A stretch of 53,777 nt of DNA from a bacterium (GTDB lineage: Bacteria > Patescibacteriota > Minisyncoccia > Minisyncoccales > UBA10102): positions 1 through 53,777 of the forward strand of contig JAQBTT010000001.1 of NCBI GenBank assembly GCA_027624865.1. The letters are read 5' to 3'. This document shows, piece after piece, positions 1-53,777 of the stretch. Position 1 is the stretch's first letter; the number at the start of each line of letters is the position of its first letter. The notes beneath the pieces are model-generated. The model did not search any database. It saw nothing but the letters and a program-made list of their open reading frames with translations, and was not told the origin of the DNA. Made by a program: the position numbers and the translations under genes.

Positions 1-383
1 AAAGTGCTGTATTTTTAGTTACCCTGTTTGCAGGATTTATTGCGGTGCTTGTTGCGTTTAACACGATACGCCTTACCATTTATGGCTCTCGGGATGAAAT
101 TGAAGTGATGCGTTTGGTTGGAGCTTCAAACTGGTTTATCCGTGGCCCTTTTATTATCCAAGGAGTAATCGTAGGGGTTTTAGCCACCCTTATCACTACG
201 TTACTATTTTTTCCTGTAACATTGTTTGTAGGAATAAAGTTACAGAGCTTTGCTCCTGGGTTTGATCTGTTCTCATATTTTGCAAGCAACTTATTGGTGA
301 TTGTATTTTTGCAACTTGCAGTAGGAGTTGGACTTGGTGTTATCTCAAGTCTGCTTGCGTTGCGTAGGCATCTTAGAGTGTAG
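1..383 (+). CDS. ftsX: Cell-division ABC permease FtsX, C-terminal fragment (5' end upstream of window)
   Basis: Frame of ORF 45..383 stays open to the window edge. The translation EVMRLVGASNWFIRGPFIIQG followed by two TM helices is the conserved FtsX C-terminus. Confidence 0.75.
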   Translation, partial: SAVFLVTLFAGFIAVLVAFNTIRLTIYGSRDEIEVMRLVGASNWFIRGPFIIQGVIVGVLATLITTLLFFPVTLFVGIKLQSFAPGFDLFSYFASNLLVIVFLQLAVGVGLGVISSLLALRRHLRV

Positions 384-492
384 CTTTACAGAGGAAGCAC
401 TTTCTTTTAGTCGTATATGGCGTATAATATATTGTAAGCGTGCTTTAATAGCTCGTTGACAATGTAAGTATAAAATCTGCGAGGAGGTTCTT

Positions 493-1431
493 GTGATTGA
501 CGTTAATCGAGCATATGTGTTTCCCGGACAGGGATCTCAGAGTGTGGGGATGGGGGCGCAGCTTTTTGAGTCGTCTCAGCCTGCGCGGGAGATCTTCAAA
601 GAAGCAGATGATAGTCTGGGCTTTCCACTTTCCCGTCTCATATTTGAAGGGCCAGCTATAGAACTTCAAAATACGACAAACTCTCAACCAGCAATTATGA
701 CCATGAGCATTGCTGCCTTAAGGACGTGGCAGGAGATGTATGGTTCACAGGCAGGGGAAGCCAAGGCGGTCGCAGGACATAGTCTAGGGGAGTACACTTC
801 TCTTGTGGCGGCCGGTGTTATTGAATTTGCAGATGCCATGCGGTTGGTTCGTTTGCGCGGCGAATTAATGAACCAGGCAGCAATCAATCGTCCTGGAGCC
901 ATGGCAGCAATTCTGGGATTAAATGAATTTGCTTTTGGGCAGATTTGTGATGAGACCGGCGTTGAACTGGCGAACATCAACACCGACGATCAGATAGTGA
1001 TTAGTGGCGCGAAGATTGCTGTAGCGCGAGCTATGGACTTAGCTTCTGCCCGAGGAGCCACAAAGACAATCCCCTTAGCTGTTAGCGGGGCATTTCACTC
1101 CTCGTTGATGATGGAGGCAGCAGGAGATCTGGCTGATGCAGTTCAGTCTCTGCACTTCAAGCAACCCAAGGTGCCAGTGATTGGCAATTGTAATTCCACT
1201 CCGTTAACCACAGCGGACGAGATTCGCCTTGAGTTGATAAACGGTCTTTGCCGGTGTGTCCAGTGGAGGGATTCAGTCCGCCATCTGGTTAACGCTGGGG
1301 TAACCCAGTTCGTGGAGTTTGGCTCTGGCGGCGTGCTAACAGGCCTAATTAAAAGAATTGATCGAGGAGTAAAGGCAACAACCTTGTCAGACACCGCCTC
1401 CATGCGGGAATTGGCCGAAGAGGTTACATAG
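493..1431 (+). CDS. fabD: Malonyl-CoA:ACP transacylase
   Basis: 312 aa with the FPGQGSQ..GMG and GHSLGEY (nucleophile elbow) motifs. GTG start lies 5 nt after GAGGAGG (481-487). Confidence 0.9.
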   Translation: MIDVNRAYVFPGQGSQSVGMGAQLFESSQPAREIFKEADDSLGFPLSRLIFEGPAIELQNTTNSQPAIMTMSIAALRTWQEMYGSQAGEAKAVAGHSLGEYTSLVAAGVIEFADAMRLVRLRGELMNQAAINRPGAMAAILGLNEFAFGQICDETGVELANINTDDQIVISGAKIAVARAMDLASARGATKTIPLAVSGAFHSSLMMEAAGDLADAVQSLHFKQPKVPVIGNCNSTPLTTADEIRLELINGLCRCVQWRDSVRHLVNAGVTQFVEFGSGGVLTGLIKRIDRGVKATTLSDTASMRELAEEVT

Positions 1432-1453
1432 ATATCTTAAAAACAAAGATAAA

Positions 1454-1486
1454 GGTGCACTCTGTTAGAGAGTGCACCGTTTTTTT
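1454..1486 (+). terminator. Rho-independent terminator after fabD
   Basis: ggtgcactct-gtta-gagagtgcacc hairpin followed by a T7 run. Confidence 0.7.
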
Positions 1487-1539
1487 ACTAATGTATTTCC
1501 TGGATTTTTAGCAGAAAATACGCTATGGTGTTTTTGTAT

Positions 1540-1613
1540 TGCGGGTTCGTCTAACGGTAGGACTCATTCCTCTGGAGAATGGTATCCTGGTTCGAATCCA
1601 GGACCCGCAGCCA
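1540..1613 (+). tRNA. tRNA-Gln (anticodon CUG), CCA encoded
   Basis: Hand-folded cloverleaf: acceptor tgcgggt/acccgca (U1:A72 is typical of Gln), 3-bp D stem, anticodon stem cattc/gaatg with loop cuCUGga, T arm cctgg-ttcgaat-ccagg. Confidence 0.85.
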
Positions 1614-1719
1614 AGGTAGGAAGTATCGAGGAGACCTAGACCCCTCAAAATCTCCATGAGGGCAACTGTGGATAACCACTTTTGTGCCCCACAGAAATTA
1701 CTTGTAGAATAAAAATACT

Positions 1720-1992
1720 ATGAAAAGAATCGTTATCTCTTCTATGTTGGCTGCGTTTTTACTGGGCGGAGTTGCTTCTGCCAAGGAGCAGACCGTACTG
1801 CCAAATCCCGGAATTACTCCAGAAAGCCCCTTCTACTTCCTTGACCGCATTGGGGAAGCATTGCAGGAATTCTTTACCTTTAACCCAGAAGGCAAAGCCC
1901 GCCTCCAGATTACCTTTGCAGCAGAAAGGGTAGCTGAAATAGAGGCGGCCGAGAATTGTTCTCGACCGTTAGACTACGCTTATTGCGTTTGA
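1720..1992 (+). CDS. Hypothetical secreted protein, possibly a truncated remnant of a longer DUF5667-like gene
   Basis: Signal-peptide-like N-terminus (MKRIVISSMLAAFLLGGVASA). The PGITPESPFYFLDRIGE segment resembles N-termini of longer CPR secreted proteins. The ORF ends abruptly just before a palindrome-rich ORF-free stretch. Confidence 0.4.
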   Translation: MKRIVISSMLAAFLLGGVASAKEQTVLPNPGITPESPFYFLDRIGEALQEFFTFNPEGKARLQITFAAERVAEIEAAENCSRPLDYAYCV

Positions 1993-2063
1993 CAAGCAAC
2001 TCGAACGTCTTGCAAAAACAAAATAAGTATGATCTTTAGAAAAGAGTCTTAGATCCCTCGAAA

Positions 2064-2103
2064 ATGTTAGACGTCCGACGTCTAACATCTTTACGTCTAA
2101 CAT
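2064..2103. repeat. Hairpin atgttagacg/cgtctaacat plus a third direct copy of the arm (acgtctaacat 2093-2103)
   Basis: 10-bp perfect arms read directly from the sequence, with the arm repeated once more downstream. Confidence 0.8.
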
Positions 2104-2121
2104 TCTTAACTTTAGATTTCA

Positions 2122-2159
2122 GCCAATACTTCAATACTAGCTAGTATTGAAGTATTGGC
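2122..2159. repeat. Perfect 38-bp palindrome
   Basis: gccaatacttcaatactag|ctagtattgaagtattggc is its own reverse complement. Confidence 0.9.
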
Positions 2160-2412
2160 GTGGTGGATTCTGATTCAAAAATGTGGGTGAAGTTCAATGC
2201 TGCATAGCATTATACTTTGTGCATTATTCTTCCCAGCATATCAATATCATACCATGGTTTTTTATTGATATATGAGTAGGAGAATCGCCAAGAAGGCTAT
2301 CTTTTGAAAGGATTATTTCACAAAGCTATATGCAAAGATGGACTTACTACCCAGTAAAAGGGTTTGAATTTCGTCCAGTAGCCTTAGCAACGAATTTAAA
2401 GCTAAAAAAAGA

Positions 2413-2436
2413 ACACTCAGATTTGAGTGTCTTTTT
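2413..2436 (+). terminator. Orphan terminator-like hairpin with T-run in an ORF-free region
   Basis: acactca-gatt-tgagtgt followed by cttttt. No convincing ORF lies upstream. Confidence 0.4.
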
Positions 2437-2630
2437 GTTGTTGAGAAAATGTTAGGGGATTTGTGTGCATTGATGTGTTTAAAAATACATCCTTGACATG
2501 TAAGGTTGAATGAACGAGCATTACCTAATCCCCAAAGATAGAATGAACTTTAACATCCTTATGTAAAAGCTAAGTGACGGCGTGAAATCCCAATTCTTAA
2601 CTTGTTTCCAAAATACTCAAATAGGCAGAG

Positions 2631-3464
2631 GTGACAAACATGATGACGACAGCTGTGAAGGTTATCAGTGACGGGGTTGCCAAAATGGACGCTGGGTCCA
2701 TGTTTGGCCAGGTGCCAAAGGTTGCTTGGGAGAGTAGCGTGGTCACTGACCGCAAGAACCGGATGACACTGGGCTTAAATTGTTTGTTGCTGCAAGTTAG
2801 CGGACAAAACGTCTTGGTGGATACCGGAATCGGCTCCAAGGAAGTTGATCAAGGTCTTAGATTGGTCCCTAGCCGCCTAGTGAGGGGATTGAAAGGCGTT
2901 GGGCTTACTCCCAAGGATATTAACGCAGTGGTCCTTTCCCACCTGCATTTTGACCATTCGGGCGGTTGCACTCGACTGGATCGGGCTGGTAACCTGGTGC
3001 CCACCTTTCCCAAGGCTAAATATTACGTCCAGAGAAAGTGCTGGGACGAGGCTTGCAACCCAAACGAGCGTTGTCATGGAGTACATCGCTCAGAGAATTT
3101 CCTGCCCATAGAGGAGCGGGGCCAATTGGAGTTGCTGGATGGCGACTCTGAAATCATGCCGGGCCTCAATGTGATTGTCACCGATGGCCATTCTCAGGGC
3201 CATCAGATAGTCATGTTTAATCATGGTGGGGATCGGGTGGTATTTTTGGGGGATATTGTCCCTACATCGCATCACCTCAACCTGGTGGCCATTTCTGCCT
3301 TTGACAGTTCTCCTAATGTCACCCTGGAAGCGAAGAGGGATCTGCTGACCGAGGCAGAGCGCAAGGGTTGGCTTTTGGTCTTCTCCCACGGCCATGATAT
3401 TAAGGCAGGGTATCTTGAACGAAGAGGCGACATGGGCTATTTAAAGCCCGTCAACCTAGAGTAA
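2631..3464 (+). CDS. MBL-fold metallo-hydrolase
   Basis: 277 aa with the HLHFDHSGG (HxHxDH) metallo-beta-lactamase motif and later His/Asp ligands. Confidence 0.8.
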   Translation: MTNMMTTAVKVISDGVAKMDAGSMFGQVPKVAWESSVVTDRKNRMTLGLNCLLLQVSGQNVLVDTGIGSKEVDQGLRLVPSRLVRGLKGVGLTPKDINAVVLSHLHFDHSGGCTRLDRAGNLVPTFPKAKYYVQRKCWDEACNPNERCHGVHRSENFLPIEERGQLELLDGDSEIMPGLNVIVTDGHSQGHQIVMFNHGGDRVVFLGDIVPTSHHLNLVAISAFDSSPNVTLEAKRDLLTEAERKGWLLVFSHGHDIKAGYLERRGDMGYLKPVNLE

Positions 3465-3490
3465 ATCCAAGGAGTTGAGTAAACGAAGAT

Positions 3491-3520
3491 GGGGTGTCAG
3501 TCATATGACGCCCCATTACT
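3491..3520 (+). terminator. Possible terminator after the MBL hydrolase gene
   Basis: ggggtgtca-gtcata-tgacgcccc hairpin followed by only a weak T tract. Confidence 0.4.
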
Positions 3521-3611
3521 TTTATATAAAGAGAGTGGACTTTTCCTGGTAGTATGGTATAGTATCGTCAGAGCAAAGTTGGTTTTGTACTATTACGATA
3601 ATTTTTAAGAC

Positions 3612-4466
3612 ATGGTAGTATTTCTTGCGCTCACGAGCGCGTTTTTTATTGGGCTCAGCAATGTGCTCATACGAAAAGGACTTGATCGGGCAAGCCGTAT
3701 GCAAGCAATTATTTTTTCACTGTTTTCAAGTGTCGCAATTTTTTGGACTCTTGTTTTTTTGTTTGGTGATGCTCGTTTACTTGTAACATTTGCTATTGCT
3801 TGGTTTCTTTTAGCAGGGCTTCTTGGTCCTGGTATTGGAAGAGCGCTTAACATTACTTCTTTACAAAGAATAGGATTGGCTCGTACTATACCCATTGTTG
3901 GTATTGCTCCTTTTTTTGCAACGATTGTAGCGATAGGAATTCTAGGAGAGCATTTTTCTTTTCTGGTATTTTTTGGTATGGCGTCAATTATCTTTGGTAT
4001 TTTTGTACTAAGCAAGGGAAGAATTGAAAAGAAGGAGTTTCGCAAAAGAGATATTCTTTTGCCTCTTGGTTCTGCGCTATTTGGAGGGTTCTCAATTGCA
4101 ATAACTAAAAGAGGACTTCAAGACCTTCAAGATCCATTGGGCGGCGCAGCGATTGTCGTAACTATGGCCTTGCTCGTAGCCCTCTTGTATGTGCTGTGGA
4201 GCAAGCAAGTATCAGTATTGCGCGCTTCGTCATTTTCCGATATTAAGTTTTCCTTACTTGCTGGAGTTTCGCTTTCAGCTGCATTTTTGCTAAACTTTAG
4301 CGCACTTCAAATGGGAGAAGTTTCTATTGTTGCTCCACTTATGAGTACGTTTCCTATGTTTGGAGTTCTTTTGGGTAGTGTATTTTTAAAAGAGAGAATT
4401 ACTCAAAAAATGTTTCTTGGGATGATTTTTATTCTAGCTGGGGTTTCATTTATACAACTTTTGTAA
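3612..4466 (+). CDS. EamA/DMT-family transporter
   Basis: 284 aa with about 10 predicted TM helices and the two-halves EamA-like architecture. Confidence 0.7.
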   Translation: MVVFLALTSAFFIGLSNVLIRKGLDRASRMQAIIFSLFSSVAIFWTLVFLFGDARLLVTFAIAWFLLAGLLGPGIGRALNITSLQRIGLARTIPIVGIAPFFATIVAIGILGEHFSFLVFFGMASIIFGIFVLSKGRIEKKEFRKRDILLPLGSALFGGFSIAITKRGLQDLQDPLGGAAIVVTMALLVALLYVLWSKQVSVLRASSFSDIKFSLLAGVSLSAAFLLNFSALQMGEVSIVAPLMSTFPMFGVLLGSVFLKERITQKMFLGMIFILAGVSFIQLL

Positions 4467-4487
4467 GGTGTGGTACTATAGCGATAT

Positions 4488-5039
4488 ATGGTACTCACAA
4501 AATCGTTCCAAAAACTCAGCAGTGGAGAGCAAGCGCCAAGTTTTTCTTTACAAGGAGTGGATGAGAGAACATATTCTCTTTCTGATTTTAAAGGGAAGGA
4601 AGGACTTCTTGTTTTATTCATTTGTAATCATTGTCCGTACGTAATTGCAAAGATAGATGCGATAGGTAAGCTTTGCGAGAAGTGGCAAGAGAGAATTGCT
4701 TTTGTTGGCATTAATAGCAATGATCCTGGATATGAGGGGGAAGGCATGGAGAATATGAAAGAGTTTGCAAAAGAACGAAATATGCAATTTCCCTATGTCT
4801 TGGACGAAACTCAAGAGACTGCAAAAGCATATGGCGCTACATGTACGCCAGACTCTTTTCTATTTGATAAAGACCTTCAATTGGTATTTCATGGGAGGAT
4901 TGATGATGCGCTGGAGCCTGGACAAGAGACAAGAGAGAGCACTATGGATATAAATATTGAACGACTTGTTTCCGGACAAGAAATCTCAAAAGAGGAAAAG
5001 TACTCTATGGGGTGCTCTATTAAATGGATAACTTCGTAA
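4488..5039 (+). CDS. Thioredoxin-fold protein (AhpC/TSA-redoxin-like)
   Basis: 183 aa with a FICNHCPY CxxC redox motif in a redoxin-like context. Confidence 0.7.
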   Translation: MVLTKSFQKLSSGEQAPSFSLQGVDERTYSLSDFKGKEGLLVLFICNHCPYVIAKIDAIGKLCEKWQERIAFVGINSNDPGYEGEGMENMKEFAKERNMQFPYVLDETQETAKAYGATCTPDSFLFDKDLQLVFHGRIDDALEPGQETRESTMDINIERLVSGQEISKEEKYSMGCSIKWITS

Positions 5040-5043
5040 TCGC

Positions 5044-5775
5044 ATGAAGAAAAATACTGTAAAAAAAATCCATAAGTCAGGAGAAATTTGTTTGCCTGCC
5101 GCAACCTTAGGGAAATTAATGAATCTCCCTCCTGAAAGAGTAGGAGAAATGCGCCTAACACGCATCACACAGGAATTTGCCAAGGGGTTTCATTTTTTGC
5201 GAAATTACGGTAAATCAGCTACCTTTTTTGGTTCAGCCCGTTGCATTGCAGGAGACAAGCACTATGAGGAAGCAAGAAAGCTTGCCTCGCTCCTTGCAGG
5301 AGATGGTTTTGCTATTATTACCGGAGGAGGTCCTGGCATTATGGAAGCTGCCAACAAGGGGGCAGTAGAAGCAGGAGGACAGTCAGCTGGTATTAATATT
5401 CAGCTTGGCAAGACGCAGAACGCGAATCCGTATGTGAAAGAATCCGTGTCTTTCTATTACTTCTTTGCTAGAAAGGTGATGCTTTCTTTTGCCTCTGAGG
5501 TATACATATTTTTTGCAGGAGGGTTTGGAACACTCGATGAGTTTTTTGAGTTAGTCACTCTTGTACAGACAAGAAAGATTGATCCCATCCCCATTATTTT
5601 AGTGGGGGAAGAGTACTGGAATCCACTGATCAAATGGATTGCAAAGGATCTGTATGAAAAAAGAAAGAATATTGATAAGGAAGACATGAAAATTTACCGC
5701 GTGGTAAAAGATGCCACTGAGGCAGCAAAGATTATTAAAAAGCTAGTGAAAAAAGATAACATTCGCACTGTTTAA
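5044..5775 (+). CDS. LOG / TIGR00730-family Rossmann-fold protein
   Basis: 243 aa with the GGGPGIMEA and GGFGTLDEFFE motifs that are diagnostic for the LOG family. Confidence 0.8.
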   Translation: MKKNTVKKIHKSGEICLPAATLGKLMNLPPERVGEMRLTRITQEFAKGFHFLRNYGKSATFFGSARCIAGDKHYEEARKLASLLAGDGFAIITGGGPGIMEAANKGAVEAGGQSAGINIQLGKTQNANPYVKESVSFYYFFARKVMLSFASEVYIFFAGGFGTLDEFFELVTLVQTRKIDPIPIILVGEEYWNPLIKWIAKDLYEKRKNIDKEDMKIYRVVKDATEAAKIIKKLVKKDNIRTV

Positions 5776-5918
5776 GTTTGCACTTTTTCACGTCTGATAG
5801 ATGGGAGTAATGGGAAAATCATAGAAAAAGCAACTACGCCAACGAACGCAGAAAGATAAATGAAAAAAAGTTGGGCTTTGAGGTTCCTATGGGGGTAGTA
5901 TACACTTGAGAAAAGAAA

Positions 5919-5946
5919 TTGACAAAAATACTAGCCTTACTACAAT
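5919..5946 (+). promoter_or_regulatory. Sigma70-like promoter of ftsZ, predicted to give a leaderless mRNA
   Basis: TTGACA (5919-5924), 16-nt spacer, TACAAT (5941-5946), then 6 nt to ATG 5953. Confidence 0.6.
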
Positions 5947-5952
5947 GGAGGA

Positions 5953-7320
5953 ATGGCAAAGAAAACTCAAAAGGCAAAAGCAAAACCAAAGAAGCCGCAA
6001 AAAAAAAGTAGGGTAAAAGTGACTCCTCGCGCTGTAAAAAAGCGTGCTGTGGTTTCCGCTAAAGCAAAGCAGTTAGCTTTGAGCGCAGAGGGAGCACAAA
6101 AGACTAAGATTCGAGTTATTGGCGTTGGAGGGGGAGGTTCTTCTATCGTAGCAGAAATTGCACGCTTGGTAGGAAGAGTGGATTTTGTTTCTGCAAATAC
6201 AGACATGCAAGCGCAAAAGAATCTTTCGCGTAATATTCGAGCATTTGCATTTGGACAAGAGCTTACTCATGGCCTTGGATGTGGCATGGATGTTGCCTTG
6301 GGAGAGGCCGGGGCAAAAGCAGAAAAGGATAGGATAAAGAAATTAGTGGAAGGTCAAGATGTTTGTATCTTGATAGCTTCTTTGGGGGGAGGGACTGGAT
6401 CTGGTGCAATCTCAGTATTTGCGGAAGCAGCAAAAGAAGCAAAGTGTTTGACGCTAGGTATTTTTACGATGCCATTTGCTTTTGAGGGACAAAAAAGAAA
6501 GGAAATAGCAGATGTTGCCCTGCAAAAAGTCATCCCCTTACTCAACGTGTATAGTGTGATTCCAAATGAAAATATCTTTCGCATCATTGATCAAAAAACC
6601 CCATTTCGCAGTGCATTTTCAGCGGTGAATAAAAGATTAGCTGAGACCCTGGAAGGTTTTATTGATACCTTAGCTCTTCCAGGCCTCATCAATATTGATT
6701 TTGCTGACTTACGAACCTTACTGGAAGGAAGAGGGAAGCTTGCTTACTTAAACACTGCCCTGATGCAGGGCGAACCTAAAGCTCAACTTGCCTTAAAGGA
6801 GGTACTGAGTAACCCTCTTTATGATTATGGGATTCGCGGAGCTGATCGCATGGTGTTTAATATAACTGGGGATAAAGCAATGAAAATGCATGAGGTTGCT
6901 GATATCTCAAAAAATATCTCTTCTTTTAATATAAAAGCTCGCATTATTTTTGGTATTTCTTTTCAACCAGAGTACAAGGATAAGCTTCGCATCGCTCTTT
7001 TTGCTGTTGGGTGCGAACAAAAGGCTGAGAAAAAACTAGAGAAAATTGTAGAAAAGCCAGATGGGAAAAAGAAAAGCAGTGTAAAAAAGTCTGCAATTAA
7101 AAAACCTACTACAAAGAAGCCAGAGAAAAAAACTGTAAAGAAAGATACTCCTCCTCCAGCTTTGAAAGCTCCTCGTCCTCCATCTTTTAAGATGAGGAGG
7201 AATGCTTTGGACTTAAAAAAGGCTCAGGATAGAGAAATAAAAGATATGGAGAAGCAAGATGGGCAGTGGGACATCCCTTCTTTCCTTCGTAATAATAGAT
7301 ATCAAGGAGACGCTCTATAG
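5953..7320 (+). CDS. ftsZ: Cell-division GTPase FtsZ with Lys-rich N- and C-terminal extensions
   Basis: GVGGGGS and GGGTGSG tubulin signature, and a C-terminal DIPSFLR peptide. About 50 aa of a KKxxK-rich N-terminal extension precede the core. Confidence 0.9.
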   Translation: MAKKTQKAKAKPKKPQKKSRVKVTPRAVKKRAVVSAKAKQLALSAEGAQKTKIRVIGVGGGGSSIVAEIARLVGRVDFVSANTDMQAQKNLSRNIRAFAFGQELTHGLGCGMDVALGEAGAKAEKDRIKKLVEGQDVCILIASLGGGTGSGAISVFAEAAKEAKCLTLGIFTMPFAFEGQKRKEIADVALQKVIPLLNVYSVIPNENIFRIIDQKTPFRSAFSAVNKRLAETLEGFIDTLALPGLINIDFADLRTLLEGRGKLAYLNTALMQGEPKAQLALKEVLSNPLYDYGIRGADRMVFNITGDKAMKMHEVADISKNISSFNIKARIIFGISFQPEYKDKLRIALFAVGCEQKAEKKLEKIVEKPDGKKKSSVKKSAIKKPTTKKPEKKTVKKDTPPPALKAPRPPSFKMRRNALDLKKAQDREIKDMEKQDGQWDIPSFLRNNRYQGDAL

Positions 7321-7325
7321 TTTTT

Positions 7326-8087
7326 ATGAGTGATATAACAAAGGCGATAATTCCTATTGCAGGTCTGGCAACGCGCTTTTTGCCTTTGTCAAAAGCCGTA
7401 CCAAAAGAACTTTTACCAGTAGGTTTAAAACCTATGCTTTTGTATGCATTGGAGGAATTGAAGGCAGCGGGAGTTTTGCACATCATTTTTGTTGTAAATA
7501 ATAATAAAAAGCAAGTTGAGGAATACATTAAGCGTTCTCCTCAACTGGAAAAACTTTTACAAGAAAGAAATCAAGAGGATCTTTTAGAAGAGGTGCAAGA
7601 GCTTAATAAAACATTGGAAGGGCTCTCCTTCACCTTTGTTTCTGATAAGCCGTTAGGGGATGGCCATGCGGTGTTGCAGGCAAAGAAATTTATCGGTCAG
7701 GAATCTTGCTTTGTTGTGTTCCCAGATGATATTGTTGAGGCAAAAACTCCAGGGTGCGTGCAATTAGCTCAAGTATTCAAAACAGCGCAAAAGCCAGTGG
7801 TTGCGCTAGCTCGCCTCCCTAAAGAGCGCTTATCTTCATATGGGGTTGTTGATGTAGAAAAGATTTCACAGCGTTTGTATAAGGTAAAAAATATTATCGA
7901 AAAACCACAAGGAGAAGCTCCCTCTGATTTAGCTAGTCTTGGAAGGCGTATCATTACTCCGGAAGTTTTTGATTATTTGAAAAAAACAAAGCCAAATAAA
8001 AAAGGGGAGATAATATTATTTGAAGCATTAGGAGACATGGTGCGCGATGGAAAGGTTGTGTATGGATATGAGATAAGCTGGGAATAA
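7326..8087 (+). CDS. galU: UTP-glucose-1-phosphate uridylyltransferase. The 3' end appears frameshifted (see findings).
   Basis: KAIIPIAGLATRFLPLSKAVPKELLPV N-terminal motif. The conserved C-terminal AGNK..L.F.L..P.LG.E segment is found in the +1 frame (8074-8184). Confidence 0.8.
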   Translation: MSDITKAIIPIAGLATRFLPLSKAVPKELLPVGLKPMLLYALEELKAAGVLHIIFVVNNNKKQVEEYIKRSPQLEKLLQERNQEDLLEEVQELNKTLEGLSFTFVSDKPLGDGHAVLQAKKFIGQESCFVVFPDDIVEAKTPGCVQLAQVFKTAQKPVVALARLPKERLSSYGVVDVEKISQRLYKVKNIIEKPQGEAPSDLASLGRRIITPEVFDYLKKTKPNKKGEIILFEALGDMVRDGKVVYGYEISWE

Positions 8088-8189
8088 AAAAGATTGGATG
8101 CGAACAAATCTTCACTTCTCGCTCAAGGATCCTTACTTGGGGAAAGAACTTTTGCAGTTTATAAAGGAAGAAAGTAAGATGTAAATAGT

Positions 8190-9053
8190 ATGGAAAAAGT
8201 AACCAAAGATATTTTGCGTAATGTATATCCTCCCAGGCCAGAGGAGGTAAAAAAGTACGACTATGGGCTTGTATTAATTATTGGAGGAGGTGAGTTTTAC
8301 ACTGGAGCTCCTGCGCTGTCTGGCTTGGCGGCTTTTCGAGCAGGGGCTGATATGGTTCGCATTATCGCCCCCAAAAGGGCAGCTGACATTATTGCATCTT
8401 TTACCCCTGTATTAGCAGCACTTCCATTAGATAATACACATTTGTTAAAAGAACATTTAGCAATATTAATCGCAAGAGCTGAGGCAGCAAAGGAGGTTAC
8501 TCACGGCAAAGCAGCAGTGGTTATTGGAGGAGGATTGGGGAGAACTCAGGAGACACAAGAAACAGTGCTGGAGTTTTTGCGTCAAACTTCCCTCCCTGTT
8601 GTTATTGACGCTGACGCTCTGCATGCGGTGGCAAAAGACCCCACGGTTTTGGCAGGAAAACCTTTTGTGATTACTCCTAATACCTTTGAGTTTCAGATGG
8701 TTACGGGCAAAGAAGTGAGAGCTCTCACAGAAGAGGAAAGAGTTCCTGTGGTAGAAGCTGAAGCGTTAAGATTACAGACTACTATTTTACTTAAGGTAAA
8801 GACTGATATTATCTCAAATGGCAAAGAAACTCTGCTCAATGAAACTGGTTCACCCTATTTGAGTATTGGTGGGACAGGGGATACCTTGGCTGGTATTGTA
8901 GGTGCTCTGCTTGCGCGGGGAGGTTCTCCTGTAAAAGCCGCAGCCGCGGCCGCCTACATAAATGGCAAGGCAGGTGAAATTGCAGCAAAGGATAAAAAGG
9001 AGGCTCTTATTGCTACGGACCTTATTGATGCTATTTTTCAAGTTATTCAATAG
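8190..9053 (+). CDS. nnrD: ADP-dependent NAD(P)H-hydrate dehydratase (YjeF C-terminal domain type)
   Basis: 287 aa with GGGEFYTGAPALSGLAAFRAGADMV and GGTGDTLAGIVGALLA motifs. Confidence 0.8.
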   Translation: MEKVTKDILRNVYPPRPEEVKKYDYGLVLIIGGGEFYTGAPALSGLAAFRAGADMVRIIAPKRAADIIASFTPVLAALPLDNTHLLKEHLAILIARAEAAKEVTHGKAAVVIGGGLGRTQETQETVLEFLRQTSLPVVIDADALHAVAKDPTVLAGKPFVITPNTFEFQMVTGKEVRALTEEERVPVVEAEALRLQTTILLKVKTDIISNGKETLLNETGSPYLSIGGTGDTLAGIVGALLARGGSPVKAAAAAAYINGKAGEIAAKDKKEALIATDLIDAIFQVIQ

Positions 9054-9057
9054 TTTT

Positions 9058-9240
9058 ATGAAGGACAAGAAATCAGCCCAAGAAATACAAGATGATATAT
9101 TCCGCAACATGTCTGCGGATGAAAAAATGAAGCTAGGCGCTGACCTGTGGAAACTTGGGCGTGCGCTTAACCCAAACAATGCAAACTATGGAAGAAATAG
9201 ATCCAAGGAAACTTCTCATCAAAGTAGTCCAGATTCTTGA
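9058..9240 (+). CDS. Small hypothetical ORF overlapping the next gene. It may be the frameshifted N-terminus of that gene.
   Basis: The ATG at 9058 gives 60 aa. The C-terminal third is low-complexity and overlaps 9155-9240 in another frame. Confidence 0.3.
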   Translation: MKDKKSAQEIQDDIFRNMSADEKMKLGADLWKLGRALNPNNANYGRNRSKETSHQSSPDS

Positions 9241-9754
9241 ACGGCTCAACATCCCGTACATCATTACAGGAGGGATGGCAGTTTTTGTATGGGGCAGACC
9301 ACGCTATACCGCAGATATCGATATGGTTGTTGAAATGCAAGCAGAAAAAGTTGAAGACCTTGCAGAAGAACTCATGAAGCTGGGAGAAACAGGGTATGTG
9401 GATACAGAAGCGATCAGAGAGGCCCTGAAAACGGAAGGTGAGTTTAACTTCGTTGATGGCACAACTGGAATGAAAGTGGATTTTTGGATTCTGAAAAAAG
9501 AACCTTTTGACCAATCTCGCCTCCAGAGAAGAGTGGCAAAAGAGGTTTTAGGGGAACAGGTGTACTTTAGTTCTCCTGAAGACCTTATCTTAATGAAGCT
9601 TCTCTGGGCGAGAGATTCTGTCTCAACGCGGCAACTTGAAGACGTTGAATCTGTCTTGGCTATCTCAAAAGGAGAGATTGATATGGGCTATCTTACTCAA
9701 TGGGCAAAGGAGCTTGGCGTTCAAGATATTTTACATAAACTCCTTAAGAGTTGA
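9179..9754 (+). CDS. Minimal nucleotidyltransferase-fold protein (AbiEii/MNT-like superfamily)
   Basis: ITGGMAVFVWGRPRYTADIDMVV matches the hG[GS]-x(9-13)-DxD NTase signature. The C-terminal SPEDLILMKLLWARD..DVESVL segment is typical of this superfamily. Confidence 0.6.
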   Translation: MQTMEEIDPRKLLIKVVQILERLNIPYIITGGMAVFVWGRPRYTADIDMVVEMQAEKVEDLAEELMKLGETGYVDTEAIREALKTEGEFNFVDGTTGMKVDFWILKKEPFDQSRLQRRVAKEVLGEQVYFSSPEDLILMKLLWARDSVSTRQLEDVESVLAISKGEIDMGYLTQWAKELGVQDILHKLLKS

Positions 9755-9785
9755 ATACTCCTTTTGGTGTGGTAAGATAGAGAAT

Positions 9786-10775
9786 ATGACAAAGGTAGCA
9801 ATTAATGGGTTTGGACGTATTGGGCGACTTTTTTTTCGTCAGGCGCAAGAGGTAGGTGATTTTCAAATTGTCGCTATTAATGACTTGGGAGACCTGGACG
9901 ATCTGTCATATCTTTTAAAGTACGATAGTGTATATGGAACGTTTGAAAAGGGTTTGAAAGGAGTTGAAATTTTTCAAGAGAAAGATCCCGTAAAACTTCC
10001 ATGGAAAAAGCTTGGGGTGGATATTGTGGTGGAGGCAACCGGGGTATTTGATTCCTTCAAAAAGGCAAAGGTACATTTGGAAGCTGGAGCAAGGCGCGTT
10101 GTGATTACAGCCCCTGCAAAGGATAGCGATGGGGAAAATGGAAGAACAGTGCTCTCTGGGGTAAATGAAAAGGATATGGGGCTGTGCACTATTAGTTCAA
10201 ATGGTTCTTGCACAACCAACGCAGCATCTCCAGTGATTCAAGTGTTGTCTGAAAGTCCAGGGATTGTAAAAGCAGTGCTCAATACTACACATGGATATAC
10301 TGCAACGCAAAGTTTGGTAGATGGGCCAAGCCATGGGTCTGATCCTCGTCGAGGGAGAGCGGCAGCGCAAAACATTATTCCATCAACCACTGGAGCTGCT
10401 ACTGCTGTGGCGCGAGCAATCCCAGCGCTTAAGGGTAAATTTGATGGTATTGCTCTTCGAGTTCCTGTAGTAGCAGGAAGCATTGCAGACATTACCTTTA
10501 TTGCAAAGAGGAAAACTAGCGTAGAGGAGATAAATAGCATTTTAGCAAAAGCCGCAAGTTCTGCGCAGTGGAAAGGTATTTTGAAGGTGACAGAAGAGCC
10601 AGTAGTTTCCTCTGATATTTTGAAAAGTCCATATGGAGCCATTGTGGATTTAAGCTTTACGAAAGTGGTAGATGGAGACTTAGTAAAGGTATTGTCTTGG
10701 TACGATAATGAATGGGGATATGTTACAACTCTTGTGAGGCATGTGAAGGTCGCAGCTAGAACAATTAACAATTAA
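9786..10775 (+). CDS. gap: Glyceraldehyde-3-phosphate dehydrogenase, type I
   Basis: MTKVAINGFGRIGR start, SCTTN active site and WYDNEWGY. The start was trimmed from ORF 9636 to ATG 9786. Confidence 0.9.
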   Translation: MTKVAINGFGRIGRLFFRQAQEVGDFQIVAINDLGDLDDLSYLLKYDSVYGTFEKGLKGVEIFQEKDPVKLPWKKLGVDIVVEATGVFDSFKKAKVHLEAGARRVVITAPAKDSDGENGRTVLSGVNEKDMGLCTISSNGSCTTNAASPVIQVLSESPGIVKAVLNTTHGYTATQSLVDGPSHGSDPRRGRAAAQNIIPSTTGAATAVARAIPALKGKFDGIALRVPVVAGSIADITFIAKRKTSVEEINSILAKAASSAQWKGILKVTEEPVVSSDILKSPYGAIVDLSFTKVVDGDLVKVLSWYDNEWGYVTTLVRHVKVAARTINN

Positions 10776-10784
10776 CAATTGACA

Positions 10785-11270
10785 ATGGAAGTTAAAGTAT
10801 TCGTAGAAATTCCAAAAGGCTCAAAGAATAAGTATGAGCGAGACGAGAAAACCGGGGAGATTACGCTGGACCGCACGCTGTATGGGACAGAAACATTTCC
10901 TTTTGATTACGGGTTTGCGCAAGGAACAATGGGTCAAGATAAAGATCCATTGGATGTTGCACTGCTCGTAACCAACCCTACCTTTCCTGGTTGTGTGGTG
11001 CGTGCAGAGGTTATTGGGTATCTTGAGCTGGAGGATGAAGCTGGCATTGATCACAAGATTTTGGCAGTGCCTATAGCAAAGGTGGACCATAGGTTTGCTG
11101 ATGTAAAAGATGTTTCTGATCTGCCAGACCATATCAAAAAAGAGATTAAGAATTTCTTTGAAACCTACAAGTTGTTGGAGCCAGAAAAATGGGTAAAGGC
11201 CGGGGATTTTAAATCCAAGAAGGAAGCAGAAAAGCTTGTGGAAGAAGCAACAGCGCGGCATGCAAAGTGA
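10785..11270 (+). CDS. ppa: Inorganic pyrophosphatase (family I)
   Basis: EIPKGSKNKYE..DPLDV..D.K family I PPase motifs. ATG 10785 was preferred over TTG 10779. Confidence 0.85.
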   Translation: MEVKVFVEIPKGSKNKYERDEKTGEITLDRTLYGTETFPFDYGFAQGTMGQDKDPLDVALLVTNPTFPGCVVRAEVIGYLELEDEAGIDHKILAVPIAKVDHRFADVKDVSDLPDHIKKEIKNFFETYKLLEPEKWVKAGDFKSKKEAEKLVEEATARHAK

Positions 11271-12315
11271 AGTTTTACAATACGTGTTTTTAAACAATAC
11301 GCTTGAGGCTTATGCGACCGCCATGGGAGCTGTGCTTGCAGTATGGTTTGGTTTGTGGTTGTTTCGCGTCTTGGTGGTACGGCAGATGCGAAAGATTGCA
11401 TCTCGCACCAAAACGGATATTGACGACCTTGTTGTTGAGATTTTGCGTTCCTTTAACTTCTCTTTCTACCTGCTCTTGGCAGTGGGGACTGGAGCCCAGT
11501 TCATCGCGTGGCCCGCCTTTGTGAGCACGGTTGGCTTTTGGCTTGCCCTTGCCATTCTTGTGTATGCTGGCATTCGGGCCGTAACTAGGATTGTTGACTA
11601 CTTCTTTTTGCGGATCATAAAAACGCGCTTGACCGAGGAGGCCGATTTTGACCCTTCCATGGTCAAGTTGCTGGGCAAGGCCATGAAACTTGTAGTTTGG
11701 GTGGTTGCCTTTCTGCTTGTCGCCCAGAACCTAGGATACGATATCACGGCCCTGGTGGCGGGCCTTGGTATTGGAGGTATTGCCATTGCCTTTGCTCTGC
11801 AGAACATTCTTTCTGACATCTTTTCATCTTTTTCCTTGTATTTTGATAAACCATTTTCTACGGGAGATTTCATTGTTGTGGGAAATGATATGGGGACAGT
11901 AAAGCATATTGGGATAAAGTCTACGCGCCTTACAACTTTGCAAGGACAAGAGCTTGTTATTTCAAATAAGGATTTAACTGGGTCTCGCGTAAATAACTAC
12001 CGGAAACTGGAAAAGAGAAGAGTGGTGTTTTCCTTTGGAGTAACGTATGAAACTTCAGGGGAGAAACTTCGCAAGATTCCTTTGGTTGTAAGCAAGATAC
12101 TTAAAGAAATAGAGTTGGCAGATTTAGATAGGGTGCATTTTAAAGAGTTTGGAGATTTTTCCTTAAACTACGAGGTGGTGTATCATGCCAATACCACGCA
12201 GTACAATGAGTACATGGATATGCAGCAAGAGATAAATTTTCAAATAAAGGAGAGATTGGAAAAAGAAGGCATTGCATTTGCCTACCCTACGCAGGTGGTG
12301 TACCTCAAAAAATAA
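11260..12315 (+). CDS. Mechanosensitive channel, MscS family
   Basis: N-terminal TM helices followed by the conserved MscS beta domain (GDFIVVGNDMGTVKHIGIKSTRLTTLQGQELVISN). Confidence 0.8.
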   Translation: MQSEVLQYVFLNNTLEAYATAMGAVLAVWFGLWLFRVLVVRQMRKIASRTKTDIDDLVVEILRSFNFSFYLLLAVGTGAQFIAWPAFVSTVGFWLALAILVYAGIRAVTRIVDYFFLRIIKTRLTEEADFDPSMVKLLGKAMKLVVWVVAFLLVAQNLGYDITALVAGLGIGGIAIAFALQNILSDIFSSFSLYFDKPFSTGDFIVVGNDMGTVKHIGIKSTRLTTLQGQELVISNKDLTGSRVNNYRKLEKRRVVFSFGVTYETSGEKLRKIPLVVSKILKEIELADLDRVHFKEFGDFSLNYEVVYHANTTQYNEYMDMQQEINFQIKERLEKEGIAFAYPTQVVYLKK

Positions 12316-12400
12316 ACCCCTTTCTTTGTTCAATGGAGTATATGCTTGTACTCTTGCATGTATCTTGTAATCTACGTAATCTAATAATCTAAAACTTGCA

Positions 12401-12434
12401 CAAAACTACAATACTATATAGTATTGTAGTTTTG
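12401..12434. repeat. Perfect 34-bp palindrome
   Basis: caaaactacaatactat|atagtattgtagttttg is its own reverse complement. It lies 6 nt upstream of a consensus -35. Confidence 0.9.
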
Positions 12435-12440
12435 GTGCGC

Positions 12441-12470
12441 TTGACATTTTCTTGAAAGATGGTATATAAT
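12441..12470 (+). promoter_or_regulatory. Near-consensus sigma70 promoter
   Basis: TTGACA (12441-12446), 18-nt spacer, TATAAT (12465-12470). Confidence 0.6.
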
Positions 12471-12471
12471 A

Positions 12472-12502
12472 TTGTAGAATCTAGGGTTTGTAGAATCTAG
12501 GG
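12472..12502 (+). promoter_or_regulatory. Tandem direct repeat (2 x ttgtagaatctaggg, 16-nt period) immediately downstream of the -10. Operator-like.
   Basis: Exact 15-nt unit at 12472-12486 and again at 12488-12502. Confidence 0.5.
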
Positions 12503-12539
12503 CCTACATTATATCCTGAAGCAGGACATTTGGATCACA

Positions 12540-12818
12540 ATGAGAGTGGAGGAAATTATGCAAGAGATTTGGAGGAAAGTGGCAGCCAGCAACATCCAGC
12601 GGGTTCTTGACGCGGAAGGGCATGAAGTCTATTCCGAGAAAGACGCGAAGGAGCATTTGATCCAGGAGCGGCTCGACGAGATTTCGGAAGAGCTGCGGAT
12701 GGCTCGCGAGGTGGAGGCAGATTGCCTTTGCGAATTGTTCAGAGAACGCGAACTTAGAAGAGCTCGTCAACATATAGGTGAGCTCGAAGCCGAGAGGGCG
12801 GAGCTGGAAGGTCAGTAG
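12540..12818 (+). CDS. Hypothetical 92-aa charged, coiled-coil-like protein
   Basis: The ORF sits between a consensus promoter and a clean terminator. The protein is Glu/Arg-rich and helical, with no recognisable family. The locus is locally more GC-rich than its neighbours. Confidence 0.5.
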   Translation: MRVEEIMQEIWRKVAASNIQRVLDAEGHEVYSEKDAKEHLIQERLDEISEELRMAREVEADCLCELFRERELRRARQHIGELEAERAELEGQ

Positions 12819-12846
12819 GTCAAAAAAGCTCAACAAGCTCGGCTCA

Positions 12847-12883
12847 CCCCAATGAAAATGGATAATCATTGGGGTTTTGTTTT
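12847..12883 (+). terminator. Rho-independent terminator
   Basis: ccccaatga...tcattgggg stem followed by ttttgtttt. Confidence 0.7.
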
Positions 12884-12910
12884 GAGGGAGTTTTGGCGTA
12901 TACTAAAACT

Positions 12911-13780
12911 ATGGCAAAGAAAGATTTACGTTATTATTATGCAAAGGCAAGGAAAGAAGGGTTTGCTCTTGTGCAGTTTAATTTCTGCACGGCAGAGCAA
13001 TTGCAAGGTATTGTACGAGCCGGGGTGAAGCATAATGCTCCACTGCTTGTGGGAACATCAGAAGGGGATAGTAAGTTTTTGGGGAAAGCGCAAGCAGTCG
13101 CTTTAGTTGAGTCATATCGCAAGGAAACAAAGCTTCCTATCTTTTTAAACTTTGATCATGGAAAATCCTTTGCTTCAGTAAAGGAGGCTATTGAGGCAGG
13201 GTATGATGCTGTGCATTTTGATGGTTCCGCATATCCTTTTAAGGAAAATATTGCTATCACAAAAAAGATAGTAGCATTGGCAAGAAAGAAAGGTGTTTCA
13301 GTTGTAGAAGGAGAGTTTATGGAGATTCCAGGGAAACACTCAATGGTGCATAGCGGGGAAGCTCCAATATTTAGTGAGGATTCTTTTACTGATCCTGCAG
13401 AAGCAAAGGAATTTGCGGGAAAAACCGGGGTAGATGCCCTAGCTGTACTTATTGGAACAGTGCATGGCGTGTATAAAGAGAACCCTCGACTTGATATAAG
13501 GCAGTTGCAAGAGATTAAAAAGCGTGGTATATGTTTTATGGTACTGCATGGAGGCTCTGGTACCAAAAAACGTGATTTGCTTTCTGCAGTAAAGACCGGA
13601 GTGGTGAAGGTGAATATCTCAACTGAATTAAGGGTAGCATTTACCAAAACGCTTCGTGAAACTATAGAAAAGTACCCAAAAGAGATTACTCCGTATAAAA
13701 TTTTGCCTCCAAGTATCCTTGCAGTAGAGAAGGTAGCAGAGGAGCATATTTTGTTTCTGGGCTCAGCAAATAAAGTATAA
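12911..13780 (+). CDS. fba: Class II fructose-bisphosphate aldolase
   Basis: NFDHGKS, VHFDGS and LHGGSG motifs. TATACT (12899-12904) lies 6 nt before the ATG. Confidence 0.85.
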   Translation: MAKKDLRYYYAKARKEGFALVQFNFCTAEQLQGIVRAGVKHNAPLLVGTSEGDSKFLGKAQAVALVESYRKETKLPIFLNFDHGKSFASVKEAIEAGYDAVHFDGSAYPFKENIAITKKIVALARKKGVSVVEGEFMEIPGKHSMVHSGEAPIFSEDSFTDPAEAKEFAGKTGVDALAVLIGTVHGVYKENPRLDIRQLQEIKKRGICFMVLHGGSGTKKRDLLSAVKTGVVKVNISTELRVAFTKTLRETIEKYPKEITPYKILPPSILAVEKVAEEHILFLGSANKV

Positions 13781-13787
13781 AAATATA

Positions 13788-14453
13788 ATGATACAGCTTG
13801 CAGCGCAAAAAAGAGAAGTTACAGGAAAGAAGGTGGAAGCTCTTCGTAAAGAAGGTTTTATTCCAGCTGTTCTGTATGGACCAGGATCTGATCCTGTTGT
13901 TTTATCAGTTGCAAAAAAAGAGTTTGATGTAGCATATAAAGAGGTAGGAGAAAGCTCACTTATTTCTCTTGGCGTAGCAAAAGAGAATAAGTTGGTGCTT
14001 ATCCGTGGGGTACAGCATCATCCTCTCTCAGACTTTGCTATCCATATTGATTTCTATCAGCCAAAACTAGACGAGAAGATTAAAATTATGGTTCCTGTGC
14101 ATTTGGATGGAGAGGCTGATGCGGTAAAGAGTTTTGAAGGTACATTAATTCAAAATATACATGAAGTTGAAGTATCTGCTTTGCCGCAAGACCTTCCTTC
14201 AGAAATCACAGTGGACGTTTCAGTGCTAAAAACTCTGGAAGATAGAATTTTAGTTTCAGATTTACCAGTACACGCAAAGGTAGAAATTCTATCTGACCCT
14301 GAGTGGATTGTAGCTCAGGTAGTACATGAAGAGATTGTGGAGGAGGTCGCAAGTCCTGCGGAGGATGAAGCTGCTGCTGTTGCGGCCATAGAGAAGGTAG
14401 AGGGGAAGAAGAAAGAAGAAGGAGAAGCTCCAGCAGAAGAGCAAAAAAGCTAG
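13788..14453 (+). CDS. rplY: Ribosomal protein L25 / Ctc form
   Basis: The N-terminus R.VTGKK..LR.EG.IPAVLYG is typical of L25/Ctc. The C-terminal tail is acidic. Confidence 0.85.
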   Translation: MIQLAAQKREVTGKKVEALRKEGFIPAVLYGPGSDPVVLSVAKKEFDVAYKEVGESSLISLGVAKENKLVLIRGVQHHPLSDFAIHIDFYQPKLDEKIKIMVPVHLDGEADAVKSFEGTLIQNIHEVEVSALPQDLPSEITVDVSVLKTLEDRILVSDLPVHAKVEILSDPEWIVAQVVHEEIVEEVASPAEDEAAAVAAIEKVEGKKKEEGEAPAEEQKS

Positions 14454-14514
14454 TATGTAGTATGTAGTATTTAGTATTTAGCGAAACTCCTATATACTAA
14501 ATACTAGATACTCT
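14451..14514. repeat. Stuttered-word palindrome (agtatgt x2, agtattt x2 / aaatact x2)
   Basis: agtatttagtatttag (14467-14482) pairs with ctaaatactagatact (14497-14512) at 15/16 positions. Confidence 0.7.
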
Positions 14515-15867
14515 ATGACACGCATTTCGCGATTTCTCATTGTTGTGATAACCATTTTTGTTTTGGTATTCCCAGGGATTTTTGCGCAGGGCTTAACTCC
14601 CACAGAGGAACGGGAACAGCTGGAAGCTGAGCTCGCAACGCTGGAAGCGGAAATTGGGTCAATTGAAGGAGATATTACAAAGACTCAGCAGGAAAAGAAG
14701 ACTTTGCAAAATCAGATTTCCATACTAAAGAGTAAGATTCGCAAGGCTGATCTTCAGGTTGCCAAGAGTAACGCCCTTATCACTGATTTGCGAGGACAGA
14801 TTACCGATACTACTTTTTCCATTGGGAAAACCGAGGAAGATATTGGAGCAAAGAGAGGACAGTTAGCAGAGCTTTTGCAAAGATTACATCAGGAGGATCA
14901 AAGAACTATTGTGGAGATTATTTTAACCGGGCCTACGCTTTCTGATTTTTTCAATAACATAGCTGCATTGCAGTCTTTGCAGGATAAAAATAAGGATTTA
15001 CTTGACAGTACTATTGACCTTTCTTTGTATCTTAAAGGACAAAAAGGTAACTTGGAATCTGAAAAAAAGGATGAGGAGAACTTTGTGAAAATTCAAATAT
15101 TGCAAAAACAAGAGAGTCAGTATTTAACGAACCAGAATGAACAGCTTTTGAATGTAACAAAAGGGAAGGAATCTGAGTACCAAAAACTGCTAGTAAATCG
15201 CCAACAGCAAGCGCAAGAGATTCGTTCTCGTATCTTTGATTTAATTGGAGTACCAGATGCCCCAACTTTTGGAGAGGCGGTTTTAATTGCAGAGGCAGTT
15301 TCCAAGTTAACTAATGTTCGTGCACCTTTTTTGCTTGCAGTACTTACGCAAGAATCCAACATTGGGAAGAACGTTGGTCAGTGCTATCTAAAGGACGTAA
15401 ACACCGGGAATGGGGAAACACTCAATGGGAGGTTTGTGTCTCGGGTTATGAAGCCAACGCGAGATGTTCAGCCGTTCTTGCAGATAACGCGTGAGCTTGG
15501 GAGAGACCCTTTTAATACTGCGGTATCTTGCCCTATTCCTTCTGTGGGGGGCTATGGAGGGGCTATGGGGCCTGCACAATTCATTCCCTCAACATGGATG
15601 GGGTACCAAGATAGAATTGCAAAATTAAAAGGGAGTCCTGCAGACCCTTGGAACATTAGTGATGCCTTTTTGGCTTCTGGTGTGTACCTTGGTGACTTGA
15701 AAGCAACCAGACAAACCTTTGAATATGAGTGGTGCGCTGCGGTATCATATTTCTCTGGGAATTGTTCCACCAAAAACCAGATACGATATGAGTTCTATGG
15801 AGATAATGTAATGGCAATTACCAAAAGATACGAGCAAGACATTAAAGCTCTTGAGAGTAGCAAGTAG
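14515..15867 (+). CDS. Secreted coiled-coil protein with a C-terminal lytic-transglycosylase-like domain
   Basis: Signal/TM N-terminus and a long heptad-rich region. The C-terminus carries LTQESNIG and GAMGPAQFIPSTW, which resemble the SLT/MltB catalytic region. Confidence 0.65.
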   Translation: MTRISRFLIVVITIFVLVFPGIFAQGLTPTEEREQLEAELATLEAEIGSIEGDITKTQQEKKTLQNQISILKSKIRKADLQVAKSNALITDLRGQITDTTFSIGKTEEDIGAKRGQLAELLQRLHQEDQRTIVEIILTGPTLSDFFNNIAALQSLQDKNKDLLDSTIDLSLYLKGQKGNLESEKKDEENFVKIQILQKQESQYLTNQNEQLLNVTKGKESEYQKLLVNRQQQAQEIRSRIFDLIGVPDAPTFGEAVLIAEAVSKLTNVRAPFLLAVLTQESNIGKNVGQCYLKDVNTGNGETLNGRFVSRVMKPTRDVQPFLQITRELGRDPFNTAVSCPIPSVGGYGGAMGPAQFIPSTWMGYQDRIAKLKGSPADPWNISDAFLASGVYLGDLKATRQTFEYEWCAAVSYFSGNCSTKNQIRYEFYGDNVMAITKRYEQDIKALESSK

Positions 15868-15871
15868 TGGG

Positions 15872-15919
15872 CATCCTAAGCTAAGCTTAGTTTTGCAAAA
15901 CTAAGCTTAGCTTAGGATG
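15872..15919. repeat. Perfect 48-bp palindrome at a convergent gene junction (likely a bidirectional terminator)
   Basis: catcctaagctaagcttagttttgcaaaactaagcttagcttaggatg is its own reverse complement. Its right arm encodes the prfA C-terminus. Confidence 0.9.
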
Positions 15920-16957
15920 TGATTGCTGATAGTCCAGGAGGGCTTGCACGATAGGATCTAGGTTTCCTTCCATGATTTTCTCTATTCCATGCCAACTTTG
16001 CTCAATTCGATGATCGGTGATTCTATCTTGAGGATAGTTGTATGTTCTAATTTTTTCTACCCTCTTTGCCCATCCAATTTGAGCTTTTCTTTGTCCCGCA
16101 GCTTCTTTGTCGTCTTTTTCTTCCTTTTGTGCCATGAGCCTTGACTCAAGTAAGGAGAGCGCTGCCTCCTTGTTTTTTAGTTGAGATCTTGATGATTGTG
16201 AAAGCACCGTAAGGCCTGATGGGATATGAATAAGTCTAACTGCGGTTTGTCTTTTGTTTACGTTTTGCCCACCAGGCCCTGAGGACCCAGTAAACTCCAT
16301 TTTTAAGTCAGCAGGATTAATTTGAAACTGAGTTTTTGTTGCCTTGGGAATGAGAGCTATGGTTGCCGTAGAGGTATGAATACGTCCTGCTTTTTCTGTT
16401 TCTGGGATTCTTTGCACGCGATGTACTCCAGATTCATACTGCAAGTGTAAAAAGGCATCTTCCCCATCTATTTCTAGCGATGCGTTCTTTATTCCTCCAA
16501 TGTCAGTTCGGTCTTCTTCCAAAAGAGTGGTTGTCCATCCATTGTTTACTGCATATCTTTGATACATGCTTAAAAGATCAGCGGCAAATAAAGCAGCTTC
16601 ATCTCCACCAGCTCCTGCACGAAATTCCATAATGAGAGCACTTGGAAGGTCTTTCTGTCCCTTAGATATGAGGTTCTCTAGCTCCTTTTTTGCGACTGTG
16701 AGTTTTTCTTGAAGTGTTTTTGTTTCAGCCTCTGCCAAAGAGAGTAATTCTGGCTGGTCTTCTGCGCCAAGCATCTCTTGGTTTTCCATTATCTGCGCCT
16801 TGAGGTGCTCTAGTTCTTCTTGCTTTGTAAGGATTTTTTCTAGCTTTGTTTTTCTTTTGGAAAGCTCGTCAAAACGCTGGTAATCTGAAATAAGCTCAGG
16901 GTCCTGAAGCTCTAACAAGAGAGTTTGATATTCTTTCTTTAGTTCTTCAAAGTTCAT
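15887..16957 (-). CDS. prfA: Peptide chain release factor 1
   Basis: SGPGGQNVNK (GGQ) and VQRIPETEKAGRIHTS (the RF1-type PxT tripeptide). Confidence 0.9.
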   Translation of the reverse strand: MNFEELKKEYQTLLLELQDPELISDYQRFDELSKRKTKLEKILTKQEELEHLKAQIMENQEMLGAEDQPELLSLAEAETKTLQEKLTVAKKELENLISKGQKDLPSALIMEFRAGAGGDEAALFAADLLSMYQRYAVNNGWTTTLLEEDRTDIGGIKNASLEIDGEDAFLHLQYESGVHRVQRIPETEKAGRIHTSTATIALIPKATKTQFQINPADLKMEFTGSSGPGGQNVNKRQTAVRLIHIPSGLTVLSQSSRSQLKNKEAALSLLESRLMAQKEEKDDKEAAGQRKAQIGWAKRVEKIRTYNYPQDRITDHRIEQSWHGIEKIMEGNLDPIVQALLDYQQSHPKLSLVLQN

Positions 16958-17160
16958 TTCTTCTTTGCAAGCCTGGAGCGGAATTTCTGGACTCGGCCAA
17001 CCTTGTCCATAATCTTCTCTTTACCAGTGTAGAACGGATGGCATGAAGAACATACCTCTATATCAAGAGTTTCTTTAGTCGCCCCAATGGCAAAAACATT
17101 ACCGCAAGAGCAGGTTACCTTTGCTTTTGGGAAATATTGTGGGTGTATATTTTTTTTCAT
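16954..17160 (-). CDS. rpmE: Ribosomal protein L31 (Zn-ribbon type)
   Basis: MKKNIHPQY start and CSC..CSSCHPFYTG. The start was trimmed from 17259 to the ATG at 17160. Confidence 0.9.
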   Translation of the reverse strand: MKKNIHPQYFPKAKVTCSCGNVFAIGATKETLDIEVCSSCHPFYTGKEKIMDKVGRVQKFRSRLAKKK

Positions 17161-17178
17161 ATGACTAATGTAGCATAC

Positions 17179-17207
17179 TTGTAAATAGAAAACAATCGTG
17201 GTATAAA
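17179..17207 (+). promoter_or_regulatory. Promoter of rpsB-tsf
   Basis: TTGTAA (17179-17184), 17-nt spacer, TATAAA (17202-17207), then 9 nt to ATG 17217. Confidence 0.5.
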
Positions 17208-17216
17208 GAGTGGCGT

Positions 17217-17936
17217 ATGGCAGTAATAGCAAAACCTCAAGAGCCAAAGACCGATCCAATCATTCAAAAGATGATGGAGGCGGGTCTTCATTTTGGTCAT
17301 CGTACCTCAAAGACTCATCCTAAGATGAAGCCGTATATAACAGGGGTGCGAAATACCGTGCATATTATTGACTTGGAAAAAACAAAGGTGAAGTTAGATG
17401 AGGCGCTAGAGCAGATACAGAAGTTAAAGAAGGAAGGAAAAACTATTTTATTTGTAGGGACTAAAGTACAGCAACAGTCTTTGGTTAAGGAAATGGCAAA
17501 GGCTTGTGGCTCTCCGTTTGTTACCGAGCGATGGATTGGAGGTACTTTTACAAACTTCAACACCATTTTAAAGAGAATTGAAAGGCTCAAGGAGTTGGAG
17601 GCACAGCAGGCTTCAGGAGAATGGGACGAGAAGTATACCAAAAAAGAGCAGTTGAATTTAAAGGAGGAAATTATTAAGCTGGAAAAAACTTTCGGTGGCG
17701 TGAAAGAACTTACCAAAGTCCCAGATGCTATATTCATCTGTGACCTTGTGGTAAACAGTGCAGCGGTGCGAGAGGCAAAGAAGATAGGTATCCCTATTAT
17801 TGCCATTTCAGATACCGACACAAATCCAACAGATGCAGATTACTTCATTCCTGCAAACAATGATGCGGTGAGTGCGCTTACATATATTTTTGATAAAATT
17901 AAAGCAGCATGGGGCACAGCTCCTACCTTACAATAA
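17217..17936 (+). CDS. rpsB: Ribosomal protein S2
   Basis: MMEAGLHFGHRTSKTHPKM and the remaining S2-conserved core. Confidence 0.9.
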   Translation: MAVIAKPQEPKTDPIIQKMMEAGLHFGHRTSKTHPKMKPYITGVRNTVHIIDLEKTKVKLDEALEQIQKLKKEGKTILFVGTKVQQQSLVKEMAKACGSPFVTERWIGGTFTNFNTILKRIERLKELEAQQASGEWDEKYTKKEQLNLKEEIIKLEKTFGGVKELTKVPDAIFICDLVVNSAAVREAKKIGIPIIAISDTDTNPTDADYFIPANNDAVSALTYIFDKIKAAWGTAPTLQ

Positions 17937-17943
17937 AGAAAAA

Positions 17944-18390
17944 ATGGATATAAACGACATTAAACAATTGCGAGAGGAAACTGGGATGTCCATGATGGAT
18001 ATTAATAATGCGCTGAAAGAGTCCGGAGATAACCTTGAGAAAGCAAGAGAGTTTTTGCGTTCTCGTGGCGCTGAAATAGCACAAAAAAAGCAAGTAAGAG
18101 AAGTTGGGGAGGGAGTCATAGATGTGTATTTGCACCCTACAGCAAAGACTGGTGTAATATTGGACTTACGTTGTGAAACTGATTTTGTTGCAAAGTCTGG
18201 CGACTTTAAGGCTTTGGCTCATGAGCTTTCTTTGCAAATAGCTGCAATGGACGCCGAGTCTCCAGAGGAGCTTTTAGCACAAGACTACATAAAGGATTCT
18301 TCAAAGACAATGGAGAACTTCTTGCAAGAATACATTGCAAAGCTTGGAGAGAATATTGTTGTAAAGCGATTTGTGCGCTATCAAATATGA
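17944..18390 (+). CDS. tsf: Elongation factor Ts (short form)
   Basis: The UBA-like N-terminus IKQLREETGMSMMDINNALKES and the LRCETDFVAK motif. Start trimmed to ATG 17944. Confidence 0.85.
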   Translation: MDINDIKQLREETGMSMMDINNALKESGDNLEKAREFLRSRGAEIAQKKQVREVGEGVIDVYLHPTAKTGVILDLRCETDFVAKSGDFKALAHELSLQIAAMDAESPEELLAQDYIKDSSKTMENFLQEYIAKLGENIVVKRFVRYQI

Positions 18391-18746
18391 TAGGAGTTAT
18401 CATCGCATCTTTTCTCCTTATAGTAAGCACCATTGGTCTTTTGTATATCATGGGAAAGAAACTTCCAGTGCTTTTAACATATCCTGCAAAAGAGGAGGGG
18501 AGCTCTCCAAAGGAGGATATGAAAAGACTCTTTGCTATTATGCGAGATTCAAAGGCAATGCGCCAAGTTTCCTCTCCTGATGTGCTTGTGCAAAATGTAC
18601 TTTCAAAGACAAGAATTGTGGCTTTGAAAACAGAGAGTAAGACAGGACGAATTCTAGAGAATTTAAGAAAGAAGTCCCAGGAGAAGAATAGTGACTCTAA
18701 GTTCTCAGATGATTATTGGAAAAAGCTCAAACAAAAGAAGGTGTAG
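18387..18746 (+). CDS. Hypothetical membrane-anchored protein
   Basis: 119 aa with one N-terminal TM helix and a Lys-rich tail. The start overlaps the tsf stop (ATGA). Confidence 0.5.
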   Translation: MIGVIIASFLLIVSTIGLLYIMGKKLPVLLTYPAKEEGSSPKEDMKRLFAIMRDSKAMRQVSSPDVLVQNVLSKTRIVALKTESKTGRILENLRKKSQEKNSDSKFSDDYWKKLKQKKV

Positions 18747-18756
18747 TAGTATAGTT

Positions 18757-18830
18757 GCCAGGGTAGCTCAATTGGTAGAGCAGCGCTTTTGTAAAGCGAA
18801 GGTTTGCGGGTTCAAATCCCGCCTCTGGCT
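18757..18830 (+). tRNA. tRNA-Thr (anticodon UGU)
   Basis: Acceptor gccaggg/ctctggc, D arm gctcaattggtagagc, anticodon loop ttTGTaa, T arm gcggg-ttcaaat-cccgc. Confidence 0.8.
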
Positions 18831-18843
18831 CATAAATCAAGAG

Positions 18844-18866
18844 GTCGCCATTTGGGCGATTTTTTG
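18844..18866 (+). terminator. Terminator after tRNA-Thr
   Basis: gtcgcc-attt-gggcgat followed by a T-run. Confidence 0.55.
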
Positions 18867-18930
18867 GTAAAATAAACATATGGCCCATGCTTTTTATAGC
18901 TCACCAGAATATAGAAAGAAGTAAAGTGTT

Positions 18931-19686
18931 TTGACTCAAAAAAACTGGAAGAAGGGTACATTTGATTTCTTTTATGAAAAAGAGAAACGAGTTTGCGCTC
19001 GAAAAGGCTGCAATAAAGGATTTGAGGTTATCCCAAGCTACTCTAACATATACTGTGGGCATAGCTGTGCTGCTGTCGTCAACAATAAAATAAGAGGACC
19101 TTTGACAGAAGAAGTAAAGCAAAAGATTGCAGCATCGCTTGCGGGCAGAACATATCCAGCACGAAAAAAGAATTTTATTGAGAAACGCTGTGAAAATCAA
19201 GAATGTATGAAAACATTCTCTGTCTGGCCTTATCAGGCAAAGCGGAAGTTTTGCAGTAACCAGTGCGCAATGACTGTTATAGGAGGGCAACCTACATCAC
19301 CACGGGCATCAAGAGGGAAAGCTGGGATTAGGAGGGATATAGATCCTACTATTTATTTTTATAGCAGATGGGAAGCTAATATGGCTCGTCTGTATACCTA
19401 TTTGGGTATAGCGTGGCTTTATGCTCCAACCTCATTTGATATTGGGGGCCAAATATATACACCAGATTTTTATTTGCCAGGTTTTGAAAAGTATATAGAA
19501 GTTAAAAACTTTTGGTGGAAGTATTCAAAAGAAAGAGATGAAAAGTTTAGAAAACTGTATCCACATATAAAGCTTGATGTAATACTCAAACCTGAATATC
19601 TTGCGTTAGAGAAAAGATATGCTAAGCTTATTCCGGTATGGGAATATAGAAATACTCCTTTTGAGGTAGTAAGCTCCAGGTCTTGA
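18931..19686 (+). CDS. Two zinc-ribbon repeats, a NUMOD3-like motif and a C-terminal PD-(D/E)xK nuclease domain (free-standing homing-endonuclease-like)
   Basis: Repeats: C.RKGCNKGF..YCGHSC and C.NQECMKTF..FCSNQC. GPLTEEVKQKIAASLAG resembles NUMOD3. The C-terminus SRWEANMARL..YTPDFYLP..YIEVK fits a D...E.K nuclease core. TTG start. Confidence 0.55.
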   Translation: MTQKNWKKGTFDFFYEKEKRVCARKGCNKGFEVIPSYSNIYCGHSCAAVVNNKIRGPLTEEVKQKIAASLAGRTYPARKKNFIEKRCENQECMKTFSVWPYQAKRKFCSNQCAMTVIGGQPTSPRASRGKAGIRRDIDPTIYFYSRWEANMARLYTYLGIAWLYAPTSFDIGGQIYTPDFYLPGFEKYIEVKNFWWKYSKERDEKFRKLYPHIKLDVILKPEYLALEKRYAKLIPVWEYRNTPFEVVSSRS

Positions 19687-19763
19687 CGAGAATATGCAGA
19701 AGTAGTATTCTTTCTCTACAGAGCTTATGTAGATGTTTTAATTACATGTTCCTAAAAGACAGT

Positions 19764-19804
19764 TCCCGAAGGTGTTTTTAATGAATGCCTTCGGGAGTTG
19801 TTTT
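19764..19804 (+). terminator. Terminator after the nuclease gene
   Basis: tcccgaagg...ccttcggga stem followed by gttgtttt. Confidence 0.6.
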
Positions 19805-19832
19805 GACCAGGTTGCAGATTGGAATGTACTTT
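19803..19832 (+). promoter_or_regulatory. Candidate promoter of the 16S transcription unit
   Basis: TTGACC (19803-19808), 18-nt spacer, TACTTT (19827-19832). The -10 is weak. Confidence 0.35.
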
Positions 19833-19875
19833 GGCAATTAAATACGAAAGACGAATGTAAGTTGTAAAGTAAGTT

Positions 19876-20175
19876 GTACTCTCACTCACCATATTCCATC
19901 AATTGAGCGGCGCGAATTTGAGACAGATTCACGGCGCGAGGAACGATGTGTGCCTTCGGCACATGAGAGACGAGTCTCCCTACGGGAGATGTCCCGCAGG
20001 GACACAACAAAGAAGATGGCCAAATATTGCGCCGCCCCAAAAGGGAAGCGCAAAAACGACCAATCGCTTTGTTGCTCCTCCTCACGGTAGTTAAAACTAC
20101 CGCTTTGTCGTCGCGTCTTGCGATTGTTTCGTTTTAGCACTTCTCAAGTTGATGAGATATGGCGAGTGAGAGTAC
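19876..20175 (+). ncRNA. ~300-nt GC-rich structured element in the 16S leader, closed by a ~32-bp stem. Class unknown.
   Basis: gtactctcactcaccatattccatcaattgag (19876-19907) is complementary to ctcaagttgatgagatatggcgagtgagagtac (20143-20175) at about 28/32 positions. The interior holds several GC hairpins (gtgtgccttcggcacat, tctccctacgggaga, gtcccgcagggac, cggtagttaaaactaccg). Confidence 0.5.
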
Positions 20176-20178
20176 TAG

Positions 20179-20206
20179 GTTGATTTTTGAGAGTTGTTCC
20201 GACTCT
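20179..20206 (+). promoter_or_regulatory. 5' strand of the 16S processing stem
   Basis: gttgatt...gttgttccgactc is complementary to 23102-23129 (13 bp perfect plus 7 bp). Confidence 0.7.
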
Positions 20207-20295
20207 ATCAGTACCCTTACGAGGGTACGTTTAGAGAGTTTGATCCTAGCTCAGGATGAACGCTGGCGACGTGGATAAGGCATGCAAGTCGAACG

Positions 20296-20418
20296 TGTCA
20301 GTGTTACGCACTGACCGCAGACACACGCAGACTTGACGCGGAAATACGCAGAAAAATAGTTTCTGCGTGATTCTGCGTTTGTTCTGCGTAGTTCCGCGGC
20401 CAATGCGTAGCATTGGCA
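20296..20418 (+). repeat. 123-nt hairpin-cluster insertion module, copy 1, replacing 16S helix 6 / V1
   Basis: About 85% identical by eye to 31201-31321 in the 23S. The 3' 57 nt match at 55/57. Confidence 0.85.
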
Positions 20419-21929
20419 AGTGGCAAACGAGTTAGTAACACGTGGATACGTACCCTAAAGACGGGCACAACCAGCCGAAAGGTTGGCTAATTCCCGATAG
20501 CCCCCTCTTTCGCTTTTTGTTTCACAAAAAGCTTCAGAGGGCAAGGCCGTAAGGCTTCGCCCTCCGTAGCTCTGTGTGGAACGCAGAGCGAAGGAGGGGT
20601 AAAGAAGCAATTCGCTTTAGGAGCGGTCCGCGGCCTATCAGCTTGTTGGTGAGGTAAAAGCTCACCAAGGCTATGACGGGTAGGGGAGGTGAGAGCCTGT
20701 TCCCCAACGCGGGTACTGAGATACGGACCTGACACCTACGGGTGGCCGCAGTCGAGGATATTGGACAATGGGCGCAAGCCTGATCCAGCGACGTCGCGTG
20801 TGGGATGACGGCCTTCGGGTTGTAAACCACTTTTATAGAGGAAGAAGGCGCATCTCACTGTCGTTCGATGCGAAAGATACTTGTTGATATTTGTTTCTCG
20901 CTTTGCTCGAAACGATACTCGTTGATATTCATTGCAATGAGTATCGCGAGCGTAGCGAGCAAGTATCAATAAATATCTATGAATATTAGCACCGAGCGAG
21001 AGTGAGGTGCGTCTGACGGTACTCTATGAATAAGGGGGTGCTAACTCTGTGCCAGCAGCAGCGGTAATACAGAGCCCCCAAGCGTTATCCGGATTTATTG
21101 GGCGTAAAGCGTCTGTAGCCGGTTTGGCAAGTCTCTTGTTAAATACCAAGGGCTCAACCTTTGGAATGCAAGGGAAACTTTTAGACTAGAGGATGTTAGG
21201 GGCTGATGGAACTCTTAGTGGAGGGGTGGAATCCGTTGATATTAAGAGGAACACCGAAAGCGAAGGCATTCAGCTGGAACAATCCTGACGGTGAGAGACG
21301 AAAGCGTGGGGAGCAAAAAGGATTAGATACCCTTGTAGTCCACGCTGTAAACGATGGATACTAGCTATGTGAAGTGTCGACCCTTCACGTGGCGAAGCTA
21401 ACGCGTTAAGTATCCCGCCTGGGAAGTACGATCGCAAGATTAAAACTCAAAGGAATAGACGGGGGTCCACACAAGCGGTGGATCATGTGGCTTAATTCGT
21501 CAACAAACGAGGAACCTTACCAGGGTTTGACACCTACTGGAAAGCCTCCTGAAAGGGAAGCCTTCTCACAAGGACCAGTAGGCAGGTGTTGCACGGCCGT
21601 CGTCAGCATGTACCTTGAGGCGCTCCGTTAAATCGGGTAACATGCGCAACCCCTATCGCTTGTTTTATATGTCAAGCGAAACTGCCTGAGACAATCAGGA
21701 GGAAGGTGGGGATGACGCCAGGTCCGCGTGGCCCTTTGATATCCTGGGCTGCACACATGATACAATGGAGCCGACAATGGGACGCAATACAGTAATGTGG
21801 AGCAAATCCCTAAACGGCCCCTCAGTTCGGATTGAGGTCTGCAATTCGACCTCATGAAGCCGGAATCGCTAGTAATCGCGTATCAGCTATGGCGCGATGA
21901 ATATGTTCCTGGACCTTGTACTCACCGCC

Positions 21930-22798
21930 AAATAAAATGTGCCCGGCGGTTTACTTCACTAGCAGGTTAAAGTCCTGTCTTTGCAAAAGCAAAGTAGCCA
22001 AAAAATTAGCAGTCCTGGCTCGTAAGAGTCCAGGGTGGAGGGCTTGAGGCAAATAGCAGCCTATGACATAATGAATTTGAACGACTCCTGCGGGCGGTCT
22101 GAAGGAAGTTCAAGAATAATTCGTGCATAAGGATGCTAGGAAATGTGAAATAAATTACCCGGGGAGATCCTAGAAATGAGAGTCTTTTCTGATAATTTCT
22201 AGGAAGTCAGCTAGTGCCATAGTATCTTGCTTGGCAAGAGAAGGGCCTAACCTAAAAAGCATATGCTTTCAAAAGATTACATTGTTGGATTAACCGATGG
22301 GGAGGGGAGTTTTACTGCGTACCTCAGGCCTCCTCGCAAAGAACATGGCTCAAAGAGCTATCGCGTGGAATGTCATTACTATTTGAAGCTTCGAGAAGAT
22401 GACTTAGCCTTGTTAAAAAAGCTAAAGCAATTCTTTAAAGTAGGACTGGTATCATTTCAGAGAGATAGACGATTGAATCATCACGATTGCTATCGGTATG
22501 AAACAACGAATCTAAAGGACATTTGTGAAGTTATCATTCCATTTTTTGATGCAAATCCCTTGCAAGGGAATAAGATGCGAGACTATCGCTTATTCAAGAA
22601 GATTGTAAAAGCAGTAGTAAAGAAAGAGCATCGAACCAATGAAGGATTTTTGAAGATTAAGAAATGGAAAGAAGAAATGCATACTTTTGGGGCTCGCTGA
22701 ATACGGGAAATCCGTATGTTCAGCCTCGATATGGAAAGTCGAGGGCTCCTATTTACTAGGAGCTGGGAACGAGACATTTGACTCAAATGAACTCACTC
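21930..22798 (+). mobile_element. Intervening sequence / intron in the 16S decoding centre (between E. coli C1403 and C1404 equivalents) carrying a LAGLIDADG ORF
   Basis: Exon ttgtactcaccgcc | 869 nt | cgtcaagtc restores the universal CACCGCCCGUCA. The intron class was not established. Confidence 0.75.
22263..22700 (+). CDS. LAGLIDADG homing endonuclease (single-motif, I-CreI-like size)
   Basis: 145 aa with YIVGLTDGEGSF, located inside the 16S intervening sequence. Confidence 0.85.
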   Translation: MLSKDYIVGLTDGEGSFTAYLRPPRKEHGSKSYRVECHYYLKLREDDLALLKKLKQFFKVGLVSFQRDRRLNHHDCYRYETTNLKDICEVIIPFFDANPLQGNKMRDYRLFKKIVKAVVKKEHRTNEGFLKIKKWKEEMHTFGAR

Positions 22799-23101
22799 CG
22801 TCAAGTCAAGCGAGCCGGGAATACCCGAAACTCCACCTCGCGTGGATCTAAGGTAGGCTCGGTGAGAGGGACTAAGTCGTAACAAGGCACCGGTAGGGGA
22901 ACCTGTCGGTGGATCACATCATTTTTGAAAGTGTCGTCCAGATAAGCCCCGCCCTTTCTACGTCGCTCTACTGTCAATCGACGAGTATGGCGATGTGGAA
23001 AGGTATTCTTCGGAAATCATATTTCTTGAGGAAAGAGCGGGGTGATCTGCGGTGTAACTAGAGCCGTTAATTCTAGTTCTAGACATTTATGTTTAGTTTG
23101 T

Positions 23102-23129
23102 GGAGTCGGAACAACTTTTAGCAATCAAC
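23102..23129 (+). promoter_or_regulatory. 3' strand of the 16S processing stem
   Basis: ggagtcggaacaacttttagcaatcaac is complementary to 20179-20206. Confidence 0.7.
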
Positions 23130-23309
23130 TTAGCATACGCAACTTGCAGGAGAGGGTATTCACCCCGCCCCAAATCTTTGGTTTACAAACGTTATGTTTT
23201 TGGATGTAAAAATAATGTATGCCGTGCATAGATTTGGGGCGGGGTTCACAAAACTCCTGTTTTTGTTATGATAGGGAACAGGTTTTCCTTAGTTCCGTTA
23301 AGGGACTAT

Positions 23310-23383
23310 GCGCGTGTAGCTCAGCTGGTTAGAGCATTTCACTGATAATGAAAAGGCCGGAGGTTCGAGTCCTCCCACGCGCA
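23310..23383 (+). tRNA. tRNA-Ile (anticodon GAU)
   Basis: gcgcgtg/cacgcgc acceptor, anticodon loop ctGATaa, T arm ggagg-ttcgagt-cctcc. No CCA is encoded. Confidence 0.9.
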
Positions 23384-23519
23384 CAAGAAAACTAGACCGA
23401 GTCTAGTTTTTGAGAGATATGGTACCTGCTTTGAGAAAACGACTTGCCTTCAGCGGTTTTCTAAAGCAGGCCTGGGATTTGCATTATTCGTCCGCCAGGA
23501 GGCGGACGGCGCAAATCCC

Positions 23520-23616
23520 CCAAAAGACAAGCAGTTGTCTTTTGGGCCCGTGGCTCAGCTGGGTTAAAGACAACTGCTTGTCTTTAACGGGGTTTGAAAC
23601 AACTGCTTGTTTCAAA
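23520..23616 (+). repeat. Three tandem hairpins built on an aagacaa-NNNN-ttgtctt core, plus a 19-nt duplicate of the tRNA-Ala 5' end (23544-23562)
   Basis: ccaaaagacaagcagttgtcttttgg, gttaaagacaactgcttgtctttaac, gtttgaaacaactgcttgtttcaaac. gggcccgtggctcagctgg is identical to 23761-23779. Confidence 0.8.
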
Positions 23617-23720
23617 CGGACATTTTAGCGAACCCTCCGTGGTGAGCGTTAAAAAATGCCCAGGGTATAATGTAGTAAGCTCCTGCGAAGCCGTAAAAAA
23701 CTGCACCGGCTATAATATAG
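23605..23720 (+). repeat. Dispersed repeat family, copy A (core gaaccctccgtggtgagcg plus two tandem tataat-containing units)
   Basis: Near-identical to the reverse complement of 53665-53777. The core is shared with 30625-30699. Confidence 0.85.
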
Positions 23721-23760
23721 TAAGGTCTTTGAGAGTTGAAAATTGTTTGTAGAGTTTAAA

Positions 23761-23833
23761 GGGCCCGTGGCTCAGCTGGTAGAGCGCCTCATTTGCAATG
23801 AGGAGGTCAGCGGTTCGAACCCGCTCGGGTCCA
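23761..23833 (+). tRNA. tRNA-Ala (anticodon UGC)
   Basis: G3:U70 in the acceptor gggcccg/cgggtcc, anticodon loop ttTGCaa, T arm agcgg-ttcgaac-ccgct. Confidence 0.9.
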
Positions 23834-23845
23834 CAAATTCAGAAG

Positions 23846-23867
23846 ATCGCCAAGCAGGTGATTTTTT
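23846..23867 (+). terminator. Terminator after tRNA-Ala
   Basis: atcgcc-aagca-ggtgat followed by a T6 run. Confidence 0.55.
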
Positions 23868-23881
23868 GATAAAGTTAAGAC

Positions 23882-25165
23882 ATGCAAAAAGAAACACAAT
23901 GGGATGTTGTGGTTATTGGCGGTGGGGCATCTGGAATGATTGCTGCTGGTCGCGCTGGCGAGCGTGGCCGTAGTGTTTTACTGCTTGAGAAAAATCCTAC
24001 CTTAGGTAAAAAACTCCTTATCACGGGTGGCGGGAGATGTAACGTTACAAACAACAAGCCTGCAGTGCCAGTGATGCTCAAGGAATATAAGGGGAGTGAT
24101 AAGTTTCTCTTTTCTGCGTTTGTGCAATTTGGAGTAAAAGAAACACTGCAGTTTTTTAGCGATAGGGGAATGAAGATAAAGGAAGAGGCAGAGGGAAGAA
24201 TGTTTCCTGTATCAAATAAGGCAAAGTCAGTATGGGATGTGCTTATGCAATATGTGAAGAAAGGAGGGGTGAAGGTACAGACAAAGGCGCACGTTACAGG
24301 AATTACCTATGATACATCTTTACAGCAGTATGTTATAGCTCTTGCTGATGCAACTGAAGTGCATGCAAAAGCGTGCATTATTGCAACTGGCGGGATATCG
24401 CATCCTGAAACTGGTTCAACTGGTGAAGGGTTTTTGTGGCTTAAAAAATGTGGGCATGTGATAATTGAAAATGATTTAGCGCTTGTACCAATTGTACTAA
24501 GGGATGTATGGGCAAAGAAGCTAGCTGGGGTAACGCTCAATAATATTAAGCTCACTACATTTAAAAATGGAGTGAAGCAAAAGGCGTGCAAAGGGAAATT
24601 ACTTTTTACGCATGTTGGCATTAGTGGTCCTACGGTTTTAAATATGAGCAAAGAAATAGGAGAGCTTCTTTCGGAGAAAGAAGGGGCAGAATATATCAAA
24701 AAGGAAAAGATAAGTGAAGTTACAATTATGCTGGATTTATTCCCAACTCTTGATAGCGGTGTGCTTGGAAAGAAACTTCAGGCGCTTTTGACTGAAAGCA
24801 GTAACAAAAAGATAAAGAATGTGTTGTCTCCATTTATTTCTTCTACTCTTGTTGGTGTAGTGCTTATGCTCAGCAATGTGAATGGTGAAACACCAAGTCA
24901 TAGCGTACGCGCAGGAGAGCGAAAGGCGCTTACCTCTTTACTAAAAGCCATGCCCTTATCTGTTGCAGGGCTCCTTGGGAAGGATAAGGCAATAGTATCT
25001 TCAGGGGGCGTGATGCTTTCGCAAGTCAATTTCAAAACAATGCAGTCCCGCGTTCTGCCCCAACTCTACTTAATAGGTGACGTATTAAATATTGATCGCC
25101 CTTCTGGAGGATATAGTTTGCAATTATGCTGGACCACAGGCTATATTGCAGGGAGTAACTGCTAG
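23882..25165 (+). CDS. HI0933/BaiN-like FAD-dependent flavoprotein
   Basis: WDVVVIGGGASGMIAAGRA dinucleotide fold and LLITGGGRCNVTN, which is diagnostic of the HI0933 family. Confidence 0.8.
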   Translation: MQKETQWDVVVIGGGASGMIAAGRAGERGRSVLLLEKNPTLGKKLLITGGGRCNVTNNKPAVPVMLKEYKGSDKFLFSAFVQFGVKETLQFFSDRGMKIKEEAEGRMFPVSNKAKSVWDVLMQYVKKGGVKVQTKAHVTGITYDTSLQQYVIALADATEVHAKACIIATGGISHPETGSTGEGFLWLKKCGHVIIENDLALVPIVLRDVWAKKLAGVTLNNIKLTTFKNGVKQKACKGKLLFTHVGISGPTVLNMSKEIGELLSEKEGAEYIKKEKISEVTIMLDLFPTLDSGVLGKKLQALLTESSNKKIKNVLSPFISSTLVGVVLMLSNVNGETPSHSVRAGERKALTSLLKAMPLSVAGLLGKDKAIVSSGGVMLSQVNFKTMQSRVLPQLYLIGDVLNIDRPSGGYSLQLCWTTGYIAGSNC

Positions 25166-25209
25166 TATGGAGTGAGGGTGTATTATGAAAGATAAAAATA
25201 TTGTATAAT

Positions 25210-25989
25210 ATGAACATGCCAGAAAAGAAAAAAAGAATTCTTCTTATAGAAGATGAGAGGACCATTGCCAATCTTATTGAATTAAGACTCAAGCGCTCTG
25301 GATATGAGGTAGAAGTTATATACGATGGAATAAAGGGATTGAAGACCATTTTAGAGTCCCCCCCAGATCTTGTCCTTTTAGATATGTTGCTTTCTGGTTT
25401 GAGTGGTTTTGATATTTTAAAGACGTTAAAAGAGAAGAATCTTTTGCCCAACTTGCCTGTTATCATTATTTCAAACTCTGCCCAACCCGTGCAGTTAAAG
25501 CGTGCAGTAGATTTGGGGGCAAGGGGGTACTTAATAAAGGTAAACTTTAGTCCAGAGGAAGTGGTAGAAAAGGTAGAAGCGGTATTTAAAGAGGGCATAA
25601 AACAAGATTCTTTAAGTGAGAGCAATGTTCTTTTAGTGGAAGATGAGAAGTTTCTTGCCGATGCTATTGAAAGAACATTTACTCAAAAACAGTATAAAGT
25701 TTTGCAAGCTACAAATGCCAGAGAGGCAAGAAACATACTTGGTGAGGAAAAGGTCGATGTAATACTCCTGGATATTATTCTTCCTGATATTGACGGATTT
25801 CAGTTCTTGGAGGAATTGAAGAAAGACGACAAAGTTAAAGGTATCCCTGTGATTATTATCTCAAACCTTGGGCAAAAAGAAGAGATTGAGAAGGGGAAAA
25901 AGATGGGAGCGATTGATTACATTATAAAATCAGATACAATTCCAAGTGAAATTCTAGAAAAGGTTGAGAGTATACTTAAAAGTAATTAA
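25210..25989 (+). CDS. Response regulator with two receiver (REC) domains and no output domain
   Basis: Two REC units (LLIEDE..LLDMLL..YLIK and LLVEDE..LLDIILP..YIIK). The start is ATG 25210 or 25216, and TATAAT lies at 25204-25209. Confidence 0.8.
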   Translation: MNMPEKKKRILLIEDERTIANLIELRLKRSGYEVEVIYDGIKGLKTILESPPDLVLLDMLLSGLSGFDILKTLKEKNLLPNLPVIIISNSAQPVQLKRAVDLGARGYLIKVNFSPEEVVEKVEAVFKEGIKQDSLSESNVLLVEDEKFLADAIERTFTQKQYKVLQATNAREARNILGEEKVDVILLDIILPDIDGFQFLEELKKDDKVKGIPVIIISNLGQKEEIEKGKKMGAIDYIIKSDTIPSEILEKVESILKSN

Positions 25990-26004
25990 TATATATAAAA
26001 TACT

Positions 26005-27204
26005 ATGGCAATACAAGCTGGAGTTGGACAAGGTTCACAAAAGGATCCCTATGAGGCAGGATTTGAGGCGTGTCAAGCGGCACTTGATAAATTAGAAGGA
26101 GAGAAAGCAGACTTGGTTATTGTATTTTCCTCGGTTGCGCTTGACCAAAAAGAGGTTATTCGTGGTGTGCGCAATGTAAGTGGTGACGCTCTGCTTGTTG
26201 GGTGTAGTGATGCTGGGAGCATTACAAGTTCGGGCCCCGCTAAGAATGCAGTTGGGGTGATGGCAATTTCTTCAGATAAGCTGCACTTCTATACTGGCCT
26301 TGGCAAAGGAGTGAGCGATGGAGCACGGGAAGCTGGGCAAGCTCTTGCAAAAGAAATTCAAGAAAAAGCAAAAGAACCCTTGAAAACATTTTTAATGTTC
26401 CCAGATGTACTTACGGGAAATGGAGCAGATATTGTGCGAGGGGTATTAGATGTTTTGGGGGAGCATTTCCCATTGCTGGGAGGAGCTGCTGGTGACGATT
26501 TTCTTTTTAAAAAAACCTATCAGTACAAAGATGGCGAGGTTGCATCAGGCGCTGTTGCTGGGGTTGGTATCTCTGGAGATTTTGTAATGGGAGCTGGAGT
26601 ACGTCATGGATGGATGCCCATTGGTAGCTCAATGACTGTAACAAAGTCAAAAGGTTCTGTGGTGTATGAGCTGGACGGGAAACCTGCTGCTAGAATCTAT
26701 GAAGACTATTTTGGAGAACGAGCAGAAGATTTAAAAAGTGAACCTTTAGCGCGCTTGGCAATAACATATCCTTTAGGGATTAAGGTGAGTGATCTTGATG
26801 AATATTTAATTCGAGACCCTATCACGGTGGACGAAAATGGGGCTATCACGTGTGCAGCTGAGATCCCAGAAGGGTCAGAGATTAGGCTGATGATTGGGAG
26901 TAAGGATAAGGCGATAGAGGCCGCTCAAGATGCAGCAGAAAAGCTCATGCGAGATTTTAAAGAGAAGAATGCAACACCAAAATTTGTTTTGATGTTTAAC
27001 TGTATTGCACGAGAAAAATTGTTTGCACAAAAGGCAAATGATGAGATTCAAGCGATAATGAACATTATTGGCAAAGACGTTCCATTATTGGGATTCTACA
27101 CGTACGGGGAAATAGCCCCCATAAAAGGAGAGGTGCACGACATGGAGAAGGTTGTTTCAAAATTTTACAATGAAACCGTTGTGATGCTTGCGATAGGAGA
27201 ATGA
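26005..27204 (+). CDS. FIST-domain (FIST_N + FIST_C) sensory protein
   Basis: 399 aa, cytoplasmic. The layout (DLVIVFSS..GCSDAG..GDF.. and the C-terminal LGFYTYGEIAP) is typical of FIST proteins. Confidence 0.7.
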   Translation: MAIQAGVGQGSQKDPYEAGFEACQAALDKLEGEKADLVIVFSSVALDQKEVIRGVRNVSGDALLVGCSDAGSITSSGPAKNAVGVMAISSDKLHFYTGLGKGVSDGAREAGQALAKEIQEKAKEPLKTFLMFPDVLTGNGADIVRGVLDVLGEHFPLLGGAAGDDFLFKKTYQYKDGEVASGAVAGVGISGDFVMGAGVRHGWMPIGSSMTVTKSKGSVVYELDGKPAARIYEDYFGERAEDLKSEPLARLAITYPLGIKVSDLDEYLIRDPITVDENGAITCAAEIPEGSEIRLMIGSKDKAIEAAQDAAEKLMRDFKEKNATPKFVLMFNCIAREKLFAQKANDEIQAIMNIIGKDVPLLGFYTYGEIAPIKGEVHDMEKVVSKFYNETVVMLAIGE

Positions 27205-28163
27205 ATTCTTTCGTTATTCTTGGAACTATTGCGCTTGCTGGTATTGTTTTTGCTTTTATCTTTACGCAGGGCGCGAGAAAGCAACTTCTAAACTTGCAAA
27301 AAAAGAACGTACGTTTTGAAAAACTCCTTTTGCAAAAGGAGCGTGAGCTTGCTCAAGCCAATGGAATACTGAAGGAACGTAGCAAAGAGTCCAATGAAGT
27401 AGCAAGGGTACTTGTAAGAAGAGATTTGGAGTTAACAGAGACAAACGAGCGTTTACGTGAGCTTGATTCAGTGAAATCAGAATTTGTGTCTGTTGCAGCT
27501 CACCAGCTAAGAACTCCCTTAACAGGTATTAAGTGGACCCTCAATGCTCTGCTTACTGGTGAGGTTGGTACGCTGGATAAGGACCAAAAAAAACTTGTTA
27601 CAGATGGTCTTGCTGCAACGTATAGATTAATAGAACTTATCAATGACTTATTGGATACTGCGCGTATTGAGGAAGGGAGATTTGGGTTTAACTTTAAGAT
27701 GCTTTCCTTAGCTCCAATACTTAAGCAGTCGATTGTGAACTATGCAGTGATTGCAAAGAAGAAAGGCATACAGCTTATACTCAAGTTGCCAGAAGCAAAG
27801 CTCCCTTTGCTAAAACTTGACGCAGAAAAGATTGGAATTGTACTAGATAACCTTATTGATAACGCTATAAAGTATACAATTCCTGGGGGCAAGATAACAG
27901 TGCGAGCTACACTTCAAAAAGAGCATGTTGTGCTAGAGGTGGAAGATACAGGAATTGGGGTTCCAAAAGAGCAAGTGCATCGCGTCTTTACTAAATTTTT
28001 TAGGGCAGTAAATGCTCAGCTTGCAGAGACCTCAGGAACCGGACTTGGACTATACGTATCCCATAACATTGTAGAGCACCACAGAGGAACTCTTTCTTTT
28101 ACAAGTAGTGAGGGGAAAGGGAGTACATTTGTTGTTTCTCTTCCTTTAGTTAATCAAAGATAA
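27201..28163 (+). CDS. Sensor histidine kinase (TM, coiled coil, HisKA, HATPase_c)
   Basis: H-box SEFVSVAAHQLRTPLT, N-box DNLIDNAIKYT and G-box GTGLGL. The start overlaps the FIST stop (ATGA). Confidence 0.85.
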   Translation: MNSFVILGTIALAGIVFAFIFTQGARKQLLNLQKKNVRFEKLLLQKERELAQANGILKERSKESNEVARVLVRRDLELTETNERLRELDSVKSEFVSVAAHQLRTPLTGIKWTLNALLTGEVGTLDKDQKKLVTDGLAATYRLIELINDLLDTARIEEGRFGFNFKMLSLAPILKQSIVNYAVIAKKKGIQLILKLPEAKLPLLKLDAEKIGIVLDNLIDNAIKYTIPGGKITVRATLQKEHVVLEVEDTGIGVPKEQVHRVFTKFFRAVNAQLAETSGTGLGLYVSHNIVEHHRGTLSFTSSEGKGSTFVVSLPLVNQR

Positions 28164-28181
28164 TACATTTACATAGTAGTT

Positions 28182-28448
28182 ATGCTAAAAACACTTACCT
28201 TCCATCCATCTCGCATCGGGTGCCCATCAATTCCTGGCACCATGAAAGGGATTGTAATTTCAATTCCCGGAGTAAAAGACGTAGAAGTAAGGTATGAAGA
28301 ACGTTCAATAGATGTTACTTTTGACGAAACGAAAACATCACCTGAGGAAATCACAAAGAAGATAGGAGAAGAGATGGGCTTGGCAATGGAAGTTACTAAG
28401 CATGGCTCAAAAAAAGAAGGGAACGTAGCACATACCTGTCCTATGTAA
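28182..28448 (+). CDS. Small HMA-like (ferredoxin-fold) protein with a degenerate metal site
   Basis: IPGVKDVEVRYEERSIDVTFD...EEITKKIGEEMG matches the HMA fold pattern, but the usual CxxC is replaced by GCPSIPGT. The C-terminus is HTCPM. Confidence 0.4.
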   Translation: MLKTLTFHPSRIGCPSIPGTMKGIVISIPGVKDVEVRYEERSIDVTFDETKTSPEEITKKIGEEMGLAMEVTKHGSKKEGNVAHTCPM

Positions 28449-28557
28449 TAGGGAGGGTACTTTTCCACAGGCGCTCTATTGCTCTGATTCTATCTTTGGT
28501 ATAATAATTGAACGCACAAAAGGTCGTTTTTAGCATAGTAAAGGTAAATATATTACA

Positions 28558-28764
28558 ATGATGCAAAGAAGCACAATAGGTTTGGTAGTCGGTATTCTTT
28601 TAGTTGTTGGTGGTCTAAACTGGGGATTGGTTGGACTCTTCAACATGGATGTTGTCGCTACCGTTTTTGGAGGAACTGCAGCCTTGGGTTCCAAGGTCGT
28701 ATATGTTCTTGTAGGGATTGCAGCCATATACAAGCTCGCCAAGATGGTGGGGATAATGAAGTAA
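28558..28764 (+). CDS. DUF378-family small membrane protein
   Basis: 68 aa with GGLNWGLVGLF and two TM helices. Confidence 0.75.
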   Translation: MMQRSTIGLVVGILLVVGGLNWGLVGLFNMDVVATVFGGTAALGSKVVYVLVGIAAIYKLAKMVGIMK

Positions 28765-28828
28765 TTGATACTTCTTTCTGCCCAGCCCTCTTTAAAGAGG
28801 GCTGGGTCAAAGAGATATTTATTCTATA

Positions 28829-29251
28829 ATGCATTCATTCTTTAATTTTTTAAATCGTATTTTCCCAGCACAAGTTGTATTTGCGCACTGCGATATTCCT
28901 TGTGGTATTTATACTCCAGAGCCAGCACAAACTGCAGCTTTGACTGTAATTCGCATGATAGAGAAGCTTCAGGAAGCAGAGGCAGGGGATGCTCACAACA
29001 TAGCAAGGTTCACTCAAGCAAAAGAAGAGCATGCACAAAAATGCAAACAAGAACTCCTTATTCTTTGGACTGATTACTTTAAAGAAGAGCATCTTTTGGT
29101 GTTCCCAAATCTCCACGATATTTTTTGGAAAGCAACAAAGCTGTGTTCCAAGAATAAGCAGGAAGTAAGTATGGAGGCTGCTCAGGCCTTGAAGCAGGCA
29201 GTAGCTGAGATAGCAGAGATGTTCCACAAAGTAGAGGCAGCAAAGAAATGA
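28829..29251 (+). CDS. sodN: Nickel superoxide dismutase precursor
   Basis: A leader peptide followed by HCDIPCGIY (the Ni-hook His-Cys-x-x-Pro-Cys-Gly-x-Tyr) and LWTDYFK. Confidence 0.85.
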   Translation: MHSFFNFLNRIFPAQVVFAHCDIPCGIYTPEPAQTAALTVIRMIEKLQEAEAGDAHNIARFTQAKEEHAQKCKQELLILWTDYFKEEHLLVFPNLHDIFWKATKLCSKNKQEVSMEAAQALKQAVAEIAEMFHKVEAAKK

Positions 29252-29309
29252 TGAGACTGCTTGAGTTGCTTGAAACCGGGTTTCAAGCAGTCAGAGGCAG
29301 CGTTATACT

Positions 29310-29627
29310 ATGATTTCCTATTTTAAAGTGAAGGGCCAGAGCATGGAGCCCTGGGTAAAAGAAGGGGACTTTGTTTTGGTAGATAGGTTGTCCTATCTAT
29401 TTTTAAGACCAAAGGTAGGACATGTAGCATTAATAAGGCATCCAGAGAAGCCAAACTTGCTAATTATAAAGCGCATTGCGCGAAAAGAGGATAATAGGTA
29501 TTGGGTAGAGGGGGACTCTTCTTTTAATAGTACAGATAGTCGGCATTTTGGGTGGCTCAAAAGAGAGCTTTTAGTGGGAAAAGTTATCCACAGGACAGGC
29601 TCCTTTGCTCTTGGTATACTATCGTAA
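29310..29627 (+). CDS. sodX: S26-family peptidase, NiSOD maturation protease
   Basis: VKGQSMEP (Ser nucleophile), IIKRIA (Lys) and GDSSFNSTDSRHFG, located directly downstream of sodN. Confidence 0.75.
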   Translation: MISYFKVKGQSMEPWVKEGDFVLVDRLSYLFLRPKVGHVALIRHPEKPNLLIIKRIARKEDNRYWVEGDSSFNSTDSRHFGWLKRELLVGKVIHRTGSFALGILS

Positions 29628-29683
29628 TATAAGAAAAGGTCGGAAAAGGTAGTTTCCATAATTAAAGAATACACAAAAAATAT

Positions 29684-30361
29684 ATGGTTCTCGATTTATA
29701 CGTGGTTACCATTCAAGCTCTGCAAGGTCTTTGGGAAGGGTTCATTGGATTTTTGCCAGAATTGATTGGAGCGCTCATCATCTTTGTTATTGGATGGTTT
29801 ATCTCTGTTGGAGTAGGCCGTTTGGTAGCTGACATTTTAAAGAGAATTAAATTCAATCAAGTTTTTGAGCGAGGAAACTGGAAGAGTGCCCTAGAAAAAG
29901 CGGACATTAAGATGGATCCTTCAGGATTCATAGGCGCTATCTTCAAATGGGTGTTTGTTATCGTGTTCCTTAGAGTGACCGTGGAGGTGCTGGGCTTAAC
30001 TCAGCTTACTACGTTCATTGAGAGTATTCTCGCATATTTGCCTAATGTACTGGTTGCCTCGTTAATTTTCGTAGTAGCTGTGATTGTTGCAGATATCGTA
30101 GAGAAAGTTTTGAGAGCTGCAGTGGAGTCTGCTCAGGTAGGGCAGGCACACATGGTTGGTGTAATTGTCAGGTGGTCCATTTGGATCTTTGCTGCAATTG
30201 CAATCTTAACTCAGCTTGGCGTTACCCCAATTCTTTGGCAGACTTTGTTTACCGGTTTGGTAGCATTGATTGTTGTGGCTGGTGGTTTGGCATTTGGCTT
30301 GGGAGGAAAGGAAGTAGCAGGCCAATGGCTACAAGACATGAGTAGGAAACTAAAAGGATAG
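29684..30361 (+). CDS. Integral membrane protein with conserved-TM-helix repeats (MscS-N-terminal-like)
   Basis: 225 aa with 4-5 TM helices and a repeated G.LP.L.GAL.I...GW motif. Confidence 0.5.
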   Translation: MVLDLYVVTIQALQGLWEGFIGFLPELIGALIIFVIGWFISVGVGRLVADILKRIKFNQVFERGNWKSALEKADIKMDPSGFIGAIFKWVFVIVFLRVTVEVLGLTQLTTFIESILAYLPNVLVASLIFVVAVIVADIVEKVLRAAVESAQVGQAHMVGVIVRWSIWIFAAIAILTQLGVTPILWQTLFTGLVALIVVAGGLAFGLGGKEVAGQWLQDMSRKLKG

Positions 30362-30381
30362 TTTTTCTACTTTCTCTTCTG

Positions 30382-30412
30382 AAACTACCCCGCTTTTGCG
30401 GGGTAGTTTTTT
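30382..30412 (+). terminator. Strong rho-independent terminator
   Basis: aaactaccccgc-tttt-gcggggtagttt followed by ttt. Confidence 0.85.
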
Positions 30413-30476
30413 ACTCCTTAAAATAAGGTGGAAAACCTCTTGTTTTGAGAGGAATATATGGGATTTTTTGGATGAG

Positions 30477-30505
30477 TTGACATTGATTGAGCCATAGCGT
30501 ATACT
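30477..30505 (+). promoter_or_regulatory. Promoter of the 23S-5S transcription unit
   Basis: TTGACA (30477-30482), 17-nt spacer, TATACT (30500-30505). Confidence 0.65.
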
Positions 30506-30624
30506 TAAAATACGACATGAGAAATAGCCAAAAACTTTTGCAATCACAAAGCGGCTGATAAAACCTGATGGTTTAATGTGTCAGTAGGATGCCGCCACGT
30601 AAGCGGTTTTTTGTTCCTCATGTT

Positions 30625-30699
30625 GGGTCCAAGACAACTACTTGTCTTGGATGGGTGATTTAGTGAACCCTCCGTGGTGAGCGTAAAAAATCACCCAGG
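30625..30699 (+). repeat. Dispersed repeat family, copy B (aagacaa hairpin plus the gaaccctccgtggtgagcg core)
   Basis: ccaagacaactacttgtcttgg followed by tgatttagtgaaccctccgtggtgagcgtaaaaaatcaccc. This is the same architecture as 23591-23660. Confidence 0.8.
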
Positions 30700-30712
30700 T
30701 TCTTTGTCAATT

Positions 30713-30738
30713 TAATAATGGGTATAATCTGCTAGCAA
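30713..30738 (+). promoter_or_regulatory. 5' strand of the 23S processing stem
   Basis: The reverse complement of taataatgggtataatctgctagcaa matches 35620-35644 at 25/26 positions. Confidence 0.8.
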
Positions 30739-30971
30739 CAGGAATCAATTGTAATTATAGGCAGGTAGTGGATGCCTTGGGATGTAAAGGCGATGAAGGA
30801 CGTAGCTTAGCTGCGATAAGCCTCGGGGAGCAGTGTAGCATGCTTTGATCCGGGGATTTCCGAATGGGGAAACCTGGTTTATGGAAACATAGATCGTCTG
30901 TCAGCAATGACAGAAGCGAACCCGCTGAAGTGAAACATCTCAGTAAGCGGAGGAAAAGAGAACGTAAGTAT

Positions 30972-31156
30972 CCTTGTGCTTCGCACAAGGAATTCCTAAT
31001 TAACCTAATTCCTAATTAACCTAATCAATAACCAATGTCTTAATACTAATGACCAAAAACTTATAGAGTACTATATTGGTTTTTAGAAATTAGGATCTGG
31101 GATTTCTTTAGAAATTAGAAATTAGATATTAGAAATTTCTCGTGCGAAGCACGAGG
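30972..31156 (+). repeat. 185-nt AT-rich insertion in 23S domain I bounded by inverted GC hairpins (IVS- or MITE-like)
   Basis: ccttgtgcttcgcacaagg (30972-30990) against the reverse complement of ctcgtgcgaagcacgagg (31139-31156) gives 17/19. TAT flanks both ends. The interior is made of stuttered words (aattcctaattaacc x2, ttagaaatta x3). Confidence 0.75.
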
Positions 31157-31200
31157 TATATTCCCTTAGTAGCGGCGAGCGAAATGGGAGGAGCCTAAAC

Positions 31201-31321
31201 TGTCAGTGCTTTGCATTGACCGCAGAAGGACGCGGACTTGACGCGGAACTGCGCGGAAATATTTTCTGCGTGATTCTGCGTTTGGTCTGCGTAGTTCCGC
31301 GGCCAATGCGGAGCATTGGCA
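31201..31321 (+). repeat. 121-nt hairpin-cluster insertion module, copy 2, in 23S domain I
   Basis: Homologous to 20296-20418 in the 16S: tgtcagtg...cattgaccgcag...ttctgcgtgattctgcgtttg.tctgcgtagttccgcggccaatgcg.agcattggca. Confidence 0.85.
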
Positions 31322-33072
31322 GGGTTGTAAGACTATAGCGTCGGGAGTTGTTTTGAAACGTTGCGCGATTTTGGAGATCTCAATAGTGGGGTCCCCGAAA
31401 TTGCGAAGCGATTTTGAAGGAATTTCTGAGGGAGAATATTTAGATAAAGTGGTTAGAAAAACGCCTCTGGAACGGGCGGCCAAAGAGGGTAATAGCCCCG
31501 TATTCGAAAACTGCCTTTATGCTCCTTGCTATTTTTCTTGAGTACCTCGGGACACGAATATCCCGTGGGAAACATCCGGGACTATCCGGAAAGGCTAAAT
31601 ACTTTACATCACCGATAGTGAACGAGTACCGTGAGGGAAAGGTGAAAAGCAGCCCGGTGAGGGCGATGAAATAGAACCTGAAACTATCTTGCCTACAACG
31701 AATCGGAGGGGAGTTTACTCCCTGACGGTGTGCTTTTTGCAGAACGAGCCAACGAGTGTTCCTAACAGCTTTGTCTAAGCGCCTTTGGCGTGCAGGCACA
31801 GCGAAAGCGAGTGTGAATAGCGCGTTTGGCGTCCGCAAGGACGCTATGAGTTGTTGGGAACGACCCGAAGCCAAGCGAGCTTGCCATGAGCAGGGTGAAG
31901 GATGACGAAAGTCGTCTGGAGGCCCGAACCCGTAGATCGTTCAACGTCTTGGGATGACTTGTGGTAAGAAGTGAAAAGCTAATCGAGCTTGGTAATAGCT
32001 GGTTCTCTCCGAAATAGCTTTAGGGCTAGCGTCGCAAAGCAAGTCTTGGAGGTAGAGCTCTGAAAAGAGCGCTCTTGGAGCAATCCAGGCGCTTTTATCA
32101 AACTTCGAATGCCAAGACTCTAGATGCGGCAGTCAGAACGTGGGGGCTAAGCTCCGCGCTCAAAAGGGAAACAGCCCAGATCTTCATCTAAGGTCCCTAA
32201 ATCAAGCTAAGTGCAAAATAAGGAAGTGAGGCTCCAAAGATAGCTAGGAGGTTCGCTTAGAAGCAGCTATCCTTTAAAAATAGCGTAATAGCTTACTAGC
32301 TAAGGAGTTTTGCGCCGCAAATTTATCGGGGCTAAGCTTGGTACCGAAGATAAGGCCCAGCTCTCTTTCAAGAGGGCTGGGGGTAGGAGAGCGTCCTCTT
32401 TGCAATGAAGGTGAATCGTGAGGTTTGCTGGAGCGGAGAGGAGTGAGAATGTTGGCATGAGTAACCACAATGCAAGTGAAATCCTTGCACACCGAAAACC
32501 TAAGGTTTCCTTGGCAATGACAATCACCCAAGGGTTAGGCGGCCCTAAGTGGTGCACCAAATGGTGTATTGCGATGGACAGAAGGTTAATATTCCTTCCC
32601 CTTGTCATATGCTTTTTCAGATGACGGAGTGTAGTAACTCTTGTGAATTATTGGATTTTTGTCCTTGGCGTGAGGGGTAACCCAAGCGCAGAGGCGACTC
32701 GCTGTTATGGCGGGGAGAAGAGTGAGCACGCTTCCCGGAAAAGTTCTGAAAGTTTGAGTATGATGAGTCCGTACCGTAAACCGACACAGGTGGGTTGGTA
32801 TCAATGTACTAAGGTGAACGGGTGAAAGCTCCTGAAGGAACTCGGCAAATTAGTGGTCGTAACTTCGGGATAAGACCTCCCTGTAGCAATACAGGGCGCA
32901 GCAAACGTATTCCTGGCGACTGTTTACCAAAAACACAGGTCCCTGCATAACTCGAAAGAGGAAGTATAGGGGCTGACGCCTGACCAGTGCTGGAGTGTTA
33001 AGCCTGCAGGTGGCTTTGAGCAATCAAAGCTGCTTAGTGGGTGAAGCCCCAGTGAACGTCCGCGGTAACTAT

Positions 33073-33810
33073 AAACTCACGGGTTGTAGTTATAAAATCT
33101 GGCCATATGCGGGAACATCTCGACAAAAATCTTAGACGTACTCGTAAGGAATTCGTCTCCTTGCAGTAACAATCGATCTAAGAGAGAAAATCCGCAGGAA
33201 AGACCATTTGTGAGTCACAAAAAAACATGAGAAGTCAATCATGGGAAAAGCAAATCCCCAGCCACATTGGGTGGTATCTTGCAGGATTTGCAGATGGTGA
33301 AGGAAGCTTCAACATCTCCCTTAAGAGAGATATAGAGTATCGACTCGGTTGGCATATTGAACCAAGTTTCAATGTATCCCAACGAGAAAGAACAATTCTT
33401 GCTTTGTTCAAACAACATCTTGGAGTAGGAACACTTCGTCAACGAAAAGATGGAGTAGTATACTACGAAGTGCGCAATTATCGTGCACTGCAAGATAAAG
33501 TTATTCCTTTCTTTGAGAAATTTACTTTTCTTTCTTCAACAAAAAAGAGAAATTTCTCGCTCTTCCGTAAAATTATTGTTCTTATGAATGAAGGGCAACA
33601 TACAAATGCGGAAGGTTTGAAGAAAATCCTTTTGATTAGAGAACAAATTAATAAAGGTCATGGAAGAACAAGGAAGTATTCATTAGACGATTATTTAGAC
33701 TCACAAGCGGAATCCTCAGAGACTATACGCCAGACCCTGAGAGAGCCGAAAGGCGAATCGAAGGGATGATATAGTCCGATCTCATAGGTGACTATGAGCT
33801 AACATGTATG
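33073..33810 (+). mobile_element. Group I intron at the site equivalent to E. coli 23S U1917 (helix 69 loop), carrying a LAGLIDADG ORF
   Basis: The 5' exon ends in U (gtaactat) and the intron ends in G. The internal guide GUAGUU pairs with exon AACUAU with a U.G at the splice site. The core elements aatctggccatatgcggg and gatatagtcc are present. Joining the exons restores GUAACUAU|AACCGUG, so helix 69 (cgcgg/ccgtg) can form. Confidence 0.75.
33227..33769 (+). CDS. LAGLIDADG homing endonuclease (single-motif)
   Basis: 180 aa with WYLAGFADGEGSF. The ORF 3' end runs into the intron core (its stop overlaps gatatagtcc). Confidence 0.85.
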   Translation: MRSQSWEKQIPSHIGWYLAGFADGEGSFNISLKRDIEYRLGWHIEPSFNVSQRERTILALFKQHLGVGTLRQRKDGVVYYEVRNYRALQDKVIPFFEKFTFLSSTKKRNFSLFRKIIVLMNEGQHTNAEGLKKILLIREQINKGHGRTRKYSLDDYLDSQAESSETIRQTLREPKGESKG

Positions 33811-33824
33811 AACCGTGTTAAAGT

Positions 33825-34097
33825 AGGAAATCTGCTTTAGTAAAATCTGGCTATATGCTGGAAAATCTGAGTATCCGACACTACTTGAAAGAGTGAAAAT
33901 GTGTTCGGTGCAGACAATCAGCAGGAAACCAAAATCATAAAGTGTGATGAGTAGGATCCTCAGAGACTATACGCCAGACCCCGACATTACGTCGGGGAAG
34001 ATATAGTCCGAACTTCATGGCGACATGAAGAGTGAAGTAGAAATACTTCACCGCCATGCCTCTTTTTATGAGGCTTGGTCTGAAAGTAACATGATTG
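33825..34097 (+). mobile_element. ORF-less group I intron at the site equivalent to E. coli 23S U1931
   Basis: The 5' exon ends in U (ttaaagt) and the intron ends in G (atgattg). The guide GCUUUA pairs with exon UAAAGU with a U.G wobble. The core aatctggctatatgctgg, cagacaatcagcagg and gatatagtcc is homologous to the neighbouring intron. Joining the exons gives AAAGU|AGCGUAAUCCCUUG. Confidence 0.7.
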
Positions 34098-34420
34098 AGC
34101 GTAATCCCTTGCCTGGTAAGTTCAGGCCTGCATGAAAGGCGTAACGACTGGGAAACTGTCTCCAGGAGCTGCCCGGTGAAAATGCAATACCGGTAAAGAT
34201 GCCGGTTACCTGCGGCTAGACGGAAAGACCCCGGGAGCTTTACTATAGCTTCTTATTGTCTTGTCATTTTGCCTGCGTAGAATAGCAGGGAGGCTTTGAT
34301 GCCCGTTTTTCGGAATGGGTGGAGCCAACAGTGAAATACCTGTCTGGTAGGAAGATAAGACTAATTCCGCGTATGCGGATGACAGTGGGAGGTGGGTAGT
34401 TTTAGTGGGGCGCTAGCCTT

Positions 34421-34729
34421 AACACAATGGGGCCATCTAAGAGTAATTTTAGATGCCAAACTCGACTAATATGCTGGAATATCTGGAGTACTTAAGGAGT
34501 AATCCAACAAGTGTGGCCGTAAGATACGGCTACCAGACAATCAGCAGGGAAGGTATAATAGAGGTACCACCCTCAACGACTACACGTCGAGCCCGAACTA
34601 TTGAAAGAATGAATGTTCGGTGGTGATATAGTCTGAACTCTATGGCGACATAGAGACTCGGTAATGTTCACACATTGCGCCAGTGAAACAATCCGAGACT
34701 TAAGTGCTTACTTAAGGTTAACAGAATTG
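34421..34729 (+). mobile_element. ORF-less group I intron just 3' of the P-loop (about E. coli 2257-2263). Boundaries are uncertain by up to ~8 nt.
   Basis: It interrupts ggggcg..|..cctaaagagtagcggagg. It shares the core ctcgactaatatgctgg, cagacaatcagcaggg and gatatagtct with the other introns. An alternative boundary pair is 34415/34724. Confidence 0.6.
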
Positions 34730-35060
34730 CCTAAAGAGTAGCGGAGGCGTTTAAAGGTCAGCTAAGTCCGGATGGAAATCGGACCGGTCGTGTAAAGGCG
34801 CAAGCTGGCTTTACTGCGAGACGGATATGTCGAGCAGTTGCGAAAGCAGAACTTAGTGAACCGATACGCCGTAATAGAAGGCGTAAAGATCATCAACCAA
34901 AAGTTACCCCGGGGATAACAGGCTGGTAGTGCCCACGAGTCCATATCTACGGCACTGTTCGGCACCTCGATGTCGGCTCACCTTATCCTGGGGGTGGAGA
35001 AGCTCCCAAGGGTTTGGCTGTTCGCCAATTAAAAAGGTACGCGAGCTGGGTTCAGACCGT

Positions 35061-35328
35061 CAATAATGAACCATGACATTGAGTAACACACGGCGGCTTT
35101 CATAAGTAATTATGATCGCAAACCGACTCATATCGGTGGATTCCTATAAACTTTTTCGCAACCTGGAAGAGTAGGAGAATACCGAGGCAACCTGTATGTA
35201 TATTATATATGGGAGCTGTAGAGACTTGATCTATGATCAGACGGGAGAGAATATTTTTCCGTAACACGTCGGCATCCTTAGTAAAGGATGGTGGTATAGT
35301 CCAAACATTTGGTAACAAGTGAGTATTG
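35061..35328 (+). mobile_element. ORF-less group I intron at the site equivalent to E. coli 23S U2593 (peptidyl-transferase centre)
   Basis: Exon gggttcagaccgt | 268 nt ending in G | cgtgagacaggt restores GAACGU|CGUGAGACAG. The core aaaccgactcatatcggtgg and ggtatagtcc is present. Confidence 0.7.
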
Positions 35329-35619
35329 CGTGAGACAGGTTGGTCCCTATCTACCGCAGGCGTCAAGTCTTGAGGAGATTCGTCTCTAGTACGAGAGGAC
35401 CGAGATGAACTAACCTCTGGTGTACCAGTTGTCCTGCCAAGGGCATCGCTGGGTAGCTATGTTGGGAAGGGATAAGCGCTGAAAGCATATAAGCGCGAAG
35501 CCTACTCCAAGATGAGGACTTTAAGATCCCTCGAAGATCACGAGGTTGATAGGCTCTAGGTGAAAGCCCGGTGACGGGTTCAGCCGAGGAGTACTAATGA
35601 TCTACATACGATTATTTCT

Positions 35620-35644
35620 TTGCTAGCAGATTATACCCATTATT
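35620..35644 (+). promoter_or_regulatory. 3' strand of the 23S processing stem
   Basis: ttgctagcagattatacccattatt is complementary to 30713-30738. Confidence 0.8.
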
Positions 35645-35691
35645 TTAACCGAAGATTACCACTTGGTTCTTTTTGATTTGCAATTAATGAT

Positions 35692-36162
35692 TGGGGCTTA
35701 TACTGGAGTTGTCCCACCTCAGTCCAGGGCGATTTTTCACGGCTTCACAGGAGTTCCGCCTAAATCGCCCGTGCGAGTAAAGCAGTTTACTCGCGCCCCA
35801 TTCCGAACTCCGTACCAGAACAAAGTTCGGTACGGGGCGCAGCACAGAAGCATGCCCCGCACTAAATTTGAGAATATAATCGAGGTTTTTGTAAGGCGAC
35901 TATACTGGAGGTGCTCCACCCGATCCCATTCCGAACTCGGAAGTGAAATTCTCCAAGGCCGATGATAGTGCTTTGCGCGAAAGTAGGTAGTCGCCTTACA
36001 AAGATTTTGATCTCAAGTTTTAGTGCGGGATGAAATACCGCAAGGCCCCCGCCTACGCTATAAGCTTCGGCGGGCAGGGATGATAGTTAAATTCTCGGGC
36101 GAAAGCATGCCCCGTACCATCCGAACGATAGTGAGGATTGGTAGCGGGGTAGGTAGTCCCCA
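35692..36162 (+). other. Split 5S-like sequence (5' half and 3' half) enclosing the canonical 5S gene
   Basis: 35697-35725 and 35797-35810 resemble the 5' half of 5S (about 22/27, plus cccattccgaactc). 36119-36162 resembles the 3' half (ccgaacgatagtg...gtaggtagtcccc). The two ends are complementary (tggggctta / tagtcccca). Confidence 0.55.
35891..35999 (+). rRNA. rrf: 5S rRNA
   Basis: 12-bp helix I gtaaggcgacta/tagtcgccttac, cccattccgaactcggaagtgaaa, and the loop E region ccgatgatagtg...gaaagtagg. Confidence 0.9.
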
Positions 36163-36288
36163 CTTTTGTACTTCTCAATAGTGCTTAGTTTCCGGTGTAG
36201 TTTCTCAACTCACGGTTTGTTGCTACAAACATCGCTTGTAGAGAAACTGCCCGCCAAAGGCAAAGCAGTTTGCCTTTGGCCCACCTGA

Positions 36289-36344
36289 CCTGCCCGCAAT
36301 GCTTCGCTATGCTTGCATAGCGTTGCAGGCGGGGCGTTTTTTTT
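36289..36344 (+). terminator. Terminator of the 23S-5S unit
   Basis: A long imperfect hairpin (inner stem cgctatg-cttg-catagcg) followed by a T8 run. Confidence 0.7.
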
Positions 36345-36375
36345 GTTGCTATTTTTTGCTATAGTAATACAACCT

Positions 36376-37146
36376 ATGCACACATTCTTTATAAAATATA
36401 AGCTCATAGTGCTTCTTTTTTTCGTGAGCGCTGTTTTGATTTTAAGTGTAAGTTCAGGGAGCGTGAGAGGAACTTTCACGTCATTGTTTTCTCCGATGCA
36501 GTCTCTTATCTGGAAATCAGGTACGACTATAACAGATAGTTTTTCTGAAGTTTCACGTGAGCGTGTACAGGAACTTGTGGAGGAAAACTTTGCTTTGCGC
36601 GGTAAGCTTCTTTCGTTTGAAGAAATGGCAAAAGAGAATGAGCGACTGCGAGAAGCGCTTGGTGCACTTCCCAAAAAAGAGTTTGATTTACTCTTTAGTG
36701 AAATTATTGGAAAGGAAGTTGAGCGAGATGTGTTGATGCTAAATAAAGGAGCAAAGGAAGGGGTGAGACAAGGAATGCCAGTTATAACACAAGGGAGAGT
36801 TGCAGTAGGAACTATTGGAGAAGTGTTTTTACACACCGCAAAGTTACACCTTCTTTCTTTAAAGGGCGGGGCATCTGACGTAAAGGTACAAGGAAGAGAA
36901 GTAGTAGGAGTCCTTCGAGGGATAGGGAGGTATCGCGCGCTTTTGGACCTTATTCCTCAAGAGGAGGAGTTGAAAGAAGGGGACGTTATCGTAACATCAT
37001 CTTTGGGCGGGTTACTCCCAGATGATTTGTTGATTGGAGAAGTTACGAGCATTGAAAAGAGTGATCTTACCGCATTTCAGGGAGGAAATGTTGAACTATT
37101 TTTTCAGGTAAAAAAAGAAAATTCTTTATTTATTCTTCGGAACTAA
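36376..37146 (+). CDS. mreC: Rod-shape protein MreC
   Basis: N-terminal TM helix, a coiled coil (ENFALRGKLLSFEEMAKENERLREALG), and the beta domains GMPVIT..GTIGEV and GDVIVTSSLGG.LP..LLIGEV. The start was trimmed to ATG 36376 because the upstream part of the ORF overlaps the terminator. Confidence 0.8.
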   Translation: MHTFFIKYKLIVLLFFVSAVLILSVSSGSVRGTFTSLFSPMQSLIWKSGTTITDSFSEVSRERVQELVEENFALRGKLLSFEEMAKENERLREALGALPKKEFDLLFSEIIGKEVERDVLMLNKGAKEGVRQGMPVITQGRVAVGTIGEVFLHTAKLHLLSLKGGASDVKVQGREVVGVLRGIGRYRALLDLIPQEEELKEGDVIVTSSLGGLLPDDLLIGEVTSIEKSDLTAFQGGNVELFFQVKKENSLFILRN

Positions 37147-37148
37147 AT

Positions 37149-37445
37149 ATGAAGTCAGGAATTGTAGTTATTGTAAGCTTTTGTATCATTTCTTTAATGC
37201 AGGTAAGTTTCCTGCCTCATCTTTCTATCGCAGGATGGACGCCTAATATAGTTTTGCTATTTTTACTGATTATGGCTTCTTTCACATCAGTAAAAATTGG
37301 AATTGAGGCAGCTTTGACGGGAGGATTTTTCTTGGATCTCTACTCTTATCTGCCTTTTGGATCGTGGATAGTTATTTCTCTGGTATTTTTTATTACTGCA
37401 AGATATATCTTGCGAAACTATGTTCGACTCCCACAGTATATATAA
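37149..37445 (+). CDS. mreD: Probable rod-shape protein MreD (short)
   Basis: 98 aa with 3 TM helices, positioned between mreC and the PBP2 gene. Confidence 0.5.
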   Translation: MKSGIVVIVSFCIISLMQVSFLPHLSIAGWTPNIVLLFLLIMASFTSVKIGIEAALTGGFFLDLYSYLPFGSWIVISLVFFITARYILRNYVRLPQYI

Positions 37446-39336
37446 AAAGAAGCAAGCAGGAGAGGAGATTGAGGTACAAGAGATACTGCTTGATAATCTT
37501 ACGCAAAGAAAGGAGGGAGAAGAGTTCTCTGAGCATAGAATGGAGCTTCCCTTGTCCGATACAATCCTGCGCGTTTTGTATGGAGTATTCCTCTTTATGG
37601 TTGCCATTGCATTGGTAAGGTCTTTTCAGTTTCAGGTATTTTCTGAGGATAAAATGCATCAGGCAGCAGAGAAAAATGCAGTTCGCAATATCCCATTAGC
37701 TCCAAATCGTGGGGTGCTGTATGATAGTTCATTTTTGCAACTTGCGTTTAATAAGCCAAGCTTTGATTTTGTATGTGATAAGTTTAGCATGCCAAGTACT
37801 CCAAAAGAGAAGGAAGGTATTTTACGTGCAGCATCGCTGCTACTGGATATCTCTTTTGATGAATTAAAAGATGAAATTCAAGAGAACCTTGCGCCGCGTA
37901 TACTAGTAAAAGAGAATATTTCACATGAGGAACTCGTGCTACTTGAATCTCGCCTTACTGAATTTCAAGGATGTTTGGTGCAAGAAAATATCAGGCGAGA
38001 GTATATACAGGGGGACTTGTTCTCCCATATTTTGGGATATACAGCGAAGGTTTCGGCAAAAGAGTTTTTAGAGCTTCAAGGATATTCAGTTACTGATCAG
38101 GTTGGGAAGGTTGGAGTAGAAAAAACATATGAAGAGTTGTTGCGGGGCAACCCAGGAAGAATTGTGTTATCTCGCGATGCGGCAGGAAAGATTGTAGGGC
38201 AAAAGGAAATTATTGCCTCTGAGCAAGGAACAAGCCTTGTGCTATGGCTTAATGCGGGGTTACAAGAGCGTCTTGTAGAATCTCTAGAGAAGGTATTTAG
38301 TCAAACCACAGCAAAGAAGGGAGTAGCAGTTGCCATGAATCCTAAAACAGGAGGAATACTTTCCTTGGTTAGTTTACCTTCGTTTGACGCAAATCTTTTT
38401 GCAGAAGGGATAAGTCAAAAAGAGTGGAACGCTTTACTACAAAATCCTGCAAGCCCATTGTTTAATCGCGCAATCTCTGGGATTGGGTACCCCACAGGTT
38501 CTGTTATTAAGCCCTTGGTTGGAGTTGCAGCCTTACAAGAAGGAGTTATTGATAAGGATACTAGTATTTTTGCACCTTTGGAAATTTGTGTAGAAAACAT
38601 TTATACCAAGCAAGATGAATGTTTTCGGGATTGGGAATTTCATGGTATTTCAAATATTGCAAGAGCCATTGCAGAGTCGGTAAACACTTTCTTCTATATC
38701 ATTGGTGGTGGATATGAAGGGTTTTCTGGATTAGGTCCAAATAGAATAAAAGAATATATTGAGCGCTTTGGTTGGGGAGAGGCAACTGGAGTGGATTTGC
38801 CAGGAGAAGGAAGAGGCATCCTTCCTGAATTTGATGAAAACTGGAGGTTGGGAGATACGTATCACTTTGCTATTGGACAAGGTCCGTTTGCTGTAACTCC
38901 AATTCAGGTCGCTACTGCTTTTTCTGCCATAGCAAACGGAGGGATACTATTTGTGCCCCAAGCCGCGTACAAGCTTGTGGATGGAGATCGAAATACACTT
39001 GCAGTTATGGAGCCTAATATTAAGCGAGAAGGGTTTGTAGATGCAAAAACTCTTGAAATTATTAGAAAAGGAATGCGCCAGACCGTTACCGCGGGCTCTG
39101 CTACTGGATGGTTGGATTCTCTGCCTGTGAAAGCGGCGGCAAAGACCGGAACAGCGCAAACCGGAAGGACAGCGAGTGGTGGGAAAGACTATTTGCATTC
39201 TTGGACCGTTGCTTTTGCACCTATTGAAAATCCTGAAATTGTTTTAGTGGTAATGGTAGAGGATCTTTTAGAGGGGCAAGTAGGAACTCTTCCAGTTGCA
39301 AGAGATGCATTACAATGGTATTTTACTAGGAATTAG
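37420..39336 (+). CDS. mrdA: Penicillin-binding protein 2 (class B transpeptidase)
   Basis: The SVIKP (SxxK), ESVN (SxN) and KTGTA motifs, and an N-terminal TM anchor. Confidence 0.85.
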   Translation: MFDSHSIYKKKQAGEEIEVQEILLDNLTQRKEGEEFSEHRMELPLSDTILRVLYGVFLFMVAIALVRSFQFQVFSEDKMHQAAEKNAVRNIPLAPNRGVLYDSSFLQLAFNKPSFDFVCDKFSMPSTPKEKEGILRAASLLLDISFDELKDEIQENLAPRILVKENISHEELVLLESRLTEFQGCLVQENIRREYIQGDLFSHILGYTAKVSAKEFLELQGYSVTDQVGKVGVEKTYEELLRGNPGRIVLSRDAAGKIVGQKEIIASEQGTSLVLWLNAGLQERLVESLEKVFSQTTAKKGVAVAMNPKTGGILSLVSLPSFDANLFAEGISQKEWNALLQNPASPLFNRAISGIGYPTGSVIKPLVGVAALQEGVIDKDTSIFAPLEICVENIYTKQDECFRDWEFHGISNIARAIAESVNTFFYIIGGGYEGFSGLGPNRIKEYIERFGWGEATGVDLPGEGRGILPEFDENWRLGDTYHFAIGQGPFAVTPIQVATAFSAIANGGILFVPQAAYKLVDGDRNTLAVMEPNIKREGFVDAKTLEIIRKGMRQTVTAGSATGWLDSLPVKAAAKTGTAQTGRTASGGKDYLHSWTVAFAPIENPEIVLVVMVEDLLEGQVGTLPVARDALQWYFTRN

Positions 39337-39404
39337 GAGTTAGGTGGTAGCTTGTAGGGCTAATGAATCCTACAACCTAATTCCTAGTTCCTACAACCTA
39401 ATTC
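39326..39404. repeat. Stuttered inverted repeat spanning the PBP2 stop codon up to the greA start codon
   Basis: ctaggaattagg...ttgtagg pairs with cctacaacctaattcctag (39369-39387). The word cctacaacctaattc is repeated again at 39390-39404. Confidence 0.7.
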
Positions 39405-39881
39405 ATGGAAAACTATATAACCAAAGAAGGGAAAGAAAAGCTTCAAAAGGAGCTAGAATATTTAAAGAATACAAAGCGAAAAGAGATTTCAGCTCGTATT
39501 CGCGCGGCCGCAGCAATGGGAGATTTGTCTGAGAATTTTGATTACCAAAATGCAAAAGATGAGCAGGGCTTTATGGAGCGAAAGATAGCTGAGCTGGAAA
39601 GTACGCTTTTTAATTGCAAGGTTGTGCAAGGGTCTTCTGGCAGTGAAACTGCACAGATAGGTTCTAAGGTAACCCTGGAGACCCGCTTGTCGGACGGGCA
39701 GGCAGGAAAAGAAAAGTGGACCATTACTCTCACGGGCCCCCAGGAAGCCGACCCCCTGCAAGACAAAATCTCTGCCTCCTCCCCCCTTGGCGAAGCCCTT
39801 TTAGGCAAGAAAAAAGGAGACAAGGTAGAGGTGGAAACCCCGCGAGGAAGACAGGACTATATTGTCCTTGACATTTCTTAG
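39405..39881 (+). CDS. greA: Transcription elongation factor GreA
   Basis: ITKEGKEKLQKELEYL..R.EI...I..A...GDLSEN.DY..AK. Confidence 0.9.
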   Translation: MENYITKEGKEKLQKELEYLKNTKRKEISARIRAAAAMGDLSENFDYQNAKDEQGFMERKIAELESTLFNCKVVQGSSGSETAQIGSKVTLETRLSDGQAGKEKWTITLTGPQEADPLQDKISASSPLGEALLGKKKGDKVEVETPRGRQDYIVLDIS

Positions 39882-39936
39882 CCGGTGTATTATCTTATTT
39901 GTGGTGATTAGGAAGGAGCGTTCTTTTATAAGATTT

Positions 39937-39995
39937 CGGAGCAGCAATAAGATTGTAATATAAGGACAAATCAGTGCAGTTTTATTGCTGCTCCG
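39937..39995 (+). promoter_or_regulatory. 14-bp perfect stem with a 31-nt loop in the leader of the next gene
   Basis: cggagcagcaataa / ttattgctgctccg. Confidence 0.4.
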
Positions 39996-40039
39996 GAGTA
40001 AATTTGGATTAAGATAGATGGACGACAAGGGAGGCTTTT

Positions 40040-40441
40040 GTGAATCCGAGATTGATGGTGGTTTTAGCGGTGATTATTTTTGCCATGATGGTGATCACGG
40101 CATTCTCCATCAACAGTAGCGGTACGCCGACTGTTGAGGGGCAAGCACAGAGGGGCAAGCAAATTGACCCTGAAGAGCTAAGAACAGCCCTGGCTGACCT
40201 TGGTCTTGTGGTGAACCCAAACGGGACACTACAAGCAGATGCCCTAATAGCGAATACCGTGAATGCAGGTATCCTGAATGCGGATACCGTGAATGCAGAC
40301 ATCTTGAACGGTGTCGAGCGAACCACCCTCGAGCAGCTGAAAATAGATCTGGCTTCCATTGGCCTTGTAGTGAATCCAGACGGCGTTTTGACGCTGGAGG
40401 GCTTAGTGGCCGGCTGGATTGACACAGGCGTTATTCAATGA
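40040..40441 (+). CDS. Hypothetical membrane-anchored protein with internal repeats
   Basis: GTG start 5 nt after AGGGAGG. N-terminal TM helix. Repeats LGLVVNPNGTL / IGLVVNPDGVL and NTVNAGILNADTVNADILNG. The gene has its own terminator and is more GC-rich than its neighbours. Confidence 0.5.
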   Translation: MNPRLMVVLAVIIFAMMVITAFSINSSGTPTVEGQAQRGKQIDPEELRTALADLGLVVNPNGTLQADALIANTVNAGILNADTVNADILNGVERTTLEQLKIDLASIGLVVNPDGVLTLEGLVAGWIDTGVIQ

Positions 40442-40482
40442 CCCTAGCATTCCAGGAGGAACGCTAAGGGTTCTAAGTTTCA

Positions 40483-40530
40483 AAAGCGGTCGAGATGGAA
40501 TCATCACACTCTGACCGCTTTTTCTTTTTG
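40483..40530 (+). terminator. Terminator
   Basis: aaagcggtc...gaccgcttt followed by ttctttttg. Confidence 0.6.
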
Positions 40531-40614
40531 ACCAAAAGGGAAAATGAGCGTAATATAAGAGTATATATGAACCATGCGCAAAGAACCATATAACTTTCGC
40601 AAATAGCTCAAATT

Positions 40615-42084
40615 ATGGCAAGCATTGAAGAGATACGCAAAGCAAGGATAAAGAAGGCAGATCACCTAAAAAAGATAGGGGAGACTGCATATCCTGCGAG
40701 CGTGAAAAGAACCCATGAAATAATTGCTTTGCAGGAGGAGTTTGCTTCATTGGCAAAGGCAGAAAAACAAGTGACTGCCGTTGGCAGGATTCGCAGTATG
40801 AGAGAACATGGAGGCTCTACGTTTTTCCATATTGAGGACGCAACAGGGCAGATGCAAGCATATCTGAAAGAAGATGGAGTGGGAGAGAAAGCATATGGGG
40901 AATTTTTAAAAATATTTGATGTGGGGGATATTACAGAGGTTAAAGGTGTATTGTTTGAAACTAAAAGAGGCGAAAAAACAATTCAAGCAAGCGCTGTAAA
41001 GATGCTGTCAAAATCCTTGCTTCCGCTTCCTGAAAAATGGCATGGGTTGAAAGACGAAGAGGAGCGATATCGCAGGCGCTATCTTGATTTACTATTTAAC
41101 AAGGAGGTGAAGGAGAAGTTTGAAAAACGAACTATTATTGTAAAATCAATTCGTGAGTTTTTAGACAGTAAAGGGTTTATTGAAGTTGAGACACCAGTAT
41201 TGCAAAACATGTATGGAGGAGCTGATGCAAAACCCTTCACAACGCATTTAAACGCTTTTGATTTAAATATGTTCTTGCGTATTTCCTTGGAACTTCCCTT
41301 AAAGAGATTGATTGTTGGGGGATTTGAAAAGGTATATGAGATGGGAAGGGTATTTCGAAATGAAGGAGTAGATAGACAGCACAATCCAGACTTTACCGAA
41401 CTTGAATTCTATTGGGCTTATGCTGATTACAAAGACTTGATGAAGTTTATTGAGGAGTTCATCTCTTTTGTGGTGCAAAAGACTACAGGGGGAAAGGAGA
41501 TTGAGTATGAGGGAAAGAAGATTAACTTTAAGACTCCTTGGCCTCGCGTTGAGTATGGGGAGCTTTTTAGTAAGTATTTAAAGTTAGATATTGAGTTTTT
41601 GAGTCGCGATGCACTAGCAAAAGAGGCAAAGAAACTTGCAATTAGTATTGATAAAACATGGAACAAGAGTCGCGTTGTCGATGAATTATACAAGAAAGCA
41701 ATTCGTCCAAATCTATGGGAACCTCAGTTTGTTATCCATCATCCTGCACAGATGTATCCATTAGCAAAGGCTAAGGCAGATGATCCAAGTAAGGCAGAGT
41801 CCTTTCAGCTGTTGGTTGCGGGGGGATGGGAATTGGTGAAGGCGTATTCTGAGCAGAACGATCCCTTGGTGCAAAAGAAGGCGTTTGAAGAACAAGAGAG
41901 TCTATTTAAAAAGGGACTTGAAGATGCGCAACGCATGGATAGTGATTTCATTGAAGCATTGGAATATGGTATGCCTCCAACCGCTGGTATGGGTATGGGC
42001 GTGGATCGTTTGGTTGCTTTACTTACCAACTCTCATAGCTTGCGTGAAGTTATTTTATTCCCAACAATGAAGCCAAAGCAGTAA
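40615..42084 (+). CDS. lysS: Lysyl-tRNA synthetase, class II
   Basis: 489 aa with an OB-fold N-terminus, RYRRRYLDLL and the class II motifs (FRNEG, GMGMGVDRL). Confidence 0.9.
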   Translation: MASIEEIRKARIKKADHLKKIGETAYPASVKRTHEIIALQEEFASLAKAEKQVTAVGRIRSMREHGGSTFFHIEDATGQMQAYLKEDGVGEKAYGEFLKIFDVGDITEVKGVLFETKRGEKTIQASAVKMLSKSLLPLPEKWHGLKDEEERYRRRYLDLLFNKEVKEKFEKRTIIVKSIREFLDSKGFIEVETPVLQNMYGGADAKPFTTHLNAFDLNMFLRISLELPLKRLIVGGFEKVYEMGRVFRNEGVDRQHNPDFTELEFYWAYADYKDLMKFIEEFISFVVQKTTGGKEIEYEGKKINFKTPWPRVEYGELFSKYLKLDIEFLSRDALAKEAKKLAISIDKTWNKSRVVDELYKKAIRPNLWEPQFVIHHPAQMYPLAKAKADDPSKAESFQLLVAGGWELVKAYSEQNDPLVQKKAFEEQESLFKKGLEDAQRMDSDFIEALEYGMPPTAGMGMGVDRLVALLTNSHSLREVILFPTMKPKQ

Positions 42085-42113
42085 AACTTAAAGAGATTAA
42101 GGATGAAATAGGT

Positions 42114-43346
42114 ATGCTAGATTTAAAATACATAAGGGAAAATCCAGAGAAGGTGGAGGAGGGATGCAAAAAGAAAAATGTTGAGTGTGATATCAGCAAG
42201 ATTTTGGAGTTGGATAAAAAGAAACGAGAGTTTTTGCAAAAAATAGAGGAGCTTCGGGCAGAACAAAATAAGCTTGGCAAAGGTAGTATTGAGGAAGCAA
42301 CAAAGCTCAAGACAGAAGTAAAAAAATTAGAGCCGCAACTTCAAGAAGTGGAAGGGGAGCTGTATCCTTTGCTTGCTTTGCTGCCCAATATGCCGCAAGA
42401 TGATGTTCCGGTGGGAGATGAAAGCGCCAATGTAGTTTTGCGTCAACATGGAAAGATTCCAAAATTTGACTTTGAGCCAAAAGACCACCTTGAGCTTGGG
42501 GAAGCGTTAAACATTATAGACGTAAAGAGGGCAGTAAAACTTTCTGGCTCAAGGTTTGCATATATCAAACGAGAAGCAGCTTTACTAGAGTTTGCCTTGG
42601 TTCAATTTGCTTTTAAAACTGCTATGAAAGAAGGATTTATTCCTGTTGTGCCTCCGGTTCTCGTTAAGAAAGAAGCAATGCAGGGCATGGGGTATATAGA
42701 TACTAAGGAGGACCTGGCAGAGCGGTATTACTTTGAAAAAGATAAGCTCTTTTTGGTTGGAACCGCAGAGCAAGCCATAGGACCTTTGCACCAAGGAGAG
42801 GTCTTTGAGGAAAAGGAGCTTGCGAGTAGAGCCATTGCTTTTTCAACGTGTTTTCGAGAGGAAGCAGGAAGCTATGGTAAAGATACGCGAGGCATTTTGC
42901 GTGTCCATCAGTTTGATAAGGTAGAGATGTTTAGCTTTGCGCATCCTGAAAAGTCCAAAGAAGAACATCAGTTTTTAGTTTCCTTGCAAGAGAAGCTGTG
43001 GCAGGCGTTGGAAATTCCATACCAGGTGGTTCAGCTTGCAACGGGGGATATGGCACGGCCCTCTGCATCTACCATAGATATTGAGGCGTGGATGCCAGGA
43101 CAAAATAAATATCGGGAGGTGAGTTCTGCTTCAAATACCACGGATTTTCAAGCCAGAAGATTAAATATAAGGTTTAAAACAAAAGAAGGAAAACTAGAGT
43201 ATGTGCACATGTTAAATGCCACTGCCTTTGCTATTGGAAGAACCTTGATCGCAATTATGGAGAACTATCAGCAAAAAGATGGGAGCATAAAAATTCCCAA
43301 AGTACTTAAAGGGTATATAGGGAAAAAAGAAATACAAAAGCAATGA
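42114..43346 (+). CDS. serS: Seryl-tRNA synthetase
   Basis: MLDLKYIRENPE start, a coiled-coil arm, and the class II core (FREEAGS.GKDTRGI.RVHQF). Confidence 0.9.
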   Translation: MLDLKYIRENPEKVEEGCKKKNVECDISKILELDKKKREFLQKIEELRAEQNKLGKGSIEEATKLKTEVKKLEPQLQEVEGELYPLLALLPNMPQDDVPVGDESANVVLRQHGKIPKFDFEPKDHLELGEALNIIDVKRAVKLSGSRFAYIKREAALLEFALVQFAFKTAMKEGFIPVVPPVLVKKEAMQGMGYIDTKEDLAERYYFEKDKLFLVGTAEQAIGPLHQGEVFEEKELASRAIAFSTCFREEAGSYGKDTRGILRVHQFDKVEMFSFAHPEKSKEEHQFLVSLQEKLWQALEIPYQVVQLATGDMARPSASTIDIEAWMPGQNKYREVSSASNTTDFQARRLNIRFKTKEGKLEYVHMLNATAFAIGRTLIAIMENYQQKDGSIKIPKVLKGYIGKKEIQKQ

Positions 43347-44116
43347 GAGAAGAAGCTCTCAATATTCAGGGCCTTCACGTGAACTATAAAATTGCAGGAG
43401 AAGGACCTGCTCTTGTAATTCTGCACGGGTGGGGAAGTTCTTCTGCCTCATGGTCTGAGATACAAGAGAGTCTTGCAGGACAAGGATTTTTAGTCATTGT
43501 TCCGGATTTGCCAGGCTTTGGATTGAGTGCTCCTCCCGAGAGTGCGTGGGGTATAGCGGAATATACAAAGCTTGTTTTCCAGCTCACAGAGAAGGTAGGT
43601 CTTAAAAAGTTCTCTCTGGCAGGACATTCCTTTGGAGGACAGATTGCTGTGCAATTTGCAGTAGATTATCCAAAGAAGGTAGAGAAACTTATCTTGCTTG
43701 CTGCCGCAGGAGTGCGAAGGGAGCCTGGAAAGAAAGTACGAATCTTTAGTGTTATAGCAAAGATTCTTAATGTTTTTCTTTCAGTTATCCTTTTAAAGGG
43801 CGCAAGAGACTTAGTGCGAAAAATAGGTTATCGTTTAATAGGAAGGAGAGATTATTTTGTAGCAAATGCTATGATGCGAGAGGTTCTTGCCAAGGTTACC
43901 CGTGAAGACTTAACTCCTATTTTTTCAAAAGTGCAGGCCCCAACCCTTATTTTGTGGGGAGATAAAGATACAGCAACACCGATTGCAGATGCATTTTTAA
44001 TGAGGGAGCATATTAAAAACTCTTCCCTTCATGTGCTTCCCGGCATTGGTCATCGTTTGCGAGCTGAAGCTCCATGGAAACTTCTTGAGTTTATCCCACA
44101 ATTTTTAAGAAAATAA
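43343..44116 (+). CDS. Alpha/beta hydrolase
   Basis: HGWGSS and the GHSFGG nucleophile elbow, with a C-terminal GH. Confidence 0.75.
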   Translation: MREEALNIQGLHVNYKIAGEGPALVILHGWGSSSASWSEIQESLAGQGFLVIVPDLPGFGLSAPPESAWGIAEYTKLVFQLTEKVGLKKFSLAGHSFGGQIAVQFAVDYPKKVEKLILLAAAGVRREPGKKVRIFSVIAKILNVFLSVILLKGARDLVRKIGYRLIGRRDYFVANAMMREVLAKVTREDLTPIFSKVQAPTLILWGDKDTATPIADAFLMREHIKNSSLHVLPGIGHRLRAEAPWKLLEFIPQFLRK

Positions 44117-44117
44117 T

Positions 44118-45719
44118 ATGATATTTTTACTTTCATTTTTCTGGTATGCAAGAACTGCAAGGGCGCTGTTATTTGTTGTGTATCTTTGGCAATTAAAAGA
44201 GTATCACATTGGAAGATTTTCTCAATATTTTACAACCGCAAAGGGAAAGCGACTTTTACTTCATCCTTTTACTGCAGCAAAGCTTACGCTTCTTTTGTTG
44301 TGGTTCTTTGAGCCACAGATTGCCTTTGCGCTTTTAATATTTTTATACATCGGAGAAACCGTACTTTTATTTAATGCAATTTACACAAAGACATTTGTTC
44401 TCCCCGTAATAACAAGAAAGACTGTAGTGCTTATCTTCTCTGTATTTTTTGTGCAATCTATATTTTTAGCAGGTGTGTTCCTGTACTTTATCAGCTCATT
44501 ATTCTTTGCCCTGCTTTTCTTTGATGTGCTATCTTTGCTTATTGGCTCTCTGGTAGTTTTGTTATGGCAACCGTATGCAGTTTTTGAGAGGAGAGGAATT
44601 TTAAAAAAGGCAACAGAAAAGAGAAGGAAGCTGGAAAAGCTCAAGGTAGTTGGTATTACTGGAAGTTATGGGAAAACTTCAACCAAAGAGTTTTTAGCAC
44701 ATATCCTGGAAAAGAAGTTTGTTACGCTAAAAACCCCAGAGCATAAGAATTCTGAGATGGGGATTGCACATACCATCTTATACGATCTTACGGACGAACA
44801 TGAGGTATTTGTCTGTGAAATGGGAGCGTATGGCAAGGGAGGCATTACATTACTTACTGATATAGCAAAGCCAACGTATGGTATTGTAACGGGGGTGAAC
44901 GAGCAACATTTGGGTGTATTTGGATCTTCAATGAACCTATTTTCAGCTGAGGGCGGGGGAGAATTAGTGCAAGCTCTCCCGCAAGAGGGAGTTTTGATTG
45001 CAAACGATGATAGTAGGCAATTACATGAGCTTGGCCCATGGCTGCAACTTTGGAATCCAGATTTTGTAAACTATGTATGGTGTTCTACGAAAACTAGGAA
45101 AGACTTTTTTGCAAAAGATATTATTATCAAAAAAGATCAATTGAGTTTTACTATAGTAGGAAAGGATGGTGGAGAGGCCAAAGTAAACCTTCCTTTAGTT
45201 GGAGGACATAATGTGGAGAATATTTTACTAGCTGCGGCTGCGGCATGCAATCTTGGCATGAGTATGAAAGAAATAGAAGATGCACTAAAAGATATTCCTG
45301 CCAGGCTTAGCGCCATGGCAATTGTAAAAGGGAAGAAGGGTATTGAAATTTTAGATTCAAGCTATGCAGCAAATCCTACCGGAGTATTTGCTAGCCTTGA
45401 GCATCTAGGACTATGGCAAGGGAAGAAAATTGTAGTTATGCCATCGTTAATTGAGCTTGGTTTAGCTTCCCATGATGTTCATGTGAAGATAGGGCGCAAA
45501 ATTGGAGAAGTATGCGACCTTGCCATTATTACAACAGCAGATGAATTTCCTGCACTTTTGCGTGGCGCAAAGGAGAGTGGCACAAAAGAAGGGAGCGTAG
45601 TATTTTTGGAGAACGCCAAAGAGATCAGAGATAGGGTTTTTGCTTTTGCAAGGGAGGGGGATGTTGTATTGCTGGAAGGAAGAGTACCGTCCTCATTACT
45701 ATCATTATTGAAATCATGA
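44118..45719 (+). CDS. murF: UDP-MurNAc-tripeptide:D-Ala-D-Ala ligase (MurF-like) with a ~165-aa N-terminal multi-TM extension
   Basis: GITGSYGKTSTKEF P-loop, EMGAYGKGGI and GVNEQHLGVFGS. These are preceded by 4-5 hydrophobic helices. Confidence 0.75.
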   Translation: MIFLLSFFWYARTARALLFVVYLWQLKEYHIGRFSQYFTTAKGKRLLLHPFTAAKLTLLLLWFFEPQIAFALLIFLYIGETVLLFNAIYTKTFVLPVITRKTVVLIFSVFFVQSIFLAGVFLYFISSLFFALLFFDVLSLLIGSLVVLLWQPYAVFERRGILKKATEKRRKLEKLKVVGITGSYGKTSTKEFLAHILEKKFVTLKTPEHKNSEMGIAHTILYDLTDEHEVFVCEMGAYGKGGITLLTDIAKPTYGIVTGVNEQHLGVFGSSMNLFSAEGGGELVQALPQEGVLIANDDSRQLHELGPWLQLWNPDFVNYVWCSTKTRKDFFAKDIIIKKDQLSFTIVGKDGGEAKVNLPLVGGHNVENILLAAAAACNLGMSMKEIEDALKDIPARLSAMAIVKGKKGIEILDSSYAANPTGVFASLEHLGLWQGKKIVVMPSLIELGLASHDVHVKIGRKIGEVCDLAIITTADEFPALLRGAKESGTKEGSVVFLENAKEIRDRVFAFAREGDVVLLEGRVPSSLLSLLKS

Positions 45720-47002
45720 TACGACCAATTTCTATCTCACTTTCTCCCAACACAGAGTCAGATGATGTCTTTGCGGCTTTGCGTTTGTACGTGCAACCTT
45801 GGCGCTGGAGAAGGGGAGAGCATATAGAGAAATTTGAAGAAGAGTTTAAAGAATACATGGGAGTTCCCCATGCAATCTCTTTTAATAGTGGAAGGTCTGC
45901 TTTTCTTGCGCTTTTAAAGTCCCTTGATTTACATAAGGATGATGAAGTTTTAATTCAGGCATTTACCTGTAATGCGGTGAGTAATCCTGTGTTGTGGGCT
46001 GGGCTTACGCCTGTATACGTGGATTGCCAAGAGGACTATAACATGTCTGCTGGAGACCTTGAGCGAAAGATTACTCCACGCTCTCGGGTTGTTGTGGTGC
46101 AACATACCTTTGGCTTGCCAGCAGACATGGATAAGATCATGGAGGTTTGCCAAAGACACAACCTTGTTTTGTTGGAAGACTGCGCCCATGCCTTGGGAGC
46201 AACTTATAAAGGAAAGAAGGTTGGAACTTTTGGGAAGGCGGCTTTTTTCAGCTTTTCTCGAGATAAAGTTATTTCCTCGGTGTATGGGGGTATGGCAACT
46301 ACCAATGATGAGGTATTAGCTGGCAAGCTCCGGGAGTTTCAAAGGGAAGCTGGCTACCCCTCTTACCTTTGGATAAAGCAGCAGGTTTTGCATCCATGGC
46401 TTATGAACTTGCTTATTCTTCCTACCTACCGCGTCTTTGGCAGATATCTTTTAGTTGCGGCTCAATGGATTCATATGCTTTCCAAAGCAGTTCACAAAAA
46501 AGAAAAAAGGGGTCAGAAACCCAGATACTTTCCCAAGGCTCTTCCTAATGTTTTGGCGATTTTAGCAAGCCGCCAATTTAAAAAATTAGAACGTTTTAAC
46601 TCCCACCGCAGGCATATTGCCGCCCTATATGAAAAAGCATTGCCTGGTTTGGGCGAAAACGGTTTTAGCCCAAGCCCAGCCTCTTTTTCTGTTGTAAGAT
46701 CAGAAAGAGAATCTGTTTATCTTAGATTTGTCCTGCGTCATCCTCGTGCTCACGAGATTATCCGCAAGGCGTGGAGAGCAAATATCCTACTGGGGGATTG
46801 GTACACAACCGTAGTAGCTCCACATGATACAGAGATTGATAAGATGGGATATGAATGGGGGAGTTGCCCCAAGGCAGAGGAGCTCTCGCGCATCACGCTT
46901 AATCTTCCTACGCATATTCGTATTTCAGAAAAGGAAGTAAACACCATCATTGTTTTTCTAAAAAATCAAGATCCTAAGCTAAGCTTAGGTGTGGATAACT
47001 AA
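45716..47002 (+). CDS. DegT/DnrJ/EryC1/StrS-family PLP-dependent aminotransferase
   Basis: FTCNAV..VDC, QHTFG..D and FSFSRDKVISS (PLP-Lys motif). Confidence 0.75.
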   Translation: MIRPISISLSPNTESDDVFAALRLYVQPWRWRRGEHIEKFEEEFKEYMGVPHAISFNSGRSAFLALLKSLDLHKDDEVLIQAFTCNAVSNPVLWAGLTPVYVDCQEDYNMSAGDLERKITPRSRVVVVQHTFGLPADMDKIMEVCQRHNLVLLEDCAHALGATYKGKKVGTFGKAAFFSFSRDKVISSVYGGMATTNDEVLAGKLREFQREAGYPSYLWIKQQVLHPWLMNLLILPTYRVFGRYLLVAAQWIHMLSKAVHKKEKRGQKPRYFPKALPNVLAILASRQFKKLERFNSHRRHIAALYEKALPGLGENGFSPSPASFSVVRSERESVYLRFVLRHPRAHEIIRKAWRANILLGDWYTTVVAPHDTEIDKMGYEWGSCPKAEELSRITLNLPTHIRISEKEVNTIIVFLKNQDPKLSLGVDN

Positions 47003-47014
47003 GCTTAGCTTAGG
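46973..47014. repeat. Second copy of the cctaagctaagcttag palindrome arm pair (16-bp arms, 10-nt loop)
   Basis: cctaagctaagcttag / ctaagcttagcttagg are the same arms as in 15872-15919. The hairpin contains the DegT stop codon. Confidence 0.85.
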
Positions 47015-47019
47015 CAGAC

Positions 47020-48078
47020 ATGGAGATTAAAGAGATTACAGTAAAAGAAGAATGGGAAGGGTTTTTAAAGGAAACTGAAGATAAGACTTTTTTGCATTCT
47101 TGGCAATGGGGGGAGTTTCAGCAGGTAATGCGAGAGGAGATATGGCGCCTTGGAATATATGATGGGGTAAACTTGCAAGCTGTCTGTCTTGTGGTAAAGG
47201 TTGCTGCAAAAAGAGGAACTTTTCTTTTAGTGCCTCATGGACCAGTTGTGAAAAATCACAAATCACACATCACAAATCACAAACAAATTCAAAATTCTAA
47301 ATTTGAAATTCTAAACACCCTGCTTAAGAAACTAAAGGATATTGCAAAAGAGGATGGAGTGAGTTTTATTCGGATAAATCCTATCTGGGAAAGAAGTAAT
47401 GAGAACATGGCAATTTTTCAGCGACTCGGTTTCCGCAACGCTCCCGCGCAGATGCATCCTGAGGCTTCCTGGAAGTTAAGTCTGATAGCTTCAGAGGAGC
47501 AGCTTTTTTCTGGGATGCGAAAAACTACACGCTATTTATTGCGGCAAGCATTACACAACGAAGATATTATGGTGGAGCAGTCAACGAGTTTTGCTGATAT
47601 TGCAACTTTTCGCGCGATGCATGAGCAAGTATCTTTGCGCCAGACCTTTGTCCCTTTTTCGCGCGAGTACTTGGAAAATGAGTTTCAATCCTTTGTAAAA
47701 GATGATGGGGTGGTGTTGTTTTTTGGAAAGTATAAAGGGGAAATTGCTGCCGCAAGTTTTGTGGTATTTTGGTCTGGCATTGGATTTTATCATCATGCAG
47801 TCTCGCTCCCTCAGTTCTCAAAGCTTTCCATCCCATATCTTCTGCAATGGGAAGCGTTGAAAGAAGCAAAGAAGAGAGGGTGCACGCTCTATGACTTCTG
47901 GGGATACGTTGACCCAAAAACGCAGCCAAAGCACCCTTGGGCAGGGCCTACACTTTTTAAGCAGGGGTTTGGAGGAGAAGCAAAGCTCTACGTTAAAACT
48001 CAAGACTATCCTTTGAGCAAAAAATACTGGCTTACTGCGCTTTTTGAAACGATAAGAAGAATAAGGAGGCATTTGTAA
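47020..48078 (+). CDS. FemAB-family peptidoglycan peptide-bridge transferase
   Basis: FLHSWQWGEFQ, FIRINP and YDFWG motifs of the FemABX family. Confidence 0.75.
   Translation: MEIKEITVKEEWEGFLKETEDKTFLHSWQWGEFQQVMREEIWRLGIYDGVNLQAVCLVVKVAAKRGTFLLVPHGPVVKNHKSHITNHKQIQNSKFEILNTLLKKLKDIAKEDGVSFIRINPIWERSNENMAIFQRLGFRNAPAQMHPEASWKLSLIASEEQLFSGMRKTTRYLLRQALHNEDIMVEQSTSFADIATFRAMHEQVSLRQTFVPFSREYLENEFQSFVKDDGVVLFFGKYKGEIAAASFVVFWSGIGFYHHAVSLPQFSKLSIPYLLQWEALKEAKKRGCTLYDFWGYVDPKTQPKHPWAGPTLFKQGFGGEAKLYVKTQDYPLSKKYWLTALFETIRRIRRHL
47251..47316 (+). repeat. In-frame 66-nt stuttered-word tract inside the Fem-like CDS
   Basis: aaaaatcacaaatcacacatcacaaatcacaaac + aaattcaaaattctaaatttgaaattctaaac encodes KNHKSHITNHKQIQNSKFEILN. 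Confidence 0.8.
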
Positions 48079-48887
48079 TGAGGAAACCTCTGCGTTTTAG
48101 GACAAAAAAAAAGAGAGTCTCATTTTTAAGGAGACGATTCTTTTGGTATGTGGTAGGTGCTGCTTCCTTCTCCGCCCTCCTTTTTTATATCATACTGTTT
48201 TCTTCCTTCCTGAAGGTTCAAAGTGTAGAGATTCAAGGAGCGCGTGAGATTGCGCCAGAACATATTCTTTCTACTGTCCAGGATAATCTTTGGCAAAGCT
48301 TTTTTAGCATACCTCAAAATAGTATTTTACTTCTTAATACAAAGAGCTTGGAGGAGAAGCTCTCTTTTCTCTTTCCTAGCATTCGGAGCGTTTCATTAAA
48401 ACGTTCTTTTCCTGAGACCCTAGTGGTTACAGTAGAGGAACGAGAACAGATTGGAACTTGGTGTCCGTCTGGCGATATAGATGAGGATATCTGTTTTGCT
48501 ATAGATAAAGAGGGAGTTCCTTTCAAAGAAGTAAGCAATGTGAGTGACTATGTAGTATTTAGCTCACAAGGAGAACTAACGCTGGGCACACAGCTGTTGG
48601 ATCCTTCTTTGCTTTTAACACTCTTAAACTTTAGGGAAGGATTTTTGGAGTCAGGGAAATTTTTTCAACTCTTCATTGCAGCATTTTTGCTAGGAGAGAA
48701 TGGAGAAGTACAGGGAGCTACTAAAGAGGGGTGGAGAATATTACTAGATTTAAAAGAGAATATGGAATGGCAACAAACAAAGCTGCAGACTGTCATAGAG
48801 CAAAAAATCCCCCTTGAAAGAAGAGGGGATCTTGAGTACATTGATATTCGCTTTGGAGATCAGGCGTATATTAAGTACTCTGACTAA
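48078..48887 (+). CDS. ftsQ: Cell-division protein FtsQ/DivIB (POTRA)
   Basis: N-terminal TM helix, then VQSVEIQGAREI....I (POTRA) and an FtsQ-type C-terminal domain. Confidence 0.7.
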   Translation: MRKPLRFRTKKKRVSFLRRRFFWYVVGAASFSALLFYIILFSSFLKVQSVEIQGAREIAPEHILSTVQDNLWQSFFSIPQNSILLLNTKSLEEKLSFLFPSIRSVSLKRSFPETLVVTVEEREQIGTWCPSGDIDEDICFAIDKEGVPFKEVSNVSDYVVFSSQGELTLGTQLLDPSLLLTLLNFREGFLESGKFFQLFIAAFLLGENGEVQGATKEGWRILLDLKENMEWQQTKLQTVIEQKIPLERRGDLEYIDIRFGDQAYIKYSD

Positions 48888-49798
48888 AGCCACCTCTTTT
48901 TCTTAAATAGGGCAATCATAAGTAGAGTACCTGCCGCCATAATAGCAGCGATAATCCAGAAATCTCCAGGGAGTCCCACGAGAGGCAGAATTTTGGTGTT
49001 CATACCAAAGATGGAGGAGATTAAGGTAAGAGGGAAGACGATGACTGCAAAGATAGTAAGGAGTTTTACGATTTCATTGGTTTTATCTGTTAAAAGAGCG
49101 TTGTTAGTTTGGTCCAGAGACTGTATTGTTTCCTTTGCAATGATGAGCGTACTCATCACTCGCGCCCAGTGGTTGTAAAGATGCGAGAAATAGTGAACGG
49201 TTTCTTCTCCAAAGAATTCAGAAGAAATATCTTTGAGTGAATTGAATGTTCCTTTTTGTGGACGCACAATACGCCAGAAGTTGATGATGTCGGCTTTTGC
49301 AAGAGAGATCTCCTGTAGCATATCTCGCTCTTTTCCTTGGAAGATAGATTCTTCAATAAGAGTGAGTTTTTTTTCTACGTTTAACACTTTGGCGCCTTGA
49401 TCCTCCCATATTTCATGGAGTATATGGTACAAAAGAAAGCCTGTTCCTTTATCCATGTGTTCTTCTCTTTTTTCCTCATACAGCATGCACGCATCAAAGA
49501 TAGCTTTTATGGGGAGAATGGAATTATAGTGACTGGTTACAAGAAAGTCTTTTCCTACAATAATATCAAGTTCACGGGGTCTTGTTGCCTTGCGTTCCTT
49601 GCTGTAGTTTGGCACAAATAAAACTAAAAAGAGGTGCGTTGTGAAATGTTCTACCTTGGTTGTCCAGGAAGGAGGAATAAGTTGTTCTGATGCTATGGGG
49701 TGGAGAGCAAAGTTTTTACCAAGATACTCTACATCTTCCTTTGTAGGGTTTTGAACATCTACCCAGGTTACTCCTTTATGTTCAATGATATTTCGCAT
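48884..49798 (-). CDS. corA: Magnesium/cobalt transporter CorA
   Basis: GMNTK (GMN motif) before two C-terminal TM helices. The start was trimmed from 49912 to the ATG at 49798 (MRNIIEHKGVTWVDV). Confidence 0.85.
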   Translation of the reverse strand: MRNIIEHKGVTWVDVQNPTKEDVEYLGKNFALHPIASEQLIPPSWTTKVEHFTTHLFLVLFVPNYSKERKATRPRELDIIVGKDFLVTSHYNSILPIKAIFDACMLYEEKREEHMDKGTGFLLYHILHEIWEDQGAKVLNVEKKLTLIEESIFQGKERDMLQEISLAKADIINFWRIVRPQKGTFNSLKDISSEFFGEETVHYFSHLYNHWARVMSTLIIAKETIQSLDQTNNALLTDKTNEIVKLLTIFAVIVFPLTLISSIFGMNTKILPLVGLPGDFWIIAAIMAAGTLLMIALFKKKRWL

Positions 49799-49862
49799 TA
49801 CGATATTGTAACAGATTGAGGAACAATAGAATAGGAAGCTATCCACAGTGACCTGGCACGTC

Positions 49863-49891
49863 TTGACCAACAGGTTTTTTTTGTGTATAAT
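49863..49891 (+). promoter_or_regulatory. Consensus-like promoter of grpE-dnaK-dnaJ
   Basis: TTGACC (49863-49868), 17-nt spacer, TATAAT (49886-49891). Confidence 0.65.
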
Positions 49892-49921
49892 AGTGAGGTA
49901 AATAATGTGCATTTGAATGTG

Positions 49922-50425
49922 ATGGAAGATAAAAAAGCAATAGAAAAATTATCTCCCTCTGGGAGATTTCCCGAAGGGAGACAAAAACAGATAGAACAGC
50001 TCACAAAAGAAAAGGAGGAGTTTTTGGCAGGATGGCAACGAGCAAAGGCGGACCTTGCAAACTATAAAAAGGAAGAAAAAGAGAGAACTCAGGGGCTTGC
50101 AGAGTATATCAAGCAAGGCTTCCTTTCTTCTTTTCTCTCCATGGTAGATAACTTAGAGAGAGCAGAAGGAGAGCTGAAAGAAGAAGAAAAAGAAAGTAAG
50201 GTAGTTGAAGGATTCTTGTTGATTGGAAAACAATTACGCGAATTCTTAAAGAGTCAGGGGGTTGAAGAGATTGAAGCAAAAGAAAAAGACTTTGATCCAC
50301 AGTTGCATGAAGCAGTGGCTACTATTGAAGGAGAACAGTCAGGGAAAGTGGTAGAGGTACTGGAAAAAGGATATGTGGTGGGTGGTAAATTACTAAGAGC
50401 AGCTAAGGTAAAGGTCACTCGGTAG
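49922..50425 (+). CDS. grpE: Nucleotide exchange factor GrpE
   Basis: A.YKKEEKER coiled coil, and the MVDNLERA and H.AV..IE..... motifs. ATG 49922 is the preferred start. Confidence 0.85.
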
Positions 50426-50552
50426 TGCATATTCTTGGCAACCAACCCTCAAAATCCCAGCGAGATTTTGGGGTCTGCACTCTCGGCAGTTTGTCTCGCT
50501 TCGCGAGAACCATGCCAAACTGCCTCCGAGAGCTTGCAGAATACGCACTACC
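50421..50552 (+). promoter_or_regulatory. 132-nt imperfect inverted repeat filling the grpE-dnaK spacer
   Basis: ggtagtgcatattct...ctgcactctcgg.cagtttg pairs with caaactgcctccgagagcttgcagaatacgcactacc. The centre is tctcgc-ttc-gcgaga. Confidence 0.55.
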
Positions 50553-50585
50553 TCGCTTAACAAGAAAGAAAACTACAACATTATT

Positions 50586-52463
50586 ATGGCAAAAATATTA
50601 GGCATTGATCTTGGAACAACATTCTCCGCTATGGCAATTATTGAAGGCGGAGAACCAAAAATTATCGAAAACAAAGAGGGAGCAAGAACTACCCCTTCTG
50701 TTGCGGCTTTAGCAAAGAACGGGGAGACGTTGGTGGGAGTGCAAGCAAGACGCCAACAGATAACAAATCCAGAAAACACCATCTCTCAGGTAAAGCGTCT
50801 TATGGGACGGCGGTTTGCCGACGCGGAAGTACAAAAAGACAAGAAACTCTTGCCTTATGCCATGCGTGAAGCAAAGGATGGAGGGGTAGAAATTAAAATG
50901 GGGGAAAAATGGTTAAAACCAGCCGAGATTTCTGCCATGGTTTTGCGAAAGCTCAAAGCAGATGCAGAAGAGAAGTTAGGAGAGACCATCACAGAAGCAA
51001 TTATTACCGTGCCTGCGTACTTTGATGACAGTCAAAGAAAGGAAACAAAGAGAGCAGGAGAGATTGCAGGGCTTGAAGTAAAAAGAGTACTCAACGAACC
51101 TACGGCAGCTGCACTAGCGTATGGCTTAAACAAGAAAAAAGATGAGAAAATTGTAGTGTATGATTTTGGTGGAGGAACCTTTGATATTTCTATCTTGGAA
51201 GTTTCCAAAGATACTATTGAGGTAAAAGCAACAGGAGGGGATACTCATCTTGGGGGAGAGGATTTTGATCAAAAAGTTATGGGTTGGCTCGTTGAGCAAT
51301 ACCAAAAGGAAGAAGGTATTGATTTAAGCAAAGATCCACTAGCGCTGCAGCGATTAAAAGAAGCAGCAGAAAAAGCAAAGATAGAGCTTTCAAGCTCCAT
51401 GGAAACTGAAATTAACCTTCCTTTCATTACCTCGGACGCTTCTGGTCCAAAGCATCTATACTTTAAAATGACGAGAGCGCAACTTGAGAGTTTGGTCGGC
51501 GAGTACATTGATAGGTCCATGGCATTGATGGAGCAAACCTTAAAGGAGGCTAAAGTTTCAGTGAAAGATATTGATGAAATTGTTTTGGTGGGAGGGCAAA
51601 CTCGTATGCCAGCGATTCAAGAAGCTACAAAGAAATTATTTGGAAAAGATCCAAATCGCAGCATTAACCCAGATGAGGTAGTTGCCTTGGGCGCTGCAGT
51701 GCAAGGAGGAATTTTGCAAGGAGACGTAAAAGATGTTCTGCTCCTTGATGTAACTCCTTTGTCTTTGGGTATTGAGACCCTTGGAGGAGTAAGCACACCT
51801 CTCATTACAAAGAACACCACGATACCTGCAACAAAATCTCAGGTGTTTTCTACGGCAGCAGATAATCAAACTTCAGTTGAGGTGCACGTTGTGCAAGGGG
51901 AGCGTCAAATGGCTGAAGGGAATAAGTCTCTTGGGAGATTTATCCTAGATGGTATTCCCCCAGCGCCAAGAGGAGTTCCACAAGTTGAGGTGAGCTTTGA
52001 CATTGATGCAAATGGTATTTTGAGTGTTATTGCAAAGGATAAGGCTTCTGGGAAAACTCAAACGATACGTATTGAGGGCTCTTCTGGTATCTCAGATGAA
52101 GAAGCAGAGCGTATGCGGAAGGATGCAGAAGCAAATGCACAGGAGGACAAAAAGCGAAAAGATATGGTGGAAGCACGAAACATGGCAGATACCTTAATCT
52201 ACACTGTAGAAAAAACAATGAAGGATGCTGGAGATAAAGTTTTGGAGCAAGATAAAAAAGATGTGGAAGAAAAGCTTGACGCTCTGCGTAAAGTAAAGGA
52301 TGGTGAAGTAATAGAGGATATGCAAAAGGCAACCCAAGAGCTTTCTGATGCAATTGGGAAAGTGGGAGCTTCTTTGAATCAAAAGGGGAAAGAGCAGGCT
52401 CCCGCAGAAGAAACAAAGGAGGACGAAAAGAAGCCAGAGGAAGGAGAGTTTAAAGAAAAATAA
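50586..52463 (+). CDS. dnaK: Chaperone DnaK (Hsp70)
   Basis: [16 protein letters not shown] and [10 protein letters not shown] signatures. Confidence 0.95.
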
Positions 52464-52465
52464 TA

Positions 52466-52554
52466 CCGCTGATATGTGCCGATTTTGCTGATTGATGCCG
52501 ATTCACTATATCTGGTATCAGCGTAAATCAGCCAGTATCAGCATTAATTAGCGG
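52466..52554. repeat. Stuttered-word palindrome (gctgat/gccgatt words against atcagc words)
   Basis: accgct...agcggt outer pair. gctgat x2 in the left arm and atcagc x3 in the right arm. Confidence 0.65.
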
Positions 52555-52570
52555 TGAGCGATAGCGAACA

Positions 52571-53662
52571 ATGAAAGATTACTATGAAATCCTTGGCGTG
52601 CAAAAGGGTGCTACCTTAGAGGATATTAAAAAAGCATATAGGAGATTGGCGCATAAACATCATCCAGATAAGGGTGGTGATGCTTCGCGCTTTAAAGAGG
52701 TTGCAGAGGCATATCAGATTCTTTCTGATACAGATAAAAGAGCTCAATATGATAAGTTTGGTAGGGTATTTGAGGGTGCTCCAGGGGTAGGAGGAGCCGG
52801 AGGATTCCAGTGGGGTTGGGGAGGAGGAGCTCCTCATGAACATGACTCAGAAGAGTTCTCAGAAGGCTTTGATTTTGATATCGGAGAAATATTTGAAGAT
52901 TTCTTTGGTGGGAGAGGTGAAAAAGATACTAAAAGTGGAAAAGATATTGAAGTTGAAATTGTAATACCTTTGGAAGCAACAGTGAAAGGGAAGGAAGAGA
53001 TTATCAATCTTTCAAAGTTTATAACATGCGCCAGGTGCCAAGGAGTAGGAGCGGAGCCTGCAACTAAGGTGAAGGAGTGTTTCTCTTGCCGTGGACAAGG
53101 ACAGGTTCAGCAAATTAAAAGAACCGTATTTGGTTCCTTTACTAAAGTTGGCTTATGTCCTGAATGTAAGGGAGAGGGATTAATTCCAGAGCATCCTTGT
53201 AACGTGTGTAAAGGTGAGGGAAGAATTAAGGGAGACGATGCCATTAAAGTGAAAATTCCTGCAGGAGTGGATAGCAATCAGATTTTAAAGATTATTGGAA
53301 AAGGAGATGTGGGGAGGAGAAAAGGAAAGGTAGGGGATTTGTACATTCGAGTATTTGTAAAACCCCATAATGTGTTTAAGAGAAAAGGAGATGATTTGTA
53401 TGTAAAAATGCCAATCTTGTTTTCACAAGCTGGTTTGGGAGACGAAATTGAGGCTGCAACTATTGAAGGAACCAAGATTCTTTTAACTATTCCACCAGGC
53501 ATTGAATCTGGGAGGGTGCTTCGGGTTACGGGAAAGGGAATTCCTCATTTCTCTGGCTTGGGTCGCGGGAATATGCTCGTTGAGATTGAGGTTGTTACTC
53601 CAACAAAACTTACAAAAGAGCAAAAAGAACTCTTAGAACGCTTGAAAAACGAGGGAATGTAA
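52571..53662 (+). CDS. dnaJ: Co-chaperone DnaJ
   Basis: J domain with HPD, a G/F-rich linker and four CxxCxGxG zinc-finger repeats. Confidence 0.95.
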
Positions 53663-53664
53663 GG

Positions 53665-53777
53665 TATATTATAGCCCAGTGCGATTTTACGGCTCACAAG
53701 AGCTTACTATATTATACCCTGGGCATTTTTTAACGCTCACCACGGAGGGTTCGCTAAAATGCCCGTTTGAAACAAGC
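53665..53777 (-). repeat. Dispersed repeat family, copy C (inverted orientation, runs off the window end)
   Basis: Its reverse complement matches 23605-23720 almost base for base (gcttgtttcaaacgg.cattttagcgaaccctccgtggtgagcgttaaaaaatgcccagggtataat.tagtaagctc...). Confidence 0.85.

What the first reader, a model, noticed from the sequence alone, without database searches (positions are those of the whole stretch)
20296..20418. One ~122-nt hairpin-cluster module is inserted in both the 16S and the 23S rRNA gene (16S copy)
The segment tgtcagtgttacgcactgaccgcag...ttctgcgtgattctgcgtttgttctgcgtagttccgcggccaatgcgtagcattggca replaces helix 6 / V1 of the 16S. A clearly homologous 121-nt segment sits at 31201-31321 in 23S domain I. 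Overall identity is about 85% by eye, and the last 57 nt match at 55/57. Both copies fold the same way: hairpin gtcagtg/ca(c/t)tgac, a long cgcggaa...ttccgcg stem enclosing cgcagaaa/tttctgcg, and hairpin ccaatgc/gcattgg. Two unrelated rRNA helices are not expected to carry the same expansion sequence through vertical descent. This therefore points to a small non-autonomous mobile or insertion RNA element, or to gene conversion between rRNA expansion segments. I am not aware of a described element class that targets both rRNAs in this way.
Basis: seen in the sequence. Interest (0 to 1): 0.8.

Follow-up and report, generated by a model that had tools for sequence, protein, structure and literature searches.

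The report
Mobile palindromic repeat inside rRNA genes
The same ~122-base hairpin sequence in this bacterium's 16S and 23S rRNA genes is a copy of a widespread small palindromic repeat of CPR/Patescibacteria bacteria, which also sits in RNase P RNA, in introns and in frame inside essential protein genes, and whose longer form carries a small nuclease gene of unknown function.

Summary
Window 20296-20418 (16S helix 6) and 31201-31321 (23S helix-15 site) are 87% identical (55/57 at the 3' end), against at most 58% for shuffles.

Each copy folds into one ~55-bp hairpin.

The module is not rRNA-specific. Each arm holds four 7-nt units (CGCRGAA / TTCYGCG) spaced 10/11-12/10 nt. A pattern scan found more than 118 loci in CPR genomes. 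A second scan found 71 copies of the same subfamily, at 10 or more rRNA sites and in RNase P RNA. One 23S gene carries four copies.

Over half of the general-family arrays lie in frame inside housekeeping genes (Pgk, EF-G, LepA, RecG, UvrC, DnaG).

In LepA genes and in free-standing copies, the same inverted arrays bracket a complete GxxExxY (PD-(D/E)XK) nuclease gene. Four to five of six GxxExxY genes chosen by protein homology alone have such arrays.

Best reading: a MITE-like derivative of a ~0.5-kb nuclease cassette, tolerated at surface hairpin tips and probably acting as an RNase III-type intervening sequence. The closest analogues are Rickettsia palindromic elements and rRNA IVSs. The mobility mechanism and the fate of the RNA are untested.

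The parts
20296..20418 (+). Module copy 1 (123 nt), occupying the variable part of 16S helix 6 (between E. coli nt 68 and 101)
   Evidence: Sequence. Rfam SSU alignment shows a 102-nt insert. Flank mapping. Fold -72.6 kcal/mol, z -11. nhmmer with the family profile gives E 9.6e-35.
20296..20315 (+). Terminal sub-palindrome hpA of copy 1 (TGTCAGTG-ttacg-CACTGAC)
   Evidence: Conserved in all 32 aligned stable-RNA modules, although this part was fixed by the search pattern. Its loop covaries with the loop of hpB.
20316..20352 (-). 5' arm of copy 1: four units that read TCYGCG on the minus strand (CGCRGA on the rRNA strand), spaced 10/11/10
   Evidence: Unit scan.
20362..20398 (+). 3' arm of copy 1: four units TTCTGCG / TTCTGCG / TCTGCG / TTCCGCG
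   Evidence: Unit scan. This arm was the basis of the scan.
20399..20418 (+). Terminal sub-palindrome hpB of copy 1 (GCCAATGC-gta-GCATTGGCA)
31201..31321 (+). Module copy 2 (121 nt), forming the hairpin at the helix-15 position of 23S domain I (between E. coli nt 270 and 279)
   Evidence: Sequence. Rfam LSU alignment shows a 106-nt insert. Flank mapping. Fold -80.4 kcal/mol, z -12.5. nhmmer E 2.9e-33. Identical in a separately deposited assembly record, L119.
31221..31257 (-). 5' arm of copy 2 (four units)
31265..31301 (+). 3' arm of copy 2 (four units)
20228..21961 (+). Host 16S rRNA gene. At 1734 nt it also carries other insertions, of 76 and 154 nt.
30745..35617 (+). Host 23S rRNA gene. At 4873 nt it also carries two group I introns, a LAGLIDADG ORF, and further insertions of 197 and about 95 nt.
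52465..52557 (.). Related but distinct 4+4 unit palindrome (units ATCAGCG / CGCTGAT) in the dnaK-dnaJ spacer. It is degenerate and folds only weakly.
   Evidence: nhmmer E 0.05. Sequence. DNA fold z -2.2. Flanking genes are Hsp70 and DnaJ. The same unit type brackets the GxxExxY genes P0022 and P0060.

Best explanation
The two segments are copies of a non-autonomous, MITE-like palindromic repeat that is widespread in Patescibacteria (CPR).

Each arm is an array of four 7-nt units (CGCRGAA on the 5' arm, TTCYGCG on the 3' arm) spaced about one helical turn apart (10/11-12/10 nt). In the subfamily found in stable-RNA genes, each arm is capped by a short sub-palindrome.

The same inverted arrays bracket a ~125-aa GxxExxY (PD-(D/E)XK) nuclease gene in a ~0.5-kb cassette. 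The ~120-nt module is that cassette without its ORF.

Inferred steps: the unit arrays are the binding sites of the nuclease or of a partner protein, and this protein moves or copies the element at the DNA level.

Copies persist only where an insertion is harmless. Such places are the tips of surface hairpins of 16S, 23S and RNase P RNA, rRNA leaders, introns, spacers, and surface loops of proteins when the insert is in frame.

In the rRNA precursor the module folds into a ~55-bp helix that extends the host hairpin coaxially. Most likely this helix is cut out by RNase III like a classical intervening sequence. Otherwise it is kept as an expansion segment.

The two window copies are each other's closest relatives. 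They therefore arose by spread within the genome, or have been homogenised since.
For: Shown:

1. The two copies are homologous.
2. The arm pattern occurs in more than 118 loci, nearly all CPR MAGs, with several contigs per genome. There are 126 four-unit arrays with stereotyped 10/12/10 or 10/11/10 spacing.
3. A second scan found 71 copies of the same subfamily. They map to 16S h6 and the h10 region; to 23S E. coli positions about 230, 270 (H15), 540 (H25), 652, 1163 (H45) and 1708 (H63); to 23S leaders; and to RNase P RNA. One 23S gene has four copies. Two further copies lie inside an intron next to E. coli 2451.
4. Of the 126 arrays, 72 lie in stop-free frames of at least 150 aa. Examples are Pgk, UvrC, EF-G, LepA, RecG, DnaG and aminoacyl-tRNA synthetases.
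5. In LepA of at least four lineages the inverted arrays flank a complete GxxExxY domain (TIGR04256 1-116/116, E about 1e-36; PF13366). Against Aquifex LepA this is a clean 151-aa in-frame insertion. L047 has a free-standing copy and L095 has two decayed copies. All GxxExxY hits in the loci are flanked by arrays. L015 keeps only a remnant at the LepA site.
6. Of six GxxExxY genes chosen by protein homology alone, four have significant flanking inverted unit arrays (z 5.4-12.3) and one has weak ones. An Asticcacaulis gene is among them. The unit sequence differs by lineage: TTCYGCG, ATCNGCG, GTCAGTG, TCCGTG.
7. Module similarity does not follow the site (0.73 for the same site against 0.72 for different sites). 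It can follow the genome instead: window pair 0.87, L140 pair 0.95.
8. The helix is conserved at the RNA level. 98.6% of cells are paired, with 53 double-change cells against 19 +/- 3 in shuffles. Of the 16 differences between the window copies, 7 are A-U/G-U/G-C switches that keep the pairing.
Against: - No transposition or homing event was observed. No clean filled-versus-empty site pair and no target-site duplication were found.
- A 125-aa PD-(D/E)XK nuclease is not a known transposase, and its activity is unknown (PMC3424549).
- No GxxExxY gene lies in this 53.8-kb window. The window holds only the two rRNA copies plus one degenerate relative.
- H15 carries a module in four lineages and h6 in many. 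Some copies could therefore be old and inherited vertically.
- The loci were collected with patterns taken from the element itself.
- RNase III excision is argued only by analogy.
- The covariation could also reflect a DNA-level palindrome constraint.
Confidence: 0.7

Rival explanations
1. These are two vertically inherited, lineage-specific rRNA expansion segments at h6 and H15. They resemble each other because gene conversion or concerted evolution within the genome has homogenised them. No mobile element is involved.
For: Modules occupy the same h6 and H15 sites in several other lineages. The window copies are each other's nearest relatives.
Against: - The same module occurs at 10 or more unrelated rRNA sites, in RNase P RNA, in introns, in leaders and in frame in protein genes.
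- Same-site copies are no more alike than different-site copies.
- An ORF-carrying version exists.
- Conversion needs a pre-existing homologous tract at each site, which itself needs explaining.
Confidence: 0.1
2. This is a selected RNA module. It would be a periodic dsRNA platform, one motif per helical turn, that binds a CPR-specific protein or serves as a dedicated processing signal for stable RNAs. On this reading it was recruited repeatedly for function, and is not merely a tolerated parasite.
For: - The stable-RNA subfamily keeps its terminal sub-palindromes, with near-invariant G.U and A.C asymmetries, across sites and lineages.
- There is strong covariation.
- All 71 copies of this subfamily lie in or beside stable-RNA genes.
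Against: - The general family is equally common inside coding sequences and spacers, often as single arms that cannot form the helix.
- The arrays flank a nuclease gene.
- Many CPR rRNAs lack such insertions (PMC11270868).
- The 10.3-10.7-nt period fits B-DNA at least as well as A-RNA.
Confidence: 0.12
3. It is a self-splicing or enzyme-spliced intron, removed with ligation of the rRNA.
For: CPR rRNA insertions are often introns and are reported to be absent from transcripts (PMC9297842, PMC11270868). This 23S gene does contain two group I introns.
Against: - No Rfam intron model matches the modules.
- At ~120 nt of plain hairpin there is no catalytic core.
- The sites are hairpin tips that are classical IVS sites (H25, H45), not intron sites.
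- Copies in proteins are translated in frame.
Confidence: 0.03
4. It is a metagenome assembly artefact, with a repeat mis-joined into both genes.
For: The source is a metagenome assembly, and repeats can cause chimeras (see the ambiguous joins).
Against: - The copies differ at 16 positions, and each continues seamlessly into correct rRNA flanks.
- The 23S copy is identical in a separately deposited ENA record.
- The same architecture recurs in more than 60 independent contigs.
Confidence: 0.01

Closest known systems
Rickettsia palindromic elements (RPE; Ogata et al. 2000, 2002, as summarised in PMC2229807)
   Same: Both are palindromic repeats of about 105-146 bp that fold into long stem-loops. 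Both are dispersed in small genomes and inserted in frame in conserved protein genes (19 in Rickettsia). Both also occur in structural RNA genes, which in Rickettsia are tmRNA and RNase P M1 RNA. Both are apparently tolerated at surface positions.
   Different: The taxon and the sequence differ. The CPR element is built from four periodic 7-nt units per arm. It also colonises rRNA helices, leaders and introns. It has an ORF-carrying form (a GxxExxY nuclease), whereas no RPE-linked enzyme is named in the review read here (PMC2229807). Sequence homology to RPE was not tested.
Bacterial rRNA intervening sequences (IVS), e.g. the Coxiella burnetii helix-45 IVS (PMC4990558), and the Salmonella, Leptospira and Campylobacter IVSs
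   Same: Both are extra sequence at hairpin tips, and H25 and H45 are shared sites. In both, terminal complementary sequences form a long stem. Some IVSs carry a small ORF of unknown function. They are regarded as selfish and horizontally acquired. Tsurumaki et al. 2024 (PMC11270868) already suggested that short CPR insertions at these sites are IVSs.
   Different: Classical IVSs are known only from rRNA genes and are not reported as a genome-wide repeat family. Here the same module is also in 16S h6 and h10, several other 23S helices, RNase P RNA and coding sequences. RNase III excision has not been shown here.
Bacterial MITEs (Correia/NEMIS, ERIC, RUP and others; PMC2229807)
   Same: Both are small, ORF-less, multi-copy elements with terminal inverted repeats and a stable hairpin as RNA. 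Both resemble internal-deletion derivatives of a longer element.
   Different: No target-site duplication or TA ends were found. The associated protein is a PD-(D/E)XK nuclease of ~125 aa, not a DDE transposase. The arms are unit arrays rather than simple TIRs.
GxxExxY protein family (TIGR04256 / Pfam PF13366 PDDEXK_3)
   Same: The ORF between the arrays is a full-length member of this family.
   Different: The family is listed with unknown function (PMC3424549). Its bracketing by inverted unit arrays, its in-frame insertion into LepA and its link to ORF-less palindromes were not found in the searchable literature.
Eukaryote- or archaeon-type rRNA expansion segments
   Same: Both are helix extensions at variable surface hairpins such as H25, H45 and H63.
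   Different: Expansion segments are site-specific lineages of sequence. They are not copies of one repeat shared among sites, among RNAs and with protein genes.

Membership tests
MITE / non-autonomous TIR element | Small, ORF-less element with terminal inverted repeats | tested here: met
   121-123 nt with two inverted 4-unit arms. No ORF of at least 80 aa is confined to the module; the only listed one crossing either copy is the long minus-strand ORF 31166-31483 over copy 2.
MITE / non-autonomous TIR element | Multiple dispersed copies per genome | tested here: met
   Related genomes have 4 or more contigs with copies, e.g. MHOU01, JACRDK01 and CAZREI01. In the window's own genome only 2 copies plus 1 related element could be seen.
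MITE / non-autonomous TIR element | A longer element with the same ends that encodes the mobilising enzyme | tested here: inconclusive
   GxxExxY nuclease cassettes carry the same inverted arrays. That this protein mobilises anything is untested.
MITE / non-autonomous TIR element | Target-site duplication | tested here: inconclusive
   No direct repeat is evident at the rRNA junctions. The only candidate filled/empty comparison was ambiguous.
rRNA intervening sequence (RNase III type) | Extra sequence at the tip of a surface rRNA hairpin, forming a long stem through terminal complementarity | tested here: met
   Family members sit at the classical H25 and H45 sites.
rRNA intervening sequence (RNase III type) | Excised from the precursor by RNase III without religation, leaving fragmented rRNA | not testable with these tools
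Rickettsia palindromic element-like repeats | Palindromic repeat inserted in frame in conserved protein genes and also in structural RNA genes | tested here: met
   For the family: proteins; rRNA, RNase P RNA. This is a resemblance in behaviour only.
Rickettsia palindromic element-like repeats | Sequence homology to RPE-1 to RPE-8 | not tested
   No RPE sequences were compared. Membership is not claimed.
Group I / group II intron | Match to the intron covariance models and a catalytic core | tested here: not met
   Rfam finds group I introns at 33799-34030 and 34410-34655 but nothing at the modules.
REP/BIME with RAYT transposase | ~35-nt imperfect palindrome with a conserved GTAG, associated with a Y1 (IS200/IS605-like) transposase | tested here: not met
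   The arms are four periodic 7-mers, and the associated ORF is PD-(D/E)XK.
GxxExxY (TIGR04256) cassette | Contains a GxxExxY ORF | tested here: not met
   The window modules have no ORF, and no GxxExxY homologue lies in the window. They share only the flanking arrays.

The most novel reading that the evidence does not exclude
GxxExxY (PDDEXK_3) proteins, a large family of unknown function, may be the nucleases of a previously unrecognised and extremely compact class of bacterial mobile elements. Each element would be a ~125-aa ORF bracketed by inverted arrays of 3-4 lineage-specific 7-nt units. Their ORF-less derivatives would be palindromic MITEs that colonise rRNA helices, RNase P RNA, introns and coding sequences in frame. 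This would account for the 'uncharacterised short insertion sequences' of CPR rRNA genes, and possibly for the origin of some classical rRNA intervening sequences.
Probability: 0.4. Interest if true: 0.85.

Novelty: new variant of a known kind. Interest (0 to 1): 0.72.

Why it matters
- CPR bacteria are known for rRNA genes full of insertions. The introns have been characterised, but the many short ORF-less insertions were left as 'uncharacterised, probably IVS' (PMC11270868). Here at least one large class of them is a single dispersed repeat family with a recognisable architecture.
- The same repeat expands housekeeping proteins in frame.
- The repeat is tied to a nuclease family of unknown function, which gives that family a testable role.
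- There are practical consequences. Such modules shift 16S and 23S lengths. They can break assemblies and primer sites in V1. They can also confound rRNA-based phylogeny, because copies are more alike within a genome than between orthologous sites.
- If the nuclease link holds, this is a new minimal mobile-element design, and a route by which rRNA expansion segments and IVSs originate.

Tried and rejected
- **Viral contigs.** The exact 21-mer found nothing. The general pattern found two hits, both plain 10-nt tandem repeats in giant-virus bins and not the element.
- **Chance hits in the genome scan.** A few hits are simple tandem repeats in unrelated taxa (Moraxella, Streptomyces, Thermoguttaceae). 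They were excluded from the counts.
- **Source contig.** The window is not the similarly sized contig MHOU01000008. Its source is ENA ERZ23495043 scaffold_1759 / SRR2027830.
- **Target-site duplications and filled/empty sites.** None were found. Contigs that share an identical GxxExxY gene diverge upstream exactly inside a neighbouring element. This could be recombination at the repeat or assembly chimerism, so no conclusion was drawn.
- **A hairpin next to every array.** This was tested. Hairpins are enriched (43% against 21% at or below -10 kcal/mol) but not universal, so it is not claimed as a defining feature.
- **Pairs of opposite arrays as one composite element.** In RecG the two opposite arrays about 280 nt apart are separate half-elements in two loops, not a composite.
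- **Literature.** No paper was found on a CPR palindromic element, on MITEs in Patescibacteria, or on GxxExxY mobility.
- **Rfam.** No family matches the module.

Full report
**1. The observation**

The window carries an rRNA operon on the plus strand:
- 16S at 20228-21961
- 23S at 30745-35617, with two group I introns
- 5S at 35892-35999

They align over their whole length at 107/123 = 87% identity. The last 57 nt match 55/57. Dinucleotide shuffles of one copy reach at most 58.5% identity, and the alignment score is 90 against -9.7 +/- 5.5. BLASTN gives E = 1.6e-27 and finds no other strong copy in the window.

The Rfam covariance alignments leave both segments as unaligned insertions at hairpin tips:
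- In the 16S there are 102 extra nt in the hairpin at SSU model 79-83.
- In the 23S there are 106 extra nt in the hairpin at LSU model 274-295.

I mapped the flanks onto E. coli rRNA, fetched as L121. The 16S copy lies between nt 68 and 101, which is helix 6 (V1). The 23S copy lies between nt 270 and 279, the helix-15 position of domain I. Helix names come from standard numbering, which is my own knowledge.

**2. The fold**

Each copy folds on its own into a single, nearly continuous hairpin. The energies are -72.6 and -80.4 kcal/mol, with z of -11 and -12.5. When the host flanks are included the helix stacks directly on the host helix.

Of the 16 differences between the two copies, 7 are A-U/G-U/G-C switches that keep a pair, including one double change. 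Most of the rest fall in unpaired positions. The copies contain 6 and 11 G.U pairs.

**3. Anatomy**

Each arm consists of four 7-nt units. They read CGCRGAA on the 5' arm and TTCYGCG on the 3' arm, spaced 10/11/10 nt. Each arm is capped by a 20-nt sub-palindrome: TGTCAGTG..CACTGAC at the 5' end and GCCAATGC..GCATTGGCA at the 3' end.

**4. The module belongs to a large dispersed family**

I scanned one genome per GTDB species with the degenerate 3'-arm pattern. Almost all are Patescibacteria MAGs: Saccharibacteria and the Staskawicz-, Doudna-, Wolfe-, Lipton-, Nomura-, Kaiser- and Harrisonbacteria, among others. There are also some Omnitrophota and one Saprospiraceae MAG. Several genomes contribute multiple contigs.

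After removing plain tandem repeats, 126 four-unit arrays remain. Their spacing is stereotyped: 10/12/10 in 72 arrays and 10/11/10 in 46. Thirty-four have the inverted partner arm within 130 nt.

**5. The stable-RNA subfamily**

A metagenome scan for the window's own subfamily (5' sub-palindrome plus first unit) returned 61 loci and 71 copies. Flank mapping and Rfam place them as follows:

| Host | Sites |
|---|---|
| 16S | h6 (about 17 loci, plus L003 from the genome scan); the h10 region |
| 23S | leader just upstream of the 5' end; E. coli about 230; 270 (H15); 540 (H25); 652; 1163 (H45); 1708 (H63); about 440 |
| RNase P class A RNA | L122 (module inside the gene, E 2e-24); L161 and L170 (at the 5' end) |

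Other points:
- L144 has the flanking GAGGAAAGTCCG motif, but Rfam did not call RNase P there.
- One 4.2-kb contig (L134) has four modules in a single 23S gene.
- Two general-family copies (L042b, L067) lie at the 3' end of an intron inserted next to E. coli 2451.
- H25 and H45 are the classical IVS sites.

**6. Covariation**

I aligned 32 distinct modules (A2). The RNAalifold consensus is the long hairpin.
- 98.6% of cells are paired.
- 53 double-change cells are observed, against 19 +/- 3 in shuffles (0 of 500 shuffles reach the observed value).
- These double changes are concentrated at columns 10-12 / 127-129. These are the 'loops' of the two terminal sub-palindromes, which therefore pair with each other.

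The local-hairpin alternative is also 98.8% compatible and has a few compensatory changes. The ends can therefore adopt either form.

Two caveats apply. The 5' sub-palindrome was fixed by my search pattern. A DNA-level palindrome constraint would also give similar counts.

**7. Similarity does not follow the site**

Same-site copies from different contigs average 0.73 identity. Different-site copies average 0.72.

The window's two copies are each other's nearest relatives (0.87). The two copies in L140 (H45 and H63) are 0.95 identical, and an RNase P copy (L122) is 0.90-0.93 identical to them. The four L134 copies are more diverged, at 0.69-0.79.

This is the pattern of a repeat family that spreads within genomes, or is homogenised within them. 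It is not the pattern of independent, vertically inherited helices.

**8. Protein genes**

Of the 126 general-family arrays, 72 lie within stop-free frames of at least 150 aa. In 58 of these the CGCRGAA orientation is in the sense strand, an orientation that in the window's copy is open in all three frames (my own reading of that arm).

Translation shows in-frame inserts in:
- Pgk, at the same site in two genomes
- UvrC
- EF-G
- LepA
- RecG, with two inserts
- DnaG
- Leu-, Ile- and Val-tRNA synthetase-like ORFs
- a giant surface protein, with three inserts

The encoded peptides are hydrophilic (for example TRNYAEKHAELRGKSLRQSASSLRKSA).

**9. The nuclease cassette**

In the LepA genes of L082, L109 and L057, and in ORFs of L122 and L153, the two inverted arrays are separated by about 380 nt. 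That stretch encodes a complete GxxExxY protein (TIGR04256 1-116/116, E about 1e-36; Pfam PDDEXK_3).

Against Aquifex LepA (2ywe), residues 2-72 and 224-431 align to chain residues 2-72 and 72-276. This is a clean 151-aa in-frame insertion in a G-domain loop.

Further cases:
- L047 has a free-standing 136-aa GxxExxY ORF between the same arrays.
- L095 has two frameshifted copies, both flanked.
- Every GxxExxY hit in the loci is flanked by arrays.
- L015 keeps only one arm and the first residues of the nuclease at the LepA site.

Those loci had been selected for arrays, so I repeated the test starting from the protein. A homology search found 1363 relatives, and I fetched six of them with their flanks.

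| Gene (locus) | Flanking unit | Result |
|---|---|---|
| P0032 (L185-188) | GATCNGCG | inverted arrays, z 5.4 |
| P0031 (L190) | GTCAGTG | inverted arrays, z 9.5 |
| P0060 (L195) | TCAGCG | inverted arrays, z 12.2 |
| P0102, Asticcacaulis (L192) | TCCGTG, 9-nt period | inverted arrays, z 12.3 |
| P0022 (L189) | CGCTGAT | weak, z 2.2 |
| P0105 (L194) | none | no arrays |

The unit sequence thus changes with the nuclease lineage. That is expected if the protein, or a partner, recognises the units.

**10. A third, related element in the window**

A family profile search of the window found a weak extra hit. The dnaK-dnaJ spacer at 52465-52557 is a degenerate 4+4 palindrome of ATCAGCG-type units. 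The window's genome therefore also holds a non-rRNA member of the wider class.

**11. What is shown and what is inferred**

Shown:
- the two copies are homologous
- they belong to a dispersed family
- the family occupies many stable-RNA sites and sits in frame in coding sequences
- the arrays are associated with GxxExxY genes
- the helix is conserved

Inferred:
- the ORF-less module derives from the cassette by internal deletion
- the arrays are the protein's binding sites (the period of about 10.3-10.7 nt, one helical turn, would suit binding along one face)
- the nuclease drives spread, whether by homing, transposition or repair-mediated copying
- copies survive only at permissive sites
- in rRNA the helix is removed by RNase III; this rests on analogy with IVSs at H25 and H45 (PMC4990558, PMC11270868), and retention as an expansion segment remains possible

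**12. Comparison with what is known**

In behaviour the element is closest to Rickettsia palindromic elements. These lie in frame in 19 protein genes and also in tmRNA and RNase P M1 RNA (PMC2229807). It is also close to rRNA intervening sequences.

Tsurumaki et al. 2024 recorded many short (<200 bp) ORF-less, non-intron insertions in CPR rRNA genes and suggested they are IVSs. They did not report that these are one repeat family, that it is shared with protein genes, or that it is linked to a nuclease.

PDDEXK_3 is listed with unknown function. Only three papers in the searchable library mention GxxExxY at all.

I therefore rate this a new variant of a known kind. It is not categorically new.

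**13. Caveats**

Counts are therefore biased lower bounds.
- Taxon labels are those of the deposited MAGs.
- No presence/absence polymorphism, target duplication, enzymatic activity or RNA data could be obtained.

Noticed in passing
window 52465-52557: The dnaK-dnaJ spacer holds a degenerate palindrome of 4+4 units (CGCTGAT.. / ..ATCAGCG). It is a different unit variant of the same element class, matching the arrays that flank some GxxExxY genes elsewhere.
   Followed up: partly
window 22263-22700: A LAGLIDADG endonuclease ORF (145 aa) lies about 300 nt downstream of the 16S 3' end, outside any Rfam-called intron. It may be a free-standing homing endonuclease gene or the remnant of an intron.
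   Followed up: no
window 21962-30744: The 16S and 23S genes are separated by about 8.8 kb. This stretch holds two tRNAs and protein genes: HI0933-like flavoprotein, response regulator, FIST, histidine kinase, Ni-SOD, signal peptidase and MscS-like channel. The rRNA genes are therefore effectively unlinked.
   Followed up: no
window 33227-34655: The 23S gene carries two group I introns (33799-34030, 34410-34655) and a LAGLIDADG ORF (33227-33769). The intron regions contain internal repeats (33712-33740 / 33956-33984 and 33093-33120 / 33841-33868).
   Followed up: no
window 23590-23664, 30625-30699 and 53665-53777 (inverted): A repeat of about 75-115 nt starts with a hairpin (GGGTTTGAAACAACTGCTTGTTTCAAAC). 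Copies occur upstream of a tRNA, immediately upstream of the 23S 5' end, and inverted at the window's end (75-91% identity). It may be a leader or processing element, or another repeat family.
   Followed up: no
window 20513-20590, about 20856-21010, about 30990-31186, about 31334-31430: There are four further rRNA insertions unrelated in sequence to the module: 76 and 154 nt in the 16S, 197 and about 95 nt in the 23S. The 197-nt one sits at E. coli 227/232, a site that carries the module in other CPR 23S genes.
   Followed up: partly
window 28780-28815 and 32355-32390: A 36-nt GC-rich hairpin (GCCCAGCCCTCTTTAAAGAGGGCTGGG) lies in a spacer upstream of the Ni-SOD gene. It resembles (83%) the tip of 23S helix 45. 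This may be chance or another small repeat.
   Followed up: no
L082, L109, L057, L122 (LepA insertion flanks): The host codons on either side of the LepA insertion are themselves palindromic (e.g. GTCAGGATGGTA/TACCATCCTGAC encoding VRMVYHPD). Compensatory changes between lineages alter loop residues (N/H/D). This suggests selection for hairpins next to the arrays, or a flank-derived palindromic footprint.
   Followed up: partly
L185-L188 (around 3665-4039) and the P0026 locus: [quoted passage not shown] This suggests clusters of small selfish ORFs.
   Followed up: no
L002, L022, L036 (Saprospiraceae MAG) and L192 (Asticcacaulis): Element-like unit palindromes and a unit-flanked GxxExxY gene occur outside the CPR, so the class is probably not CPR-specific.
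   Followed up: partly

Follow-up and report, generated by a model that had tools for sequence, protein, structure and literature searches.

Does the 16S rRNA of this bacterium still carry a sequence able to pair with Shine-Dalgarno (SD) motifs and, if it does not, by which signals are its genes started? The question arises from a DNA stretch of 53,777 nucleotides (hereafter the window), whose 16S rRNA gene appears to end with CAUCA at the place where the anti-SD core CCUCC is expected. An earlier reading made from the letters alone (hereafter the sequence-only reading) had interpreted this as a mutated anti-SD core, and had proposed that a mode of initiation other than SD pairing dominates. 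We followed up these proposals with alignments to covariance models, comparison with relatives and statistics of gene starts.

The 3' end of a split 16S rRNA gene

The 16S rRNA gene is interrupted. Its first exon, located on the forward strand at 20228-21929 (Rfam RF00177, 1255 bits), extends from the 5' end to about E. coli C1403, contains insertions of 102, 76 and 154 nt which are typical of the lineage, and ends with ...CACCGCC. Its boundary was set by means of the 16S rRNA gene of a close relative (L121; GCA_022563395.1, a 671-kb contig), which has no intron and aligns over positions 1-1533. An intervening sequence of 869 nt (21930-22798, forward strand) follows in the decoding-centre region (~C1403/C1404) and is missing at the same site in L121; the decoding-centre sequence ...CCTTGTACTCACCGCC breaks off at 21929 and picks up as CGTCAAGTCAAGC... 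at 22799. Because this sequence splits the gene, the end given by the whole-window Rfam match, which places the 16S rRNA gene at 20228-21961 and claims the full model, is wrong. The intervening sequence itself bears an open reading frame (22263-22700) for a 145-aa LAGLIDADG_1 homing endonuclease (Pfam PF00961, E 5e-20). An Rfam search gave no group I match to it, and a group II D1-D4 match at 22167-22246 stays below threshold (33.2 bits vs a gathering score of 35). In L127, a more distant relative, an intervening sequence occupies the identical site, with exon 2 restarting at CCGUCA and a 145-aa LAGLIDADG_1 frame upstream of it.

The second exon (22799-22924, forward strand; cmscan) contributes the 3' strand to helix 44, contains helix 45 at 22888-22911, and finishes with the single-stranded 3' tail. 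When the segment 22780-22990 was searched with the covariance model, the alignment of 22780-22924 ran to position 1533, where the bacterial SSU model ends (79.3 bits, E 3e-23), and it recovered what RF00177 has in this part, from the 3' strand of helix 44 through helix 45 to the single-stranded terminal positions. The tail directly adjoins helix 45, which is intact and has a GGAA loop, and the true 3' end of the gene is thus at 22912-22924, about 960 nt beyond the automatic Rfam end; on this point the manual placement of the sequence-only reading was superior to the automatic call. The sequence of 22911-22924 is GGATCACATCATTT, and the final 13 columns of the alignment, assigned with top posterior probability, read GAUCACAUCAUUU here vs GAUcACCUCCUUu in the model. 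The equivalent of the anti-SD core (22917-22921, forward strand) is therefore CAUCA in place of CCUCC, due to C1536A at 22918 and C1539A at 22921. Both substitutions had been read correctly by eye, as had the homology of the tail to the E. coli 16S rRNA 3' end, which the SSU-model alignment places at E. coli 1530-1542. The gene remains a member of the 16S rRNA family in spite of lacking the CCUCC core of the RF00177 tail at 22917-22921, and no CCTCC occurs in the approximately 90 nt 3' of the tail that were inspected.

The mature 16S rRNA would end near ...CAUCAUUU. The pairing between leader and trailer given by duplex prediction is long but messy (-53.6 kcal/mol) and defines no end. The 19 nt that follow the tail (22925-22943, TTGAAAGTGTCGTCCAGAT) are near-identical in the window, L121 and three further contigs (L124-L126), with L121 differing at 2 positions, after which the spacers diverge; they are probably part of a pre-rRNA processing stem.

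Comparing the tails of relatives, which the sequence-only reading had suggested as a check, bore it out. Syntenic relatives were located through homologues of the uS2 gene, found some 2.3 kb before the 16S rRNA gene begins. L121, whose uS2 is 78% identical to that of the window, has a 16S rRNA ending with GGATCACATCATTTTT, identical to the window tail, and the same tail, with GAUCACAUCAUUU as its last 13 positions, was found in L124-L126, which were obtained by scanning JGI metagenomes for the pattern of a 16S 3' domain with CACATCA at its end. The tail is thus the same in four assemblies besides that of the window. More distant relatives carry other tails, none of them CCUCC: the last 13 positions read GAUCACUACAUUU in L127 and L135 (Wildermuthbacteria-like, uS2 identity ~60%), and UAAUUUUUCUUUU in L137 (GCA_030688685.1, labelled Yanofskybacteria, uS2 identity 60%). 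The replacements of CCUCC in the window and these relatives are CAUCA, CUACA and a U-rich tail, and CCUCC is absent from every relative with a readable tail (L121, L124-L127, L135 and L137); the loci L122, L123, L128-L133, L136 and L138 stop short of the 16S 3' end and do not enter this comparison. A separate probe for 16S tails, the pattern GGNGAACCTGNNNNNGGATCACATC, was abandoned: all of its 119 matches were non-16S, mostly in Alphaproteobacteria records, and none had the GTCGTAAC/GTAACAAGG context upstream.

With an intron and several insertions in the gene, and no more than one window of the genome in view, it was plausible to ask whether the tail is an artefact or belongs to a non-functional copy: the sequence might have been assembled or read wrongly, the gene might be an rRNA pseudogene, or it might belong to one of two operons of which the other has a canonical tail. 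We consider this highly improbable. The tail is not an assembly error, because it is identical in five independent assemblies; moreover, the match to the SSU model is strong, helix 45 is intact, synteny with relatives is conserved, and every readable tail among the relatives is without CCUCC. CPR genomes usually have one rRNA operon, and this general knowledge also counts against a second copy. The occurrence of three different tails at a site which is near-invariant in bacteria indicates relaxed selection after SD-dependent initiation was lost. Degenerate tails in the distant relatives point to a loss of the anti-SD which would be clade-wide, and the fact that the tails of sister clades differ argues for drift, rather than for a conserved new pairing, as the probable course of events.

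SD motifs upstream of genes

If the tail no longer reads SD motifs, these should be scarce before genes, as the sequence-only reading had claimed. We assembled 72 gene starts, namely 42 from the window, 11 from the same genome past the window end (L120) and 19 from L121, and passed the first 44 annotated genes of E. coli K-12 through the identical pipeline as a positive control. The motif GGAG or GAGG at -17 to -4 precedes 12 of the 72 genes (17%) vs 14.4% upstream of internal ATGs (p 0.6), a comparison drawn from about 62 kb of this genome and about 20 kb per relative, in syntenic loci whose genes are therefore not independent samples. In E. coli the same test gave 22/44 (50%) vs 2.5% (p 5e-20). 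Duplex energies led to the same result: the mean energy of the -20 to -3 region paired to the canonical tail was -3.56 kcal/mol in the 72 genes, as compared to -4.05 at internal controls, while the E. coli genes reached -5.53 vs -3.99 kcal/mol (p 2e-4). As the E. coli control was positive, the method is able to detect SD use at such a sample size, and none was detected in the 72 genes. The scarcity claimed earlier thus holds in the sense that there is no enrichment over internal ATGs. In the three loci of more distant relatives (L127, L135 and L137), GGAG or GAGG precedes 4 of 52 genes.

SD-like words are frequent within coding regions, GGAG or GAGG being found in 14% of the 14-nt windows upstream of internal ATGs vs 2.5% in E. 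coli. This could reflect either a lack of selection against them or a purine-rich coding strand (G 25%, C 18%).

One might assume that the tail and the mRNAs changed together, giving an altered-specificity pair, for example UGAUG with CAUCA. In principle CAUCAU could pair with AUGAUG, and ATGAT, meaning a second codon for Ile, is indeed found at 9 of 68 true starts vs 10 of 286 in-frame internal Met codons (p 0.004). Upstream regions, however, do not contain the expected words: TGATG, ATGAT, GTGAT and TGTGA occur in 0/72 of them and GATGT in 1/72, so there is no compensating motif. With the mutated tail, the duplex energy amounts to -2.05 in the 72 genes vs -2.36 at internal ATGs, and in a run with 70 genes it gave z = -0.8 against shuffles. 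Hybridisation to both tails, proposed by the sequence-only reading as a means of deciding the matter, has therefore been compared on a partial genome, and neither tail beats the controls in the 72 genes. Together with the differing tails of sister clades, these results make a co-evolved pair scarcely credible. The CAUCAU tail includes two CAU triplets that resemble anticodons, but the related idea of a pairing across the start codon was rejected, as true starts pair worse than internal ATGs.

Although enrichment is lacking overall, canonical motifs do persist in front of individual genes, and they are more numerous than the two that had been reported before. Those two are GAGGAGG (481-487, forward strand), separated by 5 nt from the GTG with which fabD starts (493-1431, GC 51% vs 42% on average), and GGGAGG (40029-40034, forward strand), at the same distance of 5 nt from the GTG that opens a GC-rich frame of 133 aa (40040-40441). 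To these must be added AAGGAGG (48063-48069, forward strand), 8 nt before the ATG of a POTRA (FtsQ-like) gene at 48078; GAGGTGA before an MBL-fold gene (2640-3464); GGAGGA abutting the ATG of ftsZ; and, in front of two genes located shortly after the window ends, AAGGAGGTGA (an HTH gene, L120:13556) and AGGAGGTG (pyrG).

Such motifs raise the possibility that a minority of genes still use SD-like elements through a partner other than the tail, or through a subpopulation of ribosomes, in which case SD use would be reduced and not lost. On one hand, the full GGAGG pentamer at -18 to -4 is mildly over-represented (5/72 vs 2.3%, p 0.035), an excess which is left unexplained if nothing reads the pentamer, and several motifs (AAGGAGGTGA, the one before pyrG and AAGGAGG before 48078) are perfect and ideally spaced. 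On the other hand, the shorter GGAG/GAGG words are not enriched, and the residual motifs are unable to pair with the actual tail (-0.1 to -5.5 kcal/mol, as opposed to -12 to -17.5 for the canonical one); for the motif before 48078 the values are -0.1 and -12.2 kcal/mol, respectively. Also the identity of the genes speaks against retained use: fabD, the MBL-fold gene and the 40040 frame have 51-52% GC vs a window coding average of 42%, two of them starting with GTG, and another frame with such a motif, at 12540, lies in an insertion that L121 does not have. We therefore find it improbable that SD use persists in this form, if somewhat less so than the two alternatives dealt with above. The three GC-rich SD-bearing genes among those checked, and the 12540 frame, fit recent acquisition from SD-using donors. 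Some SD-bearing genes may thus have been acquired recently and have kept the SD of the donor, an explanation that leaves out pyrG and the ftsQ-like gene, which have an SD motif yet native composition.

The insertion spans 12316-12910, that is 595 nt missing from L121, and no RNA family was found in this gap by Rfam search. It contains a small GC-rich frame of 92 aa (12540-12818), the second ATG of which is preceded by GGAGGA, a promoter with 12/12 consensus bases (TTGACA-18-TATAAT, 12441-12470), two direct repeats of TTGTAGAATCTAGGG directly after this promoter, and a palindrome at ~12399-12431.

Architecture of start sites

What, then, marks the starts? One signal is a -10-like hexamer, TANNNT, ending at -11 to -4, which is present at 28 of the 72 starts (39%; a few window starts were set by hand, and the one at 25216 was picked partly by its -10 spacing) vs 11% at internal controls (p 7e-9) and 2/44 (5%) in E. 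coli. The last base of these hexamers peaks at -4 to -13, and several of the upstream boxes are of the extended -10 type (TGGTAAGAT, TGGTACTAT and TGGTATACT). A scan for two-hexamer sigma-70 promoters gave no excess over shuffles (34 found vs 34.8 expected), and the promoter signal is thus carried by the -10 element and its placement. The start codon is ATG in 68 of 72 genes (94%), although the choice of start is partly set by gene calling, and position -1 is occupied by T in 53%, C in 24% and G in 3% of the 72 genes. Such a preference for a pyrimidine (77%) directly before ATG is the Y(-1)R(+1) signature of transcription starting at the A of ATG. In the distant relatives, ATG starts 51 of 52 genes, TANNNT precedes 15/52 and T stands at -1 in 31/52. 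These figures for the hexamer, the start codon and position -1 fit the proposal of the sequence-only reading that a different initiation mode dominates, as far as start-site sequences can tell. Among second codons, GCA and AAA are the commonest (68 ATG-initiated genes of the window, L120 and L121).

An example of a leaderless-type promoter is that of ftsZ (5919-5955, forward strand), where TTGACA-16-TACAAT, matching the consensus at 11/12 bases, is followed after 6 nt by the ATG at 5953. This architecture is kept in the L121 orthologue, with the 6 nt before ATG reading GGAGGA in the window and AGAAGA in L121. As these six bases vary while the promoter is kept, GGAGGA is to be seen as the promoter discriminator and not as an SD.

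It is also conceivable that initiation proceeds mainly on leadered mRNAs, whose A/U-rich and weakly structured upstream regions would be bound with the help of ribosomal protein bS1, as happens in Bacteroidota or cyanobacteria, leaderless mRNAs being a minority. This would agree with the A-rich positions -3 to -11 (42-49% A except at -10, vs 30% genome-wide), with AAATA-type k-mers being the most enriched upstream words, with the 61% of genes that have no TANNNT at -11 to -4, and with the large number of operon-internal genes. However, the most enriched words are A/T-rich and TATA-like, and they overlap the -10-like hexamers with their positional peak at -4 to -13; near-exclusive ATG and a pyrimidine at -1 are expected of starts at the 5' end of a transcript; and the textbook promoter of ftsZ is spaced exactly for a leaderless start. 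This alternative thus appears unlikely to us, but it deserves more weight than any of those considered in the preceding sections. At the same time, about 60% of genes are without a -10 box at the start, and leaderless initiation is therefore not the sole mode. Of 34 same-strand neighbours, 11 overlap or lie no more than 10 nt apart, which suits translational coupling.

The explanation that we favor, and hold to be probable, is that this is a genuine 16S tail of the Parcubacteria type, from a clade with a decayed anti-SD in which initiation would be SD-independent, using leaderless or short-leader mRNAs together with coupling. The change of CCUCC to CAUCA deprives the tail of the 5-bp SD helix, and the genes, which carry no SD above background, would be initiated independently of it. 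From the arrangement of start sites and neighbouring genes we infer the following mechanism. Promoter-proximal genes would probably give leaderless or very short-leader mRNAs, with the -10 box about 7 nt before AUG and the A of AUG as the likely transcription start, and direct binding of such mRNAs could occur by way of the start codon and initiator tRNA. Operon-internal genes would probably depend on termination-reinitiation coupling at overlapping or close stop and start codons, helped by A-rich upstream regions. Those canonical SD motifs that are still present, few in number, are perhaps leftovers in genes of recent acquisition. A bolder version, which we put forward tentatively and regard as possible, though less assured than the explanation just given, is that the clade has shifted almost wholly to initiation at 5'-terminal AUGs and coupling, so that the tail drifts and the remaining canonical SD motifs mark recent imports from organisms that use SD, possibly hosts. 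If this were true, genes acquired by horizontal transfer would be recognisable by their SD, and initiation in the clade would be the bacterial equivalent of that in nanoarchaea.

Known systems, lineage and the rRNA operon

Among named homologues, the best for FtsZ and uS2 belong to the 'Patescibacteria group', 'Candidatus Wildermuthbacteria', 'Candidatus Yanofskybacteria' and the 'Parcubacteria group', with the nearest named ones, from Wildermuthbacteria and Yanofskybacteria, showing about 60% uS2 identity. The insertions in the 16S rRNA gene, group I introns in the 23S rRNA gene and a second LAGLIDADG frame fit CPR bacteria. Judged by its best homologues and intron-rich rRNA genes, the organism is a Parcubacteria-type CPR bacterium. 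Ribosomal protein genes present in the approximately 62 kb covered are those for bL9, bL25, bL27, bL31 and uS2.

Bacteroidota keep an intact CCUCC, which is sequestered by ribosomal proteins. Our genome resembles them in its lack of SD enrichment and in its A-rich upstream regions, but it differs in that the core itself is mutated and no intact CCUCC is left.

The sequence-only reading held that loss of SD/anti-SD pairing is documented in only a few lineages. This understates what has been published, since such loss is already on record for Parcubacteria and other CPR groups (PMC9297842, PMC10783764). Tsurumaki et al. (2022, RNA 28:1041, PMC9297842) detected the anti-SD CCTCCT in only 48% of Parcubacteria, its absence overlapping with the uL1-lacking group. 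Our genome is like the anti-SD-less Parcubacteria described there in its CPR affiliation, the absence of CCTCCT from the 16S 3' end, its rRNA introns and insertions, and the clade-wide character that the loss seems to have; the accessible part of that paper gives motif absence only, to which the replacement sequences and the promoter-at-ATG signature are added here. The loss of the anti-SD is thus an instance of a published property of Parcubacteria. A second study defines a class iv of SD-scarce organisms without conserved CCUCC, with Cand. Wolfebacteria, Campbellbacteria, Absconditabacteria, Peregrinibacteria, the reduced endosymbionts Carsonella, Hodgkinia and Nasuia, haemoplasmas and Nanoarchaeia as members (PLoS One 2024, PMC10783764). 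On the partial genome covered, CCUCC is absent here as well as in close relatives and few genes pair at -20 to -2; like class iv, our genome has a mutated core and shares its variant with close relatives, and credible SD pairing is limited to a few percent of genes (PMC10783764). It is unlike the listed members in its lineage and tail sequence, and the statistics given here concern 72 genes and not a whole genome.

Similarities exist also to leaderless-rich Mycobacterium, Deinococcus and many archaea (GeneMarkS-2 leaderless classes, PMC6028130), where a -10 box at a fixed short distance, a strong preference for ATG and the lack of SD on such genes are found. Two of the hallmarks of these classes were tested, and both the -10 element at a short fixed distance and the strong AUG preference are present in our set. 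Leaderless-rich bacteria, e.g. Actinobacteria, nevertheless retain the anti-SD and use it on leadered genes, whereas here it is gone, as in Nanoarchaeia. We found no report in the searchable literature that links CPR anti-SD loss to a promoter-at-AUG architecture, which is weak evidence of novelty.

As the loss in this group was already published, no new field is opened, and what is added here is modest: the actual tail variants, evidence of drift, a leaderless-type start architecture, and SD-bearing genes that are in part GC-rich and possibly imported. Still, it provides sequence-level detail on a branch of ultra-small bacteria working without the classic docking of ribosome and mRNA, and on the look of their alternative start signals. 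There are practical consequences, too. Start scoring based on ribosome binding sites misleads gene calling in CPR metagenome bins, introns conceal the true 3' end of rRNA from automatic annotation tools, and the expression of CPR genes in standard hosts, or of standard constructs in CPR-derived systems, is affected.

The rRNA operon has further peculiarities. The 23S rRNA gene (30745-35617) has 4873 nt vs the 2925 positions of the model, and includes two group I introns (33799-34030 and 34410-34655) and a frame for a 180-aa LAGLIDADG_1 protein (33227-33769). The operon is split at 23834-30745: 16S, tRNA-Ile and tRNA-Ala are followed by about 7 kb of protein genes, and only then by 23S and 5S. 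The genes in this gap encode an HI0933-like flavoprotein, a double-REC response regulator, a FIST protein, a histidine kinase, a Ni-superoxide dismutase, an S26 peptidase and an MS-channel-like protein. The Ni-superoxide dismutase, S26 peptidase and MS-channel genes follow the 16S rRNA gene also in L121, L135 and L137, and in L127 the Ni-superoxide dismutase gene is seen before the locus ends.

Follow-up and report, generated by a model that had tools for sequence, protein, structure and literature searches.

The rRNA genes of CPR/Patescibacteria are crowded with insertions, of which the intron-type ones have been characterised and the short ones without an open reading frame (ORF) have not. 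Small palindromic or multi-hairpin elements that spread in compact genomes and are tolerated in variable rRNA regions are known from organelles, including the double-hairpin elements of Allomyces mtDNA, the GC clusters of yeast mtDNA and the palindromic repeats of Volvox organelles. Intervening sequences (IVSs) of rRNA are extra stem-loops at variable helix tips, sporadic among lineages and thought to be transferable. Rickettsia palindromic elements (RPEs) are short palindromes at non-coding, in-frame ORF and RNA-gene sites of a reduced-genome bacterium, with 728 copies in R. felis, 85 of them in ORFs and 3 in RNA genes (PMC1166351). REPINs are non-autonomous, extragenic elements that show signs of within-genome replication and are built from two inverted palindromes and a spacer, the whole forming a long hairpin (PMC3337134, PMC3116915). 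They are mobilised by RAYT (Y1 HUH) transposases, and a conserved GTAG/CGTC tag adjoins the REP. For CPR themselves, the part of PMC11270868 devoted to rRNA genes describes inserts of <200 bp, without ORFs or intron features, at the tops of stem-loops, and the part of PMC8172020 devoted to RNase P RNAs describes 'large extensions of helices' that needed manual refolding. Removal of inserts from transcripts (Brown et al., 2015, as cited in the same part of PMC11270868) concerns intron-like and ORF-bearing inserts.

The insert analysed here lies in the 23S rRNA gene of a Minisyncoccia (UBA10102) genome, on contig JAQBTT010000001.1 of assembly GCA_027624865.1; the whole stretch under study, 53,777 nt, is called the window below. 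Judged by its sequence, the insert belongs to a family of palindromic hairpins in CPR/Patescibacteria that had not been characterised before, and we think it probable that the family consists of non-autonomous palindromic elements, ~115-160 nt long, which have spread both among CPR (Parcubacteria-type) genomes and inside them. The 23S copy is bounded by ...GGAGGAGCCTAAAC and GGGTTGTAAGAC, with AGTAGCGGCGAGCGAA upstream (features in Table 1). It appears as 106 extra nt at a hairpin tip in the Rfam LSU alignment (model positions ~274-296), is left unaligned between Ec 268 and 369 in a BLAST search with E. coli 23S, and is scored at 121.3 bits on the + strand versus 109.2 on the - strand by the family covariance model (R1). 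A second copy adds 102 nt at the tip of helix h6, in the V1 region, in the Rfam alignment of the 16S rRNA, and in both genes Rfam puts the paired element ends where the native stems would be. The first-pass annotation had proposed an insertion module common to both rRNA genes, in the 23S in a variable region, and the Rfam alignments bear this out, as do the 106 of 123 aligned columns in which the two copies are identical; the 17 differing columns are distributed over the 5' half (11), the apex (4) and the 3' half (2). Module 21- and 25-mers occur exactly twice in the window (~0.01 or less expected from shuffles), and the covariance model gives 121 and 125 bits for the two copies and at most 27 bits anywhere else, making these the only two strong copies of the module in the window. 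Among 35 family members, the 16S copy is the nearest relative of the 23S copy (arm identity 0.89, versus at most 0.87 for foreign copies); the two would be either paralogues from spread of the element or copies homogenised by gene conversion. In an ENA assembly from the same sample, the two copies sit on separate scaffolds, the 23S one being identical and the 16S one lying on a scaffold with 1 mismatch/12.5 kb. The host 23S gene also carries two group I introns (Rfam: 33799-34030 and 34410-34655) and other inserts. The true 3' end of the 16S gene is near 22923 and not at the 21961 given by Rfam, since BLAST aligns Ec 1492-1541 with window 22874-22923, beyond an insert of 944 nt. The best match of the 16S core among named loci is a Jorgensenbacteria MAG (76-84%).

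Table 1. Positions in the window of the two element copies, the parts of the 23S copy, the host genes and related inserts.
Feature	Position	Strand	Details
Host 16S rRNA gene	20228..22923	+	Rfam RF00177 covers 20228-21961 only
16S element copy, 123 nt	20296..20418	+	Helix h6 tip (V1), between GTCGAACG and AGTGGCAAACG; R1 125.4 bits
16S insert at ~E. coli 455	20848..21012	+	Ends GCGCATCTCAC... / ...GTGAGGTGCGTC match 'type-2' ends
Host 23S rRNA gene, 4873 nt	30745..35617	+	Rfam RF02541, 2052 bits; insert map versus E. coli
Second 23S insert, same architectural class	30972..31156	+	Rfam: 197 extra nt, model positions 224-232
23S element copy, T...A termini, 121 nt	31201..31321	+	Replaces 23S hairpin tip between ...CCTAAAC and GGGTTGT
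End hairpin A, GTCAGTGC-TTT-GCATTGAC	31202..31220	+	Alignment A2 columns 2-20
5' arm, four CGCRGAA units	31221..31258	+	Starts 31221, 31231, 31242, 31252 (10-11-10)
Apex loop ATATT	31259..31263	+	Variable part of family; other elements nest in apex
3' arm, four TTCYGCG units	31264..31301	+	Starts 31264, 31274, 31285, 31295
End hairpin B, GCCAATGC-GGA-GCATTGGC	31302..31320	+	Loop complementary to hairpin A loop
Intergenic dnaK/dnaJ hairpin, distant central-domain relative	52466..52558	+	R1 26.5 bits, E ~8e-4

Family members share a fixed order: T, hairpin A (GTCAGTGC-nnn-GCACTGAC), four ACGCRGA units, an apex of 2-42 nt outside the window, four TCYGCGT units, hairpin B (GCCAATGC-nnn-GCATTGGC) and A. 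Hairpins A and B have 8 bp each, and the 10-11-10 spacing of the units is kept on the 5' arm of 32/34 elements and on the 3' arm of 27/34. Over 35 members, every cell of the hairpin A stem (100%) is paired and 2 of its pairs show compensatory changes; for the stem of hairpin B (A2 columns 140-158) the figures are 98.6% and 4 pairs. The core pairs of the units are invariant across the family alignment, and the outermost unit shows G.U/A.C exchange, being of wobble type in 28/35 elements (Fisher p = 5e-4). Compared with shuffles, folding energies are -84.6 kcal/mol (z -11.5) for the 23S copy and -74.7 kcal/mol (z -10.2) for the 16S copy. An extended form in which hairpin A pairs with B, loops included, is ~5 kcal/mol more stable in 34/35 elements. 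Of the row of small hairpins that had been described at first, the end hairpins are real and conserved in the family, but the minimum-energy fold of each window copy is one long rod. Inter-unit spacers are unpaired in most members, giving a consensus of 3x3 and 4x4 internal loops every 6-7 bp, and the centre of the element thus differs from the long, perfect duplexes that RNase III prefers. Pairing between the A and B loop triplets is seen in 31-35 of 35 elements and involves as many as 6 pair types. Kissing of these loops within a cloverleaf was rejected as sterically implausible, the 3-nt loops sitting on opposite arms of a perfect four-way junction, and their covariation is better read as reflecting the extended rod or DNA-level symmetry.

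The first-pass annotation had described two differences between the window copies as compensatory-looking and as suggesting that selection acts on RNA structure. Neither is a classic compensation within the small hairpins. The first, cactgac versus cattgac, is a one-sided C to T change that converts a G-C pair to G.U. The second, gcgtagc versus gcggagc, is a loop change within the small hairpin, and what it preserves is the pairing of the A loop with the B loop (TAC/GTA versus TTT/GGA). Kept pairing in a palindrome is in any case insufficient to demonstrate selection on RNA, because the same pattern could arise from correction of quasi-palindromes at the DNA level. Compensation in both end hairpins, G.U/A.C exchange and exclusive sense orientation across the family furnish evidence for a putative folded single strand that is stronger than the window-pair differences originally cited. 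The count of G.U versus A.C (230 vs 175, p = 0.007, including four fixed positions per element) shows a modest bias and is not decisive proof of sense-strand RNA selection.

Pattern scans and the covariance model recovered ~40 distinct copies of the same architecture from independent metagenome contigs and named Parcubacteria-type MAGs, and a motif scan of metagenome contigs yielded at least 120 loci (<<1 expected), many with the full architecture; these copy counts rest on pattern-seeded searches. With the hairpin-A pattern, a search of one genome per species returned 23 loci, all from CPR MAGs (Vogel-, Harrison-, Yanofsky-, Jorgensen- and Zambryskiibacteria, Paceibacter and others) and 23/23 in 16S, 23S or the 23S leader, or RNase P RNA. 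Every covariance-model match of >=100 bits (~40 distinct elements) lies in a stable-RNA gene or transcribed leader and its score on the sense strand of the host exceeds that on the other strand by roughly 5-20 bits (sense orientation 40/40, p = 2e-12; p = 6e-5 when ~15 distinct sites are counted). Elements always replace a whole helix tip, and are found in 16S, at 8 or more sites in 23S (among them the IVS-site regions Ec 134-178, 540-668 and 1112-1244), in RNase P RNA (two or three copies in the hosts L143 and L145, roughly 270-530 nt) and in pre-rRNA leaders and trailers (L122, L130, L147 and L088). The exact 16S site of the window is occupied by homologous elements in 10 other independent assemblies, and the exact 23S site in three loci from unrelated studies (L057, L078 and L132) and, with variant ends, in 3 more. 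The initial picture of a private pair of rRNA copies was accordingly too narrow: the family occupies many further sites in 23S, pre-rRNA leaders and RNase P RNA carry it as well, and relatives are found in spacers and within protein genes. In the one-genome-per-species contigs, nothing matched a strict 38-nt pattern drawn from the 3' arm; the species or its rRNA contig is apparently absent from that set. No match to the element was obtained by blastn against plasmids and phages, and none to the hairpin-A pattern in IMG/VR viral contigs; the central-motif pattern had 4 matches in viral contigs, two being plain tandem-repeat contigs (L093 and L104). Rfam has no family for the element, a permissive scan giving only sub-threshold matches to miRNA-precursor-like hairpins, and we found no published description of the family.

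Relatives of the central repeat occur in frame within LepA (three cases), UvrA and TsaD, and also in spacers. The hairpin between the Hsp70 and DnaJ genes of the window has 4+4 units (YGCYGAT/ATCAGCR) at ~10-nt spacing without end hairpins, and folds at -38.4 kcal/mol (z -3.8). The second 23S insert places end hairpins (GTGC-TTC-GCAC and GTGC-GAA-GCAC) around AT-rich periodic arms (CCTAATT / AATTAGG) and folds at -57.2 kcal/mol (z -5.5). The 'type-2' ends seen on the other 16S insert flank a CGCRGAA central domain in other genomes (L022, L059, L069, L133 and L142).

Several features of the family point to spread. Elements are nested within elements, at the exact apex, in L057, L095 and L122. 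Three genomes hold copies that are mutually closest at different sites, which in two of the three are in different genes: besides the window pair, a Vogelbacteria RNase P copy is 0.89-0.95 identical to two 23S copies and has a common apex with them (GAATTCGTATGAATT), and the copies in the CAYZNS MAG are mutual nearest relatives at 0.89. An empty form of the window 23S site, with a plain short hairpin, is present in other genomes (L032 and L130). Foreign copies are 83-87% identical to those of the window, and the host 16S cores only 74-84%. As in MITEs of DDE transposons, terminal inverted repeats are present (TGTCAGTGC... and ...GCATTGGCA, with termini TG...CA), but a target-site duplication is not, as ~40 copies had no direct flank repeats; they are bordered by the two strands of the host helix or, when nested, by those of the outer element. 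No transposase, RAYT or RNase III (rnc) gene was detected among the window ORFs scanned with Pfam. The likeness of copies within a genome may stem from gene conversion instead of transposition.

The behaviour of the family resembles that of RPEs, with copies in spacers, in-frame ORFs and RNA genes within one lineage; sequence kinship with RPEs is not expected. The differences are the CPR host, the architecture of two end hairpins with 4+4 periodic units, and the confinement of one subfamily to stable-RNA genes in a single orientation; of RPEs, only a small minority lie in RNA genes. The REPIN plan is recognisable in the two inverted 8-bp palindromes (A and B) and a spacer that together form a long hairpin, but the spacer is an ordered 4+4 array, the canonical copies are inside 16S, 23S and RNase P RNA genes or leaders instead of being extragenic, and the hairpin feet, which read T/GTCAG and GCG/GCCAA, show neither a GTAG nor a CGTC tag. 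Like IVSs, the window copies are stem-loops added at hairpin tips; unlike them, one sequence family occupies many 16S, 23S, leader and RNase P RNA sites in strictly fixed orientation and with nested copies. The organellar mobile hairpins differ in host and sequence and have no periodic 4+4 array. The short uncharacterised inserts of CPR rRNAs and the extended helices of CPR RNase P RNAs are the same objects viewed from the host side, and the parts of PMC11270868 and PMC8172020 that treat them report no common family, architecture, sharing between rRNA and RNase P, orientation rule or protein-gene relatives. Other candidates were rejected: a group I or group II intron, with no Rfam intron match at the element, unlike elsewhere in the same 23S; an archaeal-type intron, whose bulge-helix-bulge motif, with two 3-nt bulges around a 4-bp helix at the exon-intron junctions, is absent from both predicted folds, their junctions being a flush U-A closing pair between continuous helices; and a self-cleaving ribozyme or a tRNA-like cloverleaf cut by RNase P/Z, with no Rfam match and, by reasoning, unsuitable arm geometry.

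Under the mobile-element explanation, which we favour, the element would enter or replace hairpin loops as DNA, probably in the form of a single strand that has folded up. By analogy with REP/REPIN-RAYT systems or loop-targeting IS, the two distinct end hairpins and the repeated units probably serve as recognition features for an enzyme whose gene lies elsewhere. The sense-only orientation could result from strand-specific insertion together with co-orientation of stable-RNA genes and replication. Once transcribed, the element would be tolerated because it folds on itself, its paired ends would substitute for the native stem, and its projection from a surface helix may leave the ribosome or RNase P undisturbed. 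As a final step, it may be retained as an expansion or excised by RNase III as a classical intervening sequence.

The restriction of the subfamily to stable-RNA genes and its exclusive sense orientation could just as well reflect a role at the RNA level and not selfish spread, and the invariant four-unit array with its conserved wobble positions resembles a binding platform. We nevertheless consider it unlikely that the insert is a dedicated functional RNA domain, a rod or cloverleaf in which four ACGCRGA/UCYGCGU helices bind a trans-acting protein, and just as unlikely that CPR grafted such a domain onto all stable RNPs (ribosome subunits and RNase P) for assembly, tethering or regulation. 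The number and spacing of units are invariant, as are their cores with G.U/A.C exchange, hairpins A and B differ from one another in a conserved way, the subfamily is confined to stable-RNA genes in sense orientation, and its sequence conservation across deep CPR lineages equals or exceeds that of the 16S core, all of which a functional domain would explain. However, some copies lie in pre-rRNA leaders and trailers that are discarded, site and copy number vary by genome with many CPR rRNAs having another periodic or a plain hairpin at the site, copies are nested in copies, and relatives lie within protein-coding genes and spacers, a combination typical of parasitic repeats. A combined reading, in which the DNA is a strand-specific, loop-targeting mobile hairpin and the RNA a switchable rod or cloverleaf that recruits a common protein as a domesticated handle of stable RNPs, is unlikely; if it were true, four wobble-bearing helices one helical turn apart would recruit a protein to the ribosome, pre-rRNA and RNase P, and CPR, in which many rRNA helices and ribosomal proteins have been lost, would have turned a transposable hairpin to their own use.

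That the inserts are simply classical IVSs, with RNase III excision without religation as their sole relevant property and fragmented but functional rRNA as the outcome, is improbable, and so is the accompanying proposal that horizontal transfer and recombination, and not transposition, produced the likeness between sites. Both window copies do form a long stable stem-loop, and the part of PMC11270868 (Tsurumaki et al.) on CPR rRNA genes guesses that short ORF-less inserts are IVSs and equates with known IVS sites some regions that are among the helix-tip sites here. Cutting without ligation would, however, leave the RNase P ribozyme in 3-4 pieces in L143 and L145, the consensus duplex is interrupted by its regular internal loops, and spread to non-homologous sites, nesting and protein-gene relatives would go unexplained. 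Excision as an IVS is compatible with the mobile-element explanation as its last step, and is in this sense not a true alternative.

Growth in place, by which periodic hairpins would arise independently when a ~10-nt unit slips or is duplicated in inverted form, their resemblance being convergent, is very improbable. A general generating process is conceivable, because CPR rRNA tips bear periodic hairpins of differing units (TACGAA, CTGGA/CTAGA, ATTCAAGA and CCTAATT), but copies at unrelated sites are 80-95% identical over 115+ nt that include the non-repetitive end hairpins, within-genome likeness extends to the spacers and apex, and the number of units is fixed at four and not variable; growth in place is already contradicted by this cross-site sequence homology. 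Assembly chimera or collapse, in which the module would truly belong to one rRNA gene and have been copied into the other by the assembler, is extremely unlikely, for although ~120-nt repeats at two loci can confuse short-read assemblers and both assemblies come from one sample, the copies differ in 17 columns, each has its own gene on both sides at the exact native helix tip, their ENA scaffolds are distinct and break elsewhere (16S body), and the same 16S and 23S sites are filled by homologues in other assemblies, so that the earlier view that the copies are no assembly artefact holds.

With spread of a mobile hairpin as the probable explanation, a good share of the short ORF-less rRNA inserts and RNase P helix extensions of CPR gain a common identity as a single conserved and apparently mobile element whose architecture can be defined and captured in a covariance model. 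The element explains misplaced gene ends or sub-threshold scores of standard rRNA and RNase P models in CPR genomes, and, as a common repeat of ~120 nt, can fragment or mislead the assembly of rRNA loci. It is also a marker for tracing exchange among CPR lineages. Because of its sense-only orientation, restriction to stable RNAs, nesting at tips and conserved wobble pairs, the family lends itself to studying how a selfish element can settle safely within essential structured RNAs, and it allows one to test whether mobile DNA is a source from which bacteria build rRNA 'expansion segments'.

The palindromic insert in the 23S rRNA gene lies between ...GGAGGAGCCTAAAC and GGGTTGTAAGAC, directly downstream of AGTAGCGGCGAGCGAA, where the first-pass annotation had placed it. 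It appears as 106 extra nt on a hairpin tip in the Rfam LSU alignment (model positions ~274-296) and falls in a gap without BLAST alignment between E. coli 23S positions 268 and 369, at what we take to be helix 15, the place of eukaryotic ES5. Its 16S partner adds 102 nt to a helix tip in V1 (Rfam alignment), presumably h6. The two copies are identical at 106 of 123 aligned columns, and 21- and 25-nt sub-strings derived from the module each occur exactly twice in the window, against at most 0.01 expected. In an independent ENA assembly of the same sample the copies lie on separate scaffolds, one identical to the window and the other with 1 mismatch. Aligned columns, Rfam alignments of both genes and the ENA assembly thus bear out the claim of an insertion module shared by 16S and 23S genes. 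Folded alone, each copy forms a near-continuous rod (-84.6 kcal/mol, z -11.5, for 23S; -74.7 kcal/mol, z -10.2, for 16S); the small end hairpins described earlier can pair, but as an alternative pairing of the same bases.

The element is a member of a family wider than this 16S/23S pair. Public metagenome contigs searched with the periodic 3' arm only (TTCTGCG N2-5 TTCYGCG N3-7 TCYGCG NNN TTCYGCG), a pattern taken from the window itself, gave at least 120 loci where well below 1 was expected by chance; among the matches listed, some are plain 10-nt tandem repeats and many have the complete architecture of the window module. A second scan of one genome per bacterial species with the pattern of the 5' end hairpin, hairpin A (TGTCARTGYNNNRCAYTGACCGCRGA), gave 23 loci, a number that, like all copy counts here, comes from a pattern-seeded search; where related genomes have many copies at the same site, these do not count as independent events. 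All 23 are in CPR/Patescibacteria MAGs: Candidatus Vogelbacteria (three contigs of one genome), Harrisonbacteria, Yanofskybacteria, Jorgensenbacteria, Zambryskiibacteriota, Paceibacter and several MAGs labelled Saccharibacteria. The window 16S core shares only 74-84% identity with the cores of element hosts, against 83-87% for foreign element copies; conservation of the element equals or exceeds that of the host's 16S core. Gene content and rRNA layout of the window (introns, LAGLIDADG ORFs, protein genes separating 16S and 23S) are typical of CPR, compared with the rRNA organisation in excerpts of PMC8172020 and PMC11270868.

Alignment of 35 sense-oriented members shows a common plan: T, hairpin A (GTCAGTGC-nnn-GCACTGAC) and four CGCRGAA units, an apex of 2-42 nt, then four TTCYGCG units, the 3' end hairpin B (GCCAATGC-nnn-GCATTGGC) and A. 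Units begin at intervals of 10, 11 and 10 nt in the 5' arm of 32 of 34 elements and the 3' arm of 27 of 34. Six-base unit cores pair invariantly (CGCRGA with UCYGCG) and the 3-4-nt spacers are mostly unpaired family-wide, which creates a regular series of 3x3, 4x4 and 3x3 internal loops; pairing in the window copies is above the family average. In the outermost unit, base pair four is A.C in 17 members, G.U in 11, A-U in 5 and G-C in 2 (Fisher p = 5e-4), a distribution that amounts to exchange of two isosteric wobble pairs with avoidance of Watson-Crick pairs.

In the local form, pairing reaches 100% of cells for hairpin A and 98.6% for hairpin B, with compensatory double changes at six pairs (for example, where A goes from G-C to A-U, B goes from A-U to C-G), and RNAalifold predicts a cloverleaf with local end hairpins. 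In the extended rod, where hairpin A pairs with hairpin B, these changes disrupt pairing, 31-32 of 35 members keep C.A or A.C mismatches at two positions, and G.U pairs are conserved at two others; for 34 of 35 members the rod is the more stable form, by ~5 kcal/mol (mean -75.9 vs -70.6 kcal/mol). The three bases of the A-loop and B-loop are complementary in 34, 31 and 35 of 35 members, with at most 6 pair types. From the local hairpins and loop pairing, each end is therefore kept complementary to itself as well as to the other end, and hairpins A and B stay unlike each other at two base pairs. Because DNA-level template switching can maintain a palindrome's complementarity as well as selection on its fold, the covariation is read as evidence that a single strand folds, be it RNA or DNA. 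It gives the proposed selection on RNA structure no specific pointer to RNA over DNA; the conserved A/B differences and wobble exchange do argue for selection.

Loci were mapped with E. coli rRNA, Rfam and R1, a covariance model built on the family (sites in the table). One foreign locus (L030) reaches the Rfam threshold for RNase P RNA (118 bits), and six more match RF00010 (E 3e-24 to 3e-6), the element being on the strand of the match, with at least three insertion points: directly 5' of GAGGAAAGUCCG, after the GGGUAACGCCC hairpin and directly 5' of ACAGAAnnCGGCUUA. In the location-blind hairpin-A genome scan, none of the 23 loci lies outside 16S, 23S/leader or RNase P RNA genes. All of the ~40 distinct elements listed with R1 matches of at least 100 bits (40/40) score higher on the host sense strand, by roughly 5-20 bits; counted by ~15 distinct sites, this orientation has p = 6e-5. 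The element fills the whole helix tip in every case, its paired ends replacing the native stem in the Rfam alignment. The 23S site near E. coli position 270 (Ec 270), flanked by ...AAAC and GGGTTGT, holds a plain short hairpin in other CPR genomes (L032, L130), periodic hairpins of another unit, ~8-10 nt, in L047, L021 and L122 (CTGGA/CTAGA, ATTCAAGA and TACGAA), and the same central domain with other ends in L022, L133 and L142.

Features of the window and of foreign loci (L-numbers), with canonical copies being those that have hairpins A and B
Feature	Position	Detail
23S rRNA gene	30745-35617	Rfam; 4873 nt
16S rRNA gene	20228 (start)	Rfam
23S copy	31201-31321	tGTCAGTGCTTTGCATTGAC-CGCAGAAGGACGCGGACTTGACGCGGAACTGCGCGGAA-ATATT-TTCTGCGTGATTCTGCGTTTGGTCTGCGTAGTTCCGCG-GCCAATGCGGAGCATTGGCa
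16S copy	20296-20418	
23S insert	30972-31156	197 extra nt, LSU model positions 224-232 (Rfam); ends CTTGTGC-TTC-GCACAAG and CTCGTGC-GAA-GCACGAG, loops complementary; AT-rich periodic arms CCTAATT / AATTAGG
16S insert	20848-21012	154 nt, near Ec 455; starts GCGCATCTCACTGTCGTTCGATGCG, finishes GCACCGAGCGAGAGTGAGGTGCGTC
16S 3' region, insert with LAGLIDADG_1 ORF	21962-22923	ORF 22263-22700, 145 aa, E 5e-20
Large 23S inserts	33075-34097, 34300-34729, 35062-35328	near Ec 1919-1932, 2134-2263, 2594
Group I introns in 23S	33799-34030, 34410-34655	Rfam
Second LAGLIDADG_1 ORF	33227-33769	inside 23S gene
dnaK-dnaJ intergenic hairpin	52466-52558	4+4 YGCYGAT units (CGCTGAT, TGCCGAT ... ATCAGCG, ATCAGCC), ~10-nt spacing
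Small-hairpin pair + ~45 nt	23561-23664; 30625-30699	tRNA-Ile/tRNA-Ala spacer; just upstream of 23S, 75% identity
36-nt hairpin (GCCCAGCCCTCTTTAAAGAGGGCTGGG...)	28780-28815; 32355-32390	upstream of Ni-SOD gene; within 23S gene, 83% identical
44-nt perfect palindromes (CCTAAGCTAAGCTTAG...CTAAGCTTAGCTTAGG)	15873-15916; 46971-47014	near-identical, at gene ends
In-frame 4+4 CGCRGAA/TTCYGCG relatives	L082 303-448; L016 515-641, L113 560-712, L120 1429-1540; L117 2453-2565	UvrA; LepA; TsaD
Canonical, 16S h6 (presumed helix)		window and ten other independent loci, among matches listed
Canonical, 16S	near Ec 180	
Canonical, 23S	near Ec 227-232	
Canonical, 23S	near Ec 270	window, L057, L078, L132
Canonical, 23S, other sites	Ec 540-668, 1105-1244, 1708-1770, ~2400, 2765-2815	
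Canonical, 23S leaders		L122, L130, L147
Canonical, 23S trailer		L088, one copy
Canonical, RNase P RNA		several loci

Several further structures accompany the two copies. The inserts of 154 and 197 nt belong to the same architectural class as the element, and AT-rich CTAAT-repeat hairpins like the latter occur in the 23S genes of L122/L127 and L142. The 'type-2' ends of the 154-nt insert are of the kind flanking a CGCRGAA central domain in L022, L059, L069, L133 and L142, so end modules and central repeat modules seem to combine. The dnaK-dnaJ hairpin matches R1 weakly (26.5 bits), as a third, weak relative in the window. Rfam ends the 16S gene at 21961, yet E. coli positions 1492-1541 align at 22874-22923; the gene therefore has a 944-nt insert near position 1400, at which Rfam calls no intron. 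Excerpts of Tsurumaki et al. (PMC11270868) describe group-II-intron-like inserts with LAGLIDADG genes at this site in CPR. The two small-hairpin-pair repeats are separated by tRNA-Ala and nine protein genes (among them a two-component system, FIST protein, Ni-SOD and MscS-like channel), so the 16S and 23S genes are unlinked; the 23S leader resembles a duplicated part of the spacer on the 16S side. The 44-nt palindromes may be terminator-like repeats. A separate repeat type, TTCTGCGGnTTTTCTGCGTATTCTGCGCAATTCTGCGGGAAATA with its inverse TTTCCCGCAGAATTGCGCAGAA, is found in L013, L017, L027, L037, L054, L077, L087 and L089; going by the ORF maps of L013, L037 and L054, it lies for the most part outside open frames or where they end.

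Complete elements are nested exactly at another's apex in L057 (23S), L095 (16S) and L122 (23S). The window copies are mutual best matches (0.89 identity), against 0.84-0.87 to the best foreign copy and a mean of 0.81 to same-site copies elsewhere. Similarly, an RNase P copy and two 23S copies of the Vogelbacteria genome are 0.89-0.95 identical with a common apex, GAATTCGTATGAATT, and copies are closest within a third genome too, a likeness that means recent between-gene spread or gene conversion. Relatives with the same 4+4 central repeats but other ends are present outside RNA genes, several in spacers and others in frame in UvrA, TsaD and LepA (two contigs have it in the linker that follows the G domain, and a third has it between domains II and III). 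The in-frame relatives lengthen proteins by ~35-50 residues at inter-domain linkers, and some have end hairpins of their own, different in sequence. Rickettsia palindromic elements (RPEs) are reported to behave in this way: of the 728 in R. felis, 85 are within ORFs and 3 within RNA genes (PMC1166351).

The established family, architecture, niche, orientation, nesting and within-genome similarity are best explained by a non-autonomous palindromic mobile element, which resembles RPEs and also REPINs (PMC3337134, PMC3116915), in which two inverted small palindromes form a long hairpin. It would target the loops of hairpins, probably while folded as a single strand, through an enzyme encoded elsewhere; the pair of unlike end hairpins and the repeat units would be what this enzyme recognises. 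IS1397 and REP-targeting IS110-family elements are precedents for insertion directed at the loops of palindromes. A strand-specific mechanism, with stable-RNA genes co-oriented with replication, could produce the sense-only rule; GC skew is positive along the entire window and nearly all genes are on the + strand. Among the window ORFs scanned there was no transposase, RAYT or RNase III gene, and no target-site duplication was seen flanking the copies.

The invariant four-unit array, wobble conservation and strict orientation would also suit a dedicated functional RNA domain with protein binding, which we consider unlikely given copies in leaders that are thrown away, varying occupancy, nesting and relatives inside protein genes. 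A pure intervening sequence (IVS), slightly less probable still, is workable as the last step of the mobile-element reading but leaves the spread across non-homologous sites without explanation. The earlier judgement against an assembly artefact stands, a chimera being very unlikely with 17 columns differing between copies, both flanks correct for each gene, the same sites occupied across many assemblies from unrelated sources, and the two copies on different scaffolds in the ENA assembly. The 80-95% identity across non-repetitive parts contradicts convergent growth in place.

A mobile element of this kind may be tolerated as a self-contained RNA that prolongs the host helix outward at sites known for taking up IVSs or expansion segments, and in the RNA it could be trimmed by RNase III or stay as an expansion. 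Several copies per RNase P RNA and the loop-rich consensus lean towards retention, while classical IVS sites and leader copies are neutral or lean towards processing. In excerpts of PMC11270868, CPR rRNA inserts are described for the most part as introns of group I or II that carry homing endonucleases, and short ORF-less ones are left 'uncharacterised', possibly IVSs, with RNase III-type removal as a guess; helix extensions in CPR RNase P RNA are noted without explanation in the excerpts of PMC8172020. Our search of the CPR/Patescibacteria literature found no paper on palindromic or repetitive elements in rRNA genes, and none of the texts consulted describes the family, its architecture, its orientation rule or its occurrence in all of 16S, 23S and RNase P RNA. 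The family falls within known kinds (IVS, RPE, REPIN) and is no new category, and CPR seem to have a general habit of carrying periodic palindromes on the helix tips of their rRNA, independent of motif.

Follow-up and report, generated by a model that had tools for sequence, protein, structure and literature searches.

The window analysed here is a stretch of 53,777 nucleotides (53.8 kb) that makes up one entire contig of a 559-kb genome, a metagenome-type assembly in 38 contigs that is 98.9% complete. Relatives of the window are labelled Parcubacteria or Patescibacteria in public records, and the host is a small-genome, uncultured bacterium of the Patescibacteria/CPR type. It has a single 23S rRNA gene, which Rfam positions at 30745-35617. 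This span of 4873 nt compares with the 2925 positions of the Rfam model, so the gene is heavily interrupted. Among its interruptions are two group I introns set around a micro-exon, the first of them with an endonuclease ORF, and two additional group I introns further downstream (Table 1).

Other features of the rRNA region were also recorded. In the window region 20228-30745, the 16S match spans 1734 nt against the 1533 positions of its model, so the 16S gene is interrupted too, and the gap between the 16S and 23S genes measures about 8.8 kb and holds two tRNA genes. Domain I of the 23S gene contains an AT-rich insertion of about 185-197 nt (30972-31156) which is not in the Rfam model. A match to the plant microRNA family MIR7996 at 30974-31152, inside this insertion, was discarded as a chance hit, since it reaches 46.6 bits against a gathering score of 119.

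Insertion sites and exon junctions

The two neighbouring introns, of 738 and 273 nt, are inserted after U1917 and U1931, respectively. Excising 33073-33810 and 33825-34097 yields ...CGCGGTAACTAT AACCGTGTTAAAGT AGCGTAATCCCTTG. The joined sequence CGGTAACTAT/AACCGTGTTAAAGT/AGCGTAATCC is uninterrupted in genomes of the same genus; indeed, CGGTAACTAT AACCGTGTTAAAGT AGCGTAATCCCTTG runs unbroken at loci L003 and L004 of G002 and G004, both from this genus, and likewise in 13 other relatives. When the window's 23S gene was aligned by BLAST with L003 and L004, the alignment stopped at 33074 and restarted at 34098. The joined sequence in intron-less relatives and the BLAST breaks therefore identify both stretches as insertions, and 33811-33824 as an exon of 14 nt. 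A first-pass annotation of this DNA had placed the introns at these positions, which prove exact to the base, and the joined form in the relatives bears out its statement that excision restores conserved 23S sequence. The pairing that it drew for helix 69, cgcgg (33061-33065) with ccgtg (33813-33817), is correct. It had also described the 14-nt exon as the 3' strand of helix 69, which must be ligated on both sides; in agreement, the same 14-mer lies between the two sites in intron-less relatives.

All junctions were placed from these relatives; a Rfam search of 32990-34200 alone reported none of the 23S exons. Regarding site numbers, the annotated 2903-nt copy of the E. coli 23S gene gives 1916 and 1930, which become 1917 and 1931 in the 2904-nt reference numbering through an inferred one-base offset. 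The assembly is supported by a contig of 2157 nt, obtained from a DNA run, that covers 32916-34500 with both introns, zero differences and even depth. This run is probably the source sample, hence the contig is not fully independent.

The third intron interrupts the gene at position 2261 of the 2903-nt E. coli copy, that is L2262, just 3' of the P-loop. Its junction 34419/34730 is fixed by the intron-less gene of G002, which reads ...GCUAGCCU/CCUAAAGAG..., and an earlier ambiguity about its boundaries is settled by this alignment for the 34420/34730 pair. At the fourth site, L2593, the upstream exon ends in GACCGU and the gene resumes with CGUGAGACAG. The L2593 intron is present in G002 and absent from G004, and is therefore polymorphic within the genus.

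Table 1. Coordinates in the window of the exon ends, introns and intron elements of the 23S rRNA gene
Feature	Position	Strand	Description	Evidence
23S exon 1 end	33061..33072	+	helix 69 5' strand and loop, last base U1917	same exon end in L003, L004
P1 exon strand of intron 1, AACUAU	33067-33072	+		sequence
Intron 1	33073..33810	+	group I, L1917, 738 nt	Rfam halves, 29-member alignment, covariation, ORF-less counterpart
Intron 1 P10 partner, CACGGGUU	33078-33085	+		
Intron 1 guide, GUAGUU	33086-33091	+		
Intron 1 P3 through P6	up to about 33198	+		
Endonuclease ORF	33227..33769	+	180 aa, one LAGLIDADG motif (LAGFADGEG), inside P6 loop of intron 1	ORF list, Pfam
Intron 1 P7	33721-33727 with 33770-33776	+		
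Intron 1 P3'	33729-33734	+		
Intron 1 P9	33781-33798	+		
Intron 1 terminal G	33810	+		
Micro-exon, AACCGUGUUAAAGU	33811..33824	+	14 nt, positions 1918-1931, helix 69 3' strand	identical 14-mer in intron-less relatives
Intron 2	33825..34097	+	group I, L1931, 273 nt, no ORF	RF00028, thermodynamic fold, relatives
Intron 2 guide, GCUUUA	33834-33839	+		
Intron 2 terminal G	34097	+		
Next 23S exon start, AGCGUAAUCCCUUGC	34098..34112	+	from A1932	joins micro-exon directly in intron-less relatives
Third intron	34420-34729		group I, 310 nt, no ORF	RF00028, 71.9 bits over 34410-34655
Fourth intron	35061-35328		group I, L2593, 268 nt, no ORF	RF00028, only 28.8 bits

Group I folds, exon pairings and the endonuclease gene

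Both introns have the core of group I ribozymes. In an alignment of 30 introns of the window and its relatives, restricted to the two core segments (5' and 3'), each position of P3, P4, P5, P7 and P9 forms a standard pair in 27-30 sequences, and most positions do so in all 30. Compensatory changes are numerous in these core helices, such as U-A to C-G in P7 and G-C to A-U in P3. Covariation thus supports the P3-P9 core with its P3/P7 pseudoknot in both introns. In the two of them P2 is absent, P3 follows P1 by 5-6 nt and P5 is extended, with P5a and P5b, a GAAA loop and an A-rich bulge visible in the fold. Introns at L1917 and L1931 were described as lacking P2, with an extended P5, and as IC1-like (Haugen et al. 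2007, PMC1995217); by match to this published description, both window introns are IC1-like and P2-less.

Regarding the Rfam group I model RF00028, proposed in the first-pass annotation as a check, the outcome differs between the two introns. Intron 2 scores 77.6 bits, over the gathering score of 50, and its minimum-energy fold (z = -5.6) gives P1, P3 to P9, P9.1 and P9.2. Intron 1 stays under the gathering score in both of its halves (26.6 bits for the 3' half and 14.8 for the other), since its P6 holds 515 nt of ORF; the L1917 counterpart in G239, which has no ORF and 84% core identity to it, reaches 60.3 bits. Introns homologous to intron 1 occupy the same site in G028, G033, G039, G222 and G239.

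The group I rules that had been read from the window, namely a U at the exon end, a U·G pair of this U with an internal guide and a final G, apply to both introns. P1 of intron 1 pairs (U)AACUAU with GUAGUU(A) and that of intron 2 pairs UAAAGU with GCUUUA, in each case with U·G at the splice site and with hairpin folds of z = -3.2 and z = -4.1, respectively; the last bases are G33810 and G34097. The guide of L1931 introns follows the exon across genomes, as in the exon/guide sets UAUGGU/GCCAUA, UAAGGU/GCCUUA, UAAAGU/GCUUUA and UACGGU/GCUGUA.

The micro-exon shows how two ribozymes can be served by 14 nt: seven bases go to P10 of the upstream intron and six to P1 of the downstream one, with no overlap. 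Its bases 1-7 (AACCGUG) pair with CACGGGUU, located just 5' of the guide of intron 1, to form a P10 with one bulged G. This P10 covaries at L1917, since in G039 the exon reads AAUCGUC and the intron GAUGGUU. Bases 9-14 are the exon strand of P1 of intron 2. P10 of intron 2 itself is weak, with 2 bp, and is ACGC/GCGU in most L1931 relatives. According to the mechanism that we propose, both introns would fold and remove themselves by the standard pair of transesterifications. P1 of intron 1 would be built on the exon sequence AACUAU and its P10 on bases 1-7 of the micro-exon, and P1 of intron 2 on the last six bases of the micro-exon. As the two sets of bases do not overlap, either intron could leave first, and both splices together would restore helix 69.

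The ORF of intron 1 matches Pfam PF00961 (LAGLIDADG_1) with E = 1.7e-18 and 67.8 bits, against a curated cut-off of 23.1. The match is a single stretch, residues 18-117, and the motif LAGFADGEG keeps the acidic residue. Among solved proteins the best relative is I-SmaMI (E = 2.5e-36), and the 180-aa protein matches each half of it. These similarities point to a single-motif LAGLIDADG homing endonuclease, whose cleavage activity is a prediction from the sequence. The ORF ends in J8/7 with the stop codon UGA, and its last 56 nt double as P6', P7, P3' and P8. A LAGLIDADG ORF with its 3' end overlapping the ribozyme core had been noticed from the start, as had the lack of an ORF in intron 2, and we reach the same result on both points.

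Occurrence, relationships and origin of the pair

Among 401 genomes of the window's order, the combination of L1917 and L1931 introns occurs in four others (G222, G179, G390 and G087). G222 has the architecture of the window, with an ORF-bearing intron of 753 nt, the same 14-mer and an ORF-less intron of 300 nt. Also in this sample, G376 (L043) and G296 (L061) have introns at L1911 and L1931 around a 20-nt exon. A scan of public genomes, limited to one genome per species and based on the L1917 P1 signature, gave at least 119 loci (L071-L189). Among the scan matches listed, 69 loci have both exon anchors; an L1917 intron alone is found in 33 of them, and in 28 a second insert lies precisely at the junction of the 14-mer with A1932. 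Besides Paenibacillus roseus MAHUQ-46, the hosts of the twins listed span many CPR groups.

Some loci depart from this pattern in details. In L146, L103, L160 and L154 of the scan, which have the L1917 P1 signature, the insert ends directly before CCTAAGGT, and not before AACGGT...; these genes may have another intron around 1923/1924, with an exon that would be about 6 nt long. Two L1931 introns contain ORFs of non-LAGLIDADG type: that of G390 (L032; 568 nt) encodes a Cys-rich protein of 69 aa (CGDC...CPKC), possibly a zinc ribbon, and that of G179 (L030; 532 nt) has an ORF of 105 aa. The L1917 intron of G179 seems to end in A and not in G under any slippage alternative (...AAAAAGAGAGA/AATCGTCC); its close relative in G390 ends in ...GATG. 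Either a sequence error or a non-canonical 3' end could account for the final A.

The window introns belong to one broad family without being close paralogues. Over 209 well-filled columns of the core, intron 1 shares 84% identity with the L1917 intron of G239 and 82% with that of G028. For intron 2 the values are 85% to the L1931 intron in G015 and 72-82% to 17 other L1931 introns. In a maximum likelihood tree, calculated with the guide columns removed, intron 1 forms a clade (support 100/98) with its L1917 counterparts in G239 and G028, and intron 2 lies among the L1931 introns, nearest to that of G015. Two endonuclease families are resolved (support 100/99), and the enzyme of the window belongs to that of L1917, being 70% identical to the G028 L1917 endonuclease and 33-37% to the L1931 enzymes. 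The L1931 intron of G015, nearest to intron 2, keeps an endonuclease gene of the L1931 family whose product is 33% identical to the window enzyme, and therefore intron 2 is best read as a derivative in which the gene was lost.

Our preferred reading, to which we give a probability of about 0.85, is that one widespread rDNA family has contributed two separate mobile group I introns, each from its own site-specific lineage, which interrupt the 23S gene after U1917 and U1931. Intron 1 would still carry its single-motif LAGLIDADG homing endonuclease gene, intron 2 would derive from an endonuclease-bearing L1931 intron by gene loss, and self-splicing is expected. The two may have been acquired separately by homing. 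As for their distribution, each is found alone in relatives, G239 and G028 lack intron 2 and G015 lacks intron 1.

This same distribution bears on another account, in which the pair arrived together as one mobile unit: an ORF-less L1931 intron would have been co-converted during homing of the L1917 intron, making a second endonuclease gene dispensable. Co-conversion of flanking markers in homing is established (PMC3984707), and the same-genus genomes G002 and G004 lack both introns, as a joint arrival would allow. With length taken as a proxy for endonuclease presence, relatedness ignored and two sampling frames mixed, the counts of twins also favour it. The 28 pairs among the scan matches listed comprise 18 with a long L1917 and a short L1931 intron, 5 with the reverse, 2 with both long and 3 with both short, so that exactly one intron is long in 23 of 28 (negative association, Fisher p = 0.009). 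Of the L1931 introns in the window's order that occur without an L1917 intron, 13 of 17 are long; of the 5 that lie beside one, none has a LAGLIDADG gene (p = 0.005). However, the nearest relatives of each window intron lack its partner, and therefore the pair is not a long-lived linked unit. We consider a joint arrival rather unlikely for the window.

As a general proposal for twin L1917 and L1931 introns, a single homing unit deserves mention, tentative and somewhat doubtful as it is. The sites are only 14 bp apart, so one endonuclease may carry both introns by co-conversion, and selection may keep one gene per pair. If true, this would explain the missing ORF in intron 2 of the window as well as the presence of exactly one long intron in 23 of the 28 twins listed. 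The family-wide comparison thus raises a population-genetic idea, that closely spaced introns may share one homing endonuclease.

Local spread had been suggested in the first-pass annotation, which took the two introns for paralogues on account of long shared core blocks. Under this explanation, intron 2 would be a recent copy of intron 1, or the reverse, which arose in this lineage by ectopic spread across the 14 nt, and the ORF would have been lost afterwards. The identical blocks are real, one of them of 26 nt, but they correspond to the conserved P3, P4, J6/7-P7-P3' and P7' elements, present in all 30 aligned introns, in the third intron of the window and in the Rfam consensus, and are not specific to the pair. 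Close paralogy fails in further respects, and membership of the same broad family is what stands of the claim. The core identity of the two introns is 66%; by this measure intron 1 ranks 26th of 29 in similarity to intron 2, no closer than the L1917 introns of other genomes. Constraining the window introns to be sisters makes the tree 56 log-likelihood units worse (AU test, p = 0.0014), and the nearest relative of intron 2 bears an enzyme of the L1931 family. Paralogous spread is rejected for this pair, as a highly improbable origin.

Gene conversion between the window introns was also considered, from their identical P3 (GGC/GCC) as opposed to AGC/GCU in G028 and G033. It was ruled out: identity to intron 2 is 66.1% for intron 1, 67.4% for the L1917 intron of G239 and 65.7% for that of G028, and compensatory changes of the ordinary kind explain how P3 differs.

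In relatives, endonucleases of one lineage have moved to other sites close by in helix 69, a point which speaks for local spread. The L1917 introns of G179 and G390 encode an enzyme of the L1931 family (45-47% identity), and the L1911 intron of G376 encodes one of the L1917 family (42% identity). Judging from these sequences, endonuclease lineages appear to hop between the adjacent sites 1911, 1917 and 1931. The spread to an adjacent site suggested earlier therefore occurs in the family, but not between these two copies, as the tree and the AU test indicate.

Intervening sequences that fragment the rRNA exist in bacterial 23S genes, and the inserts could be of this kind, cut out without ligation, or could be retained as expansion segments. 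Many non-intron insertions in CPR rRNA genes are reported (PMC11270868). Against fragmentation or retention, the group I core is complete in both inserts, the splice site of each lies at a U·G pair of P1 and the last base is G. In addition, a free 14-nt fragment would be unable to supply the 3' strand of helix 69; this explanation is slightly less credible again than local paralogy. Splicing of both introns in this organism is a prediction from the sequence. Contigs that join 33074 to 34098 with CCGTGTTAAAGT between them occur in three runs, one of DNA and two from RNA libraries, although for one of these libraries RNA is only a guess. They are 96-98% identical to the window. With 2-4% of positions different and the same joined form in the DNA run, they probably come from intron-less relatives, and as proof of splicing the contigs of the RNA runs were ruled out. 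A word share of about 0.17 in many marine runs corresponds likewise to conserved exon sequence of relatives and is no guide to habitat.

Least probable of all is an assembly chimera of strains with one intron each, for although the assembly is of metagenome type in 38 contigs and intron-less and single-intron relatives exist in nature, a separate DNA-run assembly crosses both introns in one contig with no differences and even depth, and the same architecture recurs in many other genomes.

Comparison with known systems

The arrangement, considered unusual when it was first noticed, is not: it has been published for Synechococcus sp. C9 (PMC1995217), and it recurs in the four other genomes of the order and in 28 of the 69 loci among the scan matches listed. 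Whether singly or combined, introns at L1917 and L1931 are on record for cyanobacteria (PMC1995217), have been surveyed in CPR bacteria (PMC11270868) and are frequent in public genomes. The twin is thus already published and common, and the window is an ordinary new example of it. As an example, the pair adds little.

A 2007 study (J Bacteriol 189:6572, listed among the references of PMC11270868) reportedly described a bacterial 23S gene whose helix 69-71 region has a pair of group I introns around a very short exon, one intron being at L1917. Going by its title, self-splicing is said to have been shown experimentally. The second site was reportedly 1951, and not 1931, with an exon of 34 nt instead of 14 nt.

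The CPR survey (Tsurumaki et al. 2024, J Bacteriol 206:e00074-24, PMC11270868) lists insertion hot spots in the 23S gene, including 1917, 1931, 1952 and 2593, that bear LAGLIDADG_1. The hot spots 23IS6-8 (1917, 1931 and 1952) resemble the window in bacterial group, sites and LAGLIDADG_1 proteins, and the survey also agrees with the window in that group I introns are biased to the 3' part of the 23S gene and that many genes are multiply inserted (PMC11270868). The passages of the survey that were consulted are silent on the pair, on how the micro-exon pairs and on how neighbouring introns are related.

The same sites are used in Thermotoga species and Simkania negevensis (L1931) and in Thermotoga subterranea (L1917) (Table 1, PMC1995217). 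Their endonucleases are of the same single-motif LAGLIDADG type, with 143-168 aa, but these genes have one intron each, whereas the gene of the window has the twin (PMC1995217).

[quoted passage not shown] 2007, BMC Evol Biol 7:159, PMC1995217). It shares with the window the two sites, hence the 14-nt exon, and the L2593 intron, together with single-motif LAGLIDADG endonucleases and an L1917 ORF that starts in P6 and runs through P7, P3 and P8 (PMC1995217). There are also differences: the Synechococcus L1917 ORF stops in P9 and that of the window in J8/7, and all three C9 introns carry an endonuclease gene, in contrast to the L1931 and L2593 introns of the window (PMC1995217). Moreover, the host of the window is of CPR type and its 23S gene has one intron more, at L2262. 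As regards descent, the Synechococcus introns and their endonucleases cluster by site (PMC1995217).

Follow-up and report, generated by a model that had tools for sequence, protein, structure and literature searches.

A 5S rRNA gene nested within a second, split 5S rRNA gene in a member of the Patescibacteriota

5S rRNA is treated as among the most static genes in biology and, to our knowledge, 5S genes are not known to move. The rRNA operon described here raises the question of how one 5S gene could come to lie inside another. The operon is found on 53,777 nucleotides of contig JAQBTT010000001.1 (the window), which belongs to a member of the Patescibacteriota. An earlier note, made from the letters of this DNA, had described a canonical 5S gene nested inside a second, split 5S-like sequence. 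It offered three explanations (disruption of a 5S gene by a 5S-carrying element, a nested duplication, or a large precursor scaffold) and proposed an Rfam scan and a comparison with the 5S loci of relatives. The features of the locus as we now see them are given in Table 1; loci used for comparison carry L numbers.

Table 1. Features of the nested 5S locus, in positions of the window
Feature	Positions	Strand	Remarks
23S processing stem, 3' strand	35620..35644	+	perfect 25-nt complement of 30714-30738; marks end of 23S unit
Spacer before outer 5S	35645..35691	+	homologous to spacer before the intact T2-type 5S of L078
Outer 5S (T2) piece 1: 5' strands of helices I, II and III, loop A	35692..35725	+	HMM, spliced alignment
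Insert 1: inverted ~72-nt two-hairpin module	35726..35796	+	hairpin B 35727-35770; hairpin A 35773-35794, GCAG loop
Outer piece 2: loop C (CCCATTCCGAACT)	35797..35809	+	HMM, spliced alignment
Site-1 mini hairpin and CGCAG linker	35810..35842	+	CTCCGTACCaGAACaaaGTTCGGTACGGGG, -18 kcal/mol; stem begins 2 nt upstream, in piece 2
Outer piece 3: helix III 3' strand (CACAGAAG)	35843..35850	+	spliced alignment
Cassette stalk, 5' arm	35851..35891	+	CATG + CCCCGCACTAAATTTGAG...TCGAGGTTTTTG
Inner 5S rRNA gene, T3 type	35892..35999	+	RF00001 79.5 bits; 32/32 pairs; taken as functional gene
Cassette stalk, 3' arm (AAAGATTTTGATCTCAAGTTTTAGTGCGGGA)	36000..36030	+	
Outer piece 4: loop B, helix II 3' strand (TGAAATACCGCAAGGCC)	36031..36047	+	identical to outer 5S of L074
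Insert 4: hairpin CCCGCC...GGCGGG	36048..36078	+	helix V / loop E boundary
Outer piece 5: both loop E strands, helix IV (GATGATAGT..GGGCGAAAG)	36079..36105	+	HMM E 0.0018, spliced alignment
Insert 6: site-3 mini hairpin (CATGCCCCGTACC...GGTAGCGGGG)	36106..36149	+	at GAAAG^TAGGTAG
Outer piece 6: 3' strands of helices V and I (TAGGTAGTCCCCA)	36150..36162	+	pairs with 35692-35700
Window-specific structured tail and operon terminator	36163..36345	+	GCAG-loop hairpin 36253-36280; GC-rich stem then T-run 36289-36345

The inner and outer 5S genes

The inner gene matched the Rfam 5S model RF00001 over model positions 1-120, far above the gathering score of 38. All of its consensus pairs are kept, all helices of the 5S rRNA of this clade can form, and no other copy folds completely. 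On the basis of this score and the intact pairs it is taken to be the working 5S gene of the organism. ORFs overlapping the RNA of the 5S locus were spurious only, and the inserted unit that carries the inner gene (the cassette, see below) holds none. No terminator-like site was seen upstream of the inner gene, and the strong one at about 36289-36345 follows the whole nest.

When the interval 35600-36400 was scanned with RF00001 at E<=10, the inner gene was the sole match and the outer copy went unmatched; intron covariance models at the same threshold added no other Rfam match in this interval. This silence on the outer copy is not a refutation, because inserts of 30-180 nt are too long for a covariance model to span. 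The Rfam scan was thus uninformative for the split gene, so a profile HMM and spliced alignment were used. The HMM (nhmmer), built from the 5S genes of relatives, gave three colinear partial matches in addition to the inner gene: 35692-35726 (model positions 3-37, E 5e-7), 35797-35812 (34-49, E 0.017) and 36079-36108 (70-95, E 0.0018). Spliced alignment allowing long inserts traced a second full-length 5S around the inner gene, from 35692 to 36162, in 6-7 colinear pieces. Its scores were 109-121 as against 65 +/- 5.6 (maximum 89) for shuffles (300 per query, inner gene masked; z = 8-10).

The nesting claimed by the earlier note is borne out by these results. The complementary arms that it placed beside the inner gene were recovered in repeat and folding analyses, the two perfect hairpins that it saw in the outer 5' half are those of insert 1, and the outer ends, read directly from the sequence, do pair as helix I at 8/9 positions. 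Its inventory of outer pieces was incomplete and needed revision. The piece at 36031-36047 had been overlooked. What had been called a third, weaker 3'-half-like piece (36080-36113) is in fact the genuine helix IV/V portion of the outer gene. The stretch taken for the 3' half (36119-36162) consists mostly of a 44-nt hairpin insert, and only 36150-36162 is the true 3' end. The ccgtacc repeat is real as part of a repeated hairpin-arm motif, CCCCGTAC; it is not a target-site duplication. The same motif was considered as an operon-wide processing signal and ruled out, the flanks of the 16S, 23S and tRNA genes being free of it.

With its inserts removed the outer copy retains 24/32 consensus pairs, two being broken in helix II and three in helix III. 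For comparison, a decayed tandem copy in L065 retains 25/32 and functional relatives 31-32/32. There is no longer a match between the 5' and 3' halves, the helix IV loop has 4-5 extra nucleotides, and five hairpin inserts besides the cassette interrupt the shell. Judged from its sequence, the outer gene of the window appears as a dead, decaying shell.

The outer 5S starts 75 nt past the end of the 23S gene, and in relatives with the identical order 23S-5S-mreC-mreD-PBP2 the 5S gene lies 42-70 nt past it. In L078 a homologous spacer is followed by an intact T2-type 5S; the spacer is also homologous to the decayed 3' end and spacer of the first tandem 5S of L065. L074 holds an intact counterpart of the outer 3' half, downstream flank included. 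From its position and from the counterparts in L078 and L074, the outer copy can be identified as the resident 5S gene of the lineage. The inner gene is of another type, as is seen in helix I (inner TAAGGCGAC, outer GGGGCU) and helix II (inner GGAGG, outer GGAGU), and together with its proximal flanks it resembles distant lineages such as L006.

The cassette and the smaller inserts

A stalk of about 39 bp carries the inner 5S at its tip, and the 180-nt hairpin thus formed (35851-36030), the cassette, interrupts the outer 5S at G54^U55 (E. coli numbering; GAAG^UGAAAU). According to the alignments the insert sites in the 5S core are C47^N48, G54^U55, C71^G72 and G102^U103 (E. coli numbering). 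The inserts keep out of the Watson-Crick helices I, II and IV, a pattern to be expected had the outer fold been important at the time of their insertion. Every one of them folds on itself as a hairpin; the short inserts reach -15 to -34 kcal/mol, the cassette -78.7 kcal/mol.

Other sites of outer genes hold shorter hairpins with cassette-like ends, CATGCCCCGTA...CGGGG. Conserved inverted-repeat ends of the form (CATG)CCCCGYA...CGGGG are found on three hairpins in the window, and the end motif has four matches each in L067, L073 and L076 and eight in L075. Within the 53.8 kb of the window 3/4 matches to CCCCGYAS fall into one 290-nt stretch, the 5S locus, and AAGCATGCCCCGTA is confined to nested loci among the 76 loci compared. 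A target-site duplication was looked for at the GAAG^CATG...CGGGR^TGAAAT junctions of six loci, and no duplicated bases were seen. The cassette pattern was unmatched in the viral contigs of IMG/VR, where a phage vector was sought.

Across the six loci the stalk has 39 pairs, 97% of cells being paired, and two compensatory pairs. This covariation is not significant (at least two such pairs occurred in 56/500 shuffles), the stalk being too conserved for strong statistics. The identity of stalk arms between loci is 0.77-0.97, and L067 and L074 reach 0.97 despite MreC proteins that are 41% identical; the 45-nt spacers after the 23S gene show an identity of merely 0.53-0.82. Function instead of recent transfer could be the cause of the conservation of the stalk, which is probably a processing stem.

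A blastn-short search with the region as query and the whole window as target returned mostly noise, the useful results being the 23S stem and one 21-nt match. The latter, to the spacer between the tRNA-Ile and tRNA-Ala genes, led to the recognition of the 72-nt module of insert 1, of which further copies lie at 23592-23665 and 30625-30697. A nested tRNA-Ala gene analogous to the nested 5S was considered and rejected: only a 19-nt 5' fragment is duplicated, and a downstream 3' fragment is absent.

Nested, plain and tandem loci in other genomes

Five further metagenome contigs of uncultured Patescibacteria, from different samples, have this stalk at the identical junction, GAAG^TGAAAT. L067 was obtained through MreC homologs, and L073-L076 through a scan that required only the stalk base and the T3 5' end. 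The nested loci thus number six in all, and as four came from a pattern that demands the cassette they are no measure of its frequency or host range. In all four of the latter contigs the flanking 5S halves are broken at model position 52, and L075, the locus Ga0066650_10048328, shows three levels of nesting.

While the cassette is constant, the outer gene differs in type by host, being T2 in the window and in L074 but T1 in L067 and L073; that of L076 is of a TAAGGGAGC type. The outer copies also differ in their state. In L067 the 5' half is deleted, and L073 has other sequence in place of helix III and loop C (25/32 pairs). After in silico removal of inserts the outer copy of L076 retains 30/32 pairs and level 2 of L075 32/32, with 23/24 assessable pairs at level 1. 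Copies with 30-32/32 pairs fit a recent invasion, and equally copies that are still in use. The smaller inserts recur as well: the site-1 mini hairpin is the same insert in the same place in L067, L075 and L076, and L075 has a hairpin with matching ends at the site of insert 6.

The comparison proposed by the earlier note thus yielded intact outer counterparts, five nested contigs and plain sisters. A single plain 5S is present in L057, L003, L064, L068, L072, L077 and L079. MreC identity is 76% between the window and L057 and 78% between L064 and L067, and in these pairs only the window and L067 carry the cassette. L065 possesses a tandem pair composed of a decayed T1 copy and a T2 copy; 5S genes therefore turn over in this clade. 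A T3-type 5S occurs alone in L006 and L008, and L006 keeps the proximal part of the cassette stalk. Hairpins like the inserts of the nested loci were seen in none of the sole-copy 5S genes among the loci examined.

Origin of the nest and its relation to known elements

The 5S genes of these bacteria seem to replace one another by invasion, because a hairpin-plus-5S cassette recurs at the same spot elsewhere. We consider it probable that the cassette was inserted into the resident 5S gene and is a horizontally spreading replacement, after whose arrival the host copy decays. This corresponds to the disruption by a 5S-carrying element suggested in the earlier note, and is favoured by the recurrence of the unit in five contigs and by the plain 5S of sister genomes. 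The cassette would enter the resident gene and take over its function. Entry might involve DNA uptake followed by recombination through the flanking 5S homology, or else a site-specific mechanism directed at AAG^U. The 5S that is now innermost would again be a clean, uninterrupted target, which would explain recursive nesting. The whole nest would be transcribed with the rRNA operon, and the inner 5S may be set free when an RNase III-like, double-strand-specific activity cuts the stalk.

A bolder form of this idea, which we put forward tentatively, is that the 180-nt unit is a selfish element, a stalked 5S that homes into AAG^U of the resident gene and replaces its function, the short CATGCCCCGTA...CGGGG hairpins being cargo-less relatives or footprints of it. 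Repeat invasion and Russian-doll loci would follow because the unit brings its own fresh, uninterrupted target. The sequences even leave room for a stronger version, in which the hairpin bases are splice or excision signals and every nested 5S is expressed.

The latter leads to the precursor scaffold of the earlier note, which may be put as follows: the locus would be a composite functional precursor in which all nested 5S copies are used and the CCCCG...CGGGG hairpins act as excision signals, in the manner of intervening sequences or 'hairpin introns'. A cut at the stalk base would free the inner pre-5S, the outer halves would stay paired through helices I and II or be ligated, and one transcript would give two or three 5S molecules. 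The nearly complete pairing of the insert-free copies of L076 and L075 speaks for it, as do lineage-specific compensatory differences in helix II and the freedom of helices I, II and IV from inserts. Each insert is a hairpin complete in itself, its base conserved and its top covarying, small hairpin inserts also occur in the 16S and 23S genes of this genome, which are functional and present as single copies, and other bacteria tolerate 5S expansion segments near these sites (PMC7812874). Nevertheless we regard it as rather unlikely. Outer helices II and III of the window no longer pair properly and the halves are mismatched, the outer 5' half is missing from L067, and L073 has lost its original helix III and loop C by replacement. 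Inserts lie within the functionally critical loop E (36048-36078 and 36106-36149 in the window; also L073 and L075), no sole-copy 5S examined bears such hairpins, and a second copy is redundant because one ribosome needs one 5S. What survives of the scaffold is the inner stalk, conserved and probably a processing stem; the outer shell, with helices II and III lost, argues against it.

If, on the other hand, the nested locus were ancestral and inherited vertically, the plain loci would reflect repeated loss of the cassette or the shell. Cassette hosts are as distant as 32-41% MreC identity, and the T3-only loci L006 and L008, the former with its proximal stalk, could be the end state after erasure of the shell. 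This history is decidedly unlikely, since the intact GGAAGTGAAAT core in the seven plain loci would need many precise excisions of a 180-nt insert without flanking repeats, the outer types vary by host around an unchanged cassette, and the stalks are more alike (identity up to 0.97) than are the 23S 3' ends (0.80-0.85) of hosts at comparable distance. Nested duplication of the resident 5S in situ, for example by template switching and subsequent divergence, might be suspected from the inverted and direct repeats of 5S fragments in the region and from the tandem duplication in L065. It went unsupported, and we find it very improbable: the inner and outer genes are of different types, L006 matches the inner gene and its proximal flanks, and the identical cassette lies within unrelated outer genes elsewhere. 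rRNA loci are hard to assemble from metagenomes, and reads belonging to several 5S genes might have been joined into a chimera. The chance of such an artefact is almost negligible, as another record from this sample, whose contig differs in length (L001, presumably an independent assembly), has exactly this sequence in the region, the same grammar is seen in five contigs from other samples and assemblers, and the junctions are base-exact across loci.

In the replacement that we favour, a complete 5S gene behaves as an insertion cassette aimed at other 5S genes, and displaced copies are visible at several stages of decay. If confirmed, it would provide a way for rRNA genes to be replaced and horizontally transferred in the Candidate Phyla Radiation (CPR), the first reported insertions in CPR 5S genes, and a natural demonstration that the loop B / helix III region of 5S is able to bear very large RNA cargo. 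Many ribosome biogenesis factors are missing in these organisms, and 5S maturation from a 39-bp stalk would become testable in them.

The literature searched agrees with the earlier note that there is no described bacterial precedent for the nest, though hairpin expansion segments in 5S are known (PMC7812874). The cassette is best read as related to these segments and to the intervening sequences of rRNA. Expansion segments are 13-109 nt long, carry no gene, and occur in Clostridia, Pseudoalteromonas and Halobacteria, not in the CPR; two of the known inserts are retained in mature 5S rRNA (Stepanov & Fox 2021, PMC7812874). Remnants of 5S genes with the same insert have been reported, and horizontal transfer and recombination were proposed for their spread (PMC7812874). 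Like the cassette, expansion segments are self-folding helical inserts at a loop, bulge or junction of an otherwise complete 5S core, and are patchy among close relatives. The Thermoanaerobacter-type insert is rooted at A52/A53 (PMC7812874), 2 nt from the cassette site. Unlike them, the cassette brings along an entire further 5S on a stalk of its own and nests recursively. The host core is broken in the window and similarly damaged in L073 and L067, whereas in L076 and at level 2 of L075 it can still fold.

The intervening sequences of bacterial 23S and 16S rRNA, for example in Coxiella, are excised by RNase III without religation and are regarded as selfish or horizontally moved. We know of none described for 5S and of none that carries an rRNA gene. 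The cassette shares with them a long, nearly perfect stem-loop at an exposed position and a sporadic occurrence among relatives (present in the window and L067, absent from the seven plain loci), and double-strand-specific cleavage is plausible for it by analogy. Integrative elements that target tRNA or tmRNA genes bring an integrase and a partial copy of the target gene and leave att repeats. In both cases the insertion destroys the resident copy while the incoming DNA supplies a working replacement, but the cassette has 180 nt, no protein gene and no repeats, and carries a full gene copy. With MITE-like elements it has in common several copies with conserved inverted-repeat ends, although a target-site duplication was found at none of the six loci. 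Twintrons and nested transposons are elements inserted recursively into copies of themselves; such recursive self-insertion is seen here too, except that the nested unit is a housekeeping rRNA gene.

In 2015 Brown is said to have described insertion sequences in the rRNA genes of the CPR. Later surveys of CPR rRNA found inserts of at least 100 bp in 0/645 5S genes, using covariance-model matches (Tsurumaki 2022, 2024; PMC9297842, PMC11270868). Nested 5S genes are missed in this way because such models see only the innermost copy. The cassette occurs in the same organisms and the same operon as CPR rRNA introns, but differs from these in having neither an intron signature nor an endonuclease ORF. 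The 16S and 23S genes of the window are themselves rich in inserts, two group I introns and a LAGLIDADG ORF among them.

Structure of the nested 5S locus

The window belongs to an uncultured patescibacterium (CPR; source sample SAMN03444961) and carries one rRNA operon, whose features are collected in the table. Its 5S gene (inner 5S) does lie inside a second, split 5S-like sequence (outer 5S, or shell), as the earlier note had claimed, and occupies the tip of a 180-nt hairpin, the cassette. A scan with the Rfam 5S model (RF00001), proposed in that note, returned the inner 5S only, even at E<=10, which is expected because long inserts interrupt the outer gene. A profile HMM derived from relatives' 5S genes gave three further partial matches, colinear in model and sequence. 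In a spliced alignment with long inserts permitted and the inner gene masked, the whole outer 5S was recovered in order, with scores of 109-121 against 65 ± 5.6 (maximum 89) in shuffles (300 per query). The list of pieces in the earlier note was borne out but omitted the one directly 3' of the cassette; its "weak third piece" proved to be a genuine helix IV/V segment of the outer gene, and its "3' half" is mostly a 44-nt hairpin insert. All interruptions of the outer 5S fold as hairpins, and the stretch 35685-36170 (486 nt) is far more structured than shuffles (z = -7.7). A strong terminator-like site lies 3' of the nest; none was found before the inner 5S.

Features of the rRNA operon and the nested 5S locus in the window
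Feature	Position	Remarks
16S	20228-21961	
tRNA-Ile, tRNA-Ala		3' of 16S; tRNA-Ala at 23761-23834
16S-23S interval	21962-30744	about 8.8 kb; tRNA-Ile, tRNA-Ala, several protein genes
Duplicate of tRNA-Ala 5' end	23546-23564	within region 23519-23617
Protein genes	23882-30361 (ORFs)	about 7 kb, between tRNA genes and 23S
23S	30745-35617	two group I introns, LAGLIDADG ORF
23S region with inserts	33073-34729	738, 273, 310 nt
LAGLIDADG ORF	33227-33769	
Group I introns	33799-34030, 34410-34655	
95-nt insert	20325-20417, 31225-31320	in 16S and 23S
Two-hairpin module	23592-23665 (+), 30625-30697 (+), 35726-35796 (-)	possibly also 36199-36280 (-)
Outer 5S, HMM match	35692-35726	model positions 3-37; E 5e-7
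Outer 5S, HMM match	35797-35812	model positions 34-49; E 0.017
Outer 5S, HMM match	36079-36108	model positions 70-95; E 0.0018
Outer 5S, spliced alignment	35692-35725, 35797-35809, 35843-35850, 36031-36047, 36079-36105, 36150-36162	36079-36105 counted as two pieces
Cassette	35851-36030	
Inner 5S (Rfam)	35892-35999	79.5 bits
Terminator-like site	about 36289-36345	
mreC, mreD, PBP2, greA		3' of 5S

Pair counts refer to a consensus structure for functional 5S genes of the clade. The inner 5S forms 32/32 pairs and functional relatives form 31-32/32; the window's outer 5S, with inserts removed, forms 24/32. Two pairs are broken in helix II and three in helix III, and loop E holds two of the outer copy's inserts. 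The outer gene in the window is a pseudogene. Its shell is also a mosaic, since the 5' strand of helix II (CUGGAG) is not matched by the 3' strand (ACCGCAAG), although the same 3' strand is carried by the metagenome locus L074.

Related loci and distribution of the cassette

In relatives gathered via PBP2 and MreC the gene order 23S-5S-mreC-mreD-PBP2 is kept, and their loci (L-numbers) hold three 5S types: T1 (GGTGGCGG...CCGCCACC), T2 (GGGGCU...(A)GYCCCC) and T3 (UAAGGCGAC...GUCGCCYUAC). One plain T1 gene lies 42-45 nt 3' of the 23S in L003, L057, L064, L068, L072, L077 and L079. In L078 the spacer that precedes the window's outer copy is followed by an intact T2 gene, and L074 carries an uninterrupted form of the outer 3' half and of the flank beyond it; the outer copy is therefore the resident T2 gene at its native position. 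The inner copy belongs to type T3 and matches the only 5S of a distant Candidatus Wildermuthbacteria MAG (L006), a match that extends ~13 bp into the flanks. The 5S of L008 is T3-like with different flanks.

L065 (922-1172; also L066) has two tandem 5S genes 36 nt apart, a decayed T1 copy without helix I (51 bits, 25/32 pairs) and an intact T2 copy, which is independent evidence of 5S turnover at this locus. The 5S-mreC linkage is not universal in the clade, because in one related lineage (L058-L063; 71% MreC identity, 671-kb contig GCA_022563395.1) mreC adjoins sigma-70, dnaG and HIT genes and not the rRNA operon.

L067, from a different sample and with 68% MreC identity to the window, has this 180-nt hairpin and its T3 5S at the same junction (...CACGGAAG / CATGCCCCGTACT...AGTACGGGG / TGAAAT...). 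The right junction there runs into the intact 3' half of a T1 host gene whose 5' 37 nt are deleted; the left is an illegitimate deletion. The pair of junctions would fit recombination with a homology anchor on one side only. A scan of JGI metagenomes, with a pattern demanding only the stalk base and the T3 5' end, gave four contigs (L073-L076). Each of these cassettes is lodged in another 5S, the 3' half of which begins at model position 52. The outer gene of L076 is complete and still folds (30/32), and that of L073 has had helix III and loop C replaced (25/32). L075 contains three 5S levels (1440-2197, - strand): the second (32/32 pairs) lies within the first at the GAAG^UGAAAU site, the third lies within the second, in a hairpin after CCGAAC, and Rfam matches the innermost alone. 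Further inserts interrupt the outermost copy in the 5' strand, following CCAAGG, and at GAAAG^TAGG; the contig ends within this copy, short of its 5' end. Only six nested loci are known. All come from metagenomes, and four were picked by a pattern that includes the cassette.

Probable spread, proposed working and alternatives

MreC identity places the window beside L057 (76%) and L067 beside L064 (78%); of these four, only the window and L067 have the cassette. The MreC proteins of the L074 and L075 hosts are 32-41% identical to those of the window and L067 and to each other, whereas the stalk arms of the four nests are 0.89-0.97 identical. Over the final 230 nt of the 23S the window is 0.80-0.85 identical to L073 or L076. 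The 45-nt spacers 3' of the 23S are 0.53-0.82 identical. The cassette is constantly T3 while the outer genes differ in type. This patchy presence, the stalk identity set against host divergence and the varied outer types make horizontal spread a better fit than ancient inheritance followed by numerous precise losses. It is distribution and sequence conservation that suggest a mobile cassette.

The stalk has 39 pairs, with 97% of cells paired and two compensatory pairs. The nest would be co-transcribed with the operon, a double-strand-specific nuclease would cut the stalk and free the inner 5S, and the outer fragments would be discarded. Redundant after such a takeover, the resident gene would decay, through stages perhaps represented by L076 (nearly intact), the window (mutated and further invaded) and L067 (half deleted); in L006 it may be wholly erased. 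The innermost gene, always uninterrupted, would be the next target, which would account for the three levels of L075. Insertion might be driven by DNA uptake and recombination through the 5S arms of about 50 nt, or by an enzyme aimed at AAG^U. No target duplication was found at the cassette junctions, and the repeat ccgtacc is not one either but part of a repeated hairpin arm. The cassette contains no ORF, and a search of viral contigs gave no match to it.

The main alternative is that the outer genes are still in use and the hairpins are excised intervening sequences or tolerated expansion segments. The outer cores of L076 and L075 are indeed intact, and the inserts spare helices I, II and IV; the 16S and 23S of this genome, which as single copies must be functional, also contain small inserts. 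However, the shells of the window, L067 and L073 are broken or truncated, inserts lie within loop E, and such hairpins are missing from every examined 5S that is the sole copy at its locus. Duplication of the 5S in situ is unlikely, inner and outer copies being of types T3 and T2. An assembly artefact is also unlikely; the nest region is identical in a second record of the same sample whose contig has another length.

Helical expansion segments of 13-109 nt are known at 17 sites in 5S genes of Clostridia, Pseudoalteromonas and Halobacteria (Stepanov and Fox, PMC7812874), with a patchy distribution, accompanying 5S remnants and proposed horizontal spread; one of the sites, A52/A53, lies two nucleotides away from that of the cassette. 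Surveys of rRNA genes from CPR bacteria reported abundant inserts in 16S and 23S but none of at least 100 bp in 645 5S genes (PMC11270868; PMC9297842). These rest on covariance-model hits, which detect the innermost copy alone, so that nested shells escape them. No account of a nested, split or fragmented 5S gene turned up in literature text searches, in agreement with the earlier note, which knew of no bacterial precedent. Among 5S insertion and expansion elements, a complete 5S gene as cargo and the recursive arrangement are without precedent.

Insertion sites and other small inserts

Inserts recur at four sites. After CCGAAC there is a hairpin CCCCG...CGGGG followed by CGCAG; at GAAG^UGAAAU, CAUG with CCCCGUAC...GUACGGGG; at GAAAG^UAGGUAG (window and L075), CAUG with CCCCGUA...CGGGG; the fourth lies around GGCC^GAUGAUAG. 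At their bases the hairpins are conserved; the tops vary yet still pair. AAGCATGCCCCGTA is confined to nested loci (76 loci compared), and the hairpin-arm motif is clustered in the nest and was not found in the 16S and 23S flanks.

A two-hairpin module of roughly 72 nt is repeated in the spacers of the operon, and one inverted copy interrupts the outer 5S. Hairpin A has a conserved CTGC/CTAC loop on stems that pair but differ completely among copies; hairpin B is GGGYGATTT-26 nt-AAATCRCCC. L057 and L003 lack the module copy of the 23S leader. The last protein genes 5' of the window's 23S are also upstream of the 23S in L057. About 195 nt before the genuine tRNA-Ala gene lies a second copy of its initial 19 nt (GGGCCCGTGGCTCAGCTGG), enclosed by two inverted copies of the hairpin AAAGACAA-GCAG/CTGC-TTGTCTTT; downstream there is no 3' fragment to match it.

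The functional rRNA genes of this genome seem to be undergoing colonisation by small inserts. The same structured insert of roughly 95 nt (…GACTTGACGCGGAA…TTCTGCGTGATTCTGCGTTTG.TCTGCGTAGTTCCGCGGCCAATGCG.AGCATTGGC) occurs in the 16S and the 23S, the 23S copy being absent from L057 and L003; the three longer 23S inserts, among whose contents are the two group I introns and the LAGLIDADG ORF, are likewise specific to the window in comparison with these two relatives.
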